Shown: positions 1-64,000 of the stretch, piece after piece
Numbering within the stretch: position 1 is the first letter of the stretch
Layout: each line of letters begins with the position of its first letter
Origin: Thecamonas trahens ATCC 50062
Taxonomy: Eukaryota; Protista; Apusomonadida
Direction of reading: 5' to 3'
Length of the DNA stretch: 64,000 nt
NCBI RefSeq assembly: GCF_000142905.1
Contig: NW_013657672.1
Span: 451,826-515,825, forward strand
Notes under the pieces: model-generated
Seen by the model: the letters and a program-made list of their open reading frames with translations, nothing else
Told to the model about the DNA's origin: nothing
Database searches by the model: none
Made by a program: the position numbers and the translations under genes

Positions 1-3000
1 TCAGACGCCGACGTCGAGTGGTCGCGACAGACGCTGTTCTGGTTTGGCGCACATGGCGGAAACGTGAAGCGTCCATCAGAGACAACAGAGAAGAAGCGCA
101 CCCTGTATGCAGCGTCGGGCCGCACGCTCCTAGTTTACTGTGCTGCTGCTGATGCGAGCGCGTCTGCTGTAGTGCACGGCGAGCCGTGGCTGACCGTTGA
201 CGATGGAAGCGAGGCCGACGAGTTGCATGCCAGCGCCGCAGGCGTGATCGACCTGGGCTCGGCAGCCACAGACTCGGATTCTGATGTCGAGGACCAAGCT
301 GCAGCCGGCGACGGGGACGGCGACGGGGACGGCAAGGCCGAGGACGAGGACGAGGTCGAGGTCGAGGATGAAGATGAGATTGAGGCCGTCACGCCGACGC
401 TTCTCACTTCAGAGCTCCGTGACCACCTGCGTAGTCACGAAGACATGTACTTTGGTGTCCACGAGGTGGAAGAAGGCGTGTCGCGGCCACGGTTCCCGTA
501 CCCGCAGCATGTTTACTCGGTGTTTGCGCCTGTGGAGATCGAGAACTTGTGTGCGAGCGGCCTGAGCTACGAACTTGTGGCCCTCGAGTCGATGTCGGTG
601 CACAGAGGCGAGGTGGGCAAGGGCGAGGTGAGGCAGGTTCTCACGGTCCATCCGGAGCTCTCTGTGGTGCTCCGCGTCAAGCTGCCTGGCTTTGGGTGGT
701 CGGCCGAAGCGGTGCTGTTTGCAGGAGCAAAGGGCGAGCGCAAGGTACAGCTGCCGGGATCCAACAAGCGAGTCAAGATCAAGGAAGCCGACAATGTGGA
801 GCTCGTGGACGAGAGCGGGCGGCGGCTGGTGCTCAACATTATGCGGACTGTGGCAGGCGAGGCAGGTGCGGCGCCGCTGCACGTCACCATCTATGCGCCC
901 TTCTGGGTGGTGAACGCGACAGGCCAGCCGCTAGTCGTGGCACAAAAGCATGGATACAAAAAGTACTACGAGGCTGCCGGACTGCCTGGGACCGGACTGG
1001 CGCCGGATCCGAGAGCGCCTTTCATGTTCTCATACGTCAGGCTTGGCAAGTCGCTGCTGAAGAACCAGATGGCGGTTGCGGTGGGTGCGTCCAAGTTCTC
1101 CAAGGCCTTTGGAGTCTCGAGCGCCGGCTCGGTGTCTGCGGTCAAGATTGAGCGTGGGGCGCGGGACGACGACGACGACGAGAGCGCGGCCAACGACCCG
1201 AACGCTATCACGATTGTCAACGATGACGGTGAGGCCGTTGACGTTGTCCGCGACGTGGCGGAGCCGTTTTACGAGTTTGGCGTCCGGGTTGATCTCGGGA
1301 CAGATCGGTTCCGCGTGGTCAAGATTGTGACGCTCACGCCGCGGTTCATGCTTGTGTCGCGGCTGCCGGACGGGATGGTGGTCGAGGTGCGGCAGGTCGG
1401 AAGCGAAGACTGCGGCGAAGTGCCTCTGGCGCTGCAGGCCGGTGCAAGCGCCGCGTGGCACTTTCCGCGCCACGACGCGCCGGACAAGATCCAACTGCGC
1501 TTTGCAGATGGAAGCGGTCCGGCGGCGGCCAACGGCGAGGCCGGAGACTGGGGCTGGTCGGGCGGATTTGACATCGACAACCTTGGCCTGGTTAACGTCA
1601 AGGTGGTCGAGGCAAGCTCAGGCAAGGTGTACATTTTTGCAGTGGAGATCCGCGTGGAGGGATCTGTGCTTGGAGTAACCATTGCGCCGGACGCGGGCGT
1701 GCCGCAGTTTTCGATTCGCAACGAGTCGGGCGAGGCGCTGGCGTTTTTCCAGGCCGATCTACGCGACCACCTCCAGGTGTTGTATCCTGGTGGGCGATGC
1801 GGGTACGCGTGGGACGACCTGTCGGCCAAGAAGCGGTTGACGGTCATGTTCCGTGGCGGGTCGAAGGACTCGGGAGGAGCCACGCGCAAGTACAAGCTGA
1901 CGGCGCTCAAGACGTTCAAAAAAATCGAGCTGCGTGGCGGCATCCATGGCCCGCCGCGGGTCGTCGATGTGGAGCTCACGGCCGAGGGTCCGACCAAAGT
2001 GCTGGTATTCAAGGCGCAGCGACGAGGGAGCGAGTCCCGGGGTGGGGAGAGCGGAGACGAGGCCGCAGTGGTCAAGCAGGAGCGTGCGGACCTCGGGCTG
2101 CGCGTGGAGCTTCCGGGTGTCGGGCTCTCGCTCATTGATGAGCGAGCGCCGCGAGAGCTTGTGTTTGCCGCGCTGGTGGGGATCCGGGTCGAGGTCGAAG
2201 ACTCGAGCACGTCGCAGACGTTCAAACTCGACGTGGCCAAGGTGCAGGTGGACAACGCACTGCCGACGGCGCAGTACGGGGTGCTACTTGGGCCCAAGGC
2301 GTCCAAGCTAGAGGACCGGTCGCATGTGGCGATCGACTTTTGGAAGTCGAAGACGAACCCGTCGCTTGAGCACTACAAGTTCCTCAACGTGCTCGTGCAG
2401 GAGATGGTGCTGTGTGTGGAGGAGAATTTGCTCATCCAGCTGCTGGACTTTGTGTTTTCGCTGCCGCAGGAGCAGGTTGCCGCGCTGACGCGGAGCTCGT
2501 CTGCCGTGAGCGGGCTGCCAGTTCTTGTGCTTCCCGGCGAGAGTAGTGGCGAGGGTGAGAGGCCGAGCGAGGCCGACGCGGTTGTTGTCTCGAAGCAAAT
2601 GTACTTTGAGATGCTCTCGCTCAACTCGATCAAGGTCAACGTGACGTTCCTGACGTCGATCGAGGTAGACGCAGTGGACAAGGACTCGCCGCTGCGCGGG
2701 TTCCTCAAGGCGATCGGGGTGGCCGTGGTCAACATCGACAACGCGCCGCTGCGGCTCAACACGCTGGTGCTCGAGCATCCGTTTGCGACGCAAGCGGAGC
2801 TGACGGACCGAATTGCGCGGCACTACGTGCTGCAGGGGCTGGAGGAGTCGTACAAGATCCTGGGATCGTTTGACTTTCTGGGCAATCCTGTGGGACTGTT
2901 CAACAACCTCTCCGAGGGCCTGCTCGACTTTTTCGTGCTCCCTGCCAAGGGCTTCCGAAAGTCACCCAAGGCGTTTGCCAAGGGTGTGGGCAAAGGCACG

Positions 3001-3852
3001 TCATCTCTGGTCAAGAACTCTGTGTATGGGGTGTTTAACACAGCCACCAAGATTTCGGGCACTGTAGGCAAGGGCCTCGGCAAGCTCTCGTTTGACGACG
3101 ACTACAAGCGCGATCGTGCGGCCAAGGCGCGGCAGCGGCCGCGCCACGCCGGCGAGGGCCTGCTGTTCGGCATGCGCGACTTGGGCAAGGGCGTGTTTGA
3201 CGGTGTGACGGGCCTGTTTCTGCAGCCGATCAAGGGCGCGCGCGAGGGCGGAGCCAAGGGTCTGCTTAAGGGTATCGGCAAGGGCGTAGTGGGTCTCGTG
3301 GTCAAGCCTGTGGCTGGCGCGGTGGACCTCGCGACGCAGACAACCGAGGGCATCCGCAACACGACGACATTCTTTGAGAAGGACGAGGAGCGGCTGCGGC
3401 CGCCGCGGGTGCTCAACCTCGTGCGGCGGCGGCTAGCGGTGTACGACGAGGCGTCGGCATGGGCGCAGGAGCTCATCTTCTCGGTCAAGAAGCGCAAGTA
3501 CGCCAACGCCGAGGCGTACCTGTGGCACACGCCCCTCGTCGACTCGAGCGGCAAGGCCAAGGACTGGGTCCTGCTTGTCGGGCTCAACCACGTGTTCAAG
3601 GCGCGGTACTCTACGTCGAAGACGATCAACCGCGGCGGGACCAAGGTCGAGTGGTACGCAGCGTGGGACGAGGTGGAGGATGTGGCGTGGGACGGGGCGC
3701 GCGAGATTGCGTTCACCATCCGCCCGCGGCTGGCGCAGGGCGTCAAAGCCAAGAAGACCAAAAAGTGCGTGGCGGTAATGGCCGACGGCGACGCCGCAGC
3801 CCGCAAGGTCTTTGCCATTGTGGGCAAGGTCCGGCGGGATGCTGGGCTGTAA
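1..3852 (+). CDS. VPS13: VPS13-family lipid transfer protein, C-terminal portion (5' end outside window)
   Basis: Frame is open from base 1. VAB/SHR-BD-like repeats (IYAPFWVVNATG, YAWDD), then VQVDNAL...EMVLCVEE, NIDNAPLRL, ILGSFDFLGNPVGLF, Gly-rich ATG2_C helices (KGVGKGTSSL, QPIKGAREGG) and RLRPPR. Stop TAA at 3850-3852. Confidence 0.93.
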   Translation, partial: SDADVEWSRQTLFWFGAHGGNVKRPSETTEKKRTLYAASGRTLLVYCAAADASASAVVHGEPWLTVDDGSEADELHASAAGVIDLGSAATDSDSDVEDQAAAGDGDGDGDGKAEDEDEVEVEDEDEIEAVTPTLLTSELRDHLRSHEDMYFGVHEVEEGVSRPRFPYPQHVYSVFAPVEIENLCASGLSYELVALESMSVHRGEVGKGEVRQVLTVHPELSVVLRVKLPGFGWSAEAVLFAGAKGERKVQLPGSNKRVKIKEADNVELVDESGRRLVLNIMRTVAGEAGAAPLHVTIYAPFWVVNATGQPLVVAQKHGYKKYYEAAGLPGTGLAPDPRAPFMFSYVRLGKSLLKNQMAVAVGASKFSKAFGVSSAGSVSAVKIERGARDDDDDESAANDPNAITIVNDDGEAVDVVRDVAEPFYEFGVRVDLGTDRFRVVKIVTLTPRFMLVSRLPDGMVVEVRQVGSEDCGEVPLALQAGASAAWHFPRHDAPDKIQLRFADGSGPAAANGEAGDWGWSGGFDIDNLGLVNVKVVEASSGKVYIFAVEIRVEGSVLGVTIAPDAGVPQFSIRNESGEALAFFQADLRDHLQVLYPGGRCGYAWDDLSAKKRLTVMFRGGSKDSGGATRKYKLTALKTFKKIELRGGIHGPPRVVDVELTAEGPTKVLVFKAQRRGSESRGGESGDEAAVVKQERADLGLRVELPGVGLSLIDERAPRELVFAALVGIRVEVEDSSTSQTFKLDVAKVQVDNALPTAQYGVLLGPKASKLEDRSHVAIDFWKSKTNPSLEHYKFLNVLVQEMVLCVEENLLIQLLDFVFSLPQEQVAALTRSSSAVSGLPVLVLPGESSGEGERPSEADAVVVSKQMYFEMLSLNSIKVNVTFLTSIEVDAVDKDSPLRGFLKAIGVAVVNIDNAPLRLNTLVLEHPFATQAELTDRIARHYVLQGLEESYKILGSFDFLGNPVGLFNNLSEGLLDFFVLPAKGFRKSPKAFAKGVGKGTSSLVKNSVYGVFNTATKISGTVGKGLGKLSFDDDYKRDRAAKARQRPRHAGEGLLFGMRDLGKGVFDGVTGLFLQPIKGAREGGAKGLLKGIGKGVVGLVVKPVAGAVDLATQTTEGIRNTTTFFEKDEERLRPPRVLNLVRRRLAVYDEASAWAQELIFSVKKRKYANAEAYLWHTPLVDSSGKAKDWVLLVGLNHVFKARYSTSKTINRGGTKVEWYAAWDEVEDVAWDGAREIAFTIRPRLAQGVKAKKTKKCVAVMADGDAAARKVFAIVGKVRRDAGL

Positions 3853-3856
3853 AGAA

Positions 3857-4432
3857 CTAGCTCATCCACGGCTGTGCCGGAGAGTACATACCGTGCAAGA
3901 TGACCGCGAGCGCCTCGGAGATGACGTCGCGATCAAGCGAAGCAGCAATGTCGGCGACAGCCTCGTTGATAACGACAACCTCATCACCGAGGGCGGCGGC
4001 CCAGGCTGCGGCCTGGACCGGCGCCGCCTCTGGATGCGAGCCGTCCGCGACGGCCAGCTCGAGCGCATCAGCGACGGCGAGATTGGCACGGGCGACGAGG
4101 CGGGTGAGCGTCTCGATGCTCTGCTCGCAGCGGTGGAGAGCAGCGGCGGCAGCCCGCTCGAGGCGGGCGGCGGCAAGCGCAGGACTGCGGCCGGCCGAGT
4201 CGCCATCAGCGGCGGCATCGGCCTGTGGCTCTGTCGGCTCCTCTGTATCGGCGGCGGCGGTGGCGACGGGCGGCGGCGCCTCGCCTCTGTCGACATACTC
4301 GTGGCCCAAGCGGGCGTTTGCCACCAGAGTGGCCTTGTCCACGAGCACCTCTGTGGCAGCGGCCCAGTCTGCGGCAATGCTCCTCAGCTCGCCCTCTGTT
4401 GACGACGGTAGGAGCGAGAGCGGCTCATCCAT
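3857..4432 (-). CDS. 191-aa helical protein, weakly CINP-like
   Basis: ATG at 4432 (MDEPLSLL...), GC3-rich codon usage, stop 4 bp from the VPS13 stop. LRSIAADW near the N-terminus and terminal QPW resemble CINP motifs; the name is tentative. Confidence 0.6.
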   Translation of the reverse strand: MDEPLSLLPSSTEGELRSIAADWAAATEVLVDKATLVANARLGHEYVDRGEAPPPVATAAADTEEPTEPQADAAADGDSAGRSPALAAARLERAAAAALHRCEQSIETLTRLVARANLAVADALELAVADGSHPEAAPVQAAAWAAALGDEVVVINEAVADIAASLDRDVISEALAVILHGMYSPAQPWMS

Positions 4433-5783
4433 GGTGGCGGGCAAGAGCGGTGCCACCCACCACTTGTCCACTACTCGCCCACCACCCGCTCGCTCGCCCA
4501 CCCGCCCGCCAGAGCGCACTGCCGCTGCCGCCCGAGCCGCCGCCAAGGCCGACGCCGCCGCAGACGCCGCCGCTCGCCGCCGCTTCATCGAAGACCAGCG
4601 CCGCCTTGAGGAGGCAGCTGTCGCCGCCGCTGCGGACGAGGCTGCCCAGCGCCACGCCCGGAAGAGGTTGCGGATGGAGCTGATGCGCCGCAGGCGCGCA
4701 GAGGCCGACGCCGCGTTGGCGGCAGACGCGCGGCGCCGTCTTGCCGCCGCTAAGGCCGACGCCGCCGCCGCCGCGCACGATGAGCGCATGGGAATGCTCG
4801 CCGCAGAGGACGCCGCCCGCAAGCGCGCCCTCGCCCGTCAGCTCGCCTCCAAACACCGCGCGGCCGAGACCAAGGTCGAGGCCGCGGAGCGCCGCAAGCG
4901 CGAAGTTGCCCAGCGCCGCAAGCGTGTCCAGGCCGCCAAGCGTCGCGCCGCCGCCCTCCATCGCGCAAATAAGGAGGCCCGCGCCGCAGAAAAGGCCGCA
5001 GACCTCAAACGCATGGAGGCCATCCGCGACCGCACCGTCGAGCGCCGCAAGCTCGAAAAGGCCACCCGCATCGCCGCACGCGCCCGTGCCGAAAACGCCC
5101 GCATTGCCGCCGCTCTCGCCCACAAGGCCGACGAGGAGGCTGTTGCCGTCCGCAGGCTCGTCGAGCTTGAAGCCGCCGAGGCCGAGCGCCGCGCCGCATA
5201 CCAGGAACTCGTCGACCACCGCAACACCCTCCTCGCCCTCCGCAAGTCGTACTCGGACGCCAAGCACGACGCCGCCGCCGTCCGCCGCACAAAGGCCGAA
5301 CTCGAGGCCGTCGAGGCCGCCCAGCGCGAGTGGCGCGCAAAGGAGCGCCGCATCCAAAAGGTCCAAAACGCCCGCGAGCTCCGCTCGCTCCAGTCGCAAC
5401 ACATAGCCATGGTCGACGCCGAATTCCGTCTCGAGCGCGACTGGATTCGCGACCGCCTCGCCCAGGGCGTCTCTGTCGACGACCTCCTGGCCGAGATCGA
5501 CGCCCTCGGCCAACGCGCCGGCCACCGCCTCGCCGCCACCCACGACGCACTCCTCGCCCCGCACTCTCCTGATGGTGCAGCACCTCTGCCCGATCGTCCC
5601 CTCCCGCCCCCGGCCTTTCTCCACGACCCAGACCCGCAGCAGCTTCCGCGCCCGCCGCCGCCCGCCGCCCGCCACAATCCCACTCCGCGCGCCGCCCGCC
5701 TTGCGTCGTCGCTCGACGCGCGCCTCCCGCCCGACAACAAGCATGCCAGTCGCCGCCCCCGCCGCGAGGAGCGCGAGTATTAG
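4431..5783 (+). CDS. Long Ala/Arg/Glu/Lys coiled-coil protein with Pro-rich tail, unknown function
   Basis: Continuous heptad-like charged helix from about 4500 to 5500. The nearest in-frame ATG is 4431; the ORF-track start at 3900 is a shadow of the minus-strand gene. Confidence 0.7.
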   Translation: MVAGKSGATHHLSTTRPPPARSPTRPPERTAAAARAAAKADAAADAAARRRFIEDQRRLEEAAVAAAADEAAQRHARKRLRMELMRRRRAEADAALAADARRRLAAAKADAAAAAHDERMGMLAAEDAARKRALARQLASKHRAAETKVEAAERRKREVAQRRKRVQAAKRRAAALHRANKEARAAEKAADLKRMEAIRDRTVERRKLEKATRIAARARAENARIAAALAHKADEEAVAVRRLVELEAAEAERRAAYQELVDHRNTLLALRKSYSDAKHDAAAVRRTKAELEAVEAAQREWRAKERRIQKVQNARELRSLQSQHIAMVDAEFRLERDWIRDRLAQGVSVDDLLAEIDALGQRAGHRLAATHDALLAPHSPDGAAPLPDRPLPPPAFLHDPDPQQLPRPPPPAARHNPTPRAARLASSLDARLPPDNKHASRRPRREEREY

Positions 5784-5834
5784 CGCACCTGAGTGTGTGT
5801 ATGTGTGTTACGAGGCCACCACCAGCCACCATGG

Positions 5835-8800
5835 TCACCCGCGCTGCTTGAGCGTGATCTTGTCGCCGAGCGAGAGAGCAATGCCCTGCGTCTCGGAGCG
5901 GATGCGGATAAAGCCGCCGATCTTGCCGTCGGCCTGGCGCTCGATGGAGACCTGGCCAAGCGCGTCTTCGCCAAAGATGGAGCGAGCGTAGAGGTTGGCG
6001 GCGAGAAAGTCGCAGTCGCCGGCGAGGGCCGACTCGGGCGTGAGGCAGCGCATGTTGGTCGACTCGGTAACGTGCTTGAGGAAGCGCGGGATCGAGGTAA
6101 ACGACGACGAGATGGCAACGCGGTTCTCCCACGCGTACTGGGCCCACATGGAGCGGAACTCGGAGAGCGAGACCGTGGCCGGCATGACATACGAGAGGAT
6201 GTCGAGCGAGATCGACTCGAGCACGACGCAGTGCTTGTCGTTAGCCGACGAGCCGGCAACGTCGTAGGTGCAGACGCCAAAGATGATGCCGGTCTCGGTC
6301 GACGAGACCTTGAGGTTGGCCCTCACCGTGCGGAAGTTGTGCGGGCCGATGGTGAGCGCCGTCGGCCGCTCCACCACCTTGAGGTCGCCAAGCGTCGAGA
6401 GCTCGAGTGTCAGGTTCTGCAGCGTGTCGGCCGTCTGGTTGACAATGAGCACCTCCATGGCAATGTCGTACTGGTGGACCGAGAGGTAAGCCTCGGCATA
6501 GACCGCGTCCGAGAACCCGGTGAGCTGGAAGACCTGGTCGAGCTGCAGCTTCGAGTCCGAGGCTGACTCGGACTTGCCGGTCGCCCGGTAGATGTCGACC
6601 GAGAGGTCGTCCTCAAAGATGACGTCGCCGGCGCCCTTGGGCCGGAGCTGCGGGATCTGGATGACGTCGTCGACGTGGACGTCAATGACCTTGCGCTCGG
6701 TCGTCGCCTCGGCAGCTGCGCTGCTCGCCTTGGTCTCCAGCAGCGCCGCAAACGTCTTGCCCGACAGCTCGAGGAAGAGCTTGCGGAGAACAGGCGAGGG
6801 GTTGGCAATGACCCGAAGGCAGAACGCGACCCGCGCATACGCATCCGGGTCGATCGACCGACCGCCGGGCAGCCCCGCGCCGGTCCGCCCCGACGCGCCC
6901 AGCCGGAGAATCGAGTTGAGAATGAGCATGATCTCCGCCGCAATGGCGTTGGCCCGCTTCGCGTCCTTGATGATGTCCAGTGCCTTGAAGACGAGCTTGG
7001 TGAGCGTGGTGGCCAGGACGGCACCCAGGAAAAGTCGCCCTTGAACAGCAGGTCGCGTAGCGGGTAAAGCGACGACGTCGCCGCCGTCGCCTCCACGTCA
7101 CCGTGCCGCGACTCCGAGTACGCCGACTGGGTCGCGTACGTGCCGTCAGCGTTGAGCCGCGGCGCGCTCGACGCCTTGGGCGGCGGTGCAGATGCCGAGC
7201 CCTCGGTGGCAGCCGCGCCCTCATCGTCCGCCTCGTCCTCGTCGTCGGTCAGGAACGGAATGTCGCCGAGCGTCGACCGGATCGACTTGAACGCCTCGGA
7301 CACGTCCTCGCCAGTCTCGGCGTACTCGCCGATGATCCACAACGCGCCGCGCATGACCTCGGACGAGTGAATCGAGCCAAACATCGCCATGAGCTTGTGA
7401 AGGACCGGCTTGCGGAGGTGCGGGTTCGTGTGGACCACCTCGCGGACAAAGACCACCACGTCTGACGCCGACGCCGACGCGTCCGACACAAAGTCCATCA
7501 GCAGGTCGACAACGTCGGCCGCCACATCCGGAAAGTTGACCGCAATTGAATGGATCGACTGGATGAGGATCCGCCGGTACTGCTCGGCCTTGGCCTCGTC
7601 CGACTCGGCCTGCGTCCGCGCCACCTCCTTCTTGAGCACCGCAATGACCTGCGAAATGTTGCGCGGCGCCACGAGGTCCATGCAAATGTCCAGCGTCTTC
7701 TTGCGGATGTCCAGGTTCGGCGAAGCCAGCGCCCGGAGAATGTCCATCAGCACATCCTGCAGCACACGCGTGTACTTGGCCTTGAGCGTCGCCAGCCGGT
7801 CGAGCACAATGAGCTTCACGTTGTTGTCGGCTTGGTTGACAATGAGGTCCACAAACGTCGTCGCCGCCGCACGCACCGCCGTCGCTGCCGAAGACAGGAG
7901 AATAAGCGTGATCGCCGCCTCGAACCGCACAGACGGCGACGTCGAGTCGAGGAGCGTGCCCACAACACGGATGTACCGCGACCGCTCCGACGGCGACGAC
8001 CGGTACACCTTGCGGATGAGCTCAATGACCCCAAGCTGCATAGAGTCGTTGAACGAGCTCACAGTCTCCAGGTGCTCCGCCAGATACTTGATCGCCCGCG
8101 CCTCGTCGCACGAGTACAGCGCCACAAACGCGTTCCGCTGCACACCCTCGTCGTTGTTGGCGGCAAGAACCTCCTCCAGCAGCTCGGCCGCGTCGGGCAC
8201 CAGATCCGCCGACGTCATGTAAATCGACATCAGCGCCATCACCGCGTTGCGCTTGACGTACGTGTGCCGGTGGGTGAGGCACGTCTTCACCGACGGCACA
8301 AGCGTCTCCAGCAGGTCCGCCTCCTTGATCCGGCACAGGAAGCGGAGCGTCGAGCCTCTCACGTACTCGTTGGGGTGGTTGAGGTCCTGCATCCACGCGT
8401 TACTATCCCCACCACGCACACAAGCTCTCCTATGAGTCCTACACCCCACCAGCCATTCTCCATCCCACTCCCTTCACCCCACCCCTCTCACGGGTCCCCC
8501 TCTCTCCTCCCGCCCCGGAACCCCCTGGCTTGCGGCCGAACCGCCGTTCGGTGGCCGAAAGCAGCAAAAAATGGAGCCACGTCGCCAGAGAGCGACAAGG
8601 CAGGGGGGGGGGCTTAGGGCGGAGTAGGCAAGGAGGCGGAGAGGGGGGGGAGGGGGAAGAGTATGTGCTTGCAAGTTGTACGTACCAGACCAGGATAAAC
8701 TCACGCTTGAGCGAACCGTCGGGCTCGTTCTTGGGAACCATCTCAAAGTAGTACAGAAGCAGCTTCTTGAGGGCCTTGTCGCGGGTGGGGAGGACGAAGC

Positions 8801-8981
8801 GAATGACCGTCATGAGCAGGTCCATCTTCTCGCCACCGGCAAGCATGCTCTCAATGAGCTCCTTCATTCCCTCGAGCTTGACAAGGTCGTCAGAGTTCTC
8901 AAGCTTCTTTCGGATCTCATTCTGTGTCGCAGGCGCTCCCCGTGCCGTGGACAGCAGCAGTGTGCATGGCACTTCAGTCAT
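5835..8981 (-). CDS. COPB1: Coatomer subunit beta (beta-COP); one intron, one apparent frameshift
   Basis: MTEVPCTLL...LLMTVIRFVLP...EFILVC|NAWMQDLNHPNEYVRGSTLRFLC; QLTGFSDAVYAEAY; IRIRSETQGIALSLGDKI. Intron 8403-8685 (GTACGT...GATAG). Adding one T at the run 7030-7033 restores GDFFLGAVLATTLTKL. Confidence 0.95.
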
Positions 8982-9206
8982 GGCCACTGCCTTGCAAGTC
9001 GAGTCTTGTCCCCGCTGGCTGGTTGACTGGCTGGCTGGCTTGGCCGCCGCCCGCCAGCCGCCGGCCAACCAGCCGCTGGATGCACAAACTGACAAACTCG
9101 TCGCATTGAAAGCAAAATACTTTCACCACTGCCTGGCCACCGCCCGCAGGAGCCTATGCCTACGGCAAGTTTCATTTTGTCACAGAAGGAGCATCTCATT
9201 GCTTTC

Positions 9207-12200
9207 TCATGACAGCGTCGGCAACGCAATGCCGCCGGGCGCAGCATCGGCCGACGACGCAGACGCCACATCGTCGTCAAGTGACATCGAGTCGAACAGC
9301 CGCGACGAATACGTCCGGATCCGGCTCGCCACCTCGTCGGGTGCGTCGTCGGCAGCAAGCGCACTAAGGAGCTCGGTGAGGTGGCTCTCACCGTTGAGCT
9401 CCTGTGTCCGCGCGAGATACGCCACCGAAAACGCCTCCTCCTGCGCAAGGATGAGCTTGGCCACCGAGGCGTACGCCGTCTCTACAAACTCGGGCGGCAC
9501 GTCAAGGCCATCTGCAAGCGCCTCATCGGCGCCCGACGATGCCGGGCCTGACGTGAGCGAGTCCAGGAACTGCGACATGGCGTCGTGGTTTGAGACCACA
9601 AACTCGTTCATCTTGGCCATGAACGGCTCTTTGCTCCCAAACTCCTTGCCGTTGGACAAGTTCTGGATGACCTTGGCCAGCAGAATAAGCACCCGCTGCG
9701 CCGACTTGTTCGGTGGGCCCTCGAGAAGGCCGTAGGCGTGCGGCGCCGTGAGCGCAGGAACCAGGAAGCGGAGGAAGAAAAATCCGCCGACCGTCACAGA
9801 TCGCAGGTCACTCTGCAGTCGCGCAAGAACGCGCCCGGCCTGCGGCGAGCCTGGATTCTGAACCGCAACCTGATCCTCCACAAACCGCGTTACAAGCTCG
9901 TAGTCGGATGCAATCGTGTCCAGGTTCTCCGACCATGCCGCAAGCAGCTGGTTGCGCTCAGCCTCGCTCACTCTCGTTGCGCCCAGTGCGTTCAGCAGCC
10001 GCGCAGCTTCGTCTTGCGACGTCGCCAGCGAAGCCGCTGCCGCACCGATTGTCTCATGGACTGACGACGCCAGCGACGCAAGCGAAATCGGAAACTTGGC
10101 GCTCGTGGCGCTCATCACCACAGCAAACAGCTCGCGGAACGATGGCGGCACGTTCTCCATCGACATCTGGATCCGCACCCATGCCGACTGGCAGAGCGTG
10201 AGGAGCTTGAACCGGTTGACGTCCACGTTCGAGTCGAGCAAGTCGACCTCGCCGTCGTCGGGTCCCGCCACCGACACACGCTTGGCATCAACCTCCACGC
10301 GCCCGTACTTGGACACTGCCTCCGCCACCACCATACCCAGCGTCGCCGACAGGTAGTCGATCCCGTGGATCTTCGAGAACACTTTGAACGCCTTGGTTGC
10401 CAGCGAGTTGGTTCGGAACAGCGTGTTGAGGGAGAGCGCGCAAGCCACCTCGGCTTGGACCTGCGCCGTGAGGAACGCCAGGCTCTGCCCGGCCGCCTCA
10501 TAGATGTGGACCAGCGATCGCGCGGCTAGATCCGCGTCTGCAGTCCCCACCACATCTGCCAGCGCCAGCGCCAACGCAAAGTCCGGTGGCCACGAGACCA
10601 TCGCCTTTTCCAGCGCGTCTCGCTTGACCCGGCTCAGCGGCGGCGCGCTCCGCGATCCCAACGTCCCGTACACTACCGCCCGACGCAGCTTGGCCGTCAG
10701 CTTGAGCGGCTGCACGCCTGCCTCGGCCTTGGATCGCATGTAGAGCCAGAGCCCGGTGAGAACGCCGGCAACCACTACAACAACAACCAGCACCACGGCA
10801 GCCACAATACCTCCCGTGTTTGACGAGCTCGGTGATGGAGTCACAACGCCCGCCACCGGGCACGCCGCCAGCGGCGTCTCACTTTCGCCGCACCCAGCCG
10901 ACGCCGTTGTGCACACCCCGCTGCTCGCGCACCAGCCACACTCGGCAAGGAGCGAGACTGTGCACTCGGCGCAAGTTCTCGGCATCCCACAATCATAGTA
11001 CGTGAACGACGACCCACTCGCATAGTTGCGCCCGCCCTTCGCCACCGTCATCGGCCCGCCGCCGGCCTCGCGCCCTGCAGGCATCGTACACTCGAGCGCA
11101 CTCGACGAGAGCCGCACACACACACCAGTTGCATCTGCAAGCGGATGGCTGATTGCGTAGTCGGTCCCGGCCACAAACGTGCCACCAGCCAGCACCACCC
11201 GCGTCCCACCCGCGAGCGAGCCCGATGTCGGCGAGCCCGCCCCGCCGGTCAGCGCCGGGCAGCTGGCGTCCGACGACGCAAACACGGGCAGACCGCCCGA
11301 GCACGCGCCTGCGGTGGTGCACTCGGACGACGAGAGGCACCATCCGCAGTCGGCCCCACCGGCAGTGCATGCCGAGCAAACGCTGCCTACGCATGCGTAG
11401 TACATCACAGAGAGCGTCGAGTCGGCCACCGTCGCCAGTCCGTCTGTTCCCGCCGCCGCCACCGCCGCCTGCCGCGACGCCGCTCCCTGCGACGCCGCCG
11501 GAATCGCGCACCGCACAACATGGCTCCCGTCGGTCGTCGCCGGTACCACAATCGGCGTGCCTGCCGCAGTAAACACGCACTCGAGCACTCCGGAGCTTGC
11601 CGCCCCGCCGCTCACCGCGCCTGCTCGCAGTGGGTCCAGCGTCAGCGTCAGCATCGTCCCGCCCGGCGCGCCTACCGACAGCGGACTCACCGACGCCATG
11701 CGCGGGCACTGACCGGCGGTAGTCACAAACGGCGAGTAACTCGCACACCCGGACGCCGGCAGACATCTTCCAGCAGAAACACAGAACCCACACGGCGATG
11801 CGTTCGGCACGTTTGGCACATACGCAAGGCACTCCGAGCATGATGAGCCTGCCGGTGCACACTCGTACGCCTCGAACTTCTTCTCCGGCGCAGAGAGCCG
11901 CTTGGCAGAGCCCGAGCGCCGCACACCCACGGTGAGCGCCATCGGCAGCTCCGCCGGCGGAAAAGTGCACACCAGCGACGGTGGCGAGCCTGAAAGAAAG
12001 GTCGTAGGCACCTCCATGCCGGCTTCGGCATCGTCTGCAGACGTGTTGTAGAGGCAGGCCATGCCGGCGTCAAAGCCGGTTCCAGTCAGCGTGACCAGGA
12101 GCTCGGCGCTCGAAATCTCTTGTGCACTCGGTGCAATCGAGGTAACGGCCGGGCAGTTGTGAAAGGTATCGCCGACGGCGCAACCGCCCTCGGTCCCCAC

Positions 12201-14255
12201 GTCGCGGCACGTCGAGTCGCTCTCGCACCAAAAGCACGAGTTTGAGCCAAACGCGCAGTCGGCACACGACGACGACGACTCGCCGCAGGTCACGTACCGG
12301 TAGCTCGCAAGCGGGTCGCTGCTTCCGATGAATGGCGTAAAAGCTCCGTCAATCGGCAGTGGCGGCAGCGTGCCGAGCACAAGCTCGAGGCTCACGTCGC
12401 CGCTGCTGCCGCCCACGGCGCTCGGCGCAACGCAGCTGACCGAGCTGCTCGTTGGGTTCCAGCTCGCACCCACAGCCACCGTCTTGTTGAACACACACGT
12501 GTAGCTCGTTCCCGCGATGCTTGGGTCAACAAAGCCCTGTCCGGTCAGTATCACCGAGTTGCCACCATCCGGCGGGCCCTTGGACGGCGCCACACGGCTA
12601 AGCGCGGGGCATGTCTCCGACACCACAAACGATGCTGCCTCGCATAGGCTTGCGATCGTCGACGATGGCGAGCAAAACCCACCGTAAGAAGGGCACCATG
12701 AGCAGACTCCTCCACCGGTCGCCACACACGCATGGCACGACGAGTTGCTCGATCCGCACGACACATACTCGAGCGAGTAGCTCTCGGGCGCATAGCTCGC
12801 GCCCAGGTGTTCCAGCGACATGTTGGCCGTCCCGGCCGGACCCGTCGGAATTAAAGCCCGAAGCTCGGTCTCGGAGACAAAGGTCGTGCTCGCCGTGCCG
12901 TAGCCCGTATCAAACCGAGCCGAGACCGCAGGCAAAACGTCGACAAAGCCTACACCAGTGATTGTGAGCTCGCCGCTGGCCGCGGTGTCGGCGACAACCG
13001 CGGTTGGGGCAATCGCCGTCACCGCCGGGCACACCGTCGGCGGCACACATACGCTGTCACGCTTCTCGGTGCAGGTCATCGTTGTCGCGCACCACGCGCA
13101 GTAGCCGTCAACCGCGCAGCTTGCGCACGAGGTATAAGAGCCGCAGTCATGGTGCTGGATTCTGGAGAGTACCGCAGGGTCACTGGCGGTCACCACAAAC
13201 ACCTCGTTGGTGTTGGGAACGAGAGCGTAGTCGCGCGTGCTGGACACCTTGTTCGACGTGAGCTCGAGCGTGTCGTACACACTCAGGTCTTCCGGATCAA
13301 ACCGAACAAGTGCGTTCGGTGACGAGGTGACAACAAAGAGAGCGTCGCCGTCGGCATCGTACCACATCGCACGGATGGTGCCCTTCGCGATGCCGAGGCC
13401 GACCACGGTTGGCGGGATGGACGTCTCGTCGAGGGCAAGAATAAAGTCCTGGTCGGTCGCGGCGAACATCTTCCGGCGGACCTCTGAGTATGCCAGCGCC
13501 ACGTAGTCGCAGCAACCGACCGTGTGGAAGGCGCCGTTGCGGGGGTTTGCTCGCTCAAGGATGGCGATGCGCGCCTGCTTCCACCCAATCCACACATGGG
13601 TGTCGGTGGCAGTGGCCACAAGTGTCTTCTCCTCGCATCCGCTCGGACTAAGCTGCGGAAGATCAAAGGCCTCGTTCCGGATGCCATCGTGGATGAGAAG
13701 TGGTGCAGAGGTACTGGCCTCACATAGGTACGTCACATCGTAGTCGGCGTCATGGAACATGACGTGGAGGCTTGTACCGTACGACTGGACGACAGTGCCT
13801 TCGGCCGGCGATGCAGTCCACGTACCCGAGGCCGGCGGAAAGGGGATGGTCACCGTGCTCCTGGGGCTTGCCCGCACGCCGACGATGAGATCGCCGTCGC
13901 TCCGCCGCGCCACGCCGACCGAAGACGAGTCCCAGGCGCGAAAGGCGACGACGCCGCTCGCTGACAGCCCGCCGTCCGCCTCGGCCTGCTCGTCAAAGGG
14001 CCACGTCGCCCGCGGCACCGACCACAGCACCTTGTTGCCGCAAAAGAAGAAACGATCCGTCGGCTGATCGTACATCATCGCCCGCACCACTCGATAGTCT
14101 CCGTGACTCTGCTCCTTGTTGGCCAGCTCAGCCATGCCAGAAAAGGCCGCAGCAGAGACAGCCAGCCAGCCTCCAACGATGGCCACACTCGCCAGGGCGA
14201 CCACGAGCCCATGCGCGGCACTTTCCCTGTCCGGTGTACCATACCGAGTACGCAA
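9207..14255 (-). CDS. Plexin-like single-pass receptor: signal peptide, beta-propeller, 6 PSI + 5 IPT/TIG, TM, cytoplasmic RasGAP
   Basis: Six CxxxxSCxxC...CxWC...CP PSI motifs alternate with IPT motifs (e.g. PSKGPPDGGNSVILTGQGF). TM IVAAVVLVVVVVVAGVLTGLWLY at about 10745-10810. RasGAP motifs TLFRTNS and GGFFFLRFLVPAL...AKVIQNL...KEPFM. The track start is TTG; the true ATG is probably 14212 or 14242 with a missing G. Confidence 0.88.
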   Translation of the reverse strand: MRTRYGTPDRESAAHGLVVALASVAIVGGWLAVSAAAFSGMAELANKEQSHGDYRVVRAMMYDQPTDRFFFCGNKVLWSVPRATWPFDEQAEADGGLSASGVVAFRAWDSSSVGVARRSDGDLIVGVRASPRSTVTIPFPPASGTWTASPAEGTVVQSYGTSLHVMFHDADYDVTYLCEASTSAPLLIHDGIRNEAFDLPQLSPSGCEEKTLVATATDTHVWIGWKQARIAILERANPRNGAFHTVGCCDYVALAYSEVRRKMFAATDQDFILALDETSIPPTVVGLGIAKGTIRAMWYDADGDALFVVTSSPNALVRFDPEDLSVYDTLELTSNKVSSTRDYALVPNTNEVFVVTASDPAVLSRIQHHDCGSYTSCASCAVDGYCAWCATTMTCTEKRDSVCVPPTVCPAVTAIAPTAVVADTAASGELTITGVGFVDVLPAVSARFDTGYGTASTTFVSETELRALIPTGPAGTANMSLEHLGASYAPESYSLEYVSCGSSNSSCHACVATGGGVCSWCPSYGGFCSPSSTIASLCEAASFVVSETCPALSRVAPSKGPPDGGNSVILTGQGFVDPSIAGTSYTCVFNKTVAVGASWNPTSSSVSCVAPSAVGGSSGDVSLELVLGTLPPLPIDGAFTPFIGSSDPLASYRYVTCGESSSSCADCAFGSNSCFWCESDSTCRDVGTEGGCAVGDTFHNCPAVTSIAPSAQEISSAELLVTLTGTGFDAGMACLYNTSADDAEAGMEVPTTFLSGSPPSLVCTFPPAELPMALTVGVRRSGSAKRLSAPEKKFEAYECAPAGSSCSECLAYVPNVPNASPCGFCVSAGRCLPASGCASYSPFVTTAGQCPRMASVSPLSVGAPGGTMLTLTLDPLRAGAVSGGAASSGVLECVFTAAGTPIVVPATTDGSHVVRCAIPAASQGAASRQAAVAAAGTDGLATVADSTLSVMYYACVGSVCSACTAGGADCGWCLSSSECTTAGACSGGLPVFASSDASCPALTGGAGSPTSGSLAGGTRVVLAGGTFVAGTDYAISHPLADATGVCVRLSSSALECTMPAGREAGGGPMTVAKGGRNYASGSSFTYYDCGMPRTCAECTVSLLAECGWCASSGVCTTASAGCGESETPLAACPVAGVVTPSPSSSNTGGIVAAVVLVVVVVVAGVLTGLWLYMRSKAEAGVQPLKLTAKLRRAVVYGTLGSRSAPPLSRVKRDALEKAMVSWPPDFALALALADVVGTADADLAARSLVHIYEAAGQSLAFLTAQVQAEVACALSLNTLFRTNSLATKAFKVFSKIHGIDYLSATLGMVVAEAVSKYGRVEVDAKRVSVAGPDDGEVDLLDSNVDVNRFKLLTLCQSAWVRIQMSMENVPPSFRELFAVVMSATSAKFPISLASLASSVHETIGAAAASLATSQDEAARLLNALGATRVSEAERNQLLAAWSENLDTIASDYELVTRFVEDQVAVQNPGSPQAGRVLARLQSDLRSVTVGGFFFLRFLVPALTAPHAYGLLEGPPNKSAQRVLILLAKVIQNLSNGKEFGSKEPFMAKMNEFVVSNHDAMSQFLDSLTSGPASSGADEALADGLDVPPEFVETAYASVAKLILAQEEAFSVAYLARTQELNGESHLTELLSALAADDAPDEVASRIRTYSSRLFDSMSLDDDVASASSADAAPGGIALPTLS

Positions 14256-14594
14256 GCACTAGAAAGATAGGTATGGAGATGTGGGCCAGAGAGAGTTCCT
14301 TTGCCATAGTGGCTGGTGATGTTCCTCGCGAACGAGCGTGGCGCACCTGGCAAGGCTTGCAAAGGTTGCAAAGGACTTCGGTATAAAAGAGCAAACTATG
14401 TTCTCAAAAAGCATTGTATCCTCTGCCGGGATTTTGCCCACCACCAGCGATTGTGGAACCTGTCGTCGGCAAAGGCGCCCTCTGCTTCGCCAGAACAGCC
14501 CGGGACGCAAGCCGGAGAGCCAAGACTCGGTCAAAGCCGCACCACTGCCGCCACCTCCTCCTCCACCGAGTACACCTCTCGCCTACAAGCTGGG

Positions 14595-16715
14595 ATGGGC
14601 CGCGCCGAATGTCCGGTCTGCTTTGGCACCTATCCCTCCGCCCTCATCCACGCCCACGTTCTGGTCTGCCTCCGCGCTCCCCCGCCTACGCTCCCGACCA
14701 TGGCCTGTCCGCTCTGTGCCCGTCGCTTTGCCCGCTCAATCATCGAGAGACACGCCGCCACATGCAATGGTCCGCCGCTGGCGCGGGCCTCGCCGCGGCT
14801 TGCGCCACCGCGTCGCGTCCCTACTCCTGCTCCGCGCTCCGCGCAGATCCCGCCGCTCGCGCAAGTACCGGTCACACTCCCGCCGCCGCCATCGTCGCCG
14901 ACGGCTAGATCGCTGCGCTCGCCTGTACGATCACCGGCCCACCCGCGCGTCATGCACTTTCCGCCGCCGTCGCCTTCGCTCGCTGCCTGTGCCGGCCGAG
15001 TTGCCTCGATCCTCACCGCCTTTCCCCGCCGCCCGCCGCACCCACATCCGTCACCGCGCGGCCAGCTCTCGCCACGCCCGCACATGCACTCGCGCCCGCT
15101 CGCATCTACGCTCCCGCTCCCGCTCCTGAATCCATCACCAAGCCACCGGTTGATGCCGCGGCAACCGGCATCGATCCGCACACCGCGAAATGCGATCGTG
15201 ACCGCACGGATGGCGTTCCCCAGTCCCGCCCCGGCTCCGGCTCTGTACGACGCTCCCAAGCTCGCCAAAGCGTTCTACTCTGCGACCACGTTTGCGAATA
15301 CCCTCTCGACCTTTGCCGCTATTGCTCACTCGGTCGGGCTCGACGATCTGCCGGTGGCGGAGCGGTACCCGGTCCTCCGCGACGCGTGCTTTGGACATAT
15401 GCGGCTGCGGCAGATATTCCGCCAGCACCTTGACCCGCTCCGTGCACGCGAGGGCTACGCGTCCGCCCCGTGCACCGGGATGCGGGTCCTGGTTCTCGGT
15501 GCCGGTCCGGGTGGCCTGCGGACCGCCATCGAAGCGGCGGTCCTCGGTGCTGAGGTGCTGGTCGCCGAGAAGCGGCACAGGTTCTCGCGGCACAACGTGC
15601 TGCACCTGTGGAAGTTTATGGTCGCCGACTGTCAGGCGCTCGGAGTCAAGGCGCTCGCGCCACGGTTCTGCCGCGGCGGCCTCAACCACGTCTCGATCAA
15701 AGCGCTTCAGCTTGCGCTCACCAAAATTGCGCTCCTCGCCGGCGCCGTCGTGGTGCCGGGCCAGTCCGTGGCGGGCGTCTCGGCCTTTGACAACGATAGG
15801 GAGCGGTGGCATGTCGAGCCCGAGGCGGGCACCGAGCTGGCGCCGCGGGTTGCGGACTTTGACTTTGATGTGGTGGTCGGCGGGTGCGGATCGGCGGCTC
15901 CGCGGCTCCGCGGCTTTACATCGTCGACGTTTCGGGCGAACGTGGCCATTGGCATCACCGCCAACTTTGTCCGCCGCGGCTCCGCCGCCGAGTCCAAACT
16001 CCATGAGATCCCAGGCATTGGCCGGCAGTACCATCCGCAGGTCTTCAACGCCATCGAGGCCGAGACCGGTGTCGCACTCGAGAACCTGGTTTACTATCAG
16101 GACGAAACACACTACTTTGTCATGACCGTCTCCCGCGACTCGCTTGTGGCCCGCGGCGCGGTCATTGCTGACCTCCCCAGCATCGACGCGCTCCTCGCCC
16201 GCGACAACATCGACTGCGACGCACTGCACGCCCTGTGCATGGACGTTGCGCTAGCAGCAACCCGGCTGCTCGCCGGCGCTGAGCTGCCCGAGCCCGAGTT
16301 TGCGCTCACAGCACGCGGAGCGCCCGACGTCGCTGTCTTTGACTTTACCGAGATCTCGTACCTTGACGCTTCGGCGCGGGTAGAACTCGCTCGCCGCGGC
16401 TCCAGCGAGCGCTCGCTGATCCTTGCTCACGTCGGAGACGCATTGCTTGAGCCGTTTTGGCCGCAGGGTACCGGCGCGTCGCGGGCTTTTCTCTCCGCGC
16501 TCGACCTCGCGCACATGCTTGTCCGACTTGCTGGTGGCACTCCGGTGCCCGAGGCGCTTGAGGAGCGTGAGCGCGTCTATGCGCTCCTCTCGTCGACGAC
16601 TGACGGCAACATTCGCAAGACCTTTGCCTCACACACTCACGAGCCGGCCAGTCGGTACGACTTTGTGCCGCCACCGTCGGGACGCGACGTGTCTGATCTC
16701 ATTACCAGCGTGTAA
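14595..16715 (+). CDS. MICAL: MICAL-type FAD monooxygenase with two N-terminal UBZ/C2HC-like zinc fingers
   Basis: VLVLGAGPGGLRTAIE...EKRHRFSRHNVLHLW...FCRGGLNHVSIKALQ; AIGITANF; LENLVYYQDETHYFVMT; DVAVFDFT; VGDALLEPFWPQGTG are MICAL monooxygenase signatures. N-terminal CPVC..HVLVC and CPLC..HAATC. ATG at 14595; the frame is open from 14316. Confidence 0.9.
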   Translation: MGRAECPVCFGTYPSALIHAHVLVCLRAPPPTLPTMACPLCARRFARSIIERHAATCNGPPLARASPRLAPPRRVPTPAPRSAQIPPLAQVPVTLPPPPSSPTARSLRSPVRSPAHPRVMHFPPPSPSLAACAGRVASILTAFPRRPPHPHPSPRGQLSPRPHMHSRPLASTLPLPLLNPSPSHRLMPRQPASIRTPRNAIVTARMAFPSPAPAPALYDAPKLAKAFYSATTFANTLSTFAAIAHSVGLDDLPVAERYPVLRDACFGHMRLRQIFRQHLDPLRAREGYASAPCTGMRVLVLGAGPGGLRTAIEAAVLGAEVLVAEKRHRFSRHNVLHLWKFMVADCQALGVKALAPRFCRGGLNHVSIKALQLALTKIALLAGAVVVPGQSVAGVSAFDNDRERWHVEPEAGTELAPRVADFDFDVVVGGCGSAAPRLRGFTSSTFRANVAIGITANFVRRGSAAESKLHEIPGIGRQYHPQVFNAIEAETGVALENLVYYQDETHYFVMTVSRDSLVARGAVIADLPSIDALLARDNIDCDALHALCMDVALAATRLLAGAELPEPEFALTARGAPDVAVFDFTEISYLDASARVELARRGSSERSLILAHVGDALLEPFWPQGTGASRAFLSALDLAHMLVRLAGGTPVPEALEERERVYALLSSTTDGNIRKTFASHTHEPASRYDFVPPPSGRDVSDLITSV

Positions 16716-16727
16716 TTCGCCCTTCTT

Positions 16728-19643
16728 TTACCGTCCGCTGACCGAAGTACCGGCAACAAAGAGGCCAAGACCGGCTGATGGCGCCGCATCCGGCACGAGC
16801 GCGTGTTTTCCGGGCGGAGCGCCAGCGCTCGAGCCTGGCCCACGGGCTGGCCGCAGCCGCGACGATGCGAGCTGTGGCGGCCTGCGGCGCGAGGTCTTGA
16901 GGTATGAATTCTCGTTAAAACGGGCAACACGGGCCGGCGGTGCCTTGGCCGGCAGGGAAGGCGCCGGCTCGTTCTCCTTGGTCGCCGCAAGCAACGCAGC
17001 GAGCGAAGCAGTGCGGGCGGCGGTGGAAGCGGCGGCCGCTTCGGCCGCAGCGGCGGCTGCAGCTTGCATGGCGAGGTCAGAGCGGGGCCCCCGCTCCGGT
17101 GAGCCAGCCAGCGAGTTGGGCTTGAGCTCCATATCCGACGGGTGCGGCAGGTGCGGTGGGGACGCTGCGGCCCGCGCATCGGCTTCGGCGGCCTCCTTGA
17201 TGCGGGCGTGGAGCTCAGTCCGGGCCTCCGGCAGAAGGTTCCACGACAGCGGCATCGAGAGCGAGGTGGTAATCGAGGCTTCAAAGAGGGTGCGAACCCG
17301 CGAGACATGGACAATGGCATCACGGCGGCGCTTCTCCTTGACTCGCTTGCGCTCGAGCTCGGCCGCAATGGGAACGCCAGGTATTTTGGCAAGGATGTCG
17401 AAGAGCTCCTGGTCGTACACCATCGGCCTGCCCTCGCAATCGATTTCAGGCGGCGGGAGGCCGTCGGTCTCGCCGCTGTCGGACTCTTCCTTCGGCACCG
17501 GGGGCGGGCGGGAGCGGCGGACCGACATCGAGCCCTTGCTCAGCTTGGCAGCGAGCATCTCCTGCGCAGCCTTGGCCCGGCCAGAGAATCGGGCCTTGAT
17601 AGCGGCAGCCTTGAGTCGCTCGGCCTCGGCAGCCTCACGCTGGGCAAGCGCGTGCTCGCGGCGCTTAGCCGACGCCGACGTCTCCGAGTACAGCGTCGAG
17701 GTGTTGACAAAGTATGGAGCGTAGACGGCCATGGCGTCGTCGTCGGGCGTCGGATAAATGCGCTTGTAGCCACTGAGGACCGAGTCCTCGTACGCGGTCT
17801 GGGCCTCCCAGAACTCGGGACTCTGTCTTGCTGACGACGAGGCTTCACCGTCGGCACCCGCCGTAGCGGCCACAGGCCGCGAGCCTGGCGACGGCGTCGC
17901 TTCGGCAGCCGCCGCTGCCCCAGCGAGCTCGTCGGTTGGCGCGGTCGAGCCGGCGCGGTTTGGGGCCGTCAGCCGGTCCTGCACCGCGGCGCGGTGCGCC
18001 TTGTGAAAGCGCGACTTGGCCTTGGGGTCGAGGTTGAGGAGGGCGAGGGCCTCGGCGATGACGCCGCTCTTAACGTTGCGGTCGATTTCGGCGTCAGTGC
18101 CAAACGACGGCGAGTGGTTGACCTCGAGAATCCACGGCTTGAGGGCGGCGTCGATCATGATGTCAAAGCCAAGAATCTCAAAGCATTGGAAGGGGGTGGC
18201 GGTCGGTGCCGATGAGGTGAACACAGTGGCGTAGGTGTGGGCGAGCGTCGGCTGGGCAGTGATGAGGGTCTTGATGATGGCGTCCTCGATGGAAGCCCAG
18301 AGGGCCGGGACGTCGATACCGGCAGCAGCCCACTCGGCGTTCTGTACCTTGATGGAGCGCTTGGCGCCGTCGGAGCCATCGCCGGCGGAGAAATTGGTGT
18401 TCTTCTTGTTGACCGAGTAGTTGGTGAGGTGCTGAAAGGCCGAGCCGAGCGACTTGGACGTCGGCTGCGAGTACTTTTCGGTGCAGAGGCGGACAAGGCC
18501 GTCGTCGTAGATGAAGATACGTAGCGGGTCGGCCGAAGTGACGAGGACGTAGATGCGAAGGTCGAACTTGTAACCGTCGATGAGCAGCGGGTTGTTGACA
18601 TACACCTGCGCCACGTAGTGGTCAAAGGCGCCGATCTCGTCGCCAGTGTGGGTGAGGAAAATGCCCTTGCCCTGCGCCGAGTTCTCGGGCTTGCAGATGA
18701 GTGGCTTTGCAGAGCGCTTGCGAAAGTGGGCCTTAAAGTCGCCGTAGTCGGCTGGGAGGATCCAGGTCTTGGGGAAAAAGGTGAACGCGTCCGGAAACTT
18801 GCGCTGCATGCGGGTGAGGTTGCGGGCGAGTGAGTCCTTGCGACAGATCTCGTGCATGCCCGGGAAGTGATTAATCCGCTGGAACGGCTTCATGGTGGAA
18901 AGGATTTGCAGCGGCGCCGTAGAGTCGATCCAGTACACGTCCCACTCTCGGGCCGCGTTGGACTCTTGCACGTGCCATCCGAGCTCGGCCACGCACGCCC
19001 GGACCACCTCGTACTTGCACTGCTGCACACAGACGTTGACGGCCTTGGCCGACTTGCTCAGCCGGGTCCTCGTCCCGCGGTTGTTGGCGGCGACGGCATC
19101 GGCCCGGGACTTGAGCCGCCTGCTCTTGGACGAGCTCTGCAACCGTTTGGCCGACGTGTCCATCTTGGTCATCATGCCCGAGACCTCGGTCAGCAGCTTC
19201 TTTCCCTTGCCACTCCGTCGGCTCCCCGTCGTCGTCACCGCCGTCGACGCTGGCCCACCCCCGCGCCCACGCCCGCTCCCGCTCCCGCTGCCTCTGCCAC
19301 CTGTCCGACTCGACTTTGCCAAATTTTGAATGGCCGCCCGACGCGCGCCAGGCCGAGCCGAAGAGGCGGCATGGCGGACCGCGGCTGGGCTGGTGTGGCC
19401 AATGTCGGAGTCGTCAGACTCGTACTCGTACGAGTATGCGTATACCGAGACTAGGGTGGAGCCCTCATCAGACTCGGTGTACTCTTCGTACTCGGACGAG
19501 GTGTCTGTGCATGTGCTTGCGCTTGCGCTCGATTCGTCCGCCATGCTGGCGAACACTGGGCGTGGAGAGGTGGGCGAAAGTGAGTGTGGTTGGCTGCCAA
19601 TTGGCTCTCGCTGGAGGGGTGGGAGGGGGGAGGGGGGGCGCAT
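16728..19643 (-). CDS. TTLL6: Tubulin polyglutamylase, TTLL6/13-like
   Basis: WDVYWID, QRINHFPGMHEICRKDSLARNL, FFPKTWILP, KPENSAQGKGI, KFDLRIYVLVTS, HLTNYSVNK, CFEILGFDIM, LEVNHSPSF. Alternative ATG at 19544. Confidence 0.9.
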   Translation of the reverse strand: MRPPSPLPPLQREPIGSQPHSLSPTSPRPVFASMADESSASASTCTDTSSEYEEYTESDEGSTLVSVYAYSYEYESDDSDIGHTSPAAVRHAASSARPGARRAAIQNLAKSSRTGGRGSGSGSGRGRGGGPASTAVTTTGSRRSGKGKKLLTEVSGMMTKMDTSAKRLQSSSKSRRLKSRADAVAANNRGTRTRLSKSAKAVNVCVQQCKYEVVRACVAELGWHVQESNAAREWDVYWIDSTAPLQILSTMKPFQRINHFPGMHEICRKDSLARNLTRMQRKFPDAFTFFPKTWILPADYGDFKAHFRKRSAKPLICKPENSAQGKGIFLTHTGDEIGAFDHYVAQVYVNNPLLIDGYKFDLRIYVLVTSADPLRIFIYDDGLVRLCTEKYSQPTSKSLGSAFQHLTNYSVNKKNTNFSAGDGSDGAKRSIKVQNAEWAAAGIDVPALWASIEDAIIKTLITAQPTLAHTYATVFTSSAPTATPFQCFEILGFDIMIDAALKPWILEVNHSPSFGTDAEIDRNVKSGVIAEALALLNLDPKAKSRFHKAHRAAVQDRLTAPNRAGSTAPTDELAGAAAAAEATPSPGSRPVAATAGADGEASSSARQSPEFWEAQTAYEDSVLSGYKRIYPTPDDDAMAVYAPYFVNTSTLYSETSASAKRREHALAQREAAEAERLKAAAIKARFSGRAKAAQEMLAAKLSKGSMSVRRSRPPPVPKEESDSGETDGLPPPEIDCEGRPMVYDQELFDILAKIPGVPIAAELERKRVKEKRRRDAIVHVSRVRTLFEASITTSLSMPLSWNLLPEARTELHARIKEAAEADARAAASPPHLPHPSDMELKPNSLAGSPERGPRSDLAMQAAAAAAAEAAAASTAARTASLAALLAATKENEPAPSLPAKAPPARVARFNENSYLKTSRRRPPQLASSRLRPARGPGSSAGAPPGKHALVPDAAPSAGLGLFVAGTSVSGR

Positions 19644-19649
19644 GGAGCG

Positions 19650-19785
19650 ACATCATCAGCAACGACATCATCAGCAAGCACAACACAAACGACATCATCA
19701 GCAAGCACAACACAAACAAAAGCATGAGTTCAATCGTGGTCGTCAATCATGGTCGTCAATCGTGGTCGTCAATCGTGGTCGTCGT
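19650..19785. repeat. Short intergenic tandem repeats (ACGACATCATCAGCAAGCACAACACAA x2; GTCAATCGTGGTC x4)
   Basis: Directly visible upstream of the TTLL start. Confidence 0.8.
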
Positions 19786-20053
19786 CGACGATGGCGGCAA
19801 AGGGCTAAGGGCTCCGGGGCTGCCCCCCCTTACAACTCCCCTCCCCTCCCCTCCCCTCCCCCTCCCCCTCCTCCCCTCAGCCCTCCTAATCATCCTTACA
19901 TTTGCACTTCATTGCTCGTCCGTCTCTCGTCCTCATCAGCCACGACACAGTCAATCACCTCTAACGCAGAGGAATCGCAGCTACCGTCACGCGTCGCGTC
20001 ACACTCCCCGCCCCATCGCTTGCCTGCAAGCCCCAGCCCACAGCCCGATCCTC

Positions 20054-20536
20054 TCAGTGGCCGATAAAGTAGTCGATGGCGGTGGAAAAGGCGGCAAAGC
20101 CAGCGCACGAGGCGGTGGCGGCGGCCGGGCCAGCGCGGATGGCAATGACAAAGCCCGAGATGCAGCCAGCGATAGGCGCGTTGGCCAGCCGATGGGCGCC
20201 GTAGTACTTTTCAACGTAGCACTCGGTGCCGGTATAGATGGCGCCGATGAGGCCAAAGCCCTTGGCCATCCGCCATGAATGCTGTCCGGCGTGCTTGAGC
20301 GTTCGCTTGAAGAACTCCTTCTTGCTCTCGCCGGCCACCGCCGTCACCTCGTTGTTGATCGAGCCGGTGATAAGGCCAAATACCGCTCCGAGCCCCATGC
20401 CTGCCACACCAGACAGTGGCGCCTTGACGTAGCACGCCTGCATCACGTCCTGTGCCTGCATCTGAGAGACGCCGCCGCCCTCAGCTCCGTCGCCGGCTCC
20501 GCCGCCGCTCACCCCAAACCCGCCGTCGCTCGCCAT
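20054..20536 (-). CDS. TIM22: Mitochondrial inner-membrane translocase TIM22
   Basis: Tim17/22/23 family pattern: conserved Cys in MQACYVK, G.GLGAVFG, AKGFGLIGAIYTGTECYVE, RAGPAAA..CAGFAAFSTAIDY. ATG at 20536. Confidence 0.92.
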   Translation of the reverse strand: MASDGGFGVSGGGAGDGAEGGGVSQMQAQDVMQACYVKAPLSGVAGMGLGAVFGLITGSINNEVTAVAGESKKEFFKRTLKHAGQHSWRMAKGFGLIGAIYTGTECYVEKYYGAHRLANAPIAGCISGFVIAIRAGPAAATASCAGFAAFSTAIDYFIGH

Positions 20537-20800
20537 GCTTCCCACGCACGCGCTGCCGTCTGTACGCGCCCTGCTGCTCTGCGCTGCGCCTCTTTATGCG
20601 ACCGGTGCCCTCGCTCCGTCCGCGTAAAGTGTGTCCGGCGAACTGTCTTCTCCCCGGAGCCTCCCGCGTCGCGTCGCCGCGGCATTCGCGGGATGGCAGT
20701 CGCGATCCTTGCGAACTCTCACGACGGACCGTTGCGCACTCGCAGGCAAGGACCATCGCAAGCGTACAAGCCATGTGGGAATCGCATTCTGGCTACACCT

Positions 20801-23800
20801 TTACGTCTCAATGATGCCCACGGCACTCCGCCGTCGCCCGCTGTCGGAATCGACCGAGCCCATCGAGACCGAGGCCACTGGTGACGCACCCGAGACCGAG
20901 GCGCGGAACTGGCTGCCCGAGCTCTTGCGCGAGAGGCCGCTGGAGCGGCCGGAGCTGTTGCCTGTGGTTCGCCCAGGCGTGGTGCCCGGCGACCGACCGG
21001 GTGACGGAATTGGAGCGAGCGTCGAGCCCGATGAAGCAGCCATGAGCGCCTGCTGCGCAAGCTCGACCGACGCCAGAGACGATCGCCGGCGGCGGACCAG
21101 CGGCTCTGCCGACGTCCTACTCGACGATCGCCTGGCGCCCGTTGTTGACCCCGTCCGCTGCCGGTGGGTGCTTGGCGTTCCAGCCCTCGATCGCGCCGTT
21201 GACTTGGGCGTGCCTGAAATCGACGACTTGCGCCGCGGCGTGTTCTCGACAGACGCCAGCGAGCGCCGCCGCTTGGTCTCCGTCGGATCCTCAAGGACTG
21301 CACCGAGCAGAGTGGTGCCGTCCAGGTTGTTGCTGGCGTGCATGACCGGGTGATCCGTCGGCACAAGCGTGCCTTCGCCCGAGACCGACAATCGGCGAGG
21401 CGTGTACGAGATCGAGCCGCGCTGCCCGGTTGTCCGTGGCGTGCGGTGGGTGTAGGACGAGCCACCGACGCCTCGCGGAGTCACCTGCGGCGACAGCCTG
21501 TGCGGCGTTGTAACCCTTGGCGATCTCGAATGCAAGTCACCGGTGAGCGACCCGTCCTGAGAGTGGGCCAACATGTTGGCCAAGCCATCCGGGCCCTGCG
21601 TCATCGCCAACAGGATATTTTGTTGCAAGGCAGACGTAAACAGCGCTTGCGTGTCCGTGGTGGGTGGTGCCGACGTCTCCCACATGCCAGCGCCGTTGTT
21701 AGGCGCCATTACTGCCGGCGCCATCCGTCCATGCGCGTCCTTGCGGAAGACTCGCATGTCACTCGCCGCCGAGCTGCCCGCAAATTTGGAGAACGACTCG
21801 ATGACACTGACAAGCCGTCCGTTGCGCGACCGCATCTTGGCCAACGCTTTCTTGTGCTCGCGCGCCTGGCCCTTCAGCTGCCGCTTGAGGCTTTTGATTT
21901 CGTGCCGCTGCCGCCCGATGACCAGGTTGAGCGACTCGATAGCAGCGGCGGCGGCCTGCGCCATGAGGTCCTTTTGCTGGGTGGATCGTGAGCGGACCCG
22001 TTGCCGCGTCGCCACCCGCGAGCCTGCCCGCGACGGCACTTGCTCGCTGCCAGACTGCGCATCATTGTCCAGTGCACCGGCGGACCGATTGCATACAGAC
22101 TCACGCCGGAGCTCACGATCCGACACCCGCTGCTCCTCGCCAAAGTCAACCGCCGAGACCGAGCACCGGCGAGAGGGCATGGTGCGCAAAGGCACACCGC
22201 GCTGTGGTGGTGGTGAGACGCTTGGTGGCGACGACGACCGCGAAGGTGCGCGTGAGCCCACCCGCGAGCCCACCCGCGAGCTCGCACGAGACACGCTCCG
22301 CGATCGCCCGCCGCGCGAGCCGACAGCCGATCCGTCATCGGACGCAGCAGGCTCCGCCACACGTGGCACTTCGGCGACAACAAGCTTGGCCGGGTCGATC
22401 GAGCTGAGAAACTTGGACGAGCCGTGGCGCAGCTTGTGCTCCAGGGCCGTGCCGCGGATTGAATCCTTTCGGCCGCGTGACAGCGGCGTGTTGCCGCTGC
22501 TGGCCACGCCGACGCCTGAGCCGGCCGACGTTTGGCCTGGCGAGCTCGAGGCGAGCACCAAATGGCCGGACTCGTTGGTGACCGGCGTCGGCGAGGCTTC
22601 GGACGAGGTTAGCTTGCTCGCCCTGTGTGGGCGCGACTCGAGCGGTCGCCGCAACCGGCGCCCGCTGGTTGTTTCGTTCTGGAGCTTGCTGGCGAGCGCC
22701 GCTGCCGAAATGGCTGCGCGAATATCAAACGACGACGACGTTGAGGTGACCGACGAGTCCGAGTCGGAGCCTGACGCCTCACCGTCGCCCGAGCCTGACG
22801 ACATGACCGAGTGCGAATGCGAGCGGCGGTAGGCGTCGAAAATCGAGCCTGTCGACCCGCCAGCCGACGACATGCCCTGATGGTGGGAGCCGGGTGCGAG
22901 CGTGTGTGCGCTGGTACCAGCAGTCTCGACGGCGCCGGCAGCCGCGCCGGCAGGGGAAAAAACCTGCGAGGCGCCCGAGTTCATGGCGTTGAGCTCGCGC
23001 ATGCGCTCCTCGGCCGTTTTCATGATGTCGAGGTCAAAGATGGTGAGGCCGTGGAGGGCAAGCACGTCGACAAAGTCGCGCTTGGAGAGCACGTCGAGCT
23101 CGCAAAAGGTGGCGGCCCGGACCGACGCCGAGCGGCGCGCATCCTCAGACATGAGCGCAATCTCGCCAAAGTACTGGCCCTCGTACAGCGTGACGTACAC
23201 AATGTCCTGCTCCTTGTTGCACACCTCGACGCGGCCCTTGGAGAGAATGTACATCTCCTCGCCAATGTCGCCTTCGGTGATGATGTAATCGCCCTCGTCG
23301 GCAAACTGCGGCTTGAGCCGCAGAATGATGTCGGTGACAAACTCGGGCGAGGTGCCCTTGAACACCGGGTTGTTCTTGAGGATCTCTTGCGAGAGAAAGG
23401 TGGCAACCTGTGCCCGCAGCGCGCTCGACAACTCATCCATCAGCTGTTTTCCGTCGGACGCCGCCTTTTGGCGCGTCCATGAGAACACAAAGTGCTCGCG
23501 GATAGCAATGCGGATGTCATTGGGGAAGCCCCAGTACGCGAGGTACTTGTTGACCTCATCCATTCGCTCTTGCGCCGCGTCGCGCGAGATGCGGATGACC
23601 AGGTACGTGATCGAGCCGATGACGTACGAAAAGACGCAGAGCGAGAGTGTGAGCACAACTAGGGCGTAGGCTCGCTCCAGCAGATTCTGCGGCACAATGT
23701 CGCCGTAGCCGACGGTGGAGACTGTGAGCGTCGCCCAGTAGAACGAGGTGATGTACTTGGCCGCCACTGGGCCCTCGTCGATGCCGATCTCCTCCACCCA

Positions 23801-25366
23801 CGTGTGCCGCCACCCTTCCTGCAACGACGAGATGAGGAAGAAGCCGCAGGCAATAAAGTGGCAGTAAAGAAGGACAAAGGTAGTGACAAAGAGAATGCGC
23901 AGCAGCGATCCGTTGGCCGAGGCCTTCCACTTGCGGAACTTGCGCGTCGACCGCACATACTGGATGAGCCGCAAAAGTCGGTGCATCCGCAACAGCCGGA
24001 GAATCTTGGGTAGCCGCGCCACATTGCGGTCGGTTCCGGGCCAGATGAGGCGGACAACGTGGTCAAAGGGGAAGACGGCCAGGAGATTGATCCAGAACGG
24101 GCCCTTGAGCTGGACCTTGGCAATCTCATGCGGCTCAGTCACCCACTCGCCTTTGACCTGGACAGCGGTACGAAAGGCAAGAATAAGGTCGAGGACAAAC
24201 ATTGCGTCCATGGCGTACTCAAACCAGAGCACTACGCCCGTCGCCTGCGAGTCAAACGAGACCCGGAACGGAATCATGAGTGCAGAGTAGACGAGCGAAC
24301 AAATGATTACAAAGTCAAAAGCCCGCCGTGCCGTCTGATTCGGATGAAGGACCCACTTGGATTTGGACTGCCAACCGGTGTCCTGCCCGTCGATTGACGA
24401 CTGCTCGTCGTCCGAGTCGAGGCATGACCCCGCCGCGCTGGAGGCCTCGGGCATCTCCAGAGCCGACGACGGCTCAATGCCCTCGACCGACTCGCTCTTG
24501 GCCAACATGCCGTCGGTGGCAGTCGGAAGTCGCTTCAGCTCAGATTTGTGACGCAGAACAGACTCGATGGCGAGCTTGGCAGCCGATGCTTCAGGTGAGA
24601 CTTGGTTCTCTGCCATCCGCGGCGATGCTGCTGCTGACGGTCCAGTCACCGTCATGGGCGGCGGCAAGAGCAAACCGGCGCTCGACATGACCGACGCCGG
24701 ATTCGACTCGACGTCGTCCAACGCAACTCCCTCGACAATGGTGGGATGGCTCTCCACAATCGACCGCCCACCGCGACGGCGCGACTGCGACCGCGACCGT
24801 GACTGCGATCGCGAACGCGGCGGTGAAGCCTTGGCCGGGAGTCGGTATGTTGAGAGGACCGACGCCACCGAGTCATTGCCGGTGGACGCTGCTGCCGACG
24901 CCGAAGCGATGTCCGGCGCAGGGACTGCCTCTCCACGTGGCGGCTTGGCACTCGAGCTCGACGACGAGGTGCCAATGGACGAGAGCAGTGACGAGCTCGA
25001 CGACGAGCTCAACAGCGAGGAGCTCGACGACGAGTCTGGCGAGACCGAATCGGACGCGGTTGACGAGCTCGAGCTCGACCGCGACGAGCCGGTCCGGGTA
25101 ACCGAGATGGCGATGGGAGAGCGCGGCGAGGCATCGCCTTCGCCTCCGGCGGCGTTACGAGCTGTGAGCGAGGTCGACGACAGCCTCAGTGGCGGCATCG
25201 ATGGCTGCGACGACAGCGGTGAGATGGTGTCCACGACCGAGGGTGCGCCCTGCGACGTTCGCGATGCTCTGCTCCCTGTCGTCGGCCTGCGGTCCCTAGA
25301 GTCACGGCTACTCACAGATTCTGCACCGCCTTCCTGTCGAGGCGCCACCTTGTTGTGACTGGGCAT
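20801..25366 (-). CDS. Cyclic-nucleotide-binding-domain voltage-gated K+ channel (KCNH/HCN/plant Shaker superfamily) with long disordered termini
   Basis: S4 RLPKILRLLRMHRLLR; pore YWATLTVSTVGYGDIVP; C-linker; CNBD GQYFGEIALM..RRSASVRA. First plausible ATG is 25366; upstream is a G-rich repeat. Confidence 0.88.
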   Translation of the reverse strand: MPSHNKVAPRQEGGAESVSSRDSRDRRPTTGSRASRTSQGAPSVVDTISPLSSQPSMPPLRLSSTSLTARNAAGGEGDASPRSPIAISVTRTGSSRSSSSSSTASDSVSPDSSSSSSLLSSSSSSSLLSSIGTSSSSSSAKPPRGEAVPAPDIASASAAASTGNDSVASVLSTYRLPAKASPPRSRSQSRSRSQSRRRGGRSIVESHPTIVEGVALDDVESNPASVMSSAGLLLPPPMTVTGPSAAASPRMAENQVSPEASAAKLAIESVLRHKSELKRLPTATDGMLAKSESVEGIEPSSALEMPEASSAAGSCLDSDDEQSSIDGQDTGWQSKSKWVLHPNQTARRAFDFVIICSLVYSALMIPFRVSFDSQATGVVLWFEYAMDAMFVLDLILAFRTAVQVKGEWVTEPHEIAKVQLKGPFWINLLAVFPFDHVVRLIWPGTDRNVARLPKILRLLRMHRLLRLIQYVRSTRKFRKWKASANGSLLRILFVTTFVLLYCHFIACGFFLISSLQEGWRHTWVEEIGIDEGPVAAKYITSFYWATLTVSTVGYGDIVPQNLLERAYALVVLTLSLCVFSYVIGSITYLVIRISRDAAQERMDEVNKYLAYWGFPNDIRIAIREHFVFSWTRQKAASDGKQLMDELSSALRAQVATFLSQEILKNNPVFKGTSPEFVTDIILRLKPQFADEGDYIITEGDIGEEMYILSKGRVEVCNKEQDIVYVTLYEGQYFGEIALMSEDARRSASVRAATFCELDVLSKRDFVDVLALHGLTIFDLDIMKTAEERMRELNAMNSGASQVFSPAGAAAGAVETAGTSAHTLAPGSHHQGMSSAGGSTGSIFDAYRRSHSHSVMSSGSGDGEASGSDSDSSVTSTSSSFDIRAAISAAALASKLQNETTSGRRLRRPLESRPHRASKLTSSEASPTPVTNESGHLVLASSSPGQTSAGSGVGVASSGNTPLSRGRKDSIRGTALEHKLRHGSSKFLSSIDPAKLVVAEVPRVAEPAASDDGSAVGSRGGRSRSVSRASSRVGSRVGSRAPSRSSSPPSVSPPPQRGVPLRTMPSRRCSVSAVDFGEEQRVSDRELRRESVCNRSAGALDNDAQSGSEQVPSRAGSRVATRQRVRSRSTQQKDLMAQAAAAAIESLNLVIGRQRHEIKSLKRQLKGQAREHKKALAKMRSRNGRLVSVIESFSKFAGSSAASDMRVFRKDAHGRMAPAVMAPNNGAGMWETSAPPTTDTQALFTSALQQNILLAMTQGPDGLANMLAHSQDGSLTGDLHSRSPRVTTPHRLSPQVTPRGVGGSSYTHRTPRTTGQRGSISYTPRRLSVSGEGTLVPTDHPVMHASNNLDGTTLLGAVLEDPTETKRRRSLASVENTPRRKSSISGTPKSTARSRAGTPSTHRQRTGSTTGARRSSSRTSAEPLVRRRRSSLASVELAQQALMAASSGSTLAPIPSPGRSPGTTPGRTTGNSSGRSSGLSRKSSGSQFRASVSGASPVASVSMGSVDSDSGRRRSAVGIIET

Positions 25367-25449
25367 AGTTTGAAGGGGGCCACGCGCACGGACAGTTCGT
25401 GTCGCCGTTGCCTTCTGTGTGTGTGCTTGTCGAGCGGGAGGCAAGCAAG

Positions 25450-25592
25450 TGTGGGTTGGGTGGGTGGTGGGTTGGGGTGGGTGGTGGCGTGGGTGGTGGA
25501 GGTGGGTGGTGGGTGGTGGGTGGTGGGTGATGGGTGGGTGATGGGTGGGTGGGTGGTGGGTGGTGGTGGGTGGTGGGTGGTGGGTGGTGGTA
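25450..25592. repeat. G-rich low-complexity (GGT/GGGT)n tract
   Basis: Directly visible upstream of the channel ATG. Confidence 0.85.
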
Positions 25593-25768
25593 GGGAGAGG
25601 GAAGTGACGTGAGTGTGGTGGAGTTGATCGGGATCGTGATCCATGGGCCGCTGGCCGGATGCAGGTGGCGGGACGTGGCGGCGTGGGCAGGAAACAGGAG
25701 AGAGAGAGAGAGATTGGTATCGGTCGGTTGACAGGCGATCTAGATTGACGTCTGGAGGACAAGGGGAA

Positions 25769-27259
25769 TCACGACGAGGACTCGGACGAAGAGACCGAGC
25801 TGGCGTCGGCAACAACGTCAGGCTTGGAGGCGAGGCTCGGATCGAGGACCTGCTCGATGGCTGCGATGTAGTTGCCCATGCGGTGGTCGTCAATCATCGA
25901 GTCGGCGAGGTCGATGGAGGAAAAGTTCGAGACGGCCGACTTGCCGACCTTGCGCACAAAGTAGGGGACGAGGGCAGAAGGATCGCGCTCGGCGAGGGTA
26001 TCGTCACGGATGAGATGGTAAATGTAACCCGGTGGGTAGAGCGGAGTGAGGCCGGACTGCTTGATGAGCTTGGCAGCGTTTGGCCGCTTCTTGGGCAACT
26101 TGACATGGACGGCCTTGGCTTCGCGGCGCGGCTTGTCACCGCGGACGGCGGCGATGACCGAGGTGAAGTTCTTGCCGAGCTCACGACGGGCCTCGCGGGC
26201 GTGGGCGGCGAGCAAGTCCTTCCACGGAAAGGCCTTGAGCTCGAGGGCGAGGCACTCGAGGTGGGCAGAGGAGAATCGCGGGACAACGTCCTCGTTGAGG
26301 ATGAACGAGGTCACATACTTGGTGGTGCTCTTGGCGAGCTTGGCCGAGAAGCCGGCTGCGGGCGCAAAGACTACGGCAGAGACCTGCTTGCCGAGCGATG
26401 GGCGAAGGTCGAGGGCAATCATGGCCGCAGTCGCGCCGCCGAGCGAGTGGCCGGTCACCTTGAGCATGTAGCCCGGGTTGCGGTCGAGGAGCTTCAGGAT
26501 GGTCTTCTTGCGCTTGCGAAGGAACCACTGGGTCGACTGGTAGAAGCCCTCGTGGACCTCACCGCCGTACGCGTTGACAGCTGCGGCCGAGATGTCGGTG
26601 AGCACATCGTTGAGGTTGTTTGTCCCGCGCATGACCACCAGAATCTCCTTGCGGTTGGGATCGTTGACGATCATGTAGCCCGGGGCGTTGACGTGCGACT
26701 CGCGCGACCACTCGACCACATTGTCCATGGTCAGATCCGGGGTCTCTGACAGGTGCTCCTCCAGCCGGAGCTCAAGATCGGCTTCGTCGGCACAGTAAAC
26801 AGCAAAGGCGAGGTGAGCGTAGTGCAGCGCGTCGGCTGCAACCTTTCGGGTCTTGCGCCCGGCGCGCTTGAACTTGCGCCGCGGGCGGGTCGCGCGGTGG
26901 TGCTTCTTGAGATAGTACATGCCGGCGATCAGCTCCGAGAGCGAGAGCGAGAGCTTGGCCTGCTTGGCCGAGTTTACCATCTGCCTCGCGAGCAGCTTCC
27001 GCCGTGCGCCCTTGGTCATCACTCCAACCAGCCGCTGGCCAGGCTCGGTTGCGCCGTTGCTTCCGGCAACATCGACGTCGCCGTCTGAGCTAGCGCCGAG
27101 GCCCGAGTCCGCGTACGAGTCCGAGCACGAGGCAGAGTAGGAGGCAGAGCGAGTGTGCGTGGACGAGGAGGAAGAAGACGACGAGAAGAACATGTCGAAG
27201 AAAGTAGGAAGGGCGGTGGCGAGGGGTCGGCCAGCTGGCGGGAGACGTGTGGTGCTCAT
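25769..27259 (-). CDS. Class 3 lipase (DAG-lipase-like alpha/beta hydrolase)
   Basis: ILVVMRGTNNLNDVLTD, VHEGF, VTGHSLGG (GxSxG), DVVPR, LYPPG, MIDDH. Start at 27259 or 27193. Confidence 0.88.
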   Translation of the reverse strand: MSTTRLPPAGRPLATALPTFFDMFFSSSSSSSSTHTRSASYSASCSDSYADSGLGASSDGDVDVAGSNGATEPGQRLVGVMTKGARRKLLARQMVNSAKQAKLSLSLSELIAGMYYLKKHHRATRPRRKFKRAGRKTRKVAADALHYAHLAFAVYCADEADLELRLEEHLSETPDLTMDNVVEWSRESHVNAPGYMIVNDPNRKEILVVMRGTNNLNDVLTDISAAAVNAYGGEVHEGFYQSTQWFLRKRKKTILKLLDRNPGYMLKVTGHSLGGATAAMIALDLRPSLGKQVSAVVFAPAAGFSAKLAKSTTKYVTSFILNEDVVPRFSSAHLECLALELKAFPWKDLLAAHAREARRELGKNFTSVIAAVRGDKPRREAKAVHVKLPKKRPNAAKLIKQSGLTPLYPPGYIYHLIRDDTLAERDPSALVPYFVRKVGKSAVSNFSSIDLADSMIDDHRMGNYIAAIEQVLDPSLASKPDVVADASSVSSSESSS

Positions 27260-27286
27260 GTTGCGCAATTTTTGCAAGAGTGTGGT

Positions 27287-28675
27287 TCACTGCGGTTGGG
27301 CGTAGCCGGATGCAGCCGATGCCTTGGCCCACACAATCGCGTAGTGGGCGGCGAGCTGGTTGTACATGGCGGCGAGGAAGACCTTGCGCTCATCGAGGGC
27401 CTTGGCCTCGGCGGCAGCGATGGCAAAGGCGGGCGTGTCCGGCGGAAGCATGTCCGCCACCGAGTGGGTCGAATGCAGATGCTTCTTGAACAGCCGCTGC
27501 TTGACGGCGAGGCGGAAGGCAGTGAGGGCGTCAGCGTCAGCACCGCCGGCGGTGAGCGCTGCGAGCTTGGCAGCCTCATAAGTGCGTGCCACCTGGGTCG
27601 CGGTCAGCTTGAGCGCAGCGCGGATGGCGTCGGAAGTGTCCTTGGCCAGCGGCGCGCCAGGCGCGCCGAGCGCGTCGGGTTTGAAGTAGCCGGCGGCGAG
27701 ACAAGCCTTGAGGTCGGCAACGTCGCGGAGAGTGACAAAGGCCGGCGCCGGATCCTCGACCGTGATCTCGATGATCTTGTCGGTGGCGCGGGCGTGGTCA
27801 AAGATGGTTTCGAGCAGGGCCAGGCCGTGGCCGGCGCGCTGGAACGGCGGGAGGATGATAAACTGCGAGACGCGGTAACGGATCGAGTCCGGAAGCGCCG
27901 CAAAGCGGTAGCATGTGGCGTAGCCCACAAACTTGGGCGCGGCGCATCCGGATGCTCGCCGCCAGAGCGTGTACACGTCCCACCGCGGATCTGTGTCTTC
28001 GATGAAGCGTGCAGCATCAATAAAAACGATGGGGAAGAAGCGCATGCGCTTATGCAGTGCACGCAGCGCCTCATCGTCGAACGTGCCCCGGTAGACGGTG
28101 TAGGTGCCGTCGTCACGGCTCCAGCTCGCCATCTCGGTCCCGGGCACCTCGGCACCCGCAGCGGCGTCTGGTGCGTTGCTGGCAGCAACCGAGTCGAGCA
28201 GCGCCGCCCGATCCGCCAGCATCGAGCTCGGCTCGAGCCACTCTACAAAGGCGGCGCCGATGTCGTCTGCCGGCACGCCGTCGTTGGTCTCGGCCTCGAC
28301 CTTTGCCGAGTACTTGACCTCGAGCGCCACGTCGAGCGTCGTGGCGTTGAACAGCAGCTCGATGGCCAAATCGGTGTATCCGTAGATCTTCTCATCATCC
28401 TCAAACACCTGATGCATCATCTCGGGTGGGAACGAGGCCTTGCCTTCCTCCTCATCGCCGGTCACCTCCTCCACTGTTCCCCTCCGCGTAGAAACTACCT
28501 CACGTGAGTTGGCCCTGATCGAACGGGTGGGGAAGGGGAAAGACGGTGGTGGGGTGGAAGAGTGGGGGGAGGGGGGAGGGGGGGGGGGGTCTCTCGTACC
28601 GAGGGTGAGGGTAGTTGCTTCGTAGGCAAGACAGACATTGTCAGGCAGTGGCTCGTCGCCGGTCTCGCTGGCCAT
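27287..28675 (-). CDS. HAT1: Histone acetyltransferase type B catalytic subunit
   Basis: FPPEMMHQVFEDDEKIYGY, FIDAARFI..DPRW, RVSQFIILPPFQRAGHG, EITVEDP. In-frame intron 28495-28599 (GTACGA...GGTAG). Confidence 0.92.
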   Translation of the reverse strand: MASETGDEPLPDNVCLAYEATTLTLGTRDPPPPPPSPHSSTPPPSFPFPTRSIRANSREVVSTRRGTVEEVTGDEEEGKASFPPEMMHQVFEDDEKIYGYTDLAIELLFNATTLDVALEVKYSAKVEAETNDGVPADDIGAAFVEWLEPSSMLADRAALLDSVAASNAPDAAAGAEVPGTEMASWSRDDGTYTVYRGTFDDEALRALHKRMRFFPIVFIDAARFIEDTDPRWDVYTLWRRASGCAAPKFVGYATCYRFAALPDSIRYRVSQFIILPPFQRAGHGLALLETIFDHARATDKIIEITVEDPAPAFVTLRDVADLKACLAAGYFKPDALGAPGAPLAKDTSDAIRAALKLTATQVARTYEAAKLAALTAGGADADALTAFRLAVKQRLFKKHLHSTHSVADMLPPDTPAFAIAAAEAKALDERKVFLAAMYNQLAAHYAIVWAKASAASGYAQPQ

Positions 28676-28901
28676 GGTTATGGTGGGGGAGTGGGGGGGG
28701 AGAGAGAGAGTTGAGTGGGCGATGGCAAGCAACCGCGTCATGTCAGCAGGTCAAGTCATCGTGTTCATTGACATTGACACCCACACACCCACGGGAACGG
28801 AGGGTATGGGATGGATGAGGGGGGAGGGGGGGGGGGGAGGGGGGAAGGTGTACAGAAGGAGCCGTGGTAGAGGGACGGCAGGCGGAGAGCGAGGCAGCGA
28901 A

Positions 28902-29267
28902 TCACTCGTCAGCCCCAAACGTGTTCTCGCCCGAGTACGTGGCGTAGAGGAAGCCGTCCTCGTCGCGGTGCTCCTCGTAGACTGATGACATCAGCGAAGC
29001 TGTTGCCGGAATGGTGCCGTTGACAAAGATGAAGATGGCCTTCTCGGGCGAGAGCCGGATGCGCTTGCGGATGACGTACACAAACTGGCCGACGGTCAGG
29101 TCTGCCGGCACCAGGTACTTCTTCTTGTCAATCTGTGGGATGTCTCCAGAGTTCTCGGCCTTCTCACAAATGACCGGAATGCGGTCAGAGTACTTGGCCC
29201 GAATGCGGTCGGCTTCGGACCGGCGCTTCTCCAGCGAGTGCTCGGCCTTGAATGAGTTGGCCGACAT
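28902..29267 (-). CDS. ATG8: Autophagy ubiquitin-like protein ATG8/GABARAP
   Basis: [49 protein letters not shown] followed by a cleavable ADE tail. Confidence 0.98.
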
Positions 29268-30364
29268 GTTGTGTGTTGGTTGAGAGGCGGTCGATGCAAG
29301 CCACAGAGGTACACGCGCCAGCTACTGTTCTATAGACTCTTGCAGCAAGTTCCACTCACGCACCAAGCAGCACTGTACGCCGCACAGCACACAGTTCCGC
29401 AGCGTAGTTTCCCCGCGCCACAGCCCACCCGCCGCCACCAAAGCACGCCATCCACCACCACCCACGTCCATACACACACCAATAACGATTCCGTATTCAG
29501 CCACCACCAAGCGCGAATCCAACACACATCGCACATGCCACCCATTACCCACCGTGAGTCATTGCAGGGCAGTGCGAGGCACTGGCTCGTGCGTCTAGCG
29601 AATCACAAAAAATGGAACGACGGGCCAGGGCGTCAGACGTCATGCAAGGGCCACACCACCGGCACGGCCTGGCGATGCTGGGAAGCTTGATGGAGAAGGC
29701 AAACCCCGCTAGCATGCCTTGTTTCCCCCTTCTCCTCCATCTTAGAATGGGTTCTCTTCCCCTTGTTCGTCATCCGTTGTCTGCAGCCGGCTTCGAGTGT
29801 GCCTTCCAGGAACACTCAGCGACACGAAGCGGCGACGGGGAGGGCAGAGCCCAACCCGTCACCGCTTCAGAGCCTCAACGGCTAGCCACAAGACAACGGC
29901 CGGTTCCCCCGCCTCCTCCCACACACCCTACCCTCTCCCACACATACCACCACACCGACACACTCCATTCTCCATACTCACTCTGTCCCCCATTCCCTCT
30001 TCACCCTTGCCCTCCCTCCCCTCCCCCCAACTCTCTTCCTTCATTAACCCCAAACCCACTCGCATGTGCGACCTCTCCGCCTTCACTTACAGTTTCGAGA
30101 GGGGTGTTGCCAACCAAAGATTGGAATGGAAATGAAATGACAATGCAAAACAGCAGAGAACAATGGCCAGACAGCGGCACGGGGGGGGAGGGGGGGGGGG
30201 GGGGGGGAGTCAGCGACACAGCCACACTCGGAACTGTTCCATTGAGTCACGTCGAGTTGTTCATGGAACACAGGCACCACAGCAAGGTGCACATGCCGAA
30301 AACACACGCGCACACTCTCACACTCACACACTTGTGCACTTTCACACACATATGCATCTGTAGG

Positions 30365-30425
30365 GCGAGATCACGGCGAGATCACAGCGAGATCACAGCG
30401 AGATCACAGCGAGATCACAGCGAGA
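30365..30425. repeat. 11-bp tandem repeat GCGAGATCACA x5
   Basis: Directly visible, about 140 bp upstream of the DUSP ATG. Confidence 0.9.
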
Positions 30426-30562
30426 GGAAGGTGAGAGCAAGGCAGGCAGCGCGCCAGCCCCCCCCCCCTGAACTCGAGCGGTCACGGGAAGCCACCTCAC
30501 GCTTCAGCTGCAACTCTCCCCACACTCGACTGCGCTCATAGAGCCAGTGGCTACGCTCGCGC

Positions 30563-31231
30563 ATGGCTGACGCGACCGAGCCTGAGCTTGGATCGGACGA
30601 CTGGGTCGACGAGAGGCACAAGGCAGTGTTTGGCCACAGCGGCGGCGATGAGGCCGAGAGTGCATTTGATCTGCTCAAGGTCTTCTCGGAGATCCAGGAG
30701 GTCGTGCCGGGCGTGTGGCTGACGTCGCTGGACGGGGCGCAGCATCGCGCACGGGTGGCCGCCACCGGCGCGTCGCACATCCTCTCGCTCGGTCTTCCCA
30801 TCCAGATGCCGCCAGTCTTTGCCGGTGACGACGAGCTCAAGCTGACATACAAGATCATCAACATTGCCGACGACGCCCGCAGTGATCTCATCGGCGTCAT
30901 CCGCCCCGCACTGACGTATATGTCCGAGGCCGTCTCCACCGGCTCAGGCGTCATCGTCCACTGCCAGGCCGGCGTCTCGCGATCGTCGTCGGTCGTCATC
31001 GCCTACCTCATGGTCGATCCGGCCCATCGCCTCTCATATGCCGCCGCTTACGAGACTGTCCTTGCTGCCCGTCCCATCATCGAGCCGAACATCGGGTTCC
31101 TTGCCCAGCTCGCAGCCTTTGCCCGCCAAGGCGCCCGCCTTCCGCCGCCGCCCGACCCCGATCCCGATCCCGATCCCGCCGCATCTCAACACCCTCACAC
31201 TCACCGTACTCATCCATATAACATGGTCTAG
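30563..31231 (+). CDS. Atypical dual-specificity phosphatase
   Basis: EVVPGVWL, INIADD, VIVHCQAGVSRSSSVVIAYLM, RPIIEPNIGFLAQL. Confidence 0.92.
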   Translation: MADATEPELGSDDWVDERHKAVFGHSGGDEAESAFDLLKVFSEIQEVVPGVWLTSLDGAQHRARVAATGASHILSLGLPIQMPPVFAGDDELKLTYKIINIADDARSDLIGVIRPALTYMSEAVSTGSGVIVHCQAGVSRSSSVVIAYLMVDPAHRLSYAAAYETVLAARPIIEPNIGFLAQLAAFARQGARLPPPPDPDPDPDPAASQHPHTHRTHPYNMV

Positions 31232-31386
31232 TTGCCCATCTAGCACTGCCCCGCCTGCGCCCGCCCCGTACACCCTCCCACCCCAACACCGCCACCACCA
31301 GCGAGACTACTTGCCGTCGGTGATCCCGCCACCTCACGCCTCCCCCCCCTCCCCCCCCCCCAACCTCCCCACACCGCACTCCGTGC

Positions 31387-31674
31387 ATGATCGGACTGAA
31401 GACACCAGCACTCATCGGGCTCGGATATCTCCTCTGCCGCTACCACGTCCTGGACTATGCGCTTGTGCTGAAAGACCTGCCCCTGCTCTCCCACAAGCTT
31501 ACCCTTGCCGCCCTCGTCGCTGCTCCCGCCGTCTTCTTTGTCTTTGCCCTCGCTCTTCCCCTTGCCTCGCTGGCCCACGCAGAACGCGCCGCCTTTCCCA
31601 AGCCTCACTCAGACTTCCCACGCCCGCGCTTCCTCACTGCTGAAGCCCAGCTCCGTCGCCGCGGCTCGTTCTAG
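31387..31674 (+). CDS. Small hydrophobic membrane protein of unknown function (95 aa)
   Basis: ATG follows a C-rich tract; coding-like codon usage; two hydrophobic stretches. Confidence 0.5.
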   Translation: MIGLKTPALIGLGYLLCRYHVLDYALVLKDLPLLSHKLTLAALVAAPAVFFVFALALPLASLAHAERAAFPKPHSDFPRPRFLTAEAQLRRRGSF

Positions 31675-31691
31675 CTCCATTCTCTCCCGCC

Positions 31692-34061
31692 ATGGCCTCG
31701 TCGTACGGCTCAGGCCTCGCCGCTCTCGCTTCCGCCTCACCGCCGCGGCTCCCGCCGTCATCATTGCGCACTGCGCCGTCAACTGGTCTGCTCTCGCGAG
31801 CCCGCCACGGGTATGCGTCGGCCGGCGCCACTCCACGTACCATGCCGACCCAGGTCTGCACCCTTTACTGGCCGCGCCACGCCACATCGTCGCCGTCGGG
31901 CTGGCTCGTCGGATGGAACATCGGTGGCTTTGTCGCCGCTGTCGCCGCCGTCGTCCCAGACATCTCGCACCGCGAACTTGCTGCACGTCTCACCAACGAT
32001 CCGGCTCTCGCCGCCGTCGCTGCACGCCTGCCCGCAGCCGCCCAGCTCTCCATCCTCGGCCGCTGGCACTCGGAGCTCCTCGCTACAGGCGCGCAGCCGG
32101 CGGCGTTTGCCACTGACTCACCCGCCTCGCTCAACGTCCTGCAGCAGGCCGCCAACTTTTGGTTCGAGCTCGAGTGCGCCGCCCTCGACGCGCCCGTTGT
32201 CCTTCGCGAGATCTACTGCTGCGGCTACCGCTACACCCGTGTTGCCATGCACGTTGTCGTCTTTGACCCGCCGCAGGACGACCACTTTCTGGCCATGACC
32301 CCACTCTCGCTCGACGTTGTCTCGCTCCCGCTCCCCCGACCAGCTGCAGCCGCCGAACCGGCCACGTTCCCACCACATACGACGGCGTCCAGCGAAGGCG
32401 CGAGCCCACAGCACCAGCCTCCCGCCTTTCTCCCACCCAAGTCTGGCACGCCCGCCACCGTTGTCCCGCCCATCGCCGCCATGCCACGCTTCGCCAGCCT
32501 CCGCTCGTCAGGCTCGAGCCTGCCTGGGCCGTCTATTCCTGACACCGGCGTCATTCTCGACCACATCAACGTCTCGCGGTCGATCCAGGCTGCGCTGCGA
32601 GCACAGCCAGCCGAGCGCGCCCCGCGCGCGCTCCCGCCCCCACTCTGCTCGCTTGTCTGGCTTCTCGCGGTCATCGCCTCGCTTGTCTGGCCGCTCGTCT
32701 TTCCGCTCCTCCGCGTCGGCTACCGCGTCGCCGTCTTTGTATCGGCCGTGCTCAACGCCCGTTTCCAGCCTGGATCCAGTCGCTCCTCGAGTCGCACCTT
32801 CCGCCGGCCACACCGGCGTCGCTCGTCGCCATCTCGTCAGTCGCCAAGCTTGTCGACGAGCGACTGCACCAGCTATGTATGCTCCCACACCTTGCCGCCG
32901 CGACCATGGCCCGGTTCGATCGGTCAGCAGTCTCGCGCGCCCACTACATCCACGCCGTCAACCAAGCGTGGCTTCTCATCAACGACCTCGTCTTTGGCGT
33001 CATGGCCCTCTTCCTCGTCCGCAATCATGCCGAGCGAGCCATCCAAGTTGTCCACCGGTCCTCGCTCCTCCTCACCGGCGGCGACATCCTCTCTTCGCAT
33101 CTCATGTGGCTCATGGGCTGGCCGTCGGGCTTCAAGCTCAACGCCAACTTTGACGCCTTTCTCGGCGCCAACTTTCTCGCCGGCATCCAGGCCTGGCGGG
33201 CGCTGACCGACTGGCTCTCGCCAGCCAATGTGTACTTTTCTATGCCGTCGTCACCTCGTCGGTCTTTGGCCTCTCGATGATGCTCGCCGTCCTCTCGGAC
33301 CTCCTCTCGGTCATCACCCTCCATGTCTACGTCTTCTACCGCGTCGCCGCAGGCCTCTACAAGTCGCTGGCAGACGTCATGAGCTCGCTGTGGAAGCTCT
33401 TTCGCGGCAAAAAGTACAATGTCCTCCGCAAGCGTATCGACTCGTGTAACTACAACCTCGACCAACTCCTCCTTGGCACCATCCTCTTCACCATCCTCTT
33501 CTTTCTCGCCCCACCACCATCGTCTACTACGCTTTCTTCACTCTCGCTCGCCTCGCCATCGTCACCGCCCAGCTCGGCCTGCTCCTCACCATCTCGCTCC
33601 TGCATCACTTTCCGCTCTTTGGCCTCACTGTTTACGCCCGCGACTCGGCTCGCCTCCCTGGAGGCATCCGCTTCCAGCCCATCCGCGGCTCGGTGCTCCG
33701 CCTCTCGCTTCCAGCCGTCAAGCGGAACATCATGTCGGCTGTCCGCGACCGCGATGCCCAGAAGCCGCTCACCGCTCCGGACCCGGCCGCCGCCTTTCGC
33801 CCCTGGACCACCTATTTTGAGATCCGCAACCGCCCGCTTCCGCCGGCCGCGCTCTTTTTCCAGTACTCGCGCGTGGCCAAGCTCGTCACGGCTTCACAGC
33901 CGCTCATGATCTGGCCGCTGCTCTCCGGTGAGCCCATCCGTCCACCGCCTGACCTGCAGTACCCGCGTCTTGCCGCCCTGCCGTCCGCCGAAGACTTTGA
34001 CGCCCTTGGCGAGCTCATTGCCCACGCTCTGGCCCGCGCCAAACTGCTTTGGGCGGCATAG
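31692..34061 (+). CDS. PIGQ: GPI-GlcNAc transferase subunit PIG-Q/GPI1; three apparent -1 frameshifts
   Basis: [68 protein letters not shown]. Reading frames join at 32762, 33236 and 33509. Start at 31692 or 31842. Confidence 0.9.
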
Positions 34062-34086
34062 TAGAACCAGTAAAGCCAGCCTCGCC

Positions 34087-35199
34087 TCACACCTTTGGCG
34101 GCGAGCTGAAGATCTTGCGGAGGACCACAAAGGCATGCGTTGACGATGCGTCGTCCGGCGAGTCGATGTGCGACGCCGCCAGTCGCCCCATTGCCGCCTC
34201 TCGCTCCGCTTTGCTTCCGTACGCCACCTGCGCAAGCTCCAATCGCGCCGCTCGCACTCGCGCCGCTCGCACAGCCTCTGCGGTCATCGGCCGGGTGACA
34301 ACGCCAGTGTTGCTAGCCCCGCTCGGCGAGCACGAGCCGCGGCTGCTCCGCCCACAAGCCCCGCTCCCGCTCCCACTCCCACTCACAATCCCGCTTGCCA
34401 TTCCGCTCCGCCACGGTGCACGCCGTGACTCTTGCCATCGCGCATACGCCTCGTCCGAGATCTCGTCGAGCCGATGCGAGCTGCCGTCGTCCAAGACACT
34501 CACGGCTCCGGTCTGCCGATCCCTCACCCGCTGCGCTGCCAGCCGTGCCGCGCGCACCGCGCGCTCCTCGCGCTCCGCTAAAATGGCTGCCACCTCGGCC
34601 TCGGTCAGCGGCCGGCGCGCAACTTTCGCCGGCGCCGTCATCGGGCGTGCCCGTCGCTGCCGCCAAGGCCGAAGCCGCCGAGTCGGTGTGGCCGGCTCCG
34701 CGGACGCTCCTGCTTCGACTTCCGCAACAGGAGCAGAATCCGAGAGGCCAGACGACGCCTCAGTCATTGAATTGGTCTCCTCCTCCGACTCTCTGTCGTC
34801 TGCTGCGACCATCGCAGACTGGCCAACGGCACGCCGCTCGTCAACCTCGGTGAGCACCGCCACCGGGGCGAGCGGCACCAAGAGCGGCGATCGAGACTTC
34901 AGCTCTGGGAGCGGACAGACTGGTGTCATGGCAGCCTCTGCATCGACATGGTGGCTCTCATTTGCAGATGGCAGCGGATGCGGGTGGACTGTGCGGGTGA
35001 CTCGGGCAGCAGCTCGTGTCCGTTCCCGGCACAGGCAGGCGGCGAGGACGAGGACGACCATGAGCAGGCCGCCACAGACCACAGCAACTGGAGGACGGGA
35101 GAGGGTGAGTGAGGAAGGGAGGGGAGAGAGAGGGAGAGAAGAAGGGGAGGAGAGAGAGAGGGGGGTCGTACTGGCCCATAGAGTCTCGTCTGCCAGCAT
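34087..35199 (-). CDS. Orphan protein with N-terminal TM helix and disordered cytoplasmic part
   Basis: MLADETLWA|IAVVCGGLLMVVLVLAACLCR after removing intron 35088-35171 (GTACGA...CTCCAG). Stop converges on PIG-Q. Confidence 0.6.
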   Translation of the reverse strand: MLADETLWASTTPLSLSSPSSLPLSPLPSSLTLSRPPVAVVCGGLLMVVLVLAACLCRERTRAAARVTRTVHPHPLPSANESHHVDAEAAMTPVCPLPELKSRSPLLVPLAPVAVLTEVDERRAVGQSAMVAADDRESEEETNSMTEASSGLSDSAPVAEVEAGASAEPATPTRRLRPWRQRRARPMTAPAKVARRPLTEAEVAAILAEREERAVRAARLAAQRVRDRQTGAVSVLDDGSSHRLDEISDEAYARWQESRRAPWRSGMASGIVSGSGSGSGACGRSSRGSCSPSGASNTGVVTRPMTAEAVRAARVRAARLELAQVAYGSKAEREAAMGRLAASHIDSPDDASSTHAFVVLRKIFSSPPKV

Positions 35200-35373
35200 G
35201 GAGAGTGAGGTGCAGTGGCCGGGCTGGCCCGGCGGCAGAACGGCGCCGTTTGTCATGTGAGAACTGCGGTCAAGGGTGTTCGTGTTTGATCCTCTAGCAC
35301 GAGGGCAGGGAGGTGCGGAGTAGGGAGTAGGGAGTAGGGGGGGGGGGAGCAAGGGAGGGGGGCGGATCCACGG

Positions 35374-36588
35374 TCAGTTCGTGGAGGCAGCCGCAGCTTC
35401 GTCGTCGCCGACGCGGGCGCGCTCGTCATCAAACGAGTTGATGGAGCGGAGGACGGTGACACCCGAGGCGTCGACCTTCTTGACAAAAAAGGCCGGCATG
35501 GAGACCATGAAGCGGGTCTGCAGCTCGGCGATGCATGCGTCGAGGATGGCCAGGATCTCGTCCTCGGACATGTTCGGCCGCCACATGCGGTCCATGAGGC
35601 CGTAGGTAAAGTACGCGCCGTACCCGTGGGCGCCAAACGGCACCTTGGCCATCGCTGCGAGGTAGTCCATAAAGTACAGCGAGGCGCCGTCAACCTCGTC
35701 GTACCCGCCGATGAGCGTGTTGACCTGCCACGGCTTACGCCGCAGCGCGTCCGCCAGTGCCTTGCGCGTCCACGCCGCAGCCTCGGCCGTCGTCAGCGCC
35801 GTGTCGTTGCGGAGCTCGTACAGCTTGAGGTTCTTGGCCACAAACTCCGCAAAATGCGTCCGATCGCCGGCATCTCCAGCGCATCCCATGATCTTGTACT
35901 CATCCAACTGTTCAAACCGCACCGCTCCGCTGTGTGAGTCGCCTGCCGCCTTCTCCCTCCTGCCGCCTGCCGGCGCACCAGCAGGTCGCCCTGCGCTCTC
36001 CAGCCGGCCACAGCCTCTCGCGGCTACCTGCTTGCAGTAGCCCACGCCCATAGCTCCTGTACACATTCGCCTCTTGCCTCTCCTGCACCAGCACCTCTCC
36101 ACGCACGAGTGGCAGACGTGGGCGGATGCCCAGCGGTAGGTGACCTGCTGGGACTCGCCCGCAGCCACAGGTCGCCCTCTGCCCGGCGGGTCGTCTCCCT
36201 ACCACAGCCACTGGCGGCTCACCATGCCCACCAGGACTCGGTCACTACCACCACACAAGGTCTCTTCATACGTAACCACATAGCCATTGCCCTGTACGAG
36301 GCATAGGGGGGCGGAGGGTACCGCGAGTGTACGTACACACACACCCTCCGGCAGCAGCGTGATCGCCGCGACCTTCTCCCCCCCCAAAGGGCAAAAAATG
36401 GAGAGACACAGGACACAGGTATGGAAGGGCGGGGATGGGCATGGGTATAGGCATGGACATGGGTATGGGTGACATACCTCGGGAATCTTGTCCTCGTCGG
36501 CCTTGATCCGCATAATCGAGCGGGTCTGTCCGGCGTCGGTCGCAATGATGGTGAAGCCATCGCCCACAAAGCCCAGAACAACGTCCAT
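35374..36588 (-). CDS. PSMB2: 20S proteasome subunit beta 4 (PSMB2/PRE1)
   Basis: Exon 1 MDVVLGFVGDGFTIIATD..RSIMRIKADEDKI; intron 35908-36477 (GTATGT...AACAG); exon 2 GDAGDRTHFAEF..NLKLY..LYFMDYLA..AHGYG. Confidence 0.95.
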
Positions 36589-36731
36589 GGTGTGAGAGGT
36601 GGCGGGGGAGACGGGTGGTCTGTGGTCGGTCGGCCCGGGCGACGACGGGCGGCGGGGGCGGCGGGGGGCGGCGGTCGGGGATCGGACCATCGACGACGGA
36701 TCATACGGTTTCCTTTTACGAGAGTGACGCA

Positions 36732-37672
36732 TCACAGCCGAGTTGGCCGCTGGAGTCGCAACGCTGCGGGTACATAGGTGAGAGGTAGGGTAGTGGTAGG
36801 CGCACTGGTGGATGGCCGAATGAGGGGAGTGGTGCCCGAAGGGATGCTCGCGTGCTGCAGGACTACGCTGGCGATGGCGGCGTCAGGCGTACCGGCTGGC
36901 ACGCCGCTAAGAATGGCAAACGCACCGAGTGTCCGCATGCCAAAGAAAGCCCCGAATGCGGCGTGCGAAGCAGAAATCACAGCCAGTGGGACGCGCTTGG
37001 ACTCGCAGAGAAGCGGAAGATGGGTGAGCAAATGAGCGGCGCCAGACTCACGCGCAACGACAACTGCCTCAACCTTGCCCTTCTCCAGCGCCTTGGTCAC
37101 CGCGTTGATGCCTAGTGCCGTGTGCTTGAGCGCCCGAGCCGGCACCGCTCGCTTCCTCCGCGCCGCCGCCCGCTTACCCTTGCCTTTGCCTGCCCGCGCG
37201 GCGCTCTTGCCGTCGTCCTCACTCTCACGCTTCCGTTTCCTCGACGGCGACGCTGCCACGGTCTCGACCAGGTCAACGCCCGCTAGCGCCTGGCGGAGAG
37301 TGCTGAAGAAGAACTTGCTCGAGATAGCAACGTCGGGCGGGAGCGAGGCGCGAGCGGGTGACGGAGTACGATCTTGACGGCCTTCTTGCCAGTCAATCTG
37401 CGCTTTGGTCTGCTCTTTCTGGCCTGTGTCTCACTCTTGCCGTCTTCACCCTCGCTTTTCTTGCCCTTCTTCTTCTTAGCCCCGTCCTTCCGTCCGCCAG
37501 CCGCCAGCAGTGGCGAAGCCCGCGGCGAAACAACCTCGCCCGTCGCCGTCGTCAGCACCGCGTGCACCCGCCCGCCGCCCAGCACCACAGCAGCCGCTTC
37601 CCCGTCCTCACCGCCATGTCTCTCTGCCCCGCTCTTCCTGCTCTGCACATCTCCGCTCCGCTTGCGCTTCAT
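36732..37672 (-). CDS. L7Ae-family protein, probably RNase P/MRP subunit RPP38-like; one apparent frameshift
   Basis: LGINAVTKALEKG..VVVARES..LLTHLPLLCESKRVP is the L7Ae fold. The basic N-terminal ORF (ATG 37672) joins it through a -1 shift near 37340-37365. Confidence 0.7.
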
Positions 37673-38155
37673 GCCCGCCCCTCGCTCCCGACTGGCCCTG
37701 GACGTCAAGTGCCGTAGCCTGCCCACACACACCCGAGTGATCCCGTCGCTCCGCCCGCCTCACCCACCGCCTCATCGACCAGGCGACGACTGCGGCCGGA
37801 GGATGAGAGATCCACGGATCAGCGTCGTATTTTAGGCTCGCGAGGAGCGCCACAAGATCGAGGCGAGTGCGGGGGAGTGTGCGACCGATAGCCCCGTGTG
37901 TGTGAGTTGCGAAGCTAGTCTCGGTCTAAATCGTCGGCTCGTGGTGCCTATGTCACTCTGACACGATCTGCTGGATCTCCGATTTTTAGGCGATGCCTTG
38001 CTTCGCCAATGTCGCCAAGCACTTCAGGTGCGTGGTTAATGCGGCTCGATGGAAAGAGGGGAGTTGTGAGGGCTGTGGAGTGTGGTCTCATTCAGGATCT
38101 AGCACCGATCGCGGTCCACTTGCTTGTTCCGTCTGGTGTCCGCGCAAAGGGTGAT

Positions 38156-39667
38156 TCATGGATGAGACATGCGCTCAGAGGTCGGGGAGGCGATTCTGCG
38201 GATGGAGAGGTCACTGGGGAGCGAGAGGCCGGCGCCGGGCGCGTCCCAGCCGAGAAGCATAGCCTCTTCATCAACACTACCGACGACGCGCGCGACGGGC
38301 TCGCAGTGAGCAAGGTCGCGGCCGTGGGTGTGGAGCCGGACAAGGGCCTGGATGAGAGCGCCGGAGGCGAGCGGTGGCGCCGGCGCGAGGCAGTACCCGG
38401 CGCGAGCATGCGACGTGCCCTGTGTGATGAGGGTGTAAATCACCTGTGAGAGCGTGGCCTGGATGAGCGGGAGCTGATCGTGGAGCGGATGGTCGGCTGG
38501 CACGCTGGTGAGCCCTTGGCCGCGAAGAACGCCAAAGACCACGCCGGTCACTCCCTGGAAGAGCACTGTTTCACACAGCTTCCAGTCTGAAAACGCTGTG
38601 ACAAACATCGAGGCCATGACCGGGACCATGGTGATGACGATAAAGTACTCGGCGACGGCGGCGAGGACGGTGGTCTCTGCAGTGTCTGGATCGGCGACGT
38701 CTGGGTCTGCAGCGTCTGGGTCTGGGTCTGTAGCGTCGCTGGCAGCAGCGTGCGCGTTGTAGATGGCGGCGAGCGCGGCTTTGACCTCGGGTGGAAACTG
38801 GTTGCAGCTATCCTGGAGAACGCCGAGTGCGCGGCGGAGAATGTAGGCAAAGGTCTCGGCAAACTCGAGCGAGCGGAACATGGCGTCGCCTTGGGCCATG
38901 CACGCCCGCATCTCGTCGTCGGTCTTGCCGAGGGTAGCGACCCGATCGTTGCGGAGCTCGCGTGCCAGCGGCGCAAAGTGCGCCTCAATGTGGTCAGCCA
39001 CCGCTGGTGAGGCAGTGACGTAGAACACAAAGTGCAGCGCACGGAGAACAGTGGTCTGGGGGAGGAGCGTCGGCTCGTCGACAAGCAGCCGCTGCGCCAG
39101 CGCCGCGAGCCACGCCACATGCAGGCCACGCATGGACAACGCATACGTCAGCGACATCAGCACATCACGAATGGTCGGCACGCCCTGCCCTGCTTGACTC
39201 AGCCACGCCACTGCGTACTCGGAGGCAAAGGCGAGAGCATCGGCGTCGGCCACGCCGCCGAGCTCTGGCGGGACGCACAGCATGCGGGCGATAGGAAAGA
39301 GCCCTCGAGTACCGATCCGGGCACGTAGCCGCTCACGCCACGTCGCCCGTGACGGACCCGGGCCCAGGCCGCCACAGGCCGCGTCATCAAAGCCAAAGCG
39401 CGAGCCGTAGGCCACCCGCCACACGTAGTCGTCGTCGAGCAGAGCCGCCAGAGCCTTTGAGGTACATGCCAGAGCGCCCAGATCACGGATGTCAACAAAG
39501 GAGAGGACCAGATGCTGCAACTCTGCCGGAAAGGCATTCCACAGTTCCCATGCAAAGACCTGGTCCTCCATCACCTCCACCTCCCCCGTCTCCATGATGG
39601 CCACCCCGTCGAGGGCAACCTTGTCCCGTTCCCCTCTCCTTGCTGATGATGATCGCGCATTACCCAT
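38156..39667 (-). CDS. F-box protein with possible N-myristoylation and a degenerate RasGAP-like helical domain
   Basis: MGNARS start; F-box LWNAFPAELQHLVLSFVDIRDLGALACTSK..DDYVWR; downstream LQDSCNQFPPEVKAAL. Confidence 0.75.
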   Translation of the reverse strand: MGNARSSSARRGERDKVALDGVAIMETGEVEVMEDQVFAWELWNAFPAELQHLVLSFVDIRDLGALACTSKALAALLDDDYVWRVAYGSRFGFDDAACGGLGPGPSRATWRERLRARIGTRGLFPIARMLCVPPELGGVADADALAFASEYAVAWLSQAGQGVPTIRDVLMSLTYALSMRGLHVAWLAALAQRLLVDEPTLLPQTTVLRALHFVFYVTASPAVADHIEAHFAPLARELRNDRVATLGKTDDEMRACMAQGDAMFRSLEFAETFAYILRRALGVLQDSCNQFPPEVKAALAAIYNAHAAASDATDPDPDAADPDVADPDTAETTVLAAVAEYFIVITMVPVMASMFVTAFSDWKLCETVLFQGVTGVVFGVLRGQGLTSVPADHPLHDQLPLIQATLSQVIYTLITQGTSHARAGYCLAPAPPLASGALIQALVRLHTHGRDLAHCEPVARVVGSVDEEAMLLGWDAPGAGLSLPSDLSIRRIASPTSERMSHP

Positions 39668-39952
39668 GACAACGACCTCTGTTCACACGCACACTCTTCC
39701 TCTTCCTCTTCCTCTTCACTCTCTTTCTCGCTCTAGCCCTTGCTCTCCTTTCCCCCTGTCTGGTGGGGGTGAGGTGGCCGTGTCGGTGTCGGTGTCGGTG
39801 TCGGTGTCCCCCCCCTGTCGCCCAACATGGCACCCCCCCCTTCCTCCCCCCCCCCCTTCCCCACTCATACTCACACCTCACACACTCAACTCCAATCCCA
39901 CCTGTGGTAGTCTGGGCGGTGTGGTGTGTAGTAGAGTCACTCGTGAGCAGAC

Positions 39953-40221
39953 ATGGTATGTGTGTTGGGAGGGGGGGGTTGGGGGGGGGAGGGGGGAGGG
40001 GACTGGTCCGCACCTGCCGTTGGTGGAGGGTATGGCCAGGGGCATAGGCAGGGGCAAAGCGAGGGCAGGGGCAGAGTAGGGGCAGGAGAAGGGGCATGTG
40101 CAGGGACAGGAGAAGAAGAAGAGATGCTCACTCACTGCTCGGAATGGGGTTGATGGTGTTTGATGTGGTTCGATGGGTGGTGGTGCGGCTGTGGTGCGGC
40201 TGCGGTGCGGCTGTGGTGCGC

Positions 40222-40285
<64 letters not shown>

Positions 40286-40871
40286 GGGGGAATGGGAATG
40301 CGGCGATGGATGGCTATCATCGTCGTCATTTTCATCGTCGTCATCTCCCACCCTCTGCTGGCTTCCTCTGCTGGCTTCCTCTGCCCGGGTTTAGGCCATC
40401 ACTCTCTCGGTCCTCGAGACAGAGATCGAGAACCGCATCCAGACAGGGAACCTGTACTCGCTGGCAGAGTGCAAGGGCATCCTCGCGTCGCTGCTGAAGC
40501 AGATCGCTGAAGAGGCCCAGCGCGACTTTCGCCAGCTGCTGCTGCTCGACGAGCGCCAGCCCAAGCTGCAGCCAGGTGAGGAGCCCATCTCCACCATGGC
40601 GTCGTCGTCTGCCGCCGCCCTCGCCTCCATCTTTGACATCCAGACCGCCATGGAGTACACCGGCGCAGACGCTCGCCAGCGACTGCACGCCCTCAAGTCG
40701 GACGTCCATCTCTCTATCCTCAAAATCATCCACATCGCCCAAGAGCAAGCTAAAGAGCGCCTCAAGCTCATCCACCGCATGATCGGCTCCATCCCGCCCT
40801 CGGACGCCTCGCCCGATGCCGGCAACCGCTCTGCCCGCCGCTCCAAGTCCAACAAGCAGGTCATGTTCTAA
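39953..40871 (+). CDS. Orphan helical protein (about 159 aa) with an ATG-only first coding exon
   Basis: ATG|GTATGT at 39953-39961; acceptor TTTAG at 40394; exon 2 AITLSVLETEIENRIQTG...KQVMF with strong coding bias. Confidence 0.65.
40221..40285. repeat. (GTT)n microsatellite in an intron
   Basis: About 21 copies visible. Confidence 0.95.
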
Positions 40872-40887
40872 CTCCCCTCCCCCCCCC

Positions 40888-41251
40888 NNNNNNNNNNNNN
40901 NNNNNNNNNNNNNNNNNNNNNNNNNNNNNNNNNNNNNNNNNNNNNNNNNNNNNNNNNNNNNNNNNNNNNNNNNNNNNNNNNNNNNNNNNNNNNNNNNNNN
41001 NNNNNNNNNNNNNNNNNNNNNNNNNNNNNNNNNNNNNNNNNNNNNNNNNNNNNNNNNNNNNNNNNNNNNNNNNNNNNNNNNNNNNNNNNNNNNNNNNNNN
41101 NNNNNNNNNNNNNNNNNNNNNNNNNNNNNNNNNNNNNNNNNNNNNNNNNNNNNNNNNNNNNNNNNNNNNNNNNNNNNNNNNNNNNNNNNNNNNNNNNNNN
41201 NNNNNNNNNNNNNNNNNNNNNNNNNNNNNNNNNNNNNNNNNNNNNNNNNNN
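40888..41251. other. Assembly gap (N run); further gaps at 55162-55261 and 59553-59792
   Basis: N characters. Confidence 1.
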
Positions 41252-41385
41252 AAAGGAGGAGGACCCAGATGCTGCTACTCTGCCAGGAATGACATACACC
41301 AGTTCACATTGTATAGTCTCTGCTCCCCCTCACCTCCACTCCCTTCCCACTGCCTCCTCACACGTCACGTCACGCATGCTCGGGA

Positions 41386-42147
41386 GTGACAGCGATCGTT
41401 GCTGACGGCTTTGCTGCGTCGGCCATCTTTGAGCAGCTCGCTGGCCAGCTGCCTCGCCCGGACATTGTGGGCAAGGTCAAGGGCGTGTACCTGTTCAACC
41501 TCAAGGCTGGCAAGACCAAGCAGGCGTGGACGGTCGATCTCAAGAACGGCGGCGGATCGGTGGCCAAAGGCAAGGTCGGCAAGGCAGACTGCACCATCTC
41601 CATGTCTGACGCCGACTTTGTTGATCTCATGGCCGGCAAGCTCGACGGAACCGAGGCGTACATGGCCGGCAAGCTCCGCCTCAAGGGCGACATGGGCCTT
41701 GCCATGAAGCTCACCGTTCTTCAGACCGAGGCCAAGAAGGCCCACGCCGCCGGCCCGTCCGCCGCTGCTTCATCTTCGGCCGCTTCGTCGCTCGCCGCCG
41801 ATGGCTTCCAGGCCGGTGCGGTCTTTGACGAGCTTGCGTCACGGCTGGCGTCGTCACCCGAGCTGGTCAGCAAGATCAAGGGCGTGTTCCTCTTCAACCT
41901 CAAGGCCGGCAAGGTCAAGCAGGCTTGGACCGTCGACCTCAAGAACGGCGCCGGCTCCATCGTCAAGGGCAAGGCCGGCAAGGCCGATTGCACTGTCACC
42001 ATGTCTGACGCCGACTTTATCGATCTTATGACCGGCAAGCTCGACGGGACTCAGGCGTACATGGCCGGCAAGCTCCGCCTCAAGGGCGACATGGGCCTCG
42101 CCATGAAACTCTCGCTCCTCGGCGACGCCAACAAGTCCAAGCTGTAG
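41386..42147 (+). CDS. Peroxisomal protein with two tandem SCP2 sterol-carrier domains
   Basis: Two copies of KGVxLFNLK..WTVDLKNG.G....KADCT.xMSDADF.DLM.GKL..AYMAGKLRLKGDMGLAMKL; C-terminal SKL (PTS1). The 5' end is unresolved next to an N-gap. Confidence 0.9.
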   Translation: MTAIVADGFAASAIFEQLAGQLPRPDIVGKVKGVYLFNLKAGKTKQAWTVDLKNGGGSVAKGKVGKADCTISMSDADFVDLMAGKLDGTEAYMAGKLRLKGDMGLAMKLTVLQTEAKKAHAAGPSAAASSSAASSLAADGFQAGAVFDELASRLASSPELVSKIKGVFLFNLKAGKVKQAWTVDLKNGAGSIVKGKAGKADCTVTMSDADFIDLMTGKLDGTQAYMAGKLRLKGDMGLAMKLSLLGDANKSKL

Positions 42148-42193
42148 CACCTCTCTGTCAAACAACATGATTGCATCCTATCCTGGCGCGTCT

Positions 42194-44908
42194 TCATTCA
42201 GCCTTGGCCTCGCCAGTCACCCCTTCTTCGACGACGGCCTCCTCGCCCGGCGCCGTGCCCCGGAACCGCGGCTTGCCGAGCGTGACCGCCACACCGTGCC
42301 GGATTGCGTCGCGAAGGTGGTGCCGGAACCGCCGCCGGGTCCATCGCGCCTGCCGCGCCGCCTCGTCGAGGCACATTCGCACCATGTACGAGAGCACGTC
42401 AAAGGTGACCTGCTGCCCGCGCACCAGCAGCTCCGGCCCGCACACCGAGACTGCCGCTGCGTCGTAGTAGTCGCGCCGAAGCTGCGCCGACGCACACTCG
42501 GCCAGCGCCCGCCGCGCGAGCACTCCAGGCGCGTTCTCTAGCATTACATGCGGCGGAACGAGAGCCTGCGGCCAGGTAGCCATTGCTGCTGCCGCCGCGG
42601 CGCACTGCATCGCCTGGCGGAGCATGACATCGGCGTGGGCGGGCTCCGGCATGCCTGTCGCCGGTACCCGATCTGCCCACGAGCCCACTGCTGCCAACCG
42701 TGCAAGCGCTCCAGCTGTGGTCGTGTCTGGCGGCGCAATGGCCTCGACGTAGCTTGCGGTCACCGTCTCCAGCTTGGTCGCGCCGCCTGCACCGACGACC
42801 TCGCTCGCTGCCGCGCGCTCCCACAGCGGGACCGCCACAACGTGGCCAGCGTTCGGCCCGCACGAGCACGCTGTGTGCTGGATCCAGAACTGCAGCTGCT
42901 GCAGGCATGCCCGCACGTCACATCCGCACGACTCGACAAGCAACTCGACGTCGCGGCGAAGGAGCGTGACCCCAGCCATCAGCGCAATGAGCTGGAGATG
43001 CAGCGCCAGCGACGGGACCCGAACCTGCTCCATGGCGAGCGTGTGATACGAGCACCGCAGGCCGTCCATCTCGGGCGGCACAGCGTTGCAAGTCAGCAGA
43101 ATCGGCTGCTTCGATTGCGTCACCAGCGTGTCGAGTGCCGTCCAGAACCCGCGGTCGTCGTCAAAGAGCACGTCGACCTCTTCAAAGAGCAGGATGGTCT
43201 TGACCGGCGGCTCCCGCTTGGGTGCGGCTGCCGGCTTGACCGGCTTGGCGACCGGCGCGCCGCCAAAGAACGGCGCCAGCGGCGAGCTTCCGGTCGATGC
43301 TGGCGTCGGCGACGGCGTTGCTCGCGCGCCAAACAGCGAGTGCGACCGCGTCGCCTCGCCGAACCTCGAGAGGATCTTGTGGCCCGACCGCAGTTCGCCC
43401 GGCCCGACCTCAATGACTCGGTACCCGAGCTTGGCCGCCAGCGAGTACACCACCTGGGTCTTTCCCGTTCCCAGCGCGCCCTGAAGAACGAGGACATCAG
43501 CGGTGGTCAGCTCCATCATTGCCCGCTCGAGCTCGTCCACGTCCGGCGACGCCGGCGACCACATCCCGTACAGCTGGTCCAGCTGCATCCGCTTAAACGT
43601 GCGCCGCGACTTGTCCTGCTTCCGCTGCCGCCGCTTGAGATTGGCCCAGTCGACGAGCCAGCTCTCAACGAGCTGTGCAACCTCGTCGGCGCACAGTGCC
43701 GCGCCCAGTGCCGCCGGCGTGTAGACGTCGACCCACTGCGCGTTGACCGCCCCAGCCTCGGCCGCTCCGCGATACATGGCTACGTACGACGCCATCTCCC
43801 GCGGGTCGACGTCGTACTCAACACACAGCGTGTCGATGACTGCAGCCATGTCCACGCACATCTCGCCGCTGCCGTTGTCGTCATCGTCGTCGGACACCAG
43901 GTCCAGCACTCGGGCATTGCCGCGCCAAGTAGCTCCTTCTGACAGGCTGCTGACAAACCTGGCCTGAGCCGCCCGCGCCACCGCCACACTCGGTACCTCG
44001 ACCATGTCGGGAATAGCCGGCATGCCGGCCATGGCCGGACTTGGTGCGATTCGCGAGGCGTCCGGCTCCAGCTGCCGCACGTGGTTGGCAGGGCCGGCCG
44101 GCCACGGCGCGAGCGGCAGCGCCTCTAGCTCGGCTGGCGAGTAGCACGCGACCCGTCCAGGGACGGCGCTGCCAGGCTGCGGCTTCTGGGTAAAGACGGC
44201 GGCTATTGCGGTTGTTGCACCAAACGCCGAGTTGATATGCGCCACATCCTCGGCGTACCGCGCCTTTGCCTTGCGCAGCGCCCGCTGCTGATCCCGCAGC
44301 TTCTTGGCCTTGCGCTGCGCCGGAGTGAGGAAGAACGCGGCAGGCGACGGCGGCCCGCTGCTTGTCCCCACCTCGTCGTCCTCAGAACTGCCGGTCGTCT
44401 CCTCATCGACAACGCTGTCAGTGCCACCGCCCCCAGCGGGCAGCGACATGCGCTCTGCACTGGCCTTGCCACTTCCGCCGATAAAGGCGGTGAGCTTGGG
44501 CTGATGCGATGAGCCCAGCGCCTTGTTCCGTTTGCTCACCTCGTCGGCCTCGATCTCAAAGGCCAGCGTCCGCTTCCGCTTCCGCTTCTGCTTCGGACCC
44601 GATTTGGCCCGCGACCGACGCGAGGAAGCAAGGACCAGCGGGCTCTCCTCGACGACCACCACATCCGACTCTGACGAGAGCGCAATGACCGGTGTCGGCG
44701 ACGAGCCGATGACCACTACGCCAGAAGTGAGGGCACCCGAGCCAGCCACCGAGTCTTGAACGATCGGATGTAAGGGAGATGACGTAGGCGATGAGTCTCC
44801 ATGCTCAACAGTCTGCGAAGAGCCACCAGGGGAAGAGCTCGGCTTGTTGTCCATGTCTGATGGTGTAGATGAGCTGGCCATGAGTGAGGCAAAGGCGCAC
44901 CGTGGCAT
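42194..44908 (-). CDS. ATAD5: ELG1/ATAD5 alternative RFC large subunit (PCNA unloader)
   Basis: QWVDVYTP; Walker A GALGTGKT; VIEV..RSGHKIL..EATRSH; ILLFEEVDVLFDDDRGFW..SKQPILLTCN; CDVRACLQQLQFW. Start is uncertain. Confidence 0.85.
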   Translation of the reverse strand: MPRCAFASLMASSSTPSDMDNKPSSSPGGSSQTVEHGDSSPTSSPLHPIVQDSVAGSGALTSGVVVIGSSPTPVIALSSESDVVVVEESPLVLASSRRSRAKSGPKQKRKRKRTLAFEIEADEVSKRNKALGSSHQPKLTAFIGGSGKASAERMSLPAGGGGTDSVVDEETTGSSEDDEVGTSSGPPSPAAFFLTPAQRKAKKLRDQQRALRKAKARYAEDVAHINSAFGATTAIAAVFTQKPQPGSAVPGRVACYSPAELEALPLAPWPAGPANHVRQLEPDASRIAPSPAMAGMPAIPDMVEVPSVAVARAAQARFVSSLSEGATWRGNARVLDLVSDDDDDNGSGEMCVDMAAVIDTLCVEYDVDPREMASYVAMYRGAAEAGAVNAQWVDVYTPAALGAALCADEVAQLVESWLVDWANLKRRQRKQDKSRRTFKRMQLDQLYGMWSPASPDVDELERAMMELTTADVLVLQGALGTGKTQVVYSLAAKLGYRVIEVGPGELRSGHKILSRFGEATRSHSLFGARATPSPTPASTGSSPLAPFFGGAPVAKPVKPAAAPKREPPVKTILLFEEVDVLFDDDRGFWTALDTLVTQSKQPILLTCNAVPPEMDGLRCSYHTLAMEQVRVPSLALHLQLIALMAGVTLLRRDVELLVESCGCDVRACLQQLQFWIQHTACSCGPNAGHVVAVPLWERAAASEVVGAGGATKLETVTASYVEAIAPPDTTTAGALARLAAVGSWADRVPATGMPEPAHADVMLRQAMQCAAAAAAMATWPQALVPPHVMLENAPGVLARRALAECASAQLRRDYYDAAAVSVCGPELLVRGQQVTFDVLSYMVRMCLDEAARQARWTRRRFRHHLRDAIRHGVAVTLGKPRFRGTAPGEEAVVEEGVTGEAKAE

Positions 44909-44992
44909 GATTCTACCCCCGTCTTGCTCAAGTCCAGCTTGACGCAATAAGCCTCCTCCTTGCCCTATACGTATGAGTATACACAGACAGTG

Positions 44993-45025
<33 letters not shown>

Positions 45026-45751
45026 CTCTCTCTCTCTCTGTGCGTGTGTGGCCTTCTCTTCCTCCGTCTCGGTCTTTCCCTCGAGAGGTGTGGCTCCCTT
45101 CATCACTCGCCAACATGGCCTCTTCCGCTCCGGGTGCCATCCGATCTGGGGGCTGATGGGGATGGGAATGATGGAGATTGGAAATCAGAGAGCTCGACAC
45201 TGGAGTGGGCGTTGTGAGGGTATGGTTCAACTTGAATCGCTTGGGTGGGTCGGCTTTGTTATGGCTGTAGTTGCCGGTGGCGGCTTGGGCTGTCTGTGCG
45301 GGACGGCGCGGGATGGTGCAGAATGAATGGAGTACGCTGTCTGTCTCGAGTTGCACCATCGCCACCACGCCAAGTTATGGATCTGTCATGGGTATTCCAT
45401 GGATCTGTAATGATGGTCTTCTTCTGCCTTCTTCGCCGTCTTGCCCATCAGAGCAGACCTTGGCGCGGACGGACGCGCTACCACCGTTCCCACATCGCAC
45501 CGCACTCATCCAACCCAGCGACCACTCTTTCCCGTTCCCCTTTTCTCTGATCAGCACTCTTCCAGCAATGCTCATGCCAGTAATGGGCCCGATTCGCTCC
45601 TAATCAGCCAAAGGATCAGTCGTACGACGAGTGCCCGTCCCATGGCCGAGTGACGCAAACAGCTTTTGGTTCAAGTGAGTTGATTATGAACCGAGGCGAC
45701 CACCGAGTGGCGACAGCGACAGCGACAAGCCACACGTCTCGCAAGAAGGGC

Positions 45752-45832
45752 ATGCCGCGCAGCCGGAGCCAGAAGGACGGAGACCCGTACACCCGCCGTG
45801 GGGGGAAGGTATGTGCGAAGAGGAAGGAGGAG

Positions 45833-45889
<57 letters not shown>

Positions 45890-48800
45890 GGAGGGTGTAG
45901 GGGTGGGGGCCAATGGCGGGAGGGCGGGGAAGGCTTGGATGCTCCCTTGGGCAGGGGGCGGGAAAGGGGAGGGGAGGGGGAGGGGGGGGAAGGGGTATTG
46001 AGTGAGGGAGAGGCAGATGGTATGGAGCCAATGTGGTTGTATGGTGGTATGGAGATGTGCGGTGGTGGTGGGTATTGTCTTTGTGTGGAGCGGATGGGTG
46101 GTGGTGGTGGTGGTGGTAGTGGTGGTGGGCGGGAGGAGGCATTTGGTGAGCGATTTTGCGGGGAGTGGGGCAAGTGGAGGTGGGTATGGCTGAGGAGAAG
46201 GGGACTGACTGACATGGCATGGTGTGGATGGATGGCGGGATATAGGGCTTTCTGGCACATGTGTTTGACTTTATTGGCTCGTCGGTCAAGACCTCTATTG
46301 CTTCGATCACAAGCTCGGAGGAGGCCAATGCTGAGCTGGCGGCGGCGGCGGTGGTGGCGGCCGAGTCTGCGGTCGGCCCGCCGGTAGCGCCGTCAAAGCG
46401 TGCTACTATTCCGGCGGCCAAGGTGTCGCCCGGGCCTACAGTGCCGGGTGTGGTAGCGGTTCAGACGCCGGCTGTGGCCAAGGCTGTGACAGCGCCGGCG
46501 GCCTCGACGGCTGCGCCCATGGTGACCGGGTCGTCGTCGGGCGAAGCTGCGATGGTGGTGGCCAAGGACCCATTCCTGGACGCGCTGCTGGACAAGCATC
46601 TCGATGGAATCACGCCAGAGCAGGCATCGCGGTACTCGCAGATTCTGATGCATTCGGCACAGCGCAACTCGCGCGGCGGCGGAGGCATGGCCTCGTCGTC
46701 GGCTGCAGCAGTGGCTGCGCTGCCGATGGCGACGCCGCTGACGACGACGCCGTTCCGGTTTGGCGCCAACGCCCCGTTTGGGTCGGGCATGCCGTCGACC
46801 ATCAAGCCGAACCGCACGCTGTTCTCCACATCGGGCTTTTCGCTTCTGCCGGAGACGCCGCGCGAGAGCGGTCGCGGGCTGTCGATGGATACGCTGGCCA
46901 GCAACAGCAAGGCCAGTGCTAGAAAGGTTGGGCGCAAGCGGGAGCGGTCGCCGTCGGGCTCGCCCCAGGCCGCGCCTCAGTCGGCCGGCGCTCCGGCGTC
47001 GCAGCCGCTCACCCTTGACGACGTCCGCCACCGGACGGCGATTATTTCCGGATCGCGTCCAGCTAAGCGTGTTCGGCTGATGAACAAGAAAGCTGCGCCG
47101 GGAGGCGACGCCCGGGTCCGCCGCCGTGCCACTGCCGCGCCGGCGTCGTCGACCGCTCGGCACATCCTCAGCACGCTCTCGACGCCGCTCAACGACGCGC
47201 GGCGGTCTGCGCGCGCCAAGCCGCTGGCTCCGACCTCGACTACTTCGCCACTGATCACCCGCCGCCGCGCGCTGCTCCGCCGTCAGTCGTCGCTGCTGGC
47301 CACCAAGTCGGCAGCGTCGCTCAAGCGGACCCGTGACAACACCGACCAGGACGAATCACAGTCGGGTGGCTTCCCGACCCGTTCGCTGCTCGACCTTCCG
47401 AAGCCACGACGCCGGCCACCAAGCGCGCCAAACTCCGCGCCAACGACGTCGACTCTGATGCGGTCCATTCGTTCTCGTCAAAGCAGTTTGCAGCTGAGGC
47501 GAGTGCGGCGCCGACGCAAGCCGCTCCGGCCAAGGCCGAGCCTGCCAAGGCGGCGCCGGCTAAGACCGGCTTTAGCATCTCGAGCATGGCTTCCAAGAAG
47601 AAGCCGGCCAGCTCTGGTTTCTCGATGCCCAAGTCGACCAAGAGCGACGCGGCCAAGCCCAAGTCGTCGGGCGGGCCGTCGTTCTCCATTTCCGCGCTGG
47701 CCAAGAAGCCCAAGCCTGCGGCCGACAAGGCCGGCGCTTCGTCGGACGAGACTTGGAAGTGCATGGCGTGCACGATGGACAACAAGAAGGGCATTGCGGC
47801 GTGTGCCACGTGTACGACGCCGAACCCGGCTGCAAAGAAGAACAAGCTCGCCGGGTGGGGCAAGCCTGCCCCGGCCAAGGCTGCCGACGACAAGGCCGGC
47901 GCTTCGTCGGACGAGACTTGGAAGTGCATGGCGTGCACGATGGACAACAAGAAGGGCATTGCGGCGTGTGCCACGTGTACGACGCCGAACCCGGCTGCAA
48001 AGAAGAACAAGCTCGCCGGGTGGGGCAAGCCTGCCCCGGCCAAGGCTGCCGACGACAAGGCCGGCGCTTCGTCGGACGAGACTTGGAAGTGCATGGCGTG
48101 CACGATGGACAACAAGAAGGGCATTGCGGCGTGTGCCACGTGTACGACGCCGAACCCGGCTGCAAAGAAGAACAAGCTCGCCGGGTGGGGCAAGCCTGCC
48201 CCGGCCAAGGCTGCCGACGACAAGGCCGGCGCTTCGTCGGACGAGACTTGGAAGTGCATGGCGTGCACGATGGACAACAAGAAGGGCATTGCGGCGTGCG
48301 CCACGTGTACGACGCCGAACCCGGCTGCAAAGAAGAACAAGCTCGCCGGGTGGGGCAAGCCTGCTCCGGGCAAGACCGAGAGCAAGACCGAGGACAATGT
48401 CGAGGTCAAGGCGGAGAGCAAGGCCAAGGGCGATGGCTCGATCACGTCCCAGTTTTCGTTCGGCTCCAAGACGGCTCCAAGACGATGACTACTACCTTTG
48501 CTGGGTTCAAGCCGGGCGCTCAGGGCGAAAAGATCAAGGTCGTGGTGGAGGATCGCAAAGGACGACAACGCCGAGTTTGCGCCCAACGCCATGGAGTCGG
48601 AGTCTGACGACGAGGGAAGCTCCAAGTCTGCGCCTAAGGCCAAGTTCTCGTTTGGAGGCATTTCAAGCGCGGCGTCAAAGCTGAAGGCGACCGTGGCCAA
48701 GCACAAGAAGGCCAAGGACGATGCCGAGTCGAGCGGAAGGCACGCCAAGGGCAAGGACGATACTGAGGTCGATCTGCTTGACGAAGTGCCCGACGATCTC

Positions 48801-50792
48801 AAGAAGCTCATCGGCAAGGCGCCCAAGCCCAGCTCGGGCATCTCCATCTCGTTTGGCTCCAAGGCCACGAGCAGTGACAAGGCCAAGGACGACGCTGACA
48901 AGAAGAAGGGCGGTGCCGGCGGGTTCACGTTCGGCAAGCCCAAGGCCAAGGACGAGTCTGGCGAGGGCGCTGACGACAAGGCCAAGGACGACGCCGGCAA
49001 GAAGAAGAGCGGTGCTGGCGGGTTCACGTTTGGCAAGCCCAAGGCCAAGGACGAGTCTGGCGAGGGCGCTGACGACAAGGCCAAGGACGACGCCGGCAAG
49101 AAGAAGAGTGGTGCCGGCGGGTTCACGTTCGGCAAGCCCAAGGCCAAGGGCGAGTCTGGCGAGGGCGCTGACGACAAGCCCAAGGCCAAGGCGAAGACGC
49201 CGAGCATGGGCAAGTTCTCGTTTGGCAAGCCAGCCAGCATCGAAAGTGATCTGGCCAGCAAGGCCGAAAACAAGACCCAGGAGAAGCCAAAGGCGGCGCC
49301 GGCTGCGGCGCCGGCTTACAAGCCGCTGAAGAAGGCGTCCAAGGAGCGGCTCCGGCAGCAGGCCAACGAGGCGGCGTTCAAGGAGGACGGCTTTGCGCCA
49401 TCGGCGTTCGAGGGCGAGAAAAAGGCCGAGGAGAAGCCAAAGGCGGCGCCGGCTGCGGCGCCGGCTTACAAGCCGCTGAAGAAGGCGTCCAAGGAGCGGC
49501 TCCGGCAGCAGGCCAACGAGGCGGCGTTCCAGGAGGACGGCTTTGCACCGTCAGCGTTTGAGGGCGAGAAGAACGAGACCAACGCCGACGTGACCGCTGA
49601 AAAGGAAAAGCTGAAGGCCAAGTTTGGCAAGACCGAGTCTGCGTTTGGCAAGGGCTCGAGCTTTGCAAGCAAGAAGATTGCGTTTGGCAAGAAGGCCGAT
49701 GGCGAGGCGAGCAAGTCGTCCGAGCCGGGTAAGTTTGCCTTTGGCAAGCCGAGCGCCGCGGCCAAGCCGGCCGCGGCCGCGGCCAATCCCGCAGACGCCG
49801 AGGCGTCGACGCCCAAAGCCAAGCGGTTTGCCTTTGGCAACCAGAACAAGTCGGGCGAGAAGAAGGCTATGCAGCGGTCGGACGGCTCAGCTATGTACGT
49901 GTTCGGAGGGAGCAAGCCAAAGCCGGCGACGACTGACCCACCGGCAGCGACGGCGGCGGCTCCGGCCGCCAGCGCTACGCCGTTCTCCACCGGCATTTCC
50001 AGCCAGCCCAAGGGCTTTGGCCAGTCGAGCAGCAATGCAAAGCCGAACCCGTTCGGCGCGCCGCCTGCCATGCCGGCGTTCGGTGGCGGCTCCAAGCCTG
50101 CGTTTGGCGCCGGCGCAAGCGGCGGCAACCCGTTTGCACCGGCGGCGCCGCCCAAGCCTGCATTTGGTGGTGGCGGCGACGGCAACCCGTTTGCACCGGC
50201 GGCGCCGCCCAAGCCTGCGTTTGGCGGCGGCGGCAGCAATCCGTTTACACCGGCGGCGCCGCCCAAGCCTGTGTTTGGTGGTGGTGGGGGCGGCAACCCG
50301 TTCTCGCCGGCGGCGCCGCCCAAGCCCGCGTTTGGTGGCGGTAGCGGTGGCGGCGGAGCGTTTGGTGGTGGCGCGTTTGGCGGCGGCAACAGCGGCGGCG
50401 GCGTGTTTGGCGGCAACAGCGGCGGTGGCGCGTTTGGCGGCAACAGTGGCGGAGGCGCGTTTGGCGGCGGCAACAGCGGCGGTGGTGCGTTTGGCGGCGG
50501 CAACAGCGGCGGTGGTGCGTTTGGCGGCGGCAACAACGGCGGTGGTGCGTTTGGCGGCGGCGGCAACAGCGGCGGCGGCGCGTTTGGCGGCGGCAACAGC
50601 GGCGGCGGCGCGTTTGGTGGCGGCAGCAGCGGCGGAGGCGCGTTTGGTGGCGGCAACAGCGGCGGTGGCGCGTTTGGTGGCGGCAGCAGCGGCGGCGGAA
50701 GTGGCAGTGCTTCTAACATCGGCATCCCGCTCGCCGACCCTGAGACGCTGGCCAAGCGCAAGAAGGTCAAGGTCCGCTATAAGCGCCGTTAA
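45752..50792 (+). CDS. NUP153: NUP153/Nup1-like nuclear basket FG nucleoporin with four RanBP2-type zinc fingers; one intron, apparent frameshifts
   Basis: Exon 1 ..DPYTRRGGK; intron 45809-46245 (GTATGT...TATAG); GFLAHVFDF; four W.C..C..N......C..C fingers; FxFG/AFG repeats; basic C-terminus KRKKVKVRYKRR. Frame changes near 47373, 48473 and 48557. Confidence 0.8.
45837..45889. repeat. (GT)n microsatellite in the NUP153-like intron
   Basis: Directly visible. Confidence 0.95.
47720..48370 (+). repeat. Four near-identical 165-bp coding repeats, each one RanBP2 zinc finger
   Basis: ACTTGGAAGTGC recurs at 47751, 47916, 48081 and 48246. Confidence 0.97.
48880..49570 (+). repeat. Coding tandem repeats in the nucleoporin: about 3 x 99 bp (GGFTFGKP) and 2 x 150 bp
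   Basis: KAKDESGEGADDK..GGFTFGKP is repeated; GAGAAGCCAAAGGCGGCG occurs at 49281 and 49431. Confidence 0.9.
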
Positions 50793-50913
50793 GCGAGCAC
50801 CATGATAAACGTGACGTGTAATCTCAATTCGATGTACGGGCTCTTGTGCAGTGTGCGTAGCCGGCGGCAGGTGATCGGGTTGTCTGGCCGGTGGCGAGAG
50901 GAGGCCGAGCTAC

Positions 50914-50981
50914 ACCCCCGCCAAGCTACCCACCCCCGCCAAGCTACCCACCCCCGCCAAGCTGCCCACCCCCGCCAAGCC
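50914..50981. repeat. 18-bp tandem repeat CACCCCCGCCAAGCTACC, about 4 copies
   Basis: Directly visible between the NUP153-like stop and the Kish ATG. Confidence 0.88.
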
Positions 50982-51003
50982 CTCTCTCCAGAGTCAGACC
51001 ACT

Positions 51004-51012
51004 ATGGTACGT

Positions 51013-51086
<74 letters not shown>

Positions 51087-51563
51087 GACGAGGAGGGAGG
51101 GTGGGGTGGAGGGAAGGGGAAGGGCTCGGGTGGGCTGGGTGGTCGGGCTCCCCCTCTCCGTGGCTTGATCGGTGTCGGTCTCACTGTTGAGCGGAGAATT
51201 GTGATGGCCGGGTGCTGGGTTGGTTGTGCGATGGGCTGATGATCGATGGGCTGTGCGATGGGCTGTGCGATGGGCTGATGATCGATGGGCTGTGCGACGG
51301 GCTGATGATGGATGCGCTGGGTGACTGCCTTGAGACCACAGTCGGCTCTGCTCAACTTCCAATCGCTGCTCTTTGTGGTGCTCCTCTTCATCTGCACCTG
51401 CGCATACATCAGAGCATATCGCCCACAGCTCATCGATGCTAACAAGACCGGCGTCTTTGGCATGGCGTTCAAAGCTGCGCGCATAGGTGAGCGGCTATCG
51501 CCGTGGGTCTCGCTCTCCTGCATTGCTATGGCTGGCTACATCCTCTTCGTCGACTCTCGCTAA
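51004..51563 (+). CDS. TMEM167: Protein Kish (TMEM167)
   Basis: ATG|GTACGT, intron 51007-51341 (...CACAG), then [40 protein letters not shown]. Confidence 0.93.
51014..51084. repeat. (GT)n microsatellite in the Kish intron
   Basis: Directly visible. Confidence 0.95.
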
Positions 51564-51958
51564 CCCCAGAGCACTGCTCGAATGTTATCGCATGATCTCA
51601 ACATCAATATGCTGTCCAGTGCCACCTGTTTGCGGACGCCGCCATCAGGACGCAACCTGATACAAACACCGCTGGGAGTCAGCCTCTCCCTACTCGCCTA
51701 GCCTGCTCGTCACGGACAAGGACGCAGCTGGCGATGCGCCGCATACCGGCCATCTCCCGCGCTGGCCGGGAATAATCAACCCCATGGCATAAAGACCAAT
51801 CGTAGCATGGCGAGGCAGTCCGGGCTGGTGGTCGGGCGAGGCGGGCTGGCGTCAGGCTTGCGGTGTCCGGCGTCCTGGGTGTGGACCTGACTGGCTCTGC
51901 TGGGAGAGTACTCGACTGTGCTGGAGGCGGGGTTTTCAAGGCAGGGAGCAGGTTGAGT

Positions 51959-53149
51959 ATGCTTGCGCTTGTGTTTGTCTTTGTGCTGATGGACGTCCTT
52001 GGCTTTGCACTCGTTCTTCCGTTGCTGCCGTACCTGGTGTCCGAGCTTGCGGCGCCCCCGTCGCTGGTGGGCACACTGCTGACGGCCAACGCGGCGGCTC
52101 AGCTGGTGGGTGCGCCTCTGCTGGGCTCGATGTCAGATACCATTGGTCGCCGGCCGGTCCTCATCTTTGCCGCCTGCTGGACGTGTATCTCGTTTGCCCT
52201 GCTCGCGGTGAGCTCCTCGCTTGCCATGGCTCTCGTCTCACGGGTGCTGGACGGTCTGCTCGGCGGCGATGTCTCGCTAGCTCTGGCGTACGTCTCGGAC
52301 ATCACGACCGAGGAGAACCGGGCGCGTGGCCTCGGCGCGGTTGGTGCCGCCTTTGGCCTTGCTTTTATCCTCGGCCCGGTCATCGGCGGCGTGCTTGTCT
52401 CGTACTCGCTGATGGCGCCGGCGCTGCTGGCGTCGGCCATTGCTGCGGCCAACGCTCTCGGGCTCTACTTTTGGCTCCCCGAGTCGCTGGCGAAGAAGCC
52501 TGCTGCTGACGAGAGCGCGACAGGTGGGCTGGCGAACATCTCGCGATGGGATCCGCTGGCATTGCTGCGCGGTGCGCTGGCGGAGACCGGTCTTGCGCCG
52601 CTGCTGATCCTCCGCACGGGGTACTCGTTCATGTTTATTGCGTGGGAGGCCATGTTTGCCACCCACTACAAGTCGGTCTACGAGCTCCCAGCGCGGACCG
52701 TCTCGTGCATCTTGGGTCTCGTGGCGCTCATGTACGCTGCTGTACAGGGCGGGGCCATTGCGGCGCTGACGAAGCGGACGCGGCCCGAATTGCTTGTGAC
52801 CGTCAGCCTGGCGGCGATGGGCGCGGCTCTTGGCCTATGGCTTGCACCGCTGCCGCTGGCGATATCGCTTGGCGCCATGGCGATCTTTGGCCTCGCCTCG
52901 GGCGTTGCCAACACTCTGCTCAACGCGCTCATCTCGGTCCAGGTCCCGCGGCACCGGTTCGGTTCGGCGCTCACGCTCTCGTCGGCGCTCGGCTCGCTGG
53001 TCCGGGTTCTTGCTCCCTCGGTTGTTGCGCTCTCGTTCCAGCTCACCGGCTCACACCTGGCGGCCATAGGCCTTTGCGCGGCCATCGGCCTCGCCGCGTC
53101 TGCCTACGCCCGCTCGGTCTTTGCGCCGGCCAAGCCGCATGTTGATTAA
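51959..53149 (+). CDS. MFS transporter, TetA/DHA1-like
   Basis: MDVLGFALVLPLLP; motif A GSMSDTIGRRPVL; AYVSDIT..NRARGLG; GLAFILGPVIGG; LPES; about 12 hydrophobic segments. Confidence 0.9.
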   Translation: MLALVFVFVLMDVLGFALVLPLLPYLVSELAAPPSLVGTLLTANAAAQLVGAPLLGSMSDTIGRRPVLIFAACWTCISFALLAVSSSLAMALVSRVLDGLLGGDVSLALAYVSDITTEENRARGLGAVGAAFGLAFILGPVIGGVLVSYSLMAPALLASAIAAANALGLYFWLPESLAKKPAADESATGGLANISRWDPLALLRGALAETGLAPLLILRTGYSFMFIAWEAMFATHYKSVYELPARTVSCILGLVALMYAAVQGGAIAALTKRTRPELLVTVSLAAMGAALGLWLAPLPLAISLGAMAIFGLASGVANTLLNALISVQVPRHRFGSALTLSSALGSLVRVLAPSVVALSFQLTGSHLAAIGLCAAIGLAASAYARSVFAPAKPHVD

Positions 53150-53362
53150 AGCCCCCAAGGCATGCGATCGGAGGCTGGGTCGTACCCAAGCGCTTAGCGA
53201 GACGCAAAGGTGGTGGCAGTGGCTGTTGTTGACGTTTGGGCGAGTGGGCGAGCCGGCGGGGCTGTGAGGCTGCGAGCGGGCAAGTGGGCAAGCAGGCGTC
53301 TGACCCGATGTCCGCCAACGACCGACCGGCGCCGTCGCGACAACACACCACTCTGCACAGGC

Positions 53363-54541
<1,179 letters not shown>

Positions 54542-55506
54542 CCTGCATCTTCGGGCGCAGATTGCAGCGTGATGGTGAAGATAATGGCAACGATGACGGT
54601 GTGGGGGTGCTTTACTACGAAAAAAAGAAGACGTGGCCGGTATGAGTGGACATCTCTGCTGTTGTGTACCATGTGTGTGCGTGTGCGTGTGCGTGTGCGT
54701 GCTGTGAGTAGAGGGTGTGCATGGGCGCTCGTGGCACCAGGGAAATCTTTGGCGGTCAGGGACAGGCTTTGCAGGCCTGGGGAACGTTGTATCGTCACTG
54801 AAATCAGACTGACGTGCAATTCCAATCATCACTCCACCCTCTCAACCACCCTCCACTCTCTCGCACTAGTTGTACGTACCCATAAACAAGCTTCTGCTGA
54901 CAACAGGCGGGAGAAATCCATCGCACATGCAAACACAAAAATTCGAGACTTGGACCACACCGCCTCGAATATATTGCCGCCATCCCCCACACCCACACCC
55001 TCCCTCGCTCCTCACCCGGCCAGCCAGTCAGCCAGCCTATCCACCCCGCCCCGACGCCCCGACCACCGGACCGCCCCCCCCCCCCCCCCCCCTCCCCCAC
55101 ATCTCCCCTCTTCCCCGCCTCCCCTACAACGTGAGCCCAAAAAACCAAAACACGGCCAGAGNNNNNNNNNNNNNNNNNNNNNNNNNNNNNNNNNNNNNNN
55201 NNNNNNNNNNNNNNNNNNNNNNNNNNNNNNNNNNNNNNNNNNNNNNNNNNNNNNNNNNNNNTCAGATGTAATCTTCCCCGACACCGGAGCCCCCCCCCCT
55301 CCCCCACCATCCCCCCTCCTTCCCCGCCTCCCCCCCCCCCCCCTCCCCCCCCCACCACACACACCGAGAGCCGACTTTGGTCGAGAGCTGTGTGCTGTGT
55401 AGAGCCGGGATTACGAAAGCGGCGACGGTGCGACAATGCTACATTGTCACGACTTCATTTCGAGCGCGGCAGAGGGCAGTGATCGAGGAGGTCGCCACAG
55501 ACGCTG

Positions 55507-58500
55507 TCAGCTCGGGTGTGACGAGGTGGCCGAGCTGCGTTGGCTGAGCTCTATGCGCTTCTTGTGGACGATGGCGAGCATGCGATGGAAATGCTGCACC
55601 TCGTGGGCGAGGTACTGCTGCTGGAGAGCGCGCAGGTCGTTGTCAGACTTACCAGCGTCGCGGGCCTTGCGCAGCTGCGAGAGGAACCGCTGCCGGAGAA
55701 CGGCGATGAGCTGAACGGCGGTGACCGTCTGGGCGTTGATGCGGCTGCCATCAGGCGGCGGGACGGGATTAGCCTCAAATTGCCGCCTGGCAGCAGCGTA
55801 CATCTCGAGGACTTGAGGCGGCACGGCAGGTCGCTGCTGTGGCACGTTAGCTGGCGCAGGAGCAGTCTGTTGCGACTGGGCTCCAGCCTGGGCGCGAGCC
55901 TGAGCTTCTGCGCGAGCACGGGCTTGTGCCTGTGCTTCTGCGCGAGCCTGAGCCTGAGCCTGAGCCTGGGCACGGGCCTGGGCATCGGCCTGGGCGCGGG
56001 CCTGAGCTTCTGCGTGAGCGCGAGCCTGGGCCTGGGCCTGGGCGTGGGCGTGGGCCTGAGCCTGGGCGTGGGCCTGAGTCTGGGCGCGGGCCTGAGTCTG
56101 GGCGTGGGCCTGAGTCTGGGCCACAGAGTGGGTGGCACCAGGTGCCGGGGCGGCGCCGACTGGCTTGCCAGCCTTCTCGCTCTCCTTGCCCTTGATATAG
56201 GCGATGAGCGACTCTTCAGTGCTGATGTAGCGCGAGACGGTTGCGATGCCCTGGTTGAGGGCCGCAAACTTGGACTGGAAGATCTCCAGCTCGGATGCCG
56301 AGAGCTCTGGGCGTGACTTGAGCTCCTCAAGCTCCTCCCTGAGCCGCTGGAGGCGAACGGTGAGGATGTGGTGCTTCTTCTGGATAAAGAACAGATACAG
56401 GGCCTTGAACTGCAGCTCCTCGTCCATGAGCGAGATCTGCTTCTGGGCCTGTGACGAGAGCGACTTGTACACTGCCTGCATGTCCGCAGCCGACGGCGCC
56501 GGCGACTGAGCTCGTGGCGCCGCGGCGGGCGGCACCGGCTGCTGGCTCTGGCCCTGGCCCTGGCCCTGAGCATGAGTCTGGGCCCGCGAGTGGGCGAGGG
56601 CGTGGGCTTTGGCTTGGGCCTGAGCCTCGGCTTGGGCTTGGGCTTGGGCATGGGCTTGGGCCTGGGCTTGAGCTCGGGCCTGCTTCATGCGCTCAGCCTC
56701 GCGCGCCTGATTGTGCGCCTGGAGCTGGGCGGGAGAGGGAGCAGCAGGCATGACGACGCCGGCATGATGTTGGCGATGCTGCTGGTGGACCTGGTGGCCC
56801 TGACCACCATGCGAGGCTTGCGCAGCCTGAGAGGCGTGGGGCACCGGCGAGCTTGGGTGGACCGGCATGTGGATAGCTTGCTGGGCCTGCTGCATCTGGT
56901 GGAGCTGACCGCCCTGGCGAGCGTGATGGGGATGGTGGGCAGCCTGTGGGTGCTGGTTGGCAGCGTGGGCACGAGCATGCGGGTTGGGGCGAGCCTGCAT
57001 CTGCTGGGCCTGCTGTACTTGGCGGGCATGGAGAAGCTGGGCGTTGGCGTGGGCTTGGGCATTGGCGTGGGCGCGGGCCTGCGCGTCATCGACGCCGTGC
57101 ACGGGCGTGATGGGACGCGAAGACGGGCGCGAGGACGGGCGCGAGGACGGGAGGTGAGATTGGCGCGCTGTGCGGGCCTTGTTCTTGAGGGCGACGTCGC
57201 GAGCTTGCTGGACCAGCTGTGCTTGGTGGATCTGGATGGACGGCTCGGCACGGGCGCATGCACGGACGAGCTCCTGATACTCGGGCGAGGAGCGATCGCT
57301 CGACTTGACAGCGTTGAGGGTAGCACGCGGGTCGTAAAAGACGCGGCGCGATGCGGCCGGATAGCCTGGGTAGCTCACGGAGCGGAGGCCATGGATCGAG
57401 CGGGAGGGGAGCGAGATGACCGGGCCCGAGCCTGCGCCGACCACGCCGTTGATCATGTCGTCGACGGATGGCGGTCCGGGGTCGGGTGGGGCGGCTGGCG
57501 CGACGACGACGGCGGGAGCAAGGCCTTGAAGCCTGCGCGAGCGACATCGGTTGCGTGGCCGTCGCCAATGGGGGACATGAGGCCCTTGTAGGCGACAGCA
57601 GTGACGCTATCGGACGCTGCCAACGGCGTCAGCTGCGAGCCCATAAACTCGCGGAGAAAGTCGGCACGGCGGGCGTAGACAAACGGCCGCTCGGCAACCA
57701 GAGGCGCGAGGGCATACGGCTCGGAGAGAGTTAGCGGCGAAGACGACGGAAAGTCGCTGCTAAACGTGCGTGGCGAGAGGGTGGCCCAGGCGCCGGTCGA
57801 CCGGGCCGAGGCCAGCGGGGAGTATGCTCCCATAGTGACGGTGAGCGGCGCGAGGTCTGCTTGGAGCCGGGTGGCAAGCACCTCGGATCCAAGGACCATT
57901 GGGGTGGGCGACGGCGAGGCCGAGACGGCGGCGCTGGTCCGGCCGGGCCGCGAGACGAGCGGACGAGGGCCGCCAGTGCGCTTCCGCTCCTCGCGCGAGC
58001 GCATGTACTCGTTGAGCAGGTCCTCGAATGGCGCCGAGCGGCCGACAACTTTGCGCTTGAGCGTGATCGAGTGCAGCTTGCAGCCGAGGGCGCGCGAGCA
58101 TGCGGCGCCTTTCTTATCATTGTAAACGCCACACATGGTGTCCGGGTCGAACGCGCGACGGGAGCCGCGCTTGCGGCGCTTGGTCAGCAGCTCGGCGTCG
58201 GCCGGCATGGAGGCCTTGCGCTTGAGCGAGGCCTCGCTGGCGGCAGCCGTGGCGGCGGCCTCTGCAGCAGCAGCAGCGGCGGCAGCAGCAGCAGCAGCCG
58301 ACGCAGCTGTCGACGAGGCGTCGGCGCGGCTACGAGCCTGCGACCGTTTTGTCTTGCCCGAGGTGAGCGAGGAGAGGCGGGCGGTGGCAGCCTGGTGCTC
58401 ACGAGAGATCTCGACGGCGCGAGCGACCTTTGCCCTGCGGAGGGCGACTAGCTTGACGCACTCGATGTAGTGCGACTTTGCACGCTGGGCGAGGACGAGC

Positions 58501-59284
58501 ATGCGGCAGGAGCGGCACGTGGTGGTGAGGAGAGGCTCTTCCATGGGGCGGAAGCCAAAGATGGGCATGAGCGAGGCGTTGACGCGAGGGGCAGCCAGAT
58601 GCTTTGCCGAAGCTGAGGGCGAGGGCGCAGGCCCTGCCGGAGCCACAGCAGCCAGAGCCGAGGTCCATGTCGAAGGCTCTGCCGGGGCCAGTTGTGGACG
58701 TTTCGACGACGGCCTCGGCAGTGGCGGCAAGACGTCCCAGTCTTCAGGCGATACAAAGATGGGCATATCAGGAGCAGCTACAAGACGGAGTACAGGAGGG
58801 TGATGGTGTGAGGTTGGTGGAGGCGTGACAGTTACTGCCACTAGAGGCCAAAGGCTGTTGTGTGGGAGGGGGGGGGGGGGAGGGGGGAGGGGGGAGGGGG
58901 GGGCGCATTGTGTGTCTGCGCCATCTGTGGAAGGAGGCTGAGGGGGCACCACATGCGAGGAGAAAGGGGGATACAGATGACACAGCAGTGCCTTGAAGAA
59001 GGAGCATGTTGTAGACATAGAATATAACCCCATGCTGCCACTGGGGTTGTTGTCCATAGCTGGGATGGCCTGGACAAGCGGCCAGGTCCAGGTCTGGTAG
59101 GTGGCCAGCAGTAGCTTTGGGTGGTGGGTGGGGAGAAACTCTCCCAAATGTCTCATGGCTCGGCTGATAGCCAAGGGGAAGATGACGCAAGCTCATGCGA
59201 GGCATGGGGGAGGGAGGGGGGGGTGGGTGGGTGGTGGTGGTGGTGGGTGGTGGTCGTACGGAGGGGAGGAGGGGGTCCCTCCAT
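55507..59284 (-). CDS. ATXN7: Ataxin-7/Sgf73-like SAGA subunit (zinc finger + SCA7 domain) with Q/A/H-rich C-terminal half; one intron, one apparent frameshift
   Basis: FGFRP..CRSC..SHYIEC; SCA7 domain [34 protein letters not shown]. Intron 58778-59259 (GTACGA...TGTAG). A -1 shift near 57515 joins ORF 55507-57456. Confidence 0.8.
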
Positions 59285-59463
59285 GAGTGGCTCGAGGGTG
59301 AGAGGGGTCACCGGTCTACGGTCTTGCTCCCCGCCAACTCGCGCTCGTCCTCGGTCGACTGCCGTCCGTTCGTCCGGCCCAGGTGGTCGAGGAGGCGAAG
59401 GGGGGGGGTGAGGGGTTGAGGAGGCGATCGGGCGCGAGGGGAGGTGTAGGGGAGGGAAGAGTT

Positions 59464-59464
<1 letters not shown>

Positions 59465-59497
<33 letters not shown>

Positions 59498-59511
59498 GTG
59501 TGTGTGTGTGT

Positions 59512-59545
<34 letters not shown>

Positions 59546-59868
59546 ATTCTTGNNNNNNNNNNNNNNNNNNNNNNNNNNNNNNNNNNNNNNNNNNNNNNNN
59601 NNNNNNNNNNNNNNNNNNNNNNNNNNNNNNNNNNNNNNNNNNNNNNNNNNNNNNNNNNNNNNNNNNNNNNNNNNNNNNNNNNNNNNNNNNNNNNNNNNNN
59701 NNNNNNNNNNNNNNNNNNNNNNNNNNNNNNNNNNNNNNNNNNNNNNNNNNNNNNNNNNNNNNNNNNNNNNNNNNNNNNNNNNNNNNNNNNNNTACCAGTG
59801 TGTGTGTGTGTGTGTGTGTGTGTTGTGTAGTGTGTGTGTGTTCGTGTGTGTGTGTGTGTGTGTGTGTG
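59465..59868. repeat. (GT)n tracts flanking assembly gap 59553-59792
   Basis: Directly visible. Confidence 0.9.
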
Positions 59869-60061
59869 GGGACAGTGTTACACGATGTGGCGGGGCTGGA
59901 CAGGGGAGGTTGGAATCGACTGGGGGAGGTGATGGGAATGGTTCATAGACTGCCCGATGGGTGCAGAGCACAACATCACAATTAGTTTAGGAGGCTATCG
60001 TAGAGCAATGACGGCGGTGGGCGCAGGCACGTGGGCGAGCCGAGAAACCAGCTGGATGCGG

Positions 60062-63000
60062 CTACGATTGAGGCAAGGCCGGGTTGGGGAGGCCAGGGTC
60101 GACCACGCCGGGGTTAGCAGCGGTGGAGTTGAGAGCAGACTCCGACTGTTGAGCAGATGAGCGCGAGACCGAGGCTGAGGATGGGGCCGAGGCAGGCGGG
60201 GTGAGGCCGACAGAGGAAAATTCAAAGTCAAAGAACGACGAGTCGTAGATGGACGGCGAGGCGATGGCCGCGAGCGAGGCGTCGAGCGAGACGGACGGGA
60301 TGGAGCCAGACGAGGCGGTGTTGAGGGCCTGGATCTGACGCAGGTGGGCGTGCATGTGGGCAGCCGAGAGGGTGAGGCCCGGGAGGGCAGCAGAACCAGG
60401 CGCGGCCGGCGCGGTCGAGCGCGACGAGTCCGAGTTGCCACCAGTCGAGCCCGAGCCTTGGCTCCGTTGGTCATCCGGGTTCTTGGCAGAGCGCTGGGGG
60501 GCCGGTGCCGGCGTTGGGACAGTGAGCGGGACCGGGACTGGGTTGGGCGCGATCGACTTTGCCACATCCATAGGGGTAGGAACGGGGATGGGGACGGGAG
60601 GCTGCGCGTCCTTGGACGGGCCAGGGTGCGGCTGGCCTGTGGCGGAGGCCGGGGCGGTGTTGATGTCTGGCGGGGCCGAGCCAATGCCCGCACGGGCGAG
60701 CTCTGCGGGCGACGACGAAAAGGCGATGCGGAGGAGGGTGAGGAAAGCGCCGATGGTGCGGGACTGGGTGCCGGCCGAGACGGCGGCGACACCGCCAGCG
60801 AGGTTTGTGTCGCGGAAGAGAATGGCGATGTAGGCCTGGATGGCAAAAAGGGTCGAGTTGTTGAACATGACCGAGTAAAGGAGCGGCGAGGGACCTTCGC
60901 CGAGGAGCTCGGCGATGGCCGCGTTCATGGCTTCGAGGCCCGGCATAATGTTGGAGAGCATGATCTCGAGGAGCGCAATGTGGACCTTGAGCGTGTGGCG
61001 AAAGAGGACGAGGAAGGGGTCGGCCTCGAGGCTCTCGGTATCTTCGAGGTGCGACTTGAAGCGGACGAGGATGGCGGGGGCGCCAGCGCGGATGGTGTCG
61101 GTCCAATTGGGGACAGAGCCAAAGTTGGCACTGTCCTCCTCGGCGCGGCGGATGAGGGCGATGAGAAAGACGACCGAGGGCGAAGTGGGGGAGACGGGCC
61201 CGGTCATGGGGTTCCAAACCGAGAGGTCGAGGTTACGCTCGCCAAGGAAGGCAAGGAGCAGGGTTGACGCCTCGGCGACGAGCGGGAAGGTCGACCTCGA
61301 CATGGCGCCGACAAACGAGGCGAGAATGCGGGTAAATACTGGATAGAGGAGGTAGATGTCGTTGATGGCGGAGTGGAGCGTGGGCGGGTGTGGGACCTGC
61401 TCATGGGCTGCGACGCGGAGGCGAAGCATGCGGAAGAGCCACGCCTGGAGGCCGTGGAGGGTGAGCTCCGAGTCTGACGGGAGGCGCTCGATCGAAGCTG
61501 CGACGGACGACGGCGAGTCACAAGTCGGCGTTGACGAGCGCGCAACGCGGGTGCGTGACGACTCGAGGACAAAGAGGCCCTTGTTGGCGGCGGCGAGGCG
61601 AAGGATCATGTCGCGGGCCATGATGCCGTGAGCGCGGGCGCGCTGTGGCGAGCCGTCGAGGTAGTACATGGAAAAGAGGACATGGCAGATGACGGCCTCC
61701 TCCGAGACGACGCCCATGATGGAGCCGACAAGCTTTGAGGCCGAGTCTACCAAAAACTGGGCCGAGGCCAGGTCGTCGCGGATGAGGGCGCCGCCGGCCA
61801 TGATGAGGTGGACAAGGATCTCGCCAATGACTGGGATCCTGGGCACGGGCGATTCCGAGCCGCCGGGCAGGACAGCCGCGAGCTGGAGAGCTATCGAGCC
61901 AATCTTGAAAGGAATGATGCCGAGCGTGTGGTGGGTCATGCGGAGCATGTCTTGGACGTACTCACGTTCAGAGCCAATGACGCCGAGGACGGCAGACTGC
62001 TTGCCAAGCGGAGAGGAAACCGGCAGCCAGCCGAGGGTCCTTTGGCGCGACAGAGGCGGACCAGTTTGGGACAGCCCGCGGCCTGGAGCGCCCCGTTCTG
62101 GAGAACGAGCGGTGGTGTATGCTGCTGCGGGGGTGCCATACTCGAAGCCGAACCAGCAGACCCGGCCGAGCCGGCTGAGCCAGCGGAGCCGGCCGAAGCG
62201 CCCGAGCCTGGCGCTCGGAGCTGGGCCTGTTGACGAAGATGCTCATGGGCCTGCATCGACGCAGTCGGCGACAGTGTCGACTGCGACGGAAACGATGCCG
62301 CGACTCCGCCCATGCCTGCGAGTATTCGCTGGCTCTGGCTCTGCAGCAGCTGCAAGGCCTGCGGGTCGTGGCTCAGTGCGGACTCGCCGTGGTACTGCTG
62401 GTAGGCCTGGAACTCGTTTTGAACAGGTTGCCCTTGTACAGAGGCTGCACCCTGAGCCGCAGGTCGCTCTTGCTCCTGCGATGCTGGTCCGCTTCCCTGC
62501 CCATCTTGTGACTCGTGGAGCGGCGGCGAAGCTTGGAACTGCTGAGCATGAGCATGAGCATGAGCATGTGCTTGTGCTTGTGCTTGTGCTTGGTGCTCAA
62601 CATGGAGTTGCTGGGTCTGCAGCTGCTGCAGTTGCTGAAGCTGTTGGAGCTGCTGGGTCTGCACCTGCTGAGTCTGCATTTGGGCGAGTTGTTGCTGGGC
62701 AAGCTGCTGCTGGGCGATCACTTGCTGCAGCTGCTGCGGTGAGACTTGTTGACCGCCTTGCTGCGACGCTTGCTCAGCGGCGAGCTGGGCACTGGCAAGC
62801 TGCTGCATGCCGCGCTGTGTGGCGAGCGAGGTGGCATGGACCTGTTGCTGGGCCTGCTGAGCGTGTTGGCCCTTCTGAGCGTGCTGCGCTTGCTGCGCTT
62901 GCTGCGCTTGTTGAGTCTGCTCAACCTGTTGGGCCTGCTGCATCTGAAACCCGTACGCCATCTGGGCCATGTGCGGGTCGTTTGGCAGGCCGTTCATCGG

Positions 63001-63582
63001 GCTCGCATTCAAGGAGCCCATCGAGGGTAGGAGGATCGGGTCTGGCGAGAAGCCAACCTGGCCAGACATGCCCGGAATGCCTTGCATGGCGGGCATGGGA
63101 AGCATAGCTGGGTACCGCTGCGGCGCGGAGAGTGATGCCAACGGCTGCTGCACACCCGAGTTGCCGAGAACACCAAAGGTCGAGTGCGTGGTGGCAGCGC
63201 CGTTTTGCATGGTAGTCACCTTAACGGCCTTGAGTAGACCAATCTGGCCCTGGCCGACGGTCGAGCCGCGCGCTGTAGGCAGCGCAATGTGTGTAAACGT
63301 CATTGATGTCGGCCGGGCCTCGGAGAGCGGGGCCGAGGCCGCTGGCGGGAGGACGGTGACCGACGAGGCGTCGTCGATCGAGTCGCGCTTGCGCTTGCGA
63401 GGCCGGCCGCGCTTGCGGACGGGCAACGTTGTGGCGCAGTCGAGCTTGAGACGAATGCAGCGAATGCAAGCAATGTCTTCGTCCGAGTTCCACTCACACC
63501 TCCTCTTGCCCTTGCGGCACCGGTCGCAGGCCCTCGCCAAACTGTGTTCAAGGTTGTCGCCTGCGTTGCTACCACCACCCAT
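60062..63582 (-). CDS. Zn(II)2Cys6 transcription factor with AT-hook, Q-rich region and C-terminal helical domain; frame break near 62000
   Basis: ACDRCRKGKRRC......ACIRCIRLKLDC followed by RKRGRPRK. ORFs 61936-63852 and 60062-61948 join either by frameshift or by a possible intron at 61904-61965. Confidence 0.78.
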
Positions 63583-64000
63583 AGCGGCTACGAGAGGGAG
63601 ACGGGCGGGGGTGTAGCTGAGGGCGGGGAGGGTGCGGGGAGGGGGTGGGTGACTGTGGCAATGTGATGCGTGGAAGGGAGGGGGTGGTGGCTGGAGGGGT
63701 GGCGAGGAGAGTGTGTCGCCTGCTGTTCCGCAGCAAGGGTGCTTCCAGCTGCAAGAACGGGTCGAGGTGCGGGTGAAGGGCAAAAAGGTGTTGTCGTCAA
63801 AAAGGTCGAACAGCGTGACCATTTGTTGTGTTCGACCAGATGGTTGACCCATTGGTGACCCGGTTAGCTGTAGTACTCCTGCTTCCTGCCATCCACGGTG
63901 CTCTGTGGCGAGGTAGGTGGTAGTCTGCTGTGGGTTTAGGTGTATGAGTGCGTTTAGTGGGGGCGGGGGGGGGGGGGGGCGTCCGAGGCTTAGGCATGGT

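Follow-up and report, generated by a model that had tools for sequence, protein, structure and literature searches.

Head-to-head receptor RasGAP and MICAL-type monooxygenase genes in Thecamonas trahens: a probable chance neighbourhood

Introduction

Do a plexin-like receptor gene and a MICAL monooxygenase gene that diverge from one short spacer in the apusomonad Thecamonas trahens form a signalling module older than animals, or are they unrelated neighbours? The question was raised by an earlier note on a 64,000-nucleotide stretch of the genome (here called the window), which read the two genes as an ancestral plexin-MICAL module. Plexin binds MICAL via the C-terminal bMERB/PIR region and thereby relieves autoinhibition (PMC9982024). 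The origin of plexins has been placed in the choanoflagellate-animal ancestor, with the Sema domain as criterion (PMC6374515).

Results

Gene models and layout of the locus

The receptor gene on the minus strand and the MICAL-type gene on the plus strand are a real divergent pair across a 352-bp spacer.

9207..14242, minus strand: receptor RasGAP gene (open reading frame; Pfam TIG, PSI and RasGAP; stop codon 9207-9209)
14243..14594, no strand: divergent spacer (GC 56.5%; flat codon-position GC)
14595..16715, plus strand: MICAL-type gene, 706 aa including an N-terminal extension (Pfam, PDB, metatranscriptome contigs)

The spacer length follows from the start codons at 14242 (receptor) and 14595 (MICAL) and agrees with the 350-380 bp estimated before. 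In the ORF listing the minus-strand receptor ORF extends from 9207 to 14255 (1682 codons). ATG 14212 and ATG 14242, the two receptor starts suggested earlier, are both out of frame with this ORF in the reference. Run X4, a second data set from the same organism, carries an extra C after position 14224 (CCC to CCCC). With this nucleotide ATG 14242 joins the receptor frame and a textbook signal peptide results, which makes it the likely receptor start if the C-run 14225-14227 has four C. It follows from this start that the annotated receptor model P0011 (1642 aa, ATG 14135) is probably truncated. ATG 14212 was discarded, as neither the reference nor the one-base correction places it in frame.

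The plus-strand MICAL ORF comprises positions 14316-16715. A TATA box (TATAAAAG, 14382-14389) in the spacer is oriented towards the MICAL gene. ATG 14595, proposed previously, was retained as start codon: it is the first ATG downstream of this box, and GC at the third codon position climbs from 14595 onward, while 14319-14594 looks non-coding. ATG 14319 was discarded as well: it lies upstream of the TATA box, in sequence of low overall GC with no difference in GC between codon positions. The annotated model P0001 spans just the last 501 residues of the 706-aa protein.

The receptor carries a plexin-like stalk below a head of its own

14136..14242, minus strand: signal peptide region (Kyte-Doolittle scan, hydrophobic core at ORF aa 16-35; frame via the X4 indel)
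13149..14135, minus strand: orphan N-terminal all-beta head, putative compact beta-propeller (predicted all-beta)
10851..13148, minus strand: stalk of six PSI and five IPT/TIG units in alternation (PSI regex; Pfam TIG, PSI)
10746..10820, minus strand: transmembrane helix (hydropathy scan; helix 2-28 of the predicted model)

Pfam searches with the receptor returned IPT/TIG (1.4e-22, three stretches), PSI (2.6e-07) and RasGAP PF00616 (2.2e-19). Six PSI cores were located by regex at ORF aa 371, 500, 657, 799, 955 and 1089, and a hydropathy scan showed two hydrophobic segments, one at aa 16-35, the other at approx. 1143-1175. The receptor shows the order expected of a plexin, in which a PSI and IPT/TIG stalk leads into one membrane span. 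The top PDB sequence matches of the stalk were plexin-A4/A1 ectodomains (1.4e-10), and the last ~45 residues of the head together with PSI1 aligned to the Sema blade 7/PSI1 junction of PlexA and Plexin-A4 (E 2e-5 to 4e-5).

The head itself had no Pfam match. The Sema domain (PF01403) was not matched in the receptor protein at E up to 10, nor in a six-frame genome search, where an empty result does not prove absence. HMMER comparison of the head with 1.84 billion representatives gave two weak repeat matches only, to one bacterial-type protein bearing beta-propeller repeat families, and a word-index search with receptor residues 1-480 returned nothing beyond the protein itself. ESM Atlas provided generic propeller leads only, none of them Sema-like, with scores of 0.89 or less. 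An AF2 single-sequence model of the head plus PSI1 was unusable (pLDDT 35). Taken together, the PSI/IPT, membrane-span and RasGAP parts of the architecture given in the earlier note as propeller-(PSI-IPT)n-TM-RasGAP were confirmed by Pfam, regex and hydropathy. Its propeller is consistent with the predicted all-beta fold and the weak matches to a propeller-repeat protein but has neither a Pfam nor a Sema match behind it.

The cytoplasmic domain resembles classical RasGAPs

9516..10586, minus strand: classical RasGAP domain (PDB SynGAP 1.2e-22, NF1, p120GAP; Foldseek; motifs)
9786..10094, minus strand: three-helix insertion of 103 aa just before the FLR motif (alignment A2; model helices 240-351)

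The arginine finger FRTN (Arg at 10413-10415) and the FLR motif (Arg at 9768-9770) lie at ORF aa 1280 and 1494 in invariant columns of alignment A2. Both motifs are intact, and the RasGAP domain is predicted to be catalytically complete. Foldseek comparison of the GAP gave E values of ~1e-9 to 1e-10 for p120GAP, NF1 and SynGAP versus ~1e-2 for plexin cytoplasmic regions. Plexin_cytopl (PF08337) was not found in the receptor, for which Pfam reports RasGAP PF00616 only, and gave no match in a genome search, again a result that does not prove absence. Judged by sequence and modelled fold, the receptor GAP is a classical RasGAP of the SynGAP/NF1/p120 kind and not of the plexin type. Since neither Sema nor Plexin_cytopl was matched in gene or genome, the receptor is, by domain content, not a plexin.

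Plexins of animals and choanoflagellates are built as Sema-PSI-IPT-TM-split GAP with an inserted Rho-GTPase-binding domain. The receptor resembles them in its type I topology, in a beta-rich head followed directly by PSI, in the alternating PSI/IPT stalk and in a cytoplasmic GAP of the RasGAP superfold with an insertion between the arginine finger and an FLR-type arginine. In contrast to plexins, it has no detectable Sema domain, a head of ~330 aa instead of ~500, and six PSI and five IPT units in strict alternation instead of three PSI and six IPT. Furthermore, its GAP belongs to PF00616 rather than Plexin_cytopl, and its insertion is modelled as an all-helical three-helix arm rather than a ubiquitin-fold GTPase-binding domain.

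With classical RasGAPs (p120GAP, neurofibromin GRD, SynGAP/DAB2IP) the domain shares sequence similarity (E 1e-22 to 1e-19), conserved FRxN and FLR motifs and fold (Foldseek E ~1e-9 to 1e-10, with target-normalised TM-scores reaching 0.81). It differs from them in being anchored to the membrane behind a large ectodomain, in the 103-aa helical insertion before FLR and in the lack of C2, PH or Sec14 modules. The insertion measures 103-114 aa in six members of the receptor family versus 11-12 aa in SynGAP/DAB2IP-type proteins and in P0014, a receptor homologue.

At least five PSI/IPT receptor RasGAP genes are present in the T. trahens genome, which holds perhaps ~13 large RasGAP ORFs. Sequence comparison places the receptor at this locus as the most divergent member of this family. 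The locus copy shares with the other members the membrane-proximal PSI-IPT, the membrane span and the 103-114-aa insertion in the RasGAP, and its cytoplasmic part is 30-34% identical to theirs. Among the members examined, it alone has an ectodomain composed of a short head and a regular PSI/IPT ladder.

The gene encodes a type I membrane receptor with the head and PSI/IPT stalk outside and the RasGAP domain in the cytoplasm. In the most likely mechanism, ligand- or contact-driven clustering would allow the GAP to reach membrane-bound Ras-family GTPases and switch them off.

A complete monooxygenase domain without the animal C-terminus

14610..14765, plus strand: two C-x2-C-x11-H-x3-C (UBZ4-like) zinc fingers (regex; weak zf-C2HC_2, below cut-off)
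14775..15239, plus strand: proline-rich linker, 27% Pro (composition)
15261..16664, plus strand: MICAL-type FAD monooxygenase domain (PDB; invariant columns in A1; motifs)

The earlier reading of a MICAL-type monooxygenase was substantiated by matches to Rossman_Mical PF25413 (9.9e-38, 129.5 bits) and to the structures of MICAL3 (4.1e-97) and MICAL1 (1e-95), which cover the full domain (chain residues ~15-470). GAGPGG, GD and FWP motifs are present. Like animal MICAL1/2/3 and Drosophila Mical, with which it shares 38-40% identity, the PF25413 match and the GxGxxG, GD and FWP motifs, the protein has a complete FAD monooxygenase domain. Unlike these proteins, it lacks CH, LIM and bMERB/PIR domains by Pfam and instead carries two CCHC fingers at its N-terminus, followed by the Pro-rich linker. 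Matches of the fingers to those of RAD18, WRNIP1 and RAP80 were non-significant. In a relative the ORF (L092) is likewise open through a Pro-rich stretch upstream of the monooxygenase domain. The protein stops 16 residues past the PDB monooxygenase match (query residue 690 of 706), and the stop codon of the next gene is only 12 bp beyond the end of the MICAL-type gene. A profile search for bMERB gave no match anywhere in the genome, in line with the caveat, already raised, that the animal plexin-binding C-terminus is lacking.

As CH, LIM and bMERB/PIR are missing, animal-type autoinhibition and its release by plexin or Rab cannot apply as such, and without the autoinhibitory, plexin- and Rab-binding C-terminus control must differ from that of animal MICALs. 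It might act through the two ubiquitin-binding-type zinc fingers and the proline-rich linker. By homology, the enzyme would use NADPH and O2 to oxidise Met44/Met47 of actin and thereby destabilise filaments. An actin gene of the genome encodes HQGVMVGMGQK, so that the D-loop Met44/Met47 motif is present, a point that would also suit a joint pathway of the two genes.

The spacer and shared transcription

A single TATA box and a spacer of higher AT content separate the receptor ATG from the MICAL ATG. A bacterial promoter/terminator scan of the spacer was set aside, the host being eukaryotic. Metatranscriptome contigs cover the MICAL gene at 14604-14937, 15722-16220 and 16355-16753, the receptor is barely covered in the RNA libraries (one 151-nt contig) and none of the mapped contigs falls within 14243..14594; all are assembled contigs, which carry no information on start site, transcript level or strand. 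None of the RNA contigs showed a splice joint. Metatranscriptome run X1 contains transcripts of both.

Promoter regions are commonly shared in compact genomes, and the 352-bp divergent spacer may confer shared transcriptional control. The two genes could then be transcribed in a correlated manner although their products neither touch nor act in one pathway; such co-regulation might be of use if both genes serve gliding or pseudopod dynamics. The lone TATA box, the AT-richer spacer and the detection of both genes in RNA libraries are compatible with this explanation, but RNA support in the form of contigs, a single 151-nt one for the receptor, argues against it, and we consider it unlikely.

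Linkage and gene density

The genome is compact, with ~1 gene per 2.3 kb; the 64-kb window holds 28 ORFs that reach 200 aa or more. The remaining head-to-head intervals of the window measure -208, 870 and 582 bp, and a spacer of ~350 bp is ordinary for window and genome. The earlier note had itself cautioned that adjacency could be due to chance in a dense genome.

Comparison of gene neighbourhoods revealed no adjacency at any locus examined, the comparisons covering distant organisms or short contigs only. No MICAL was found within 10 kb of receptor homologue P0014 (210-kb contig), and no receptor-MICAL linkage on the contigs of P0012 and P0013. RasGAP, PSI or IPT were matched neither at the MICAL-like gene of the fungus Hyaloraphidium nor in any of 80 MICAL-like metagenome loci (435 kb; ~15 loci of at least 10 kb). 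The closest MICAL relative, P0002 (57% identity), lies on a 1.85-kb contig too short for synteny. As all comparison organisms are distant, these synteny tests are weak. In human and Drosophila, plexin-A genes are not known to be linked to MICAL genes, and linkage is therefore no known trait of the plexin-MICAL pathway.

Discussion

The pairing is most likely a coincidence because no test links the two genes and the parts that couple them in animals are missing. We therefore regard them as probably two independent genes that became neighbours by chance in a very compact protist genome. Both interacting parts of a plexin-MICAL module, the plexin cytoplasmic region and the MICAL bMERB/PIR, are absent here. 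Complex prediction with receptor cytoplasmic residues 35-470 (of a 530-aa segment) and the MICAL monooxygenase scored 0.00 and weighs neither way.

A genuine receptor-effector module would imply a bidirectional promoter and one contact-sensing actin-disassembly pathway, coupled without bMERB/PIR, and would correspond to the plexin-MICAL signalling of animals either as its ancestral form or by convergence. The head-to-head layout with its 352-bp spacer would allow co-regulation, both genes occur in run X1, the top structural-database matches of the stalk are plexin-A ectodomains, and the transition from head to PSI1 is similar to that from Sema to PSI1. Moreover, the single MICAL gene of the genome adjoins one of its few receptor RasGAPs. 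The naive odds of MICAL adjoining a receptor or large RasGAP are low (~0.1-0.2%, with an estimated ~12,500 genes), for a pair picked post hoc among thousands of adjacencies, a selection that is unquantified. Against this stand the missing matches to Plexin_cytopl, Sema and bMERB, a GAP that is Ras-type by sequence and fold, the lack of linkage at any other locus examined, the ordinary spacer length and the unlinked animal genes. A module of this kind is thus quite improbable, and the ancestral plexin-MICAL module first proposed is unsupported by a locus with a classical RasGAP, no bMERB, no linkage elsewhere and an ordinary spacer. A receptor-effector relationship between the two genes found no support in the tests run. 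That a Sema-less receptor RasGAP and a stripped-down MICAL form one co-transcribed unit for contact sensing and actin disassembly in a non-holozoan protist appears very unlikely; if true, receptor-to-MICAL signalling would be older than animals and plexins proper or would have two origins, and coupling would not proceed via bMERB. Were the link real, receptor-to-MICAL remodelling of actin would no longer be an animal guidance pathway alone but would date back to the apusomonad-opisthokont ancestor, and it could be studied in a simple unicellular system.

With chance neighbourhood as the preferred explanation, each of the two genes is at present of value in its own right, and their adjacency is a hypothesis rather than a finding. 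The MICAL-type protein provides a monooxygenase outside animals in a new domain layout without autoinhibitory tail. The receptor displays the plexin layout of head, PSI/IPT stalk, membrane span and GAP around an ordinary RasGAP. Both bear on the assembly of plexin and MICAL by domain shuffling, the head/PSI junction recalling the Sema/PSI junction.

The pair is flanked by unrelated genes for an adaptin, a TTL-family ligase and a cyclic-nucleotide-gated channel. The convergent downstream fragment on the P0002 contig is not TTL-like. The TTL-family gene, the other neighbour of the MICAL-type gene, had also been flagged in the earlier note.

The receptor and MICAL genes diverge from a short spacer

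The window, part of contig C8 of the 28.7-Mb assembly, consists of GC-rich, compact, eukaryotic DNA with 28 ORFs of at least 200 aa per 64 kb. An ORF scan delimited the two genes as follows:

9207-14255, minus strand: long ORF of the receptor
14316-16715, plus strand: long ORF of the MICAL gene

The two long ORFs are divergent, which confirmed the head-to-head pair on a short spacer described in the earlier note. Both proposed start codons were refined, to ATG 14242 for the receptor and ATG 14595 for MICAL, giving an ATG-to-ATG distance of 352 bp. At the other end of the MICAL gene, at 16713-16730 (both stops included), only 12 bp separate its stop from that of a convergent TTL-family (tubulin ligase-like) gene, so that the 3' ends of these two genes must overlap or abut. 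On the 1.85-kb contig carrying a 57%-identical MICAL relative, a different, non-TTL-like convergent gene ends 3 bp past the MICAL stop.

The receptor combines a PSI/IPT ectodomain with an orphan head

Pfam searches of the receptor protein matched IPT/TIG (1.4e-22, three stretches), PSI (2.6e-07) and RasGAP PF00616 (2.2e-19); Sema and Plexin_cytopl gave no match. A regular expression located six PSI cores at ORF residues 371, 500, 657, 799, 955 and 1089, separated by IPT-sized segments, and a hydropathy scan showed the protein to be hydrophobic in two places, at residues 16-35 and about 1143-1175. In a PDB sequence search, the best matches of the whole ectodomain were those of plexin-A4/A1 (1.4e-10). 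N-terminal to the PSI/IPT region lies an orphan domain:

ORF residues 41-369, minus strand: receptor head

The head had been called a propeller. Pfam assigned it to no family, even with the cut-off relaxed to E 10, a word-index search with residues 1-480 returned only the receptor itself, and ESM Atlas yielded only generic propeller leads, all below threshold. Comparison with 1.84 billion cluster representatives produced two weak matches, the better of which (E 8.8e-07, five repeated stretches) is to a protein rich in the beta-propeller repeat families DUF6923, DUF4394 and SGL. A single-sequence AF2 model was all-beta, at an unusable pLDDT of 35. A propeller is thus a plausible but putative assignment for the head. 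The last ~45 head residues together with PSI1 (13026-13250, minus strand) aligned to the place in Drosophila PlexA (1.7e-05) and mouse plexin-A4 (3.7e-05) where Sema blade 7 meets PSI1, while Sema4D ranked far lower. These alignments, in which the PSI supplies most of the score, hint at a reduced Sema-type propeller as a possible identity of the head.

The first in-frame ATG in the reference is at 14135, where the public 1642-aa model P0011 also begins; a start at this position would leave out the first of the hydrophobic stretches. In a different sequencing run of the same organism, one contig reads CCCC instead of CCC at 14224-14227, and this extra C after 14224 brings ATG 14242 into frame with the receptor ORF, resulting in a normal signal peptide. 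This single contig, of depth 3.9, is our basis for starting the receptor at 14242 and for regarding the reference as one base short in a homopolymer. The public model therefore probably lacks part of the N-terminus.

The cytoplasmic part is a classical RasGAP

By sequence, the cytoplasmic part of the receptor matched SynGAP (1.2e-22), neurofibromin and p120GAP in two stretches with an insertion between them. A motif search found the arginine-finger motif FRTN and the FLR motif, both invariant in an alignment of family members with SynGAP/DAB2IP proteins. The AF2 model calculated from this alignment was all-helical (pLDDT 77.9, pTM 0.72). Foldseek placed p120GAP, NF1 and SynGAP on top (E 5e-10 to 4e-9, TM-score up to 0.81 on target), whereas plexin cytoplasmic regions reached just E 1e-2 to 1e-1. 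The insertion is located directly before the FLR motif:

9786-10094, minus strand: 103-aa RasGAP insertion, three long helices in the model

Plexin GAPs are split by a ubiquitin-like GTPase-binding domain; the receptor GAP is predicted to carry three long helices instead. In six receptor-type members this region measures 103-114 aa, compared to 11-12 aa in SynGAP/DAB2IP-type GAPs and the homologue P0014, which lack the insertion. It is common to four paralogues and to two relatives from marine metagenomes, and is thus a trait of the receptor family.

Around 39 RasGAP loci were found in the 28.7-Mb genome, many within ORFs of 1,200-2,900 aa, which is a marked expansion. At least four further genes, on contigs C35, C12, C46 and C37, combine PSI, IPT and RasGAP. 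The window receptor is the most divergent family member, with 30-34% identity to the others; the copies on C35 and C12 are 99.3% identical in their cytoplasmic parts. Relatives also occur in marine metagenomes: the cytoplasmic part of one of them, P0013, is 74% identical to that of the C37 paralogue, and the P0013 cluster includes sequences from runs ERR1711916, ERR1711991 and ERR1712065.

The receptor shares the plexin layout but has neither Sema nor Plexin_cytopl. Since both are defining features, it is not a plexin. A survey of Sema domains reported plexins and semaphorins in choanoflagellates and none in Capsaspora or Creolimax (PMC6374515), and the receptor is consistent with the older elements of that plexin history. 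Two of the papers searched name plexin alongside Thecamonas, once each; in one of them, the word serves solely as part of the PSI domain's name.

The MICAL gene encodes a monooxygenase behind two N-terminal fingers

The MICAL ORF matched the MICAL3 and MICAL1 monooxygenase structures over the entire domain (4e-97 to 1e-95, PDB sequence search) and a MICAL-specific Rossmann model in Pfam with 129.5 bits. The protein contains the GAGPGG, GD and FWP motifs, and a genome-wide search found no second MICAL-type monooxygenase gene. The original domain calls for both proteins were correct. CH, LIM and bMERB domains were absent from the Pfam results for MICAL. Its monooxygenase match runs to residue 690 of 706, in agreement with the earlier statement that it lacks the plexin-binding C-terminus of animals. 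In animal MICALs, bMERB is the region that binds plexin and autoinhibits the enzyme (PMC9982024).

The public model P0001 comprises 501 aa only. Five observations led us to place the start at ATG 14595. This ATG is the first past the TATAAAAG box at 14382-14389; third-position GC rises (0.75) from this point, 14319-14594 being flat and GC-poorer; two C-x2-C-x11-H-x3-C fingers, detected by regular expression, follow directly; contigs of two metatranscriptomes cover 14604-14937; and the 57%-identical relative likewise has no stop codon across a Pro-rich stretch preceding its monooxygenase domain.

14610-14765, plus strand: CCHC finger pair with UBZ4 spacing at the MICAL N-terminus, absent from the public 501-aa model

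No other MICAL-type protein among the few retrieved relatives has this two-finger layout. Matches to the fingers of RAD18, WRNIP1 and RAP80 were not significant, and ubiquitin binding by the MICAL fingers would therefore be a guess. Outside animals, MICAL-type monooxygenase domains exist in other combinations, such as with EF-hands, and, in a fungus, on their own. An actin D-loop motif with Met44 and Met47 was found in the genome, which shows just that the expected substrate exists. A literature search for MICAL together with Thecamonas retrieved no mention.

Adjacency of receptor and MICAL

The spacer of the pair is unremarkable for the window, where other head-to-head gaps between long ORFs are -208, 870 and 582 bp. 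Given a single MICAL among roughly 12,500 genes, of which between 5 and about 13 encode RasGAPs of receptor type, the naive probability of finding MICAL directly beside such a RasGAP is 0.1-0.2%, a value that ignores the post hoc choice of the pair out of thousands of adjacencies. Profile searches of the genome for bMERB and Plexin_cytopl were blank, without this proving absence. On the 210-kb metagenome contig of P0014, a homologue with the receptor's architecture, no MICAL lies within 10 kb, and the contigs of the homologues P0012 and P0013 displayed no receptor-MICAL linkage either. Eighty MICAL-like metagenome loci (~15 with at least 10 kb) gave no RasGAP, PSI or IPT match; in the fungus Hyaloraphidium, the MICAL-like gene is flanked by a peptidase and an oxidoreductase. 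This microsynteny test is a weak one because all compared loci stem from distant organisms and the close MICAL relative is confined to its 1.85-kb contig. The proposed ancestral plexin-MICAL module thus found no support in C-terminus, cytoplasmic region, linkage or spacer. A real receptor-effector pair, for which the low naive probability might be cited, seems improbable to us; we favour chance adjacency, perhaps accompanied by some shared transcription, as the best reading and hold it with reasonable confidence.

On the P0014 contig, two Ras-family genes (16541-18489) follow the receptor-RasGAP homologue, 1.5-3.5 kb downstream; here a GAP may adjoin its own substrates, or the arrangement may be due to chance. 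Contigs at least 99% identical to the window at 12130-12280 and 14604-16753 came from three 'subsurface metagenome' metatranscriptome runs of one study, and this identity indicates that the organism or a near-identical strain occurred in those samples.

What the first reader, a model, noticed from the sequence alone, without database searches (positions are those of the whole stretch)
9207..14255. Proto-plexin architecture: short propeller, strictly alternating 6 PSI / 5 IPT, canonical RasGAP
Seen: a beta-rich N-terminal region of about 330 aa ending LSRIQHHDCGSYTSCASC..YCAWC, which resembles the Sema-to-PSI junction; then PSI-IPT alternation, a TM helix and a GAP domain with FRxNS and FLRF motifs. 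Established: animal plexins have a Sema domain of about 500 aa, 3 PSI, 6 IPT and a split GAP with an inserted Rho-binding domain. Inference: this is either an ancestral stage of plexin assembly or an independent convergent fusion of the same modules.
Basis: partly seen in the sequence, partly recalled or inferred. Interest (0 to 1): 0.82.

Follow-up and report, generated by a model that had tools for sequence, protein, structure and literature searches.

The report
Plexin-like receptor with ordinary RasGAP
A marine protist close to the animal-fungal lineage (Thecamonas trahens) carries a real cell-surface receptor laid out like an animal plexin, but its inner enzyme is an ordinary Ras switch-off domain and its outer head is not a recognisable Sema domain, so it is a look-alike from a larger undescribed receptor family, not a proven plexin ancestor.

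Summary
Window 9207-14255 (-) is one uninterrupted 1682-codon ORF. It encodes a beta-rich head of about 330 aa, six PSI motifs alternating with five IPT/TIG domains, one TM helix and a RasGAP domain with an intact arginine finger (FRTNS) and FLRF.

The genome is Thecamonas trahens ATCC 50062.

The GAP is canonical. It matches NF1, p120GAP and SynGAP by sequence, profile and predicted structure. Plexins share only the general fold, at 8-12% identity. It carries a 74-aa helical hairpin, not a Rho-binding domain.

The head has no Sema signal. Its resemblance to plexin comes from PSI1 and the junction. Two blades resemble bacterial DUF6923/DUF4394 propellers. Its fold could not be modelled.

The gene belongs to a family of at least 12 Thecamonas loci (three are near-identical copies). 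All share a TM-spacer-RasGAP cassette under varied ectodomains: PSI/TIG, FN3, cadherin-like, disintegrin, LamG. These GAPs lie apart from those without a TM helix. An amoebozoan transcript (Soliformovum) has a similar head-(PSI-IPT)x6-TM-RasGAP layout.

The genome's only MICAL gene lies head-to-head with the receptor.

The scan had already noted paralogues elsewhere in this genome. Verdict: plexin-like by architecture, not a plexin; shared ancestry remains open.

The parts
9207..14255 (-). Whole open frame of the receptor (1682 codons plus stop). The database gene model (P0001, 1642 aa) starts at M41, which is nt 14135.
14145..14210 (-). In-frame hydrophobic stretch that looks like a signal peptide (aa 16-37). 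It lies upstream of the first ATG, so the true start is unresolved.
13149..14135 (-). Beta-rich head (aa 41-369) with about seven blade-like repeats seen by eye. It has no Pfam family. Blades 5-6 resemble bacterial DUF6923/DUF4394 propeller repeats. It ends in the SRIQHH-DC junction to PSI1.
13020..13148 (-). PSI1 (aa 370-412)
12759..13019 (-). IPT/TIG 1 (aa 413-499)
   Evidence: 27 bits
12600..12758 (-). PSI2 (aa 500-552). Supported by the cysteine motif only, with no HMM hit.
12288..12599 (-). IPT/TIG 2 (aa 553-656)
   Evidence: 34 bits
12147..12287 (-). PSI3 (aa 657-703). The HMM hit is weak; the motif is present.
11859..12146 (-). IPT/TIG 3 (aa 704-799), 18.8 bits, just under the cut-off
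11700..11858 (-). PSI4 (aa 800-852). The HMM hit is weak; the motif is present.
11394..11699 (-). IPT4 (aa 853-954). It has no HMM hit but aligns to an IPT of the Soliformovum homologue.
11256..11393 (-). PSI5 (aa 955-1000)
10992..11255 (-). IPT/TIG 5 (aa 1001-1088)
   Evidence: 26.8 bits
10857..10991 (-). PSI6 (aa 1089-1133)
   Evidence: 23.9 bits
10740..10814 (-). Transmembrane helix (aa 1148-1172). It ends 108 aa before the arginine finger, which is the family's constant spacing.
9393..10631 (-). RasGAP domain (aa 1209-1621). The AF2 model has pLDDT 89.
10404..10418 (-). Arginine-finger motif FRTNS (R1281), invariant in 23 aligned Thecamonas GAPs
9861..10082 (-). Helical hairpin of 74 aa (aa 1392-1465). 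It forms most of a roughly 95-aa insert that lies between the segment ending in ...KFP and the FLR helix. The insert is shared only with the Thecamonas PSI/TIG receptor paralogues and two environmental proteins.
9765..9776 (-). FLRF motif (R1496), invariant
14316..16715 (+). Divergently oriented neighbour: a MICAL-type flavin monooxygenase and the only such gene in the genome

Best explanation
This is a genuine single-exon gene of Thecamonas trahens. It encodes a type I receptor-type RasGAP. The ectodomain has a beta-rich, probably propeller-like ligand-binding head on a rigid stalk of alternating PSI and IPT domains. A single TM helix follows, then a catalytically competent canonical RasGAP inside the cell. 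It is one member, and in the tree the earliest-branching one, of the PSI/TIG subgroup of a larger Thecamonas family. In that family one TM + ~110-aa spacer + RasGAP cassette is joined to many different ectodomains. The inferred mode of action is as follows. An extracellular ligand or cell/substrate contact changes the oligomeric state or orientation of the receptor. This switches its GAP activity on a membrane-bound Ras-family GTPase (Ras or Rap) and locally shuts off Ras-driven actin and adhesion dynamics. The conserved helical hairpin next to the FLR helix is a candidate dimerisation or autoinhibition element. On this reading the gene is a functional analogue of plexin, assembled from the same kinds of modules, but not a plexin orthologue.
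For: Shown:
- The ORF is uninterrupted and carries the domains.
- The genome is identified through paralogues named Thecamonas trahens AMSG_07816 and AMSG_07818 on a contig of the same length as C37.
- The GAP matches SynGAP, NF1 and p120GAP at 1e-23 to 1e-18 as a single sequence. A family profile matches them at 2e-38 to 4e-33, with no plexin at E<=10.
- The finger Arg and FLR Arg are invariant across 23 Thecamonas GAPs.
- In the GAP tree the query plus 5 paralogues plus 2 environmental proteins form a clade at 98/92. All TM-bearing GAPs lie on one side of a 94/94 branch, away from the NF1 and SynGAP/DAB2IP types.
- The TM helix sits 106-115 aa before the finger in 10 of the loci and in none of the 13 scorable GAPs on the other side of the tree.
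- Ectodomains of family members include PSI/TIG, Laminin_G_3, cadherin-like, FN3 and disintegrin.
- The Soliformovum homologue P0007 aligns from the last two blades through to the GAP, BLASTP E 6e-53.
Inferred: ligand-regulated GAP activity, the substrate, and the role of the hairpin.
Against: - No expression, ligand, substrate or activity data exist.
- The annotated start (M41) lacks a signal peptide, and the signal-like stretch upstream has no ATG. The 5' end is therefore unresolved, and with it the formal proof of type I topology.
- The head could not be modelled (pLDDT 33), so 'propeller' rests on repeats, beta content and a 44-bit match of blades 5-6 to a bacterial propeller protein.
- Only the last two blades are significantly similar between the query and P0007 (z 11.9). 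The first 250 aa are not (z about 0).
- Non-orthology to plexin is argued from lack of signal, which very old divergence could also produce.
Confidence: 0.72

Rival explanations
1. Proto-plexin. The whole architecture (head-PSI-IPT repeats-TM-GAP) shares ancestry with plexins. It would represent the state before the head became a Sema domain and before the GAP diverged into the split, Rap-specific plexin GAP.
For: - The module order is the same as in plexins (plexin layout from PMC6374515).
- With PSI1 included, plexins are among only 6 library-wide hits (E 2e-4 to 4e-4) and are the only significant PDB hits.
- hhalign of head+PSI1 against plexin Sema+PSI gives 96% probability, reaching about 100 residues upstream of PSI1, though with low column confidence there.
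- The first IPT of the Soliformovum homologue hits TIG_plexin.
- The layout is shared by Apusomonadida and Amoebozoa, so it may predate opisthokonts.
- The only MICAL gene of the genome is the divergent neighbour. MICAL is a plexin-A partner in animals (my own knowledge, not read here).
- Language-model nearest clusters for the whole protein are plexins, at scores 0.79-0.81, which is a lead only.
Against: - The head alone gives no Sema signal by Pfam, phmmer, hhalign or shuffle test. In the shuffle test the last blades against a plexin Sema domain reach z 2.7 for the query and -0.2 for P0007.
- Blades 5-6 instead match DUF6923/DUF4394-type repeats.
- The GAP is canonical, and there is no RBD.
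- Sister GAPs carry FN3, cadherin-like, disintegrin or LamG heads. Ectodomains were therefore swapped freely on this cassette.
- No Sema or Plexin_cytopl is found in the genome (the controls could not ring).
- Published surveys found no Sema proteins in Capsaspora or Creolimax. Continuity would therefore need losses.
Confidence: 0.17
2. Adhesion molecule rather than a ligand-gated receptor. The ectodomain mediates homophilic or substrate adhesion during gliding or feeding, and the GAP acts constitutively at contact sites.
For: - No paralogue of the head exists in the genome that could serve as a semaphorin-like ligand.
- Family members carry adhesion-type ectodomains such as cadherin-like, FN3 and disintegrin.
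Against: Nothing tested here separates this from ligand gating. The conserved spacer and hairpin suggest regulated rather than constitutive activity, but that is an inference.
Confidence: 0.08
3. Artefact: a mis-assembled, contaminant or dead gene.
For: - The start codon problem.
- A related paralogue group exists as three copies 96-98% identical in DNA. One copy has two in-frame TGA codons and one has an N gap.
Against: - The frame is 1682 codons long and intact, with all catalytic residues conserved.
- GC content matches its surroundings.
- It lies on a 609-kb contig among ordinary eukaryotic genes.
- Paralogues are spread over many contigs.
Confidence: 0.03

Closest known systems
Plexins (animals and choanoflagellates)
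   Same: Both are type I receptors with an N-terminal head joined directly to a PSI domain. Both have alternating PSI-IPT modules, one TM helix, and a cytoplasmic domain of RasGAP fold with an arginine finger. The junction motif (...SRIQ..DC.s..sC..C) resembles the plexin Sema-PSI junction.
   Different: - The head is about 330 aa, not about 500, and has no detectable Sema signal.
- There are six PSI and five IPT in strict alternation, instead of 3 PSI and 6 IPT with an IPT-only run.
- The GAP is canonical: 25-32% identity to p120, SynGAP and NF1, against 8-12% to plexins, and no PF08337 hit.
- There is no Rho-binding domain. The insert is a helical hairpin placed directly before the FLR helix.
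- The TM-to-finger distance is 108 aa.
Soliformovum irregulare transcript P0007 (EukProt EP01119_P005838; Amoebozoa)
   Same: This is the nearest real relative of the whole layout: a head of about 305 aa, the same SRIQ..DC junction, (PSI-IPT) repeats, a TM helix, and a RasGAP with the FFFLRF..PA..APHAYGLL signature. BLASTP gives E 6e-53 over about 1060 columns.
   Different: - It has six PSI and six IPT.
- Its GAP has no hairpin insert.
- Only the last two blades of the head are significantly similar.
- Its GAP is not resolved as sister to the query in the tree.
Thecamonas paralogues AMSG_07816 and AMSG_07818 (C37) and those on C8:205k, C12, C35 and C46
   Same: They share the TM-spacer-RasGAP cassette with the same hairpin insert (34-40% identity), and each has PSI (where detected; none in the C8:205k copy) and TIG just outside the membrane.
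   Different: They carry other, much larger heads. None has the propeller-like head. An earlier report of this scan calls one of them lectin-headed.
Cytosolic RasGAPs: p120GAP/RASA1, SynGAP/DAB2IP, neurofibromin
   Different: These have no TM helix or ectodomain, and they lie on the other side of a 94/94 branch in the GAP tree.
Met/RON receptor tyrosine kinases
   Same: The ectodomain logic is the same: head-PSI-IPT repeats-TM (from PMC6374515).
   Different: The output domain is a kinase, not a GAP, and the head is a true Sema domain.

Membership tests
Plexin | N-terminal Sema domain (PF01403; seven-bladed, about 500 aa) | tested here: not met
   No Pfam hit in the head at E<=10. No PDB sequence hit without PSI1. 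The head alone scores -1.2 bits against a plexin Sema domain and 0.1% by hhalign. The fold itself is untested because the AF2 model failed.
Plexin | PSI and IPT domains between the head and the membrane | tested here: met
   The numbers differ: 6 PSI and 5 IPT, strictly alternating.
Plexin | Plexin-type cytoplasmic GAP (PF08337) | tested here: not met
   No PF08337 hit. A family profile finds no plexin chain at E<=10. Foldseek ranks plexin-B1 45th at E 0.14. Identity to plexins is 8-12%.
Plexin | Rho-GTPase-binding domain inserted in the GAP (PF20170) | tested here: not met
   The insert is two long helices. It matches only coiled-coil-like hairpins.
RasGAP (PF00616) | Family HMM over the gathering score | tested here: met
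   70.6 bits against a cut-off of 28.3.
RasGAP (PF00616) | Arginine finger (FRxNS), FLR arginine and the K..QN helix | tested here: met
   R1281, R1496 and K1528. R87 and R302 of the model numbering are invariant in 23 sequences.
RasGAP (PF00616) | RasGAP fold | tested here: met
RasGAP (PF00616) | GTPase-activating activity on Ras or Rap | not testable with these tools
   This needs a biochemical assay.
Neurofibromin | GAP inside the NF1 clade, with flanking Sec14-PH | tested here: not met
   The tree separates the query from NF1 rows across a 94/94 branch. There are no CRAL-TRIO or NF1 flank hits.
Receptor-type RasGAP family of Thecamonas (informal, undescribed) | TM helix 106-115 aa upstream of the arginine finger | tested here: met
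   108 aa in the query. The same spacing holds in 10 other loci. No TM-like segment is found in that window in the 13 scorable GAPs on the other side of the tree.
Receptor-type RasGAP family of Thecamonas (informal, undescribed) | GAP domain groups with the other TM-bearing GAPs | tested here: met
   The clade has 98/92 support, and the wider TM-bearing side has 94/94.
Beta-propeller (head) | Repeated four-stranded blades closing a ring | tested here: inconclusive
   - phmmer hit to a bacterial DUF6923/DUF4394/SGL protein at E 3.7e-6 library-wide, and 44 bits without PSI1.
- Nearest language-model clusters are Ldl_recept_b, DUF6923 and DUF4394 at 0.85-0.89.
- The model has almost only beta strands but pLDDT 33.

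The most novel reading that the evidence does not exclude
A head-PSI/IPT-TM-RasGAP receptor already existed in the common ancestor of Amoebozoa, apusomonads and opisthokonts. Plexins would be its descendants, formed by remodelling the head into a Sema domain and the canonical GAP into the split, Rap-specific plexin GAP. The receptor-MICAL partnership would also predate animals, as hinted by the head-to-head pairing with the genome's only MICAL gene.
Probability: 0.15. Interest if true: 0.85.

Novelty: new variant of a known kind. Interest (0 to 1): 0.6.

Why it matters
Published surveys place the origin of plexins and semaphorins in the common ancestor of choanoflagellates and animals. They treat the plexin as a shuffle of a new Sema domain with pre-existing PSI, IPT and RasGAP domains (PMC6374515, PMC8011033).

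This gene shows that most of that shuffle was already in place outside opisthokonts. A head joined to PSI, alternating PSI-IPT, a TM helix and a Ras-family GAP occur together in an apusomonad, and a similar protein occurs in an amoebozoan.

The gene also belongs to a receptor class that seems undescribed: single-pass receptors whose output is a canonical RasGAP, with at least a dozen loci and very varied ectodomains in one protist. No paper found in the library mentions transmembrane or receptor-type RasGAPs in these organisms.

This gives a concrete, testable candidate for how cell-surface cues were wired to Ras and actin control before animals.

Tried and rejected
- AF2 of the head (aa 41-460) with the only available homologue gave pLDDT 33, so no fold search was run on it.
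- The word search with the whole protein and with the Soliformovum head found no further relatives.
- The metagenome scan with the head alignment returned only a PSI match.
- Pfam on the head at E<=10 returned nothing.
- The PDB sequence search with the head alone returned nothing meaningful.
- hhalign of one flatworm plexin cytoplasmic region against the GAP alignments was underpowered (probability below 1%). It did place the plexin FRR finger on the RasGAP finger. Plexins were therefore left out of the GAP tree.
- I looked for an upstream exon or a short intron that would put an ATG in front of the signal-like stretch. No GT-AG pair restores the frame (by hand).
- Neurofibromin-type GAP: rejected by the tree.
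- The hypothesis that the insert equals the plexin RBD site was rejected on fold, since the insert is a helical hairpin. I infer it sits in a different loop: about 8 aa before FLR here, versus about 65 aa after the finger for the plexin RBD. The plexin figure is from my own recollection of plexin-B1 numbering and was not checked here.
- Complex prediction (homodimer of the cytoplasmic domain) was not available.
- The first Atlas call failed.
- The Sema and Plexin_cytopl genome searches were blank, but their controls could not ring, so they carry little weight.
Full report
WHAT IS THERE. Window 9207-14255 on the minus strand is one open frame of 1682 codons. Pfam finds TIG (E 1.4e-22, four stretches), RasGAP PF00616 (2.2e-19, split in two stretches) and PSI (2.6e-07). 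It finds neither Sema nor Plexin_cytopl.

A motif scan finds six PSI cores (C-x2-C...C-x-W/F-C) at aa 377, 507, 664, 806, 961 and 1095. It also finds one strong TM helix at aa 1148-1172, FRTNS at 1280, FLRF at 1494 and K-x-IQN at 1528. Scanned module by module, PSI is over or near the cut-off in modules 1, 5 and 6, weak in 3 and 4, and motif-only in 2. TIG is over the cut-off in modules 1, 2 and 5, scores 18.8 bits in 3, and is not detected in 4. The undetected modules align module for module with PSI and IPT domains of a homologue.

WHOSE GENE. The window is contig C8 (609,142 bp) of a 28.7-Mb, 131-contig, GC-rich, intron-poor genome. Two paralogues found by protein search are named Thecamonas trahens ATCC 50062 AMSG_07816 and AMSG_07818. 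They sit on a contig of 357,088 bp, exactly the length of C37. The organism is therefore the apusomonad Thecamonas trahens, from the sister lineage of opisthokonts.

The database holds this protein as a 1642-aa model starting at M41. That model has no signal peptide. An in-frame hydrophobic stretch typical of one (aa 16-37) lies upstream but has no ATG, and I found no GT-AG intron that would supply one. The 5' end is unresolved.

THE HEAD. Residues 41-369 are beta-rich and show about seven blade-like repeats by eye, of the type ...A-x-(W)YD-x4-5-LF.... No Pfam family hits the head even at E<=10, and no PDB chain matches it by sequence.

HMMER over 1.84 billion representatives with head plus PSI1 gave only six hits:
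- a Soliformovum irregulare (Amoebozoa) transcript, P0007 (3e-10)
- a bacterial protein made of DUF6923/DUF4394/SdiA-regulated/SGL propeller repeats, P0008 (3.7e-6)
- two animal plexins, P0010 and P0011 (2e-4 and 4e-4)
- two PSI-only proteins

I took these apart. Without PSI1 the head still scores 44 bits against the bacterial propeller protein, mainly through blades 5-6. It scores -1.2 bits against the plexin Sema domain. PSI1 alone gives 19-20 bits against plexins.

hhalign of head+PSI1 against plexin Sema+PSI gives 96% probability and runs about 100 residues upstream of PSI1, with low column confidence there. The head alone against Sema alone gives 0.1%. In a shuffle test the last two blades against the plexin Sema C-terminus reach z 2.7 for the query and -0.2 for P0007. 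Language-model neighbours of the head are Ldl_recept_b, DUF6923 and DUF4394 clusters at 0.85-0.89, which are leads only.

AF2 with the two-sequence alignment failed (pLDDT 33, almost only strands), so no fold comparison with Sema was possible. The head has no paralogue in the genome, so there is no semaphorin-like partner with the same head. Conclusion: the head is probably a compact propeller. It is not demonstrably Sema. Only its junction to PSI1 is plexin-like.

THE GAP. As a single sequence the cytoplasmic part matches SynGAP, neurofibromin and p120GAP (1e-23 to 1e-18) and no plexin. A profile of five Thecamonas receptor GAPs matches NF1 at 2e-38, p120GAP at 5e-37, SynGAP at 4e-33 and IQGAP at 1e-12. 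It matches no plexin at E<=10.

The GAP is interrupted just before the FLR helix by an insert of about 95 aa. Most of it forms two long antiparallel helices (model residues 198-271). This insert is conserved in the Thecamonas PSI/TIG receptor paralogues and in two environmental proteins. It is absent from P0007 and from all other RasGAPs. It is not a ubiquitin-like Rho-binding domain.

THE FAMILY. The genome has about 39 RasGAP candidate regions. Six other large ORFs share 30-40% identity with the query over the whole cytoplasmic region. All carry TIG outside the membrane, and all but the C8:205k copy also carry a detectable PSI. Three of these ORFs (C12, C35, C46) are 96-98% identical DNA copies. 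One has two TGA codons and one has an N gap.

In a maximum-likelihood tree of 38 GAP domains, the query, five paralogues and two environmental proteins form a clade at 98/92, with the query sister to the rest. A 94/94 branch separates this clade and its neighbours from the group holding the NF1, SynGAP/DAB2IP and other GAPs.

The unnamed neighbours on the query's side turned out to be receptors as well:
- Laminin_G_3 + RasGAP
- cadherin-like + RasGAP
- FN3 x2 + RasGAP
- disintegrin x4 + RasGAP
- TIG + disintegrin + RasGAP
- a PSI-rich protein

Most of the TM-bearing GAPs, ten loci plus the query, have one TM helix 106-115 aa before the arginine finger. Two loci differ: in the PSI-rich C14 protein (L007) the helix lies 236 aa before the finger, and in L033b no finger motif was found, so its spacing could not be measured. 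None of the 13 GAPs that could be scored on the other side of the tree has a TM-like segment there. P0007 has its TM helix about 103 aa before its finger.

Thecamonas therefore owns a family of single-pass receptors built on one TM-spacer-RasGAP cassette with freely exchanged ectodomains. The window gene is the family's only member with a propeller-like head and is the most plexin-like.

OUTSIDE THECAMONAS. P0007 from Soliformovum irregulare has a head of about 305 aa, the same SRIQ..DC junction, six PSI-IPT modules (its first IPT hits TIG_plexin), a TM helix and a contiguous RasGAP. BLASTP against the query gives E 6e-53 across the protein. Only the last two blades are significantly similar (z 11.9). 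The first 250 aa are not. Its GAP sits unresolved near the Thecamonas receptor clade. No other relative of the head was found.

COMPARISON WITH WHAT IS KNOWN. [quoted passage not shown] Their origin is placed in the choanoflagellate-animal ancestor, with no Sema proteins in Capsaspora or Creolimax. PSI, IPT and RasGAP are thought to have been recruited from older stock (PMC6374515; PMC8011033). Plexin GAP is Rap-specific and is activated by dimerisation through the juxtamembrane helix (PMC3787391).

The present protein meets the PSI/IPT and TM criteria. It fails the Sema, Plexin_cytopl and RBD criteria, so I do not file it as a plexin. Whole-protein language-model neighbours are plexin clusters, but at 0.79-0.81, which is only a lead. 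I found no paper describing this protein or transmembrane RasGAPs in apusomonads or amoebae.

HOW IT PROBABLY WORKS (inferred). The head binds a ligand or surface and the PSI-IPT stalk holds it away from the membrane. Clustering or reorientation is transmitted through the single TM helix and the constant 108-aa spacer to a canonical RasGAP. The RasGAP then switches off Ras or Rap at that spot, changing actin and adhesion during gliding or feeding. The conserved hairpin beside the FLR helix is the best candidate for a dimer contact or an autoinhibitory lid.

THE NEIGHBOUR. The gene is head-to-head with a MICAL-type monooxygenase (Rossman_Mical E 1e-37). That is the only such gene in the genome. 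A tubulin-tyrosine-ligase family gene follows it. In animals MICAL works downstream of plexin-A (my own knowledge, not read here). At the gene density seen in this window, a chance abutment of two particular genes is of the order of 1 in several thousand. It is a lead, not evidence.

VERDICT. This is a real plexin-like architecture outside opisthokonts. Deep common ancestry remains possible (about 15%) and is testable.

The scan had already noted paralogues of this family on other pieces of the genome (s1-746496, s1-756529, s1-753681) and had read this same stretch as s1-756519.

Noticed in passing
window 14316-16715 (+): A MICAL-type flavin monooxygenase (Rossman_Mical E 1e-37) lies head-to-head with the receptor. 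The first ATGs of the two genes are about 460 bp apart. A genome-wide search shows it is the only MICAL-type gene in the 28.7-Mb genome.
   Followed up: partly
G000 loci L030 (C62), L031 (C16), L032 (C15), L033 (C40, two genes), L007 (C14): Further single-pass RasGAP receptors carry unrelated ectodomains: Laminin_G_3, bacterial cadherin-like, FN3 x2, disintegrin x4, TIG+disintegrin, and many PSI. Four of these six have a TM helix 107-115 aa before the arginine finger. In L007 the distance is 236 aa, and in L033b no finger motif was found. All that were placed in the tree (L033b was not) fall on the same side of the GAP tree as the window gene.
   Followed up: partly
L004 (C12:196-204k), L005 (C35:260-270k), L006 (C46:14-22k): There are three copies of one PSI-TIG-TM-RasGAP receptor locus, 96-98% identical in DNA over 5.5-6.8 kb. 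The C46 copy has two in-frame TGA codons in the GAP, and the C35 copy holds a 100-N gap. These may be a recent segmental duplication, haplotigs, or a decaying copy.
   Followed up: partly
window 14145-14307 (-): A signal-peptide-like stretch is in frame with the receptor but lies upstream of its first ATG. An ATG at 14307 opens a different frame that also begins with a hydrophobic stretch. No GT-AG intron reconciles the two. Possible explanations are an assembly indel or a non-AUG start.
   Followed up: partly
window 16728-19643 (-): A tubulin-tyrosine-ligase family gene (TTL E 9e-83) lies directly after the MICAL gene. Actin-modifying and tubulin-modifying enzymes therefore sit side by side next to the receptor.
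   Followed up: no
window 20801-25762 (-): A 1653-aa ORF carries Ion_trans plus a cyclic-nucleotide-binding domain, making it a CNG/HCN-like channel.
   Followed up: no
proteins P0017 and P0019 (ENA metagenome contigs of 9-10 kb): These environmental proteins are about 90% like the C37 paralogues in the GAP region (tree branches about 0.1). A close relative of Thecamonas is therefore present in public metagenomes.
   Followed up: no
window 6410-9095 (-): An Adaptin_N gene starts close downstream of the receptor's stop codon. Its Pfam match begins at profile position 82, so the first exon probably lies in the 8439-9095 ORF.
   Followed up: no
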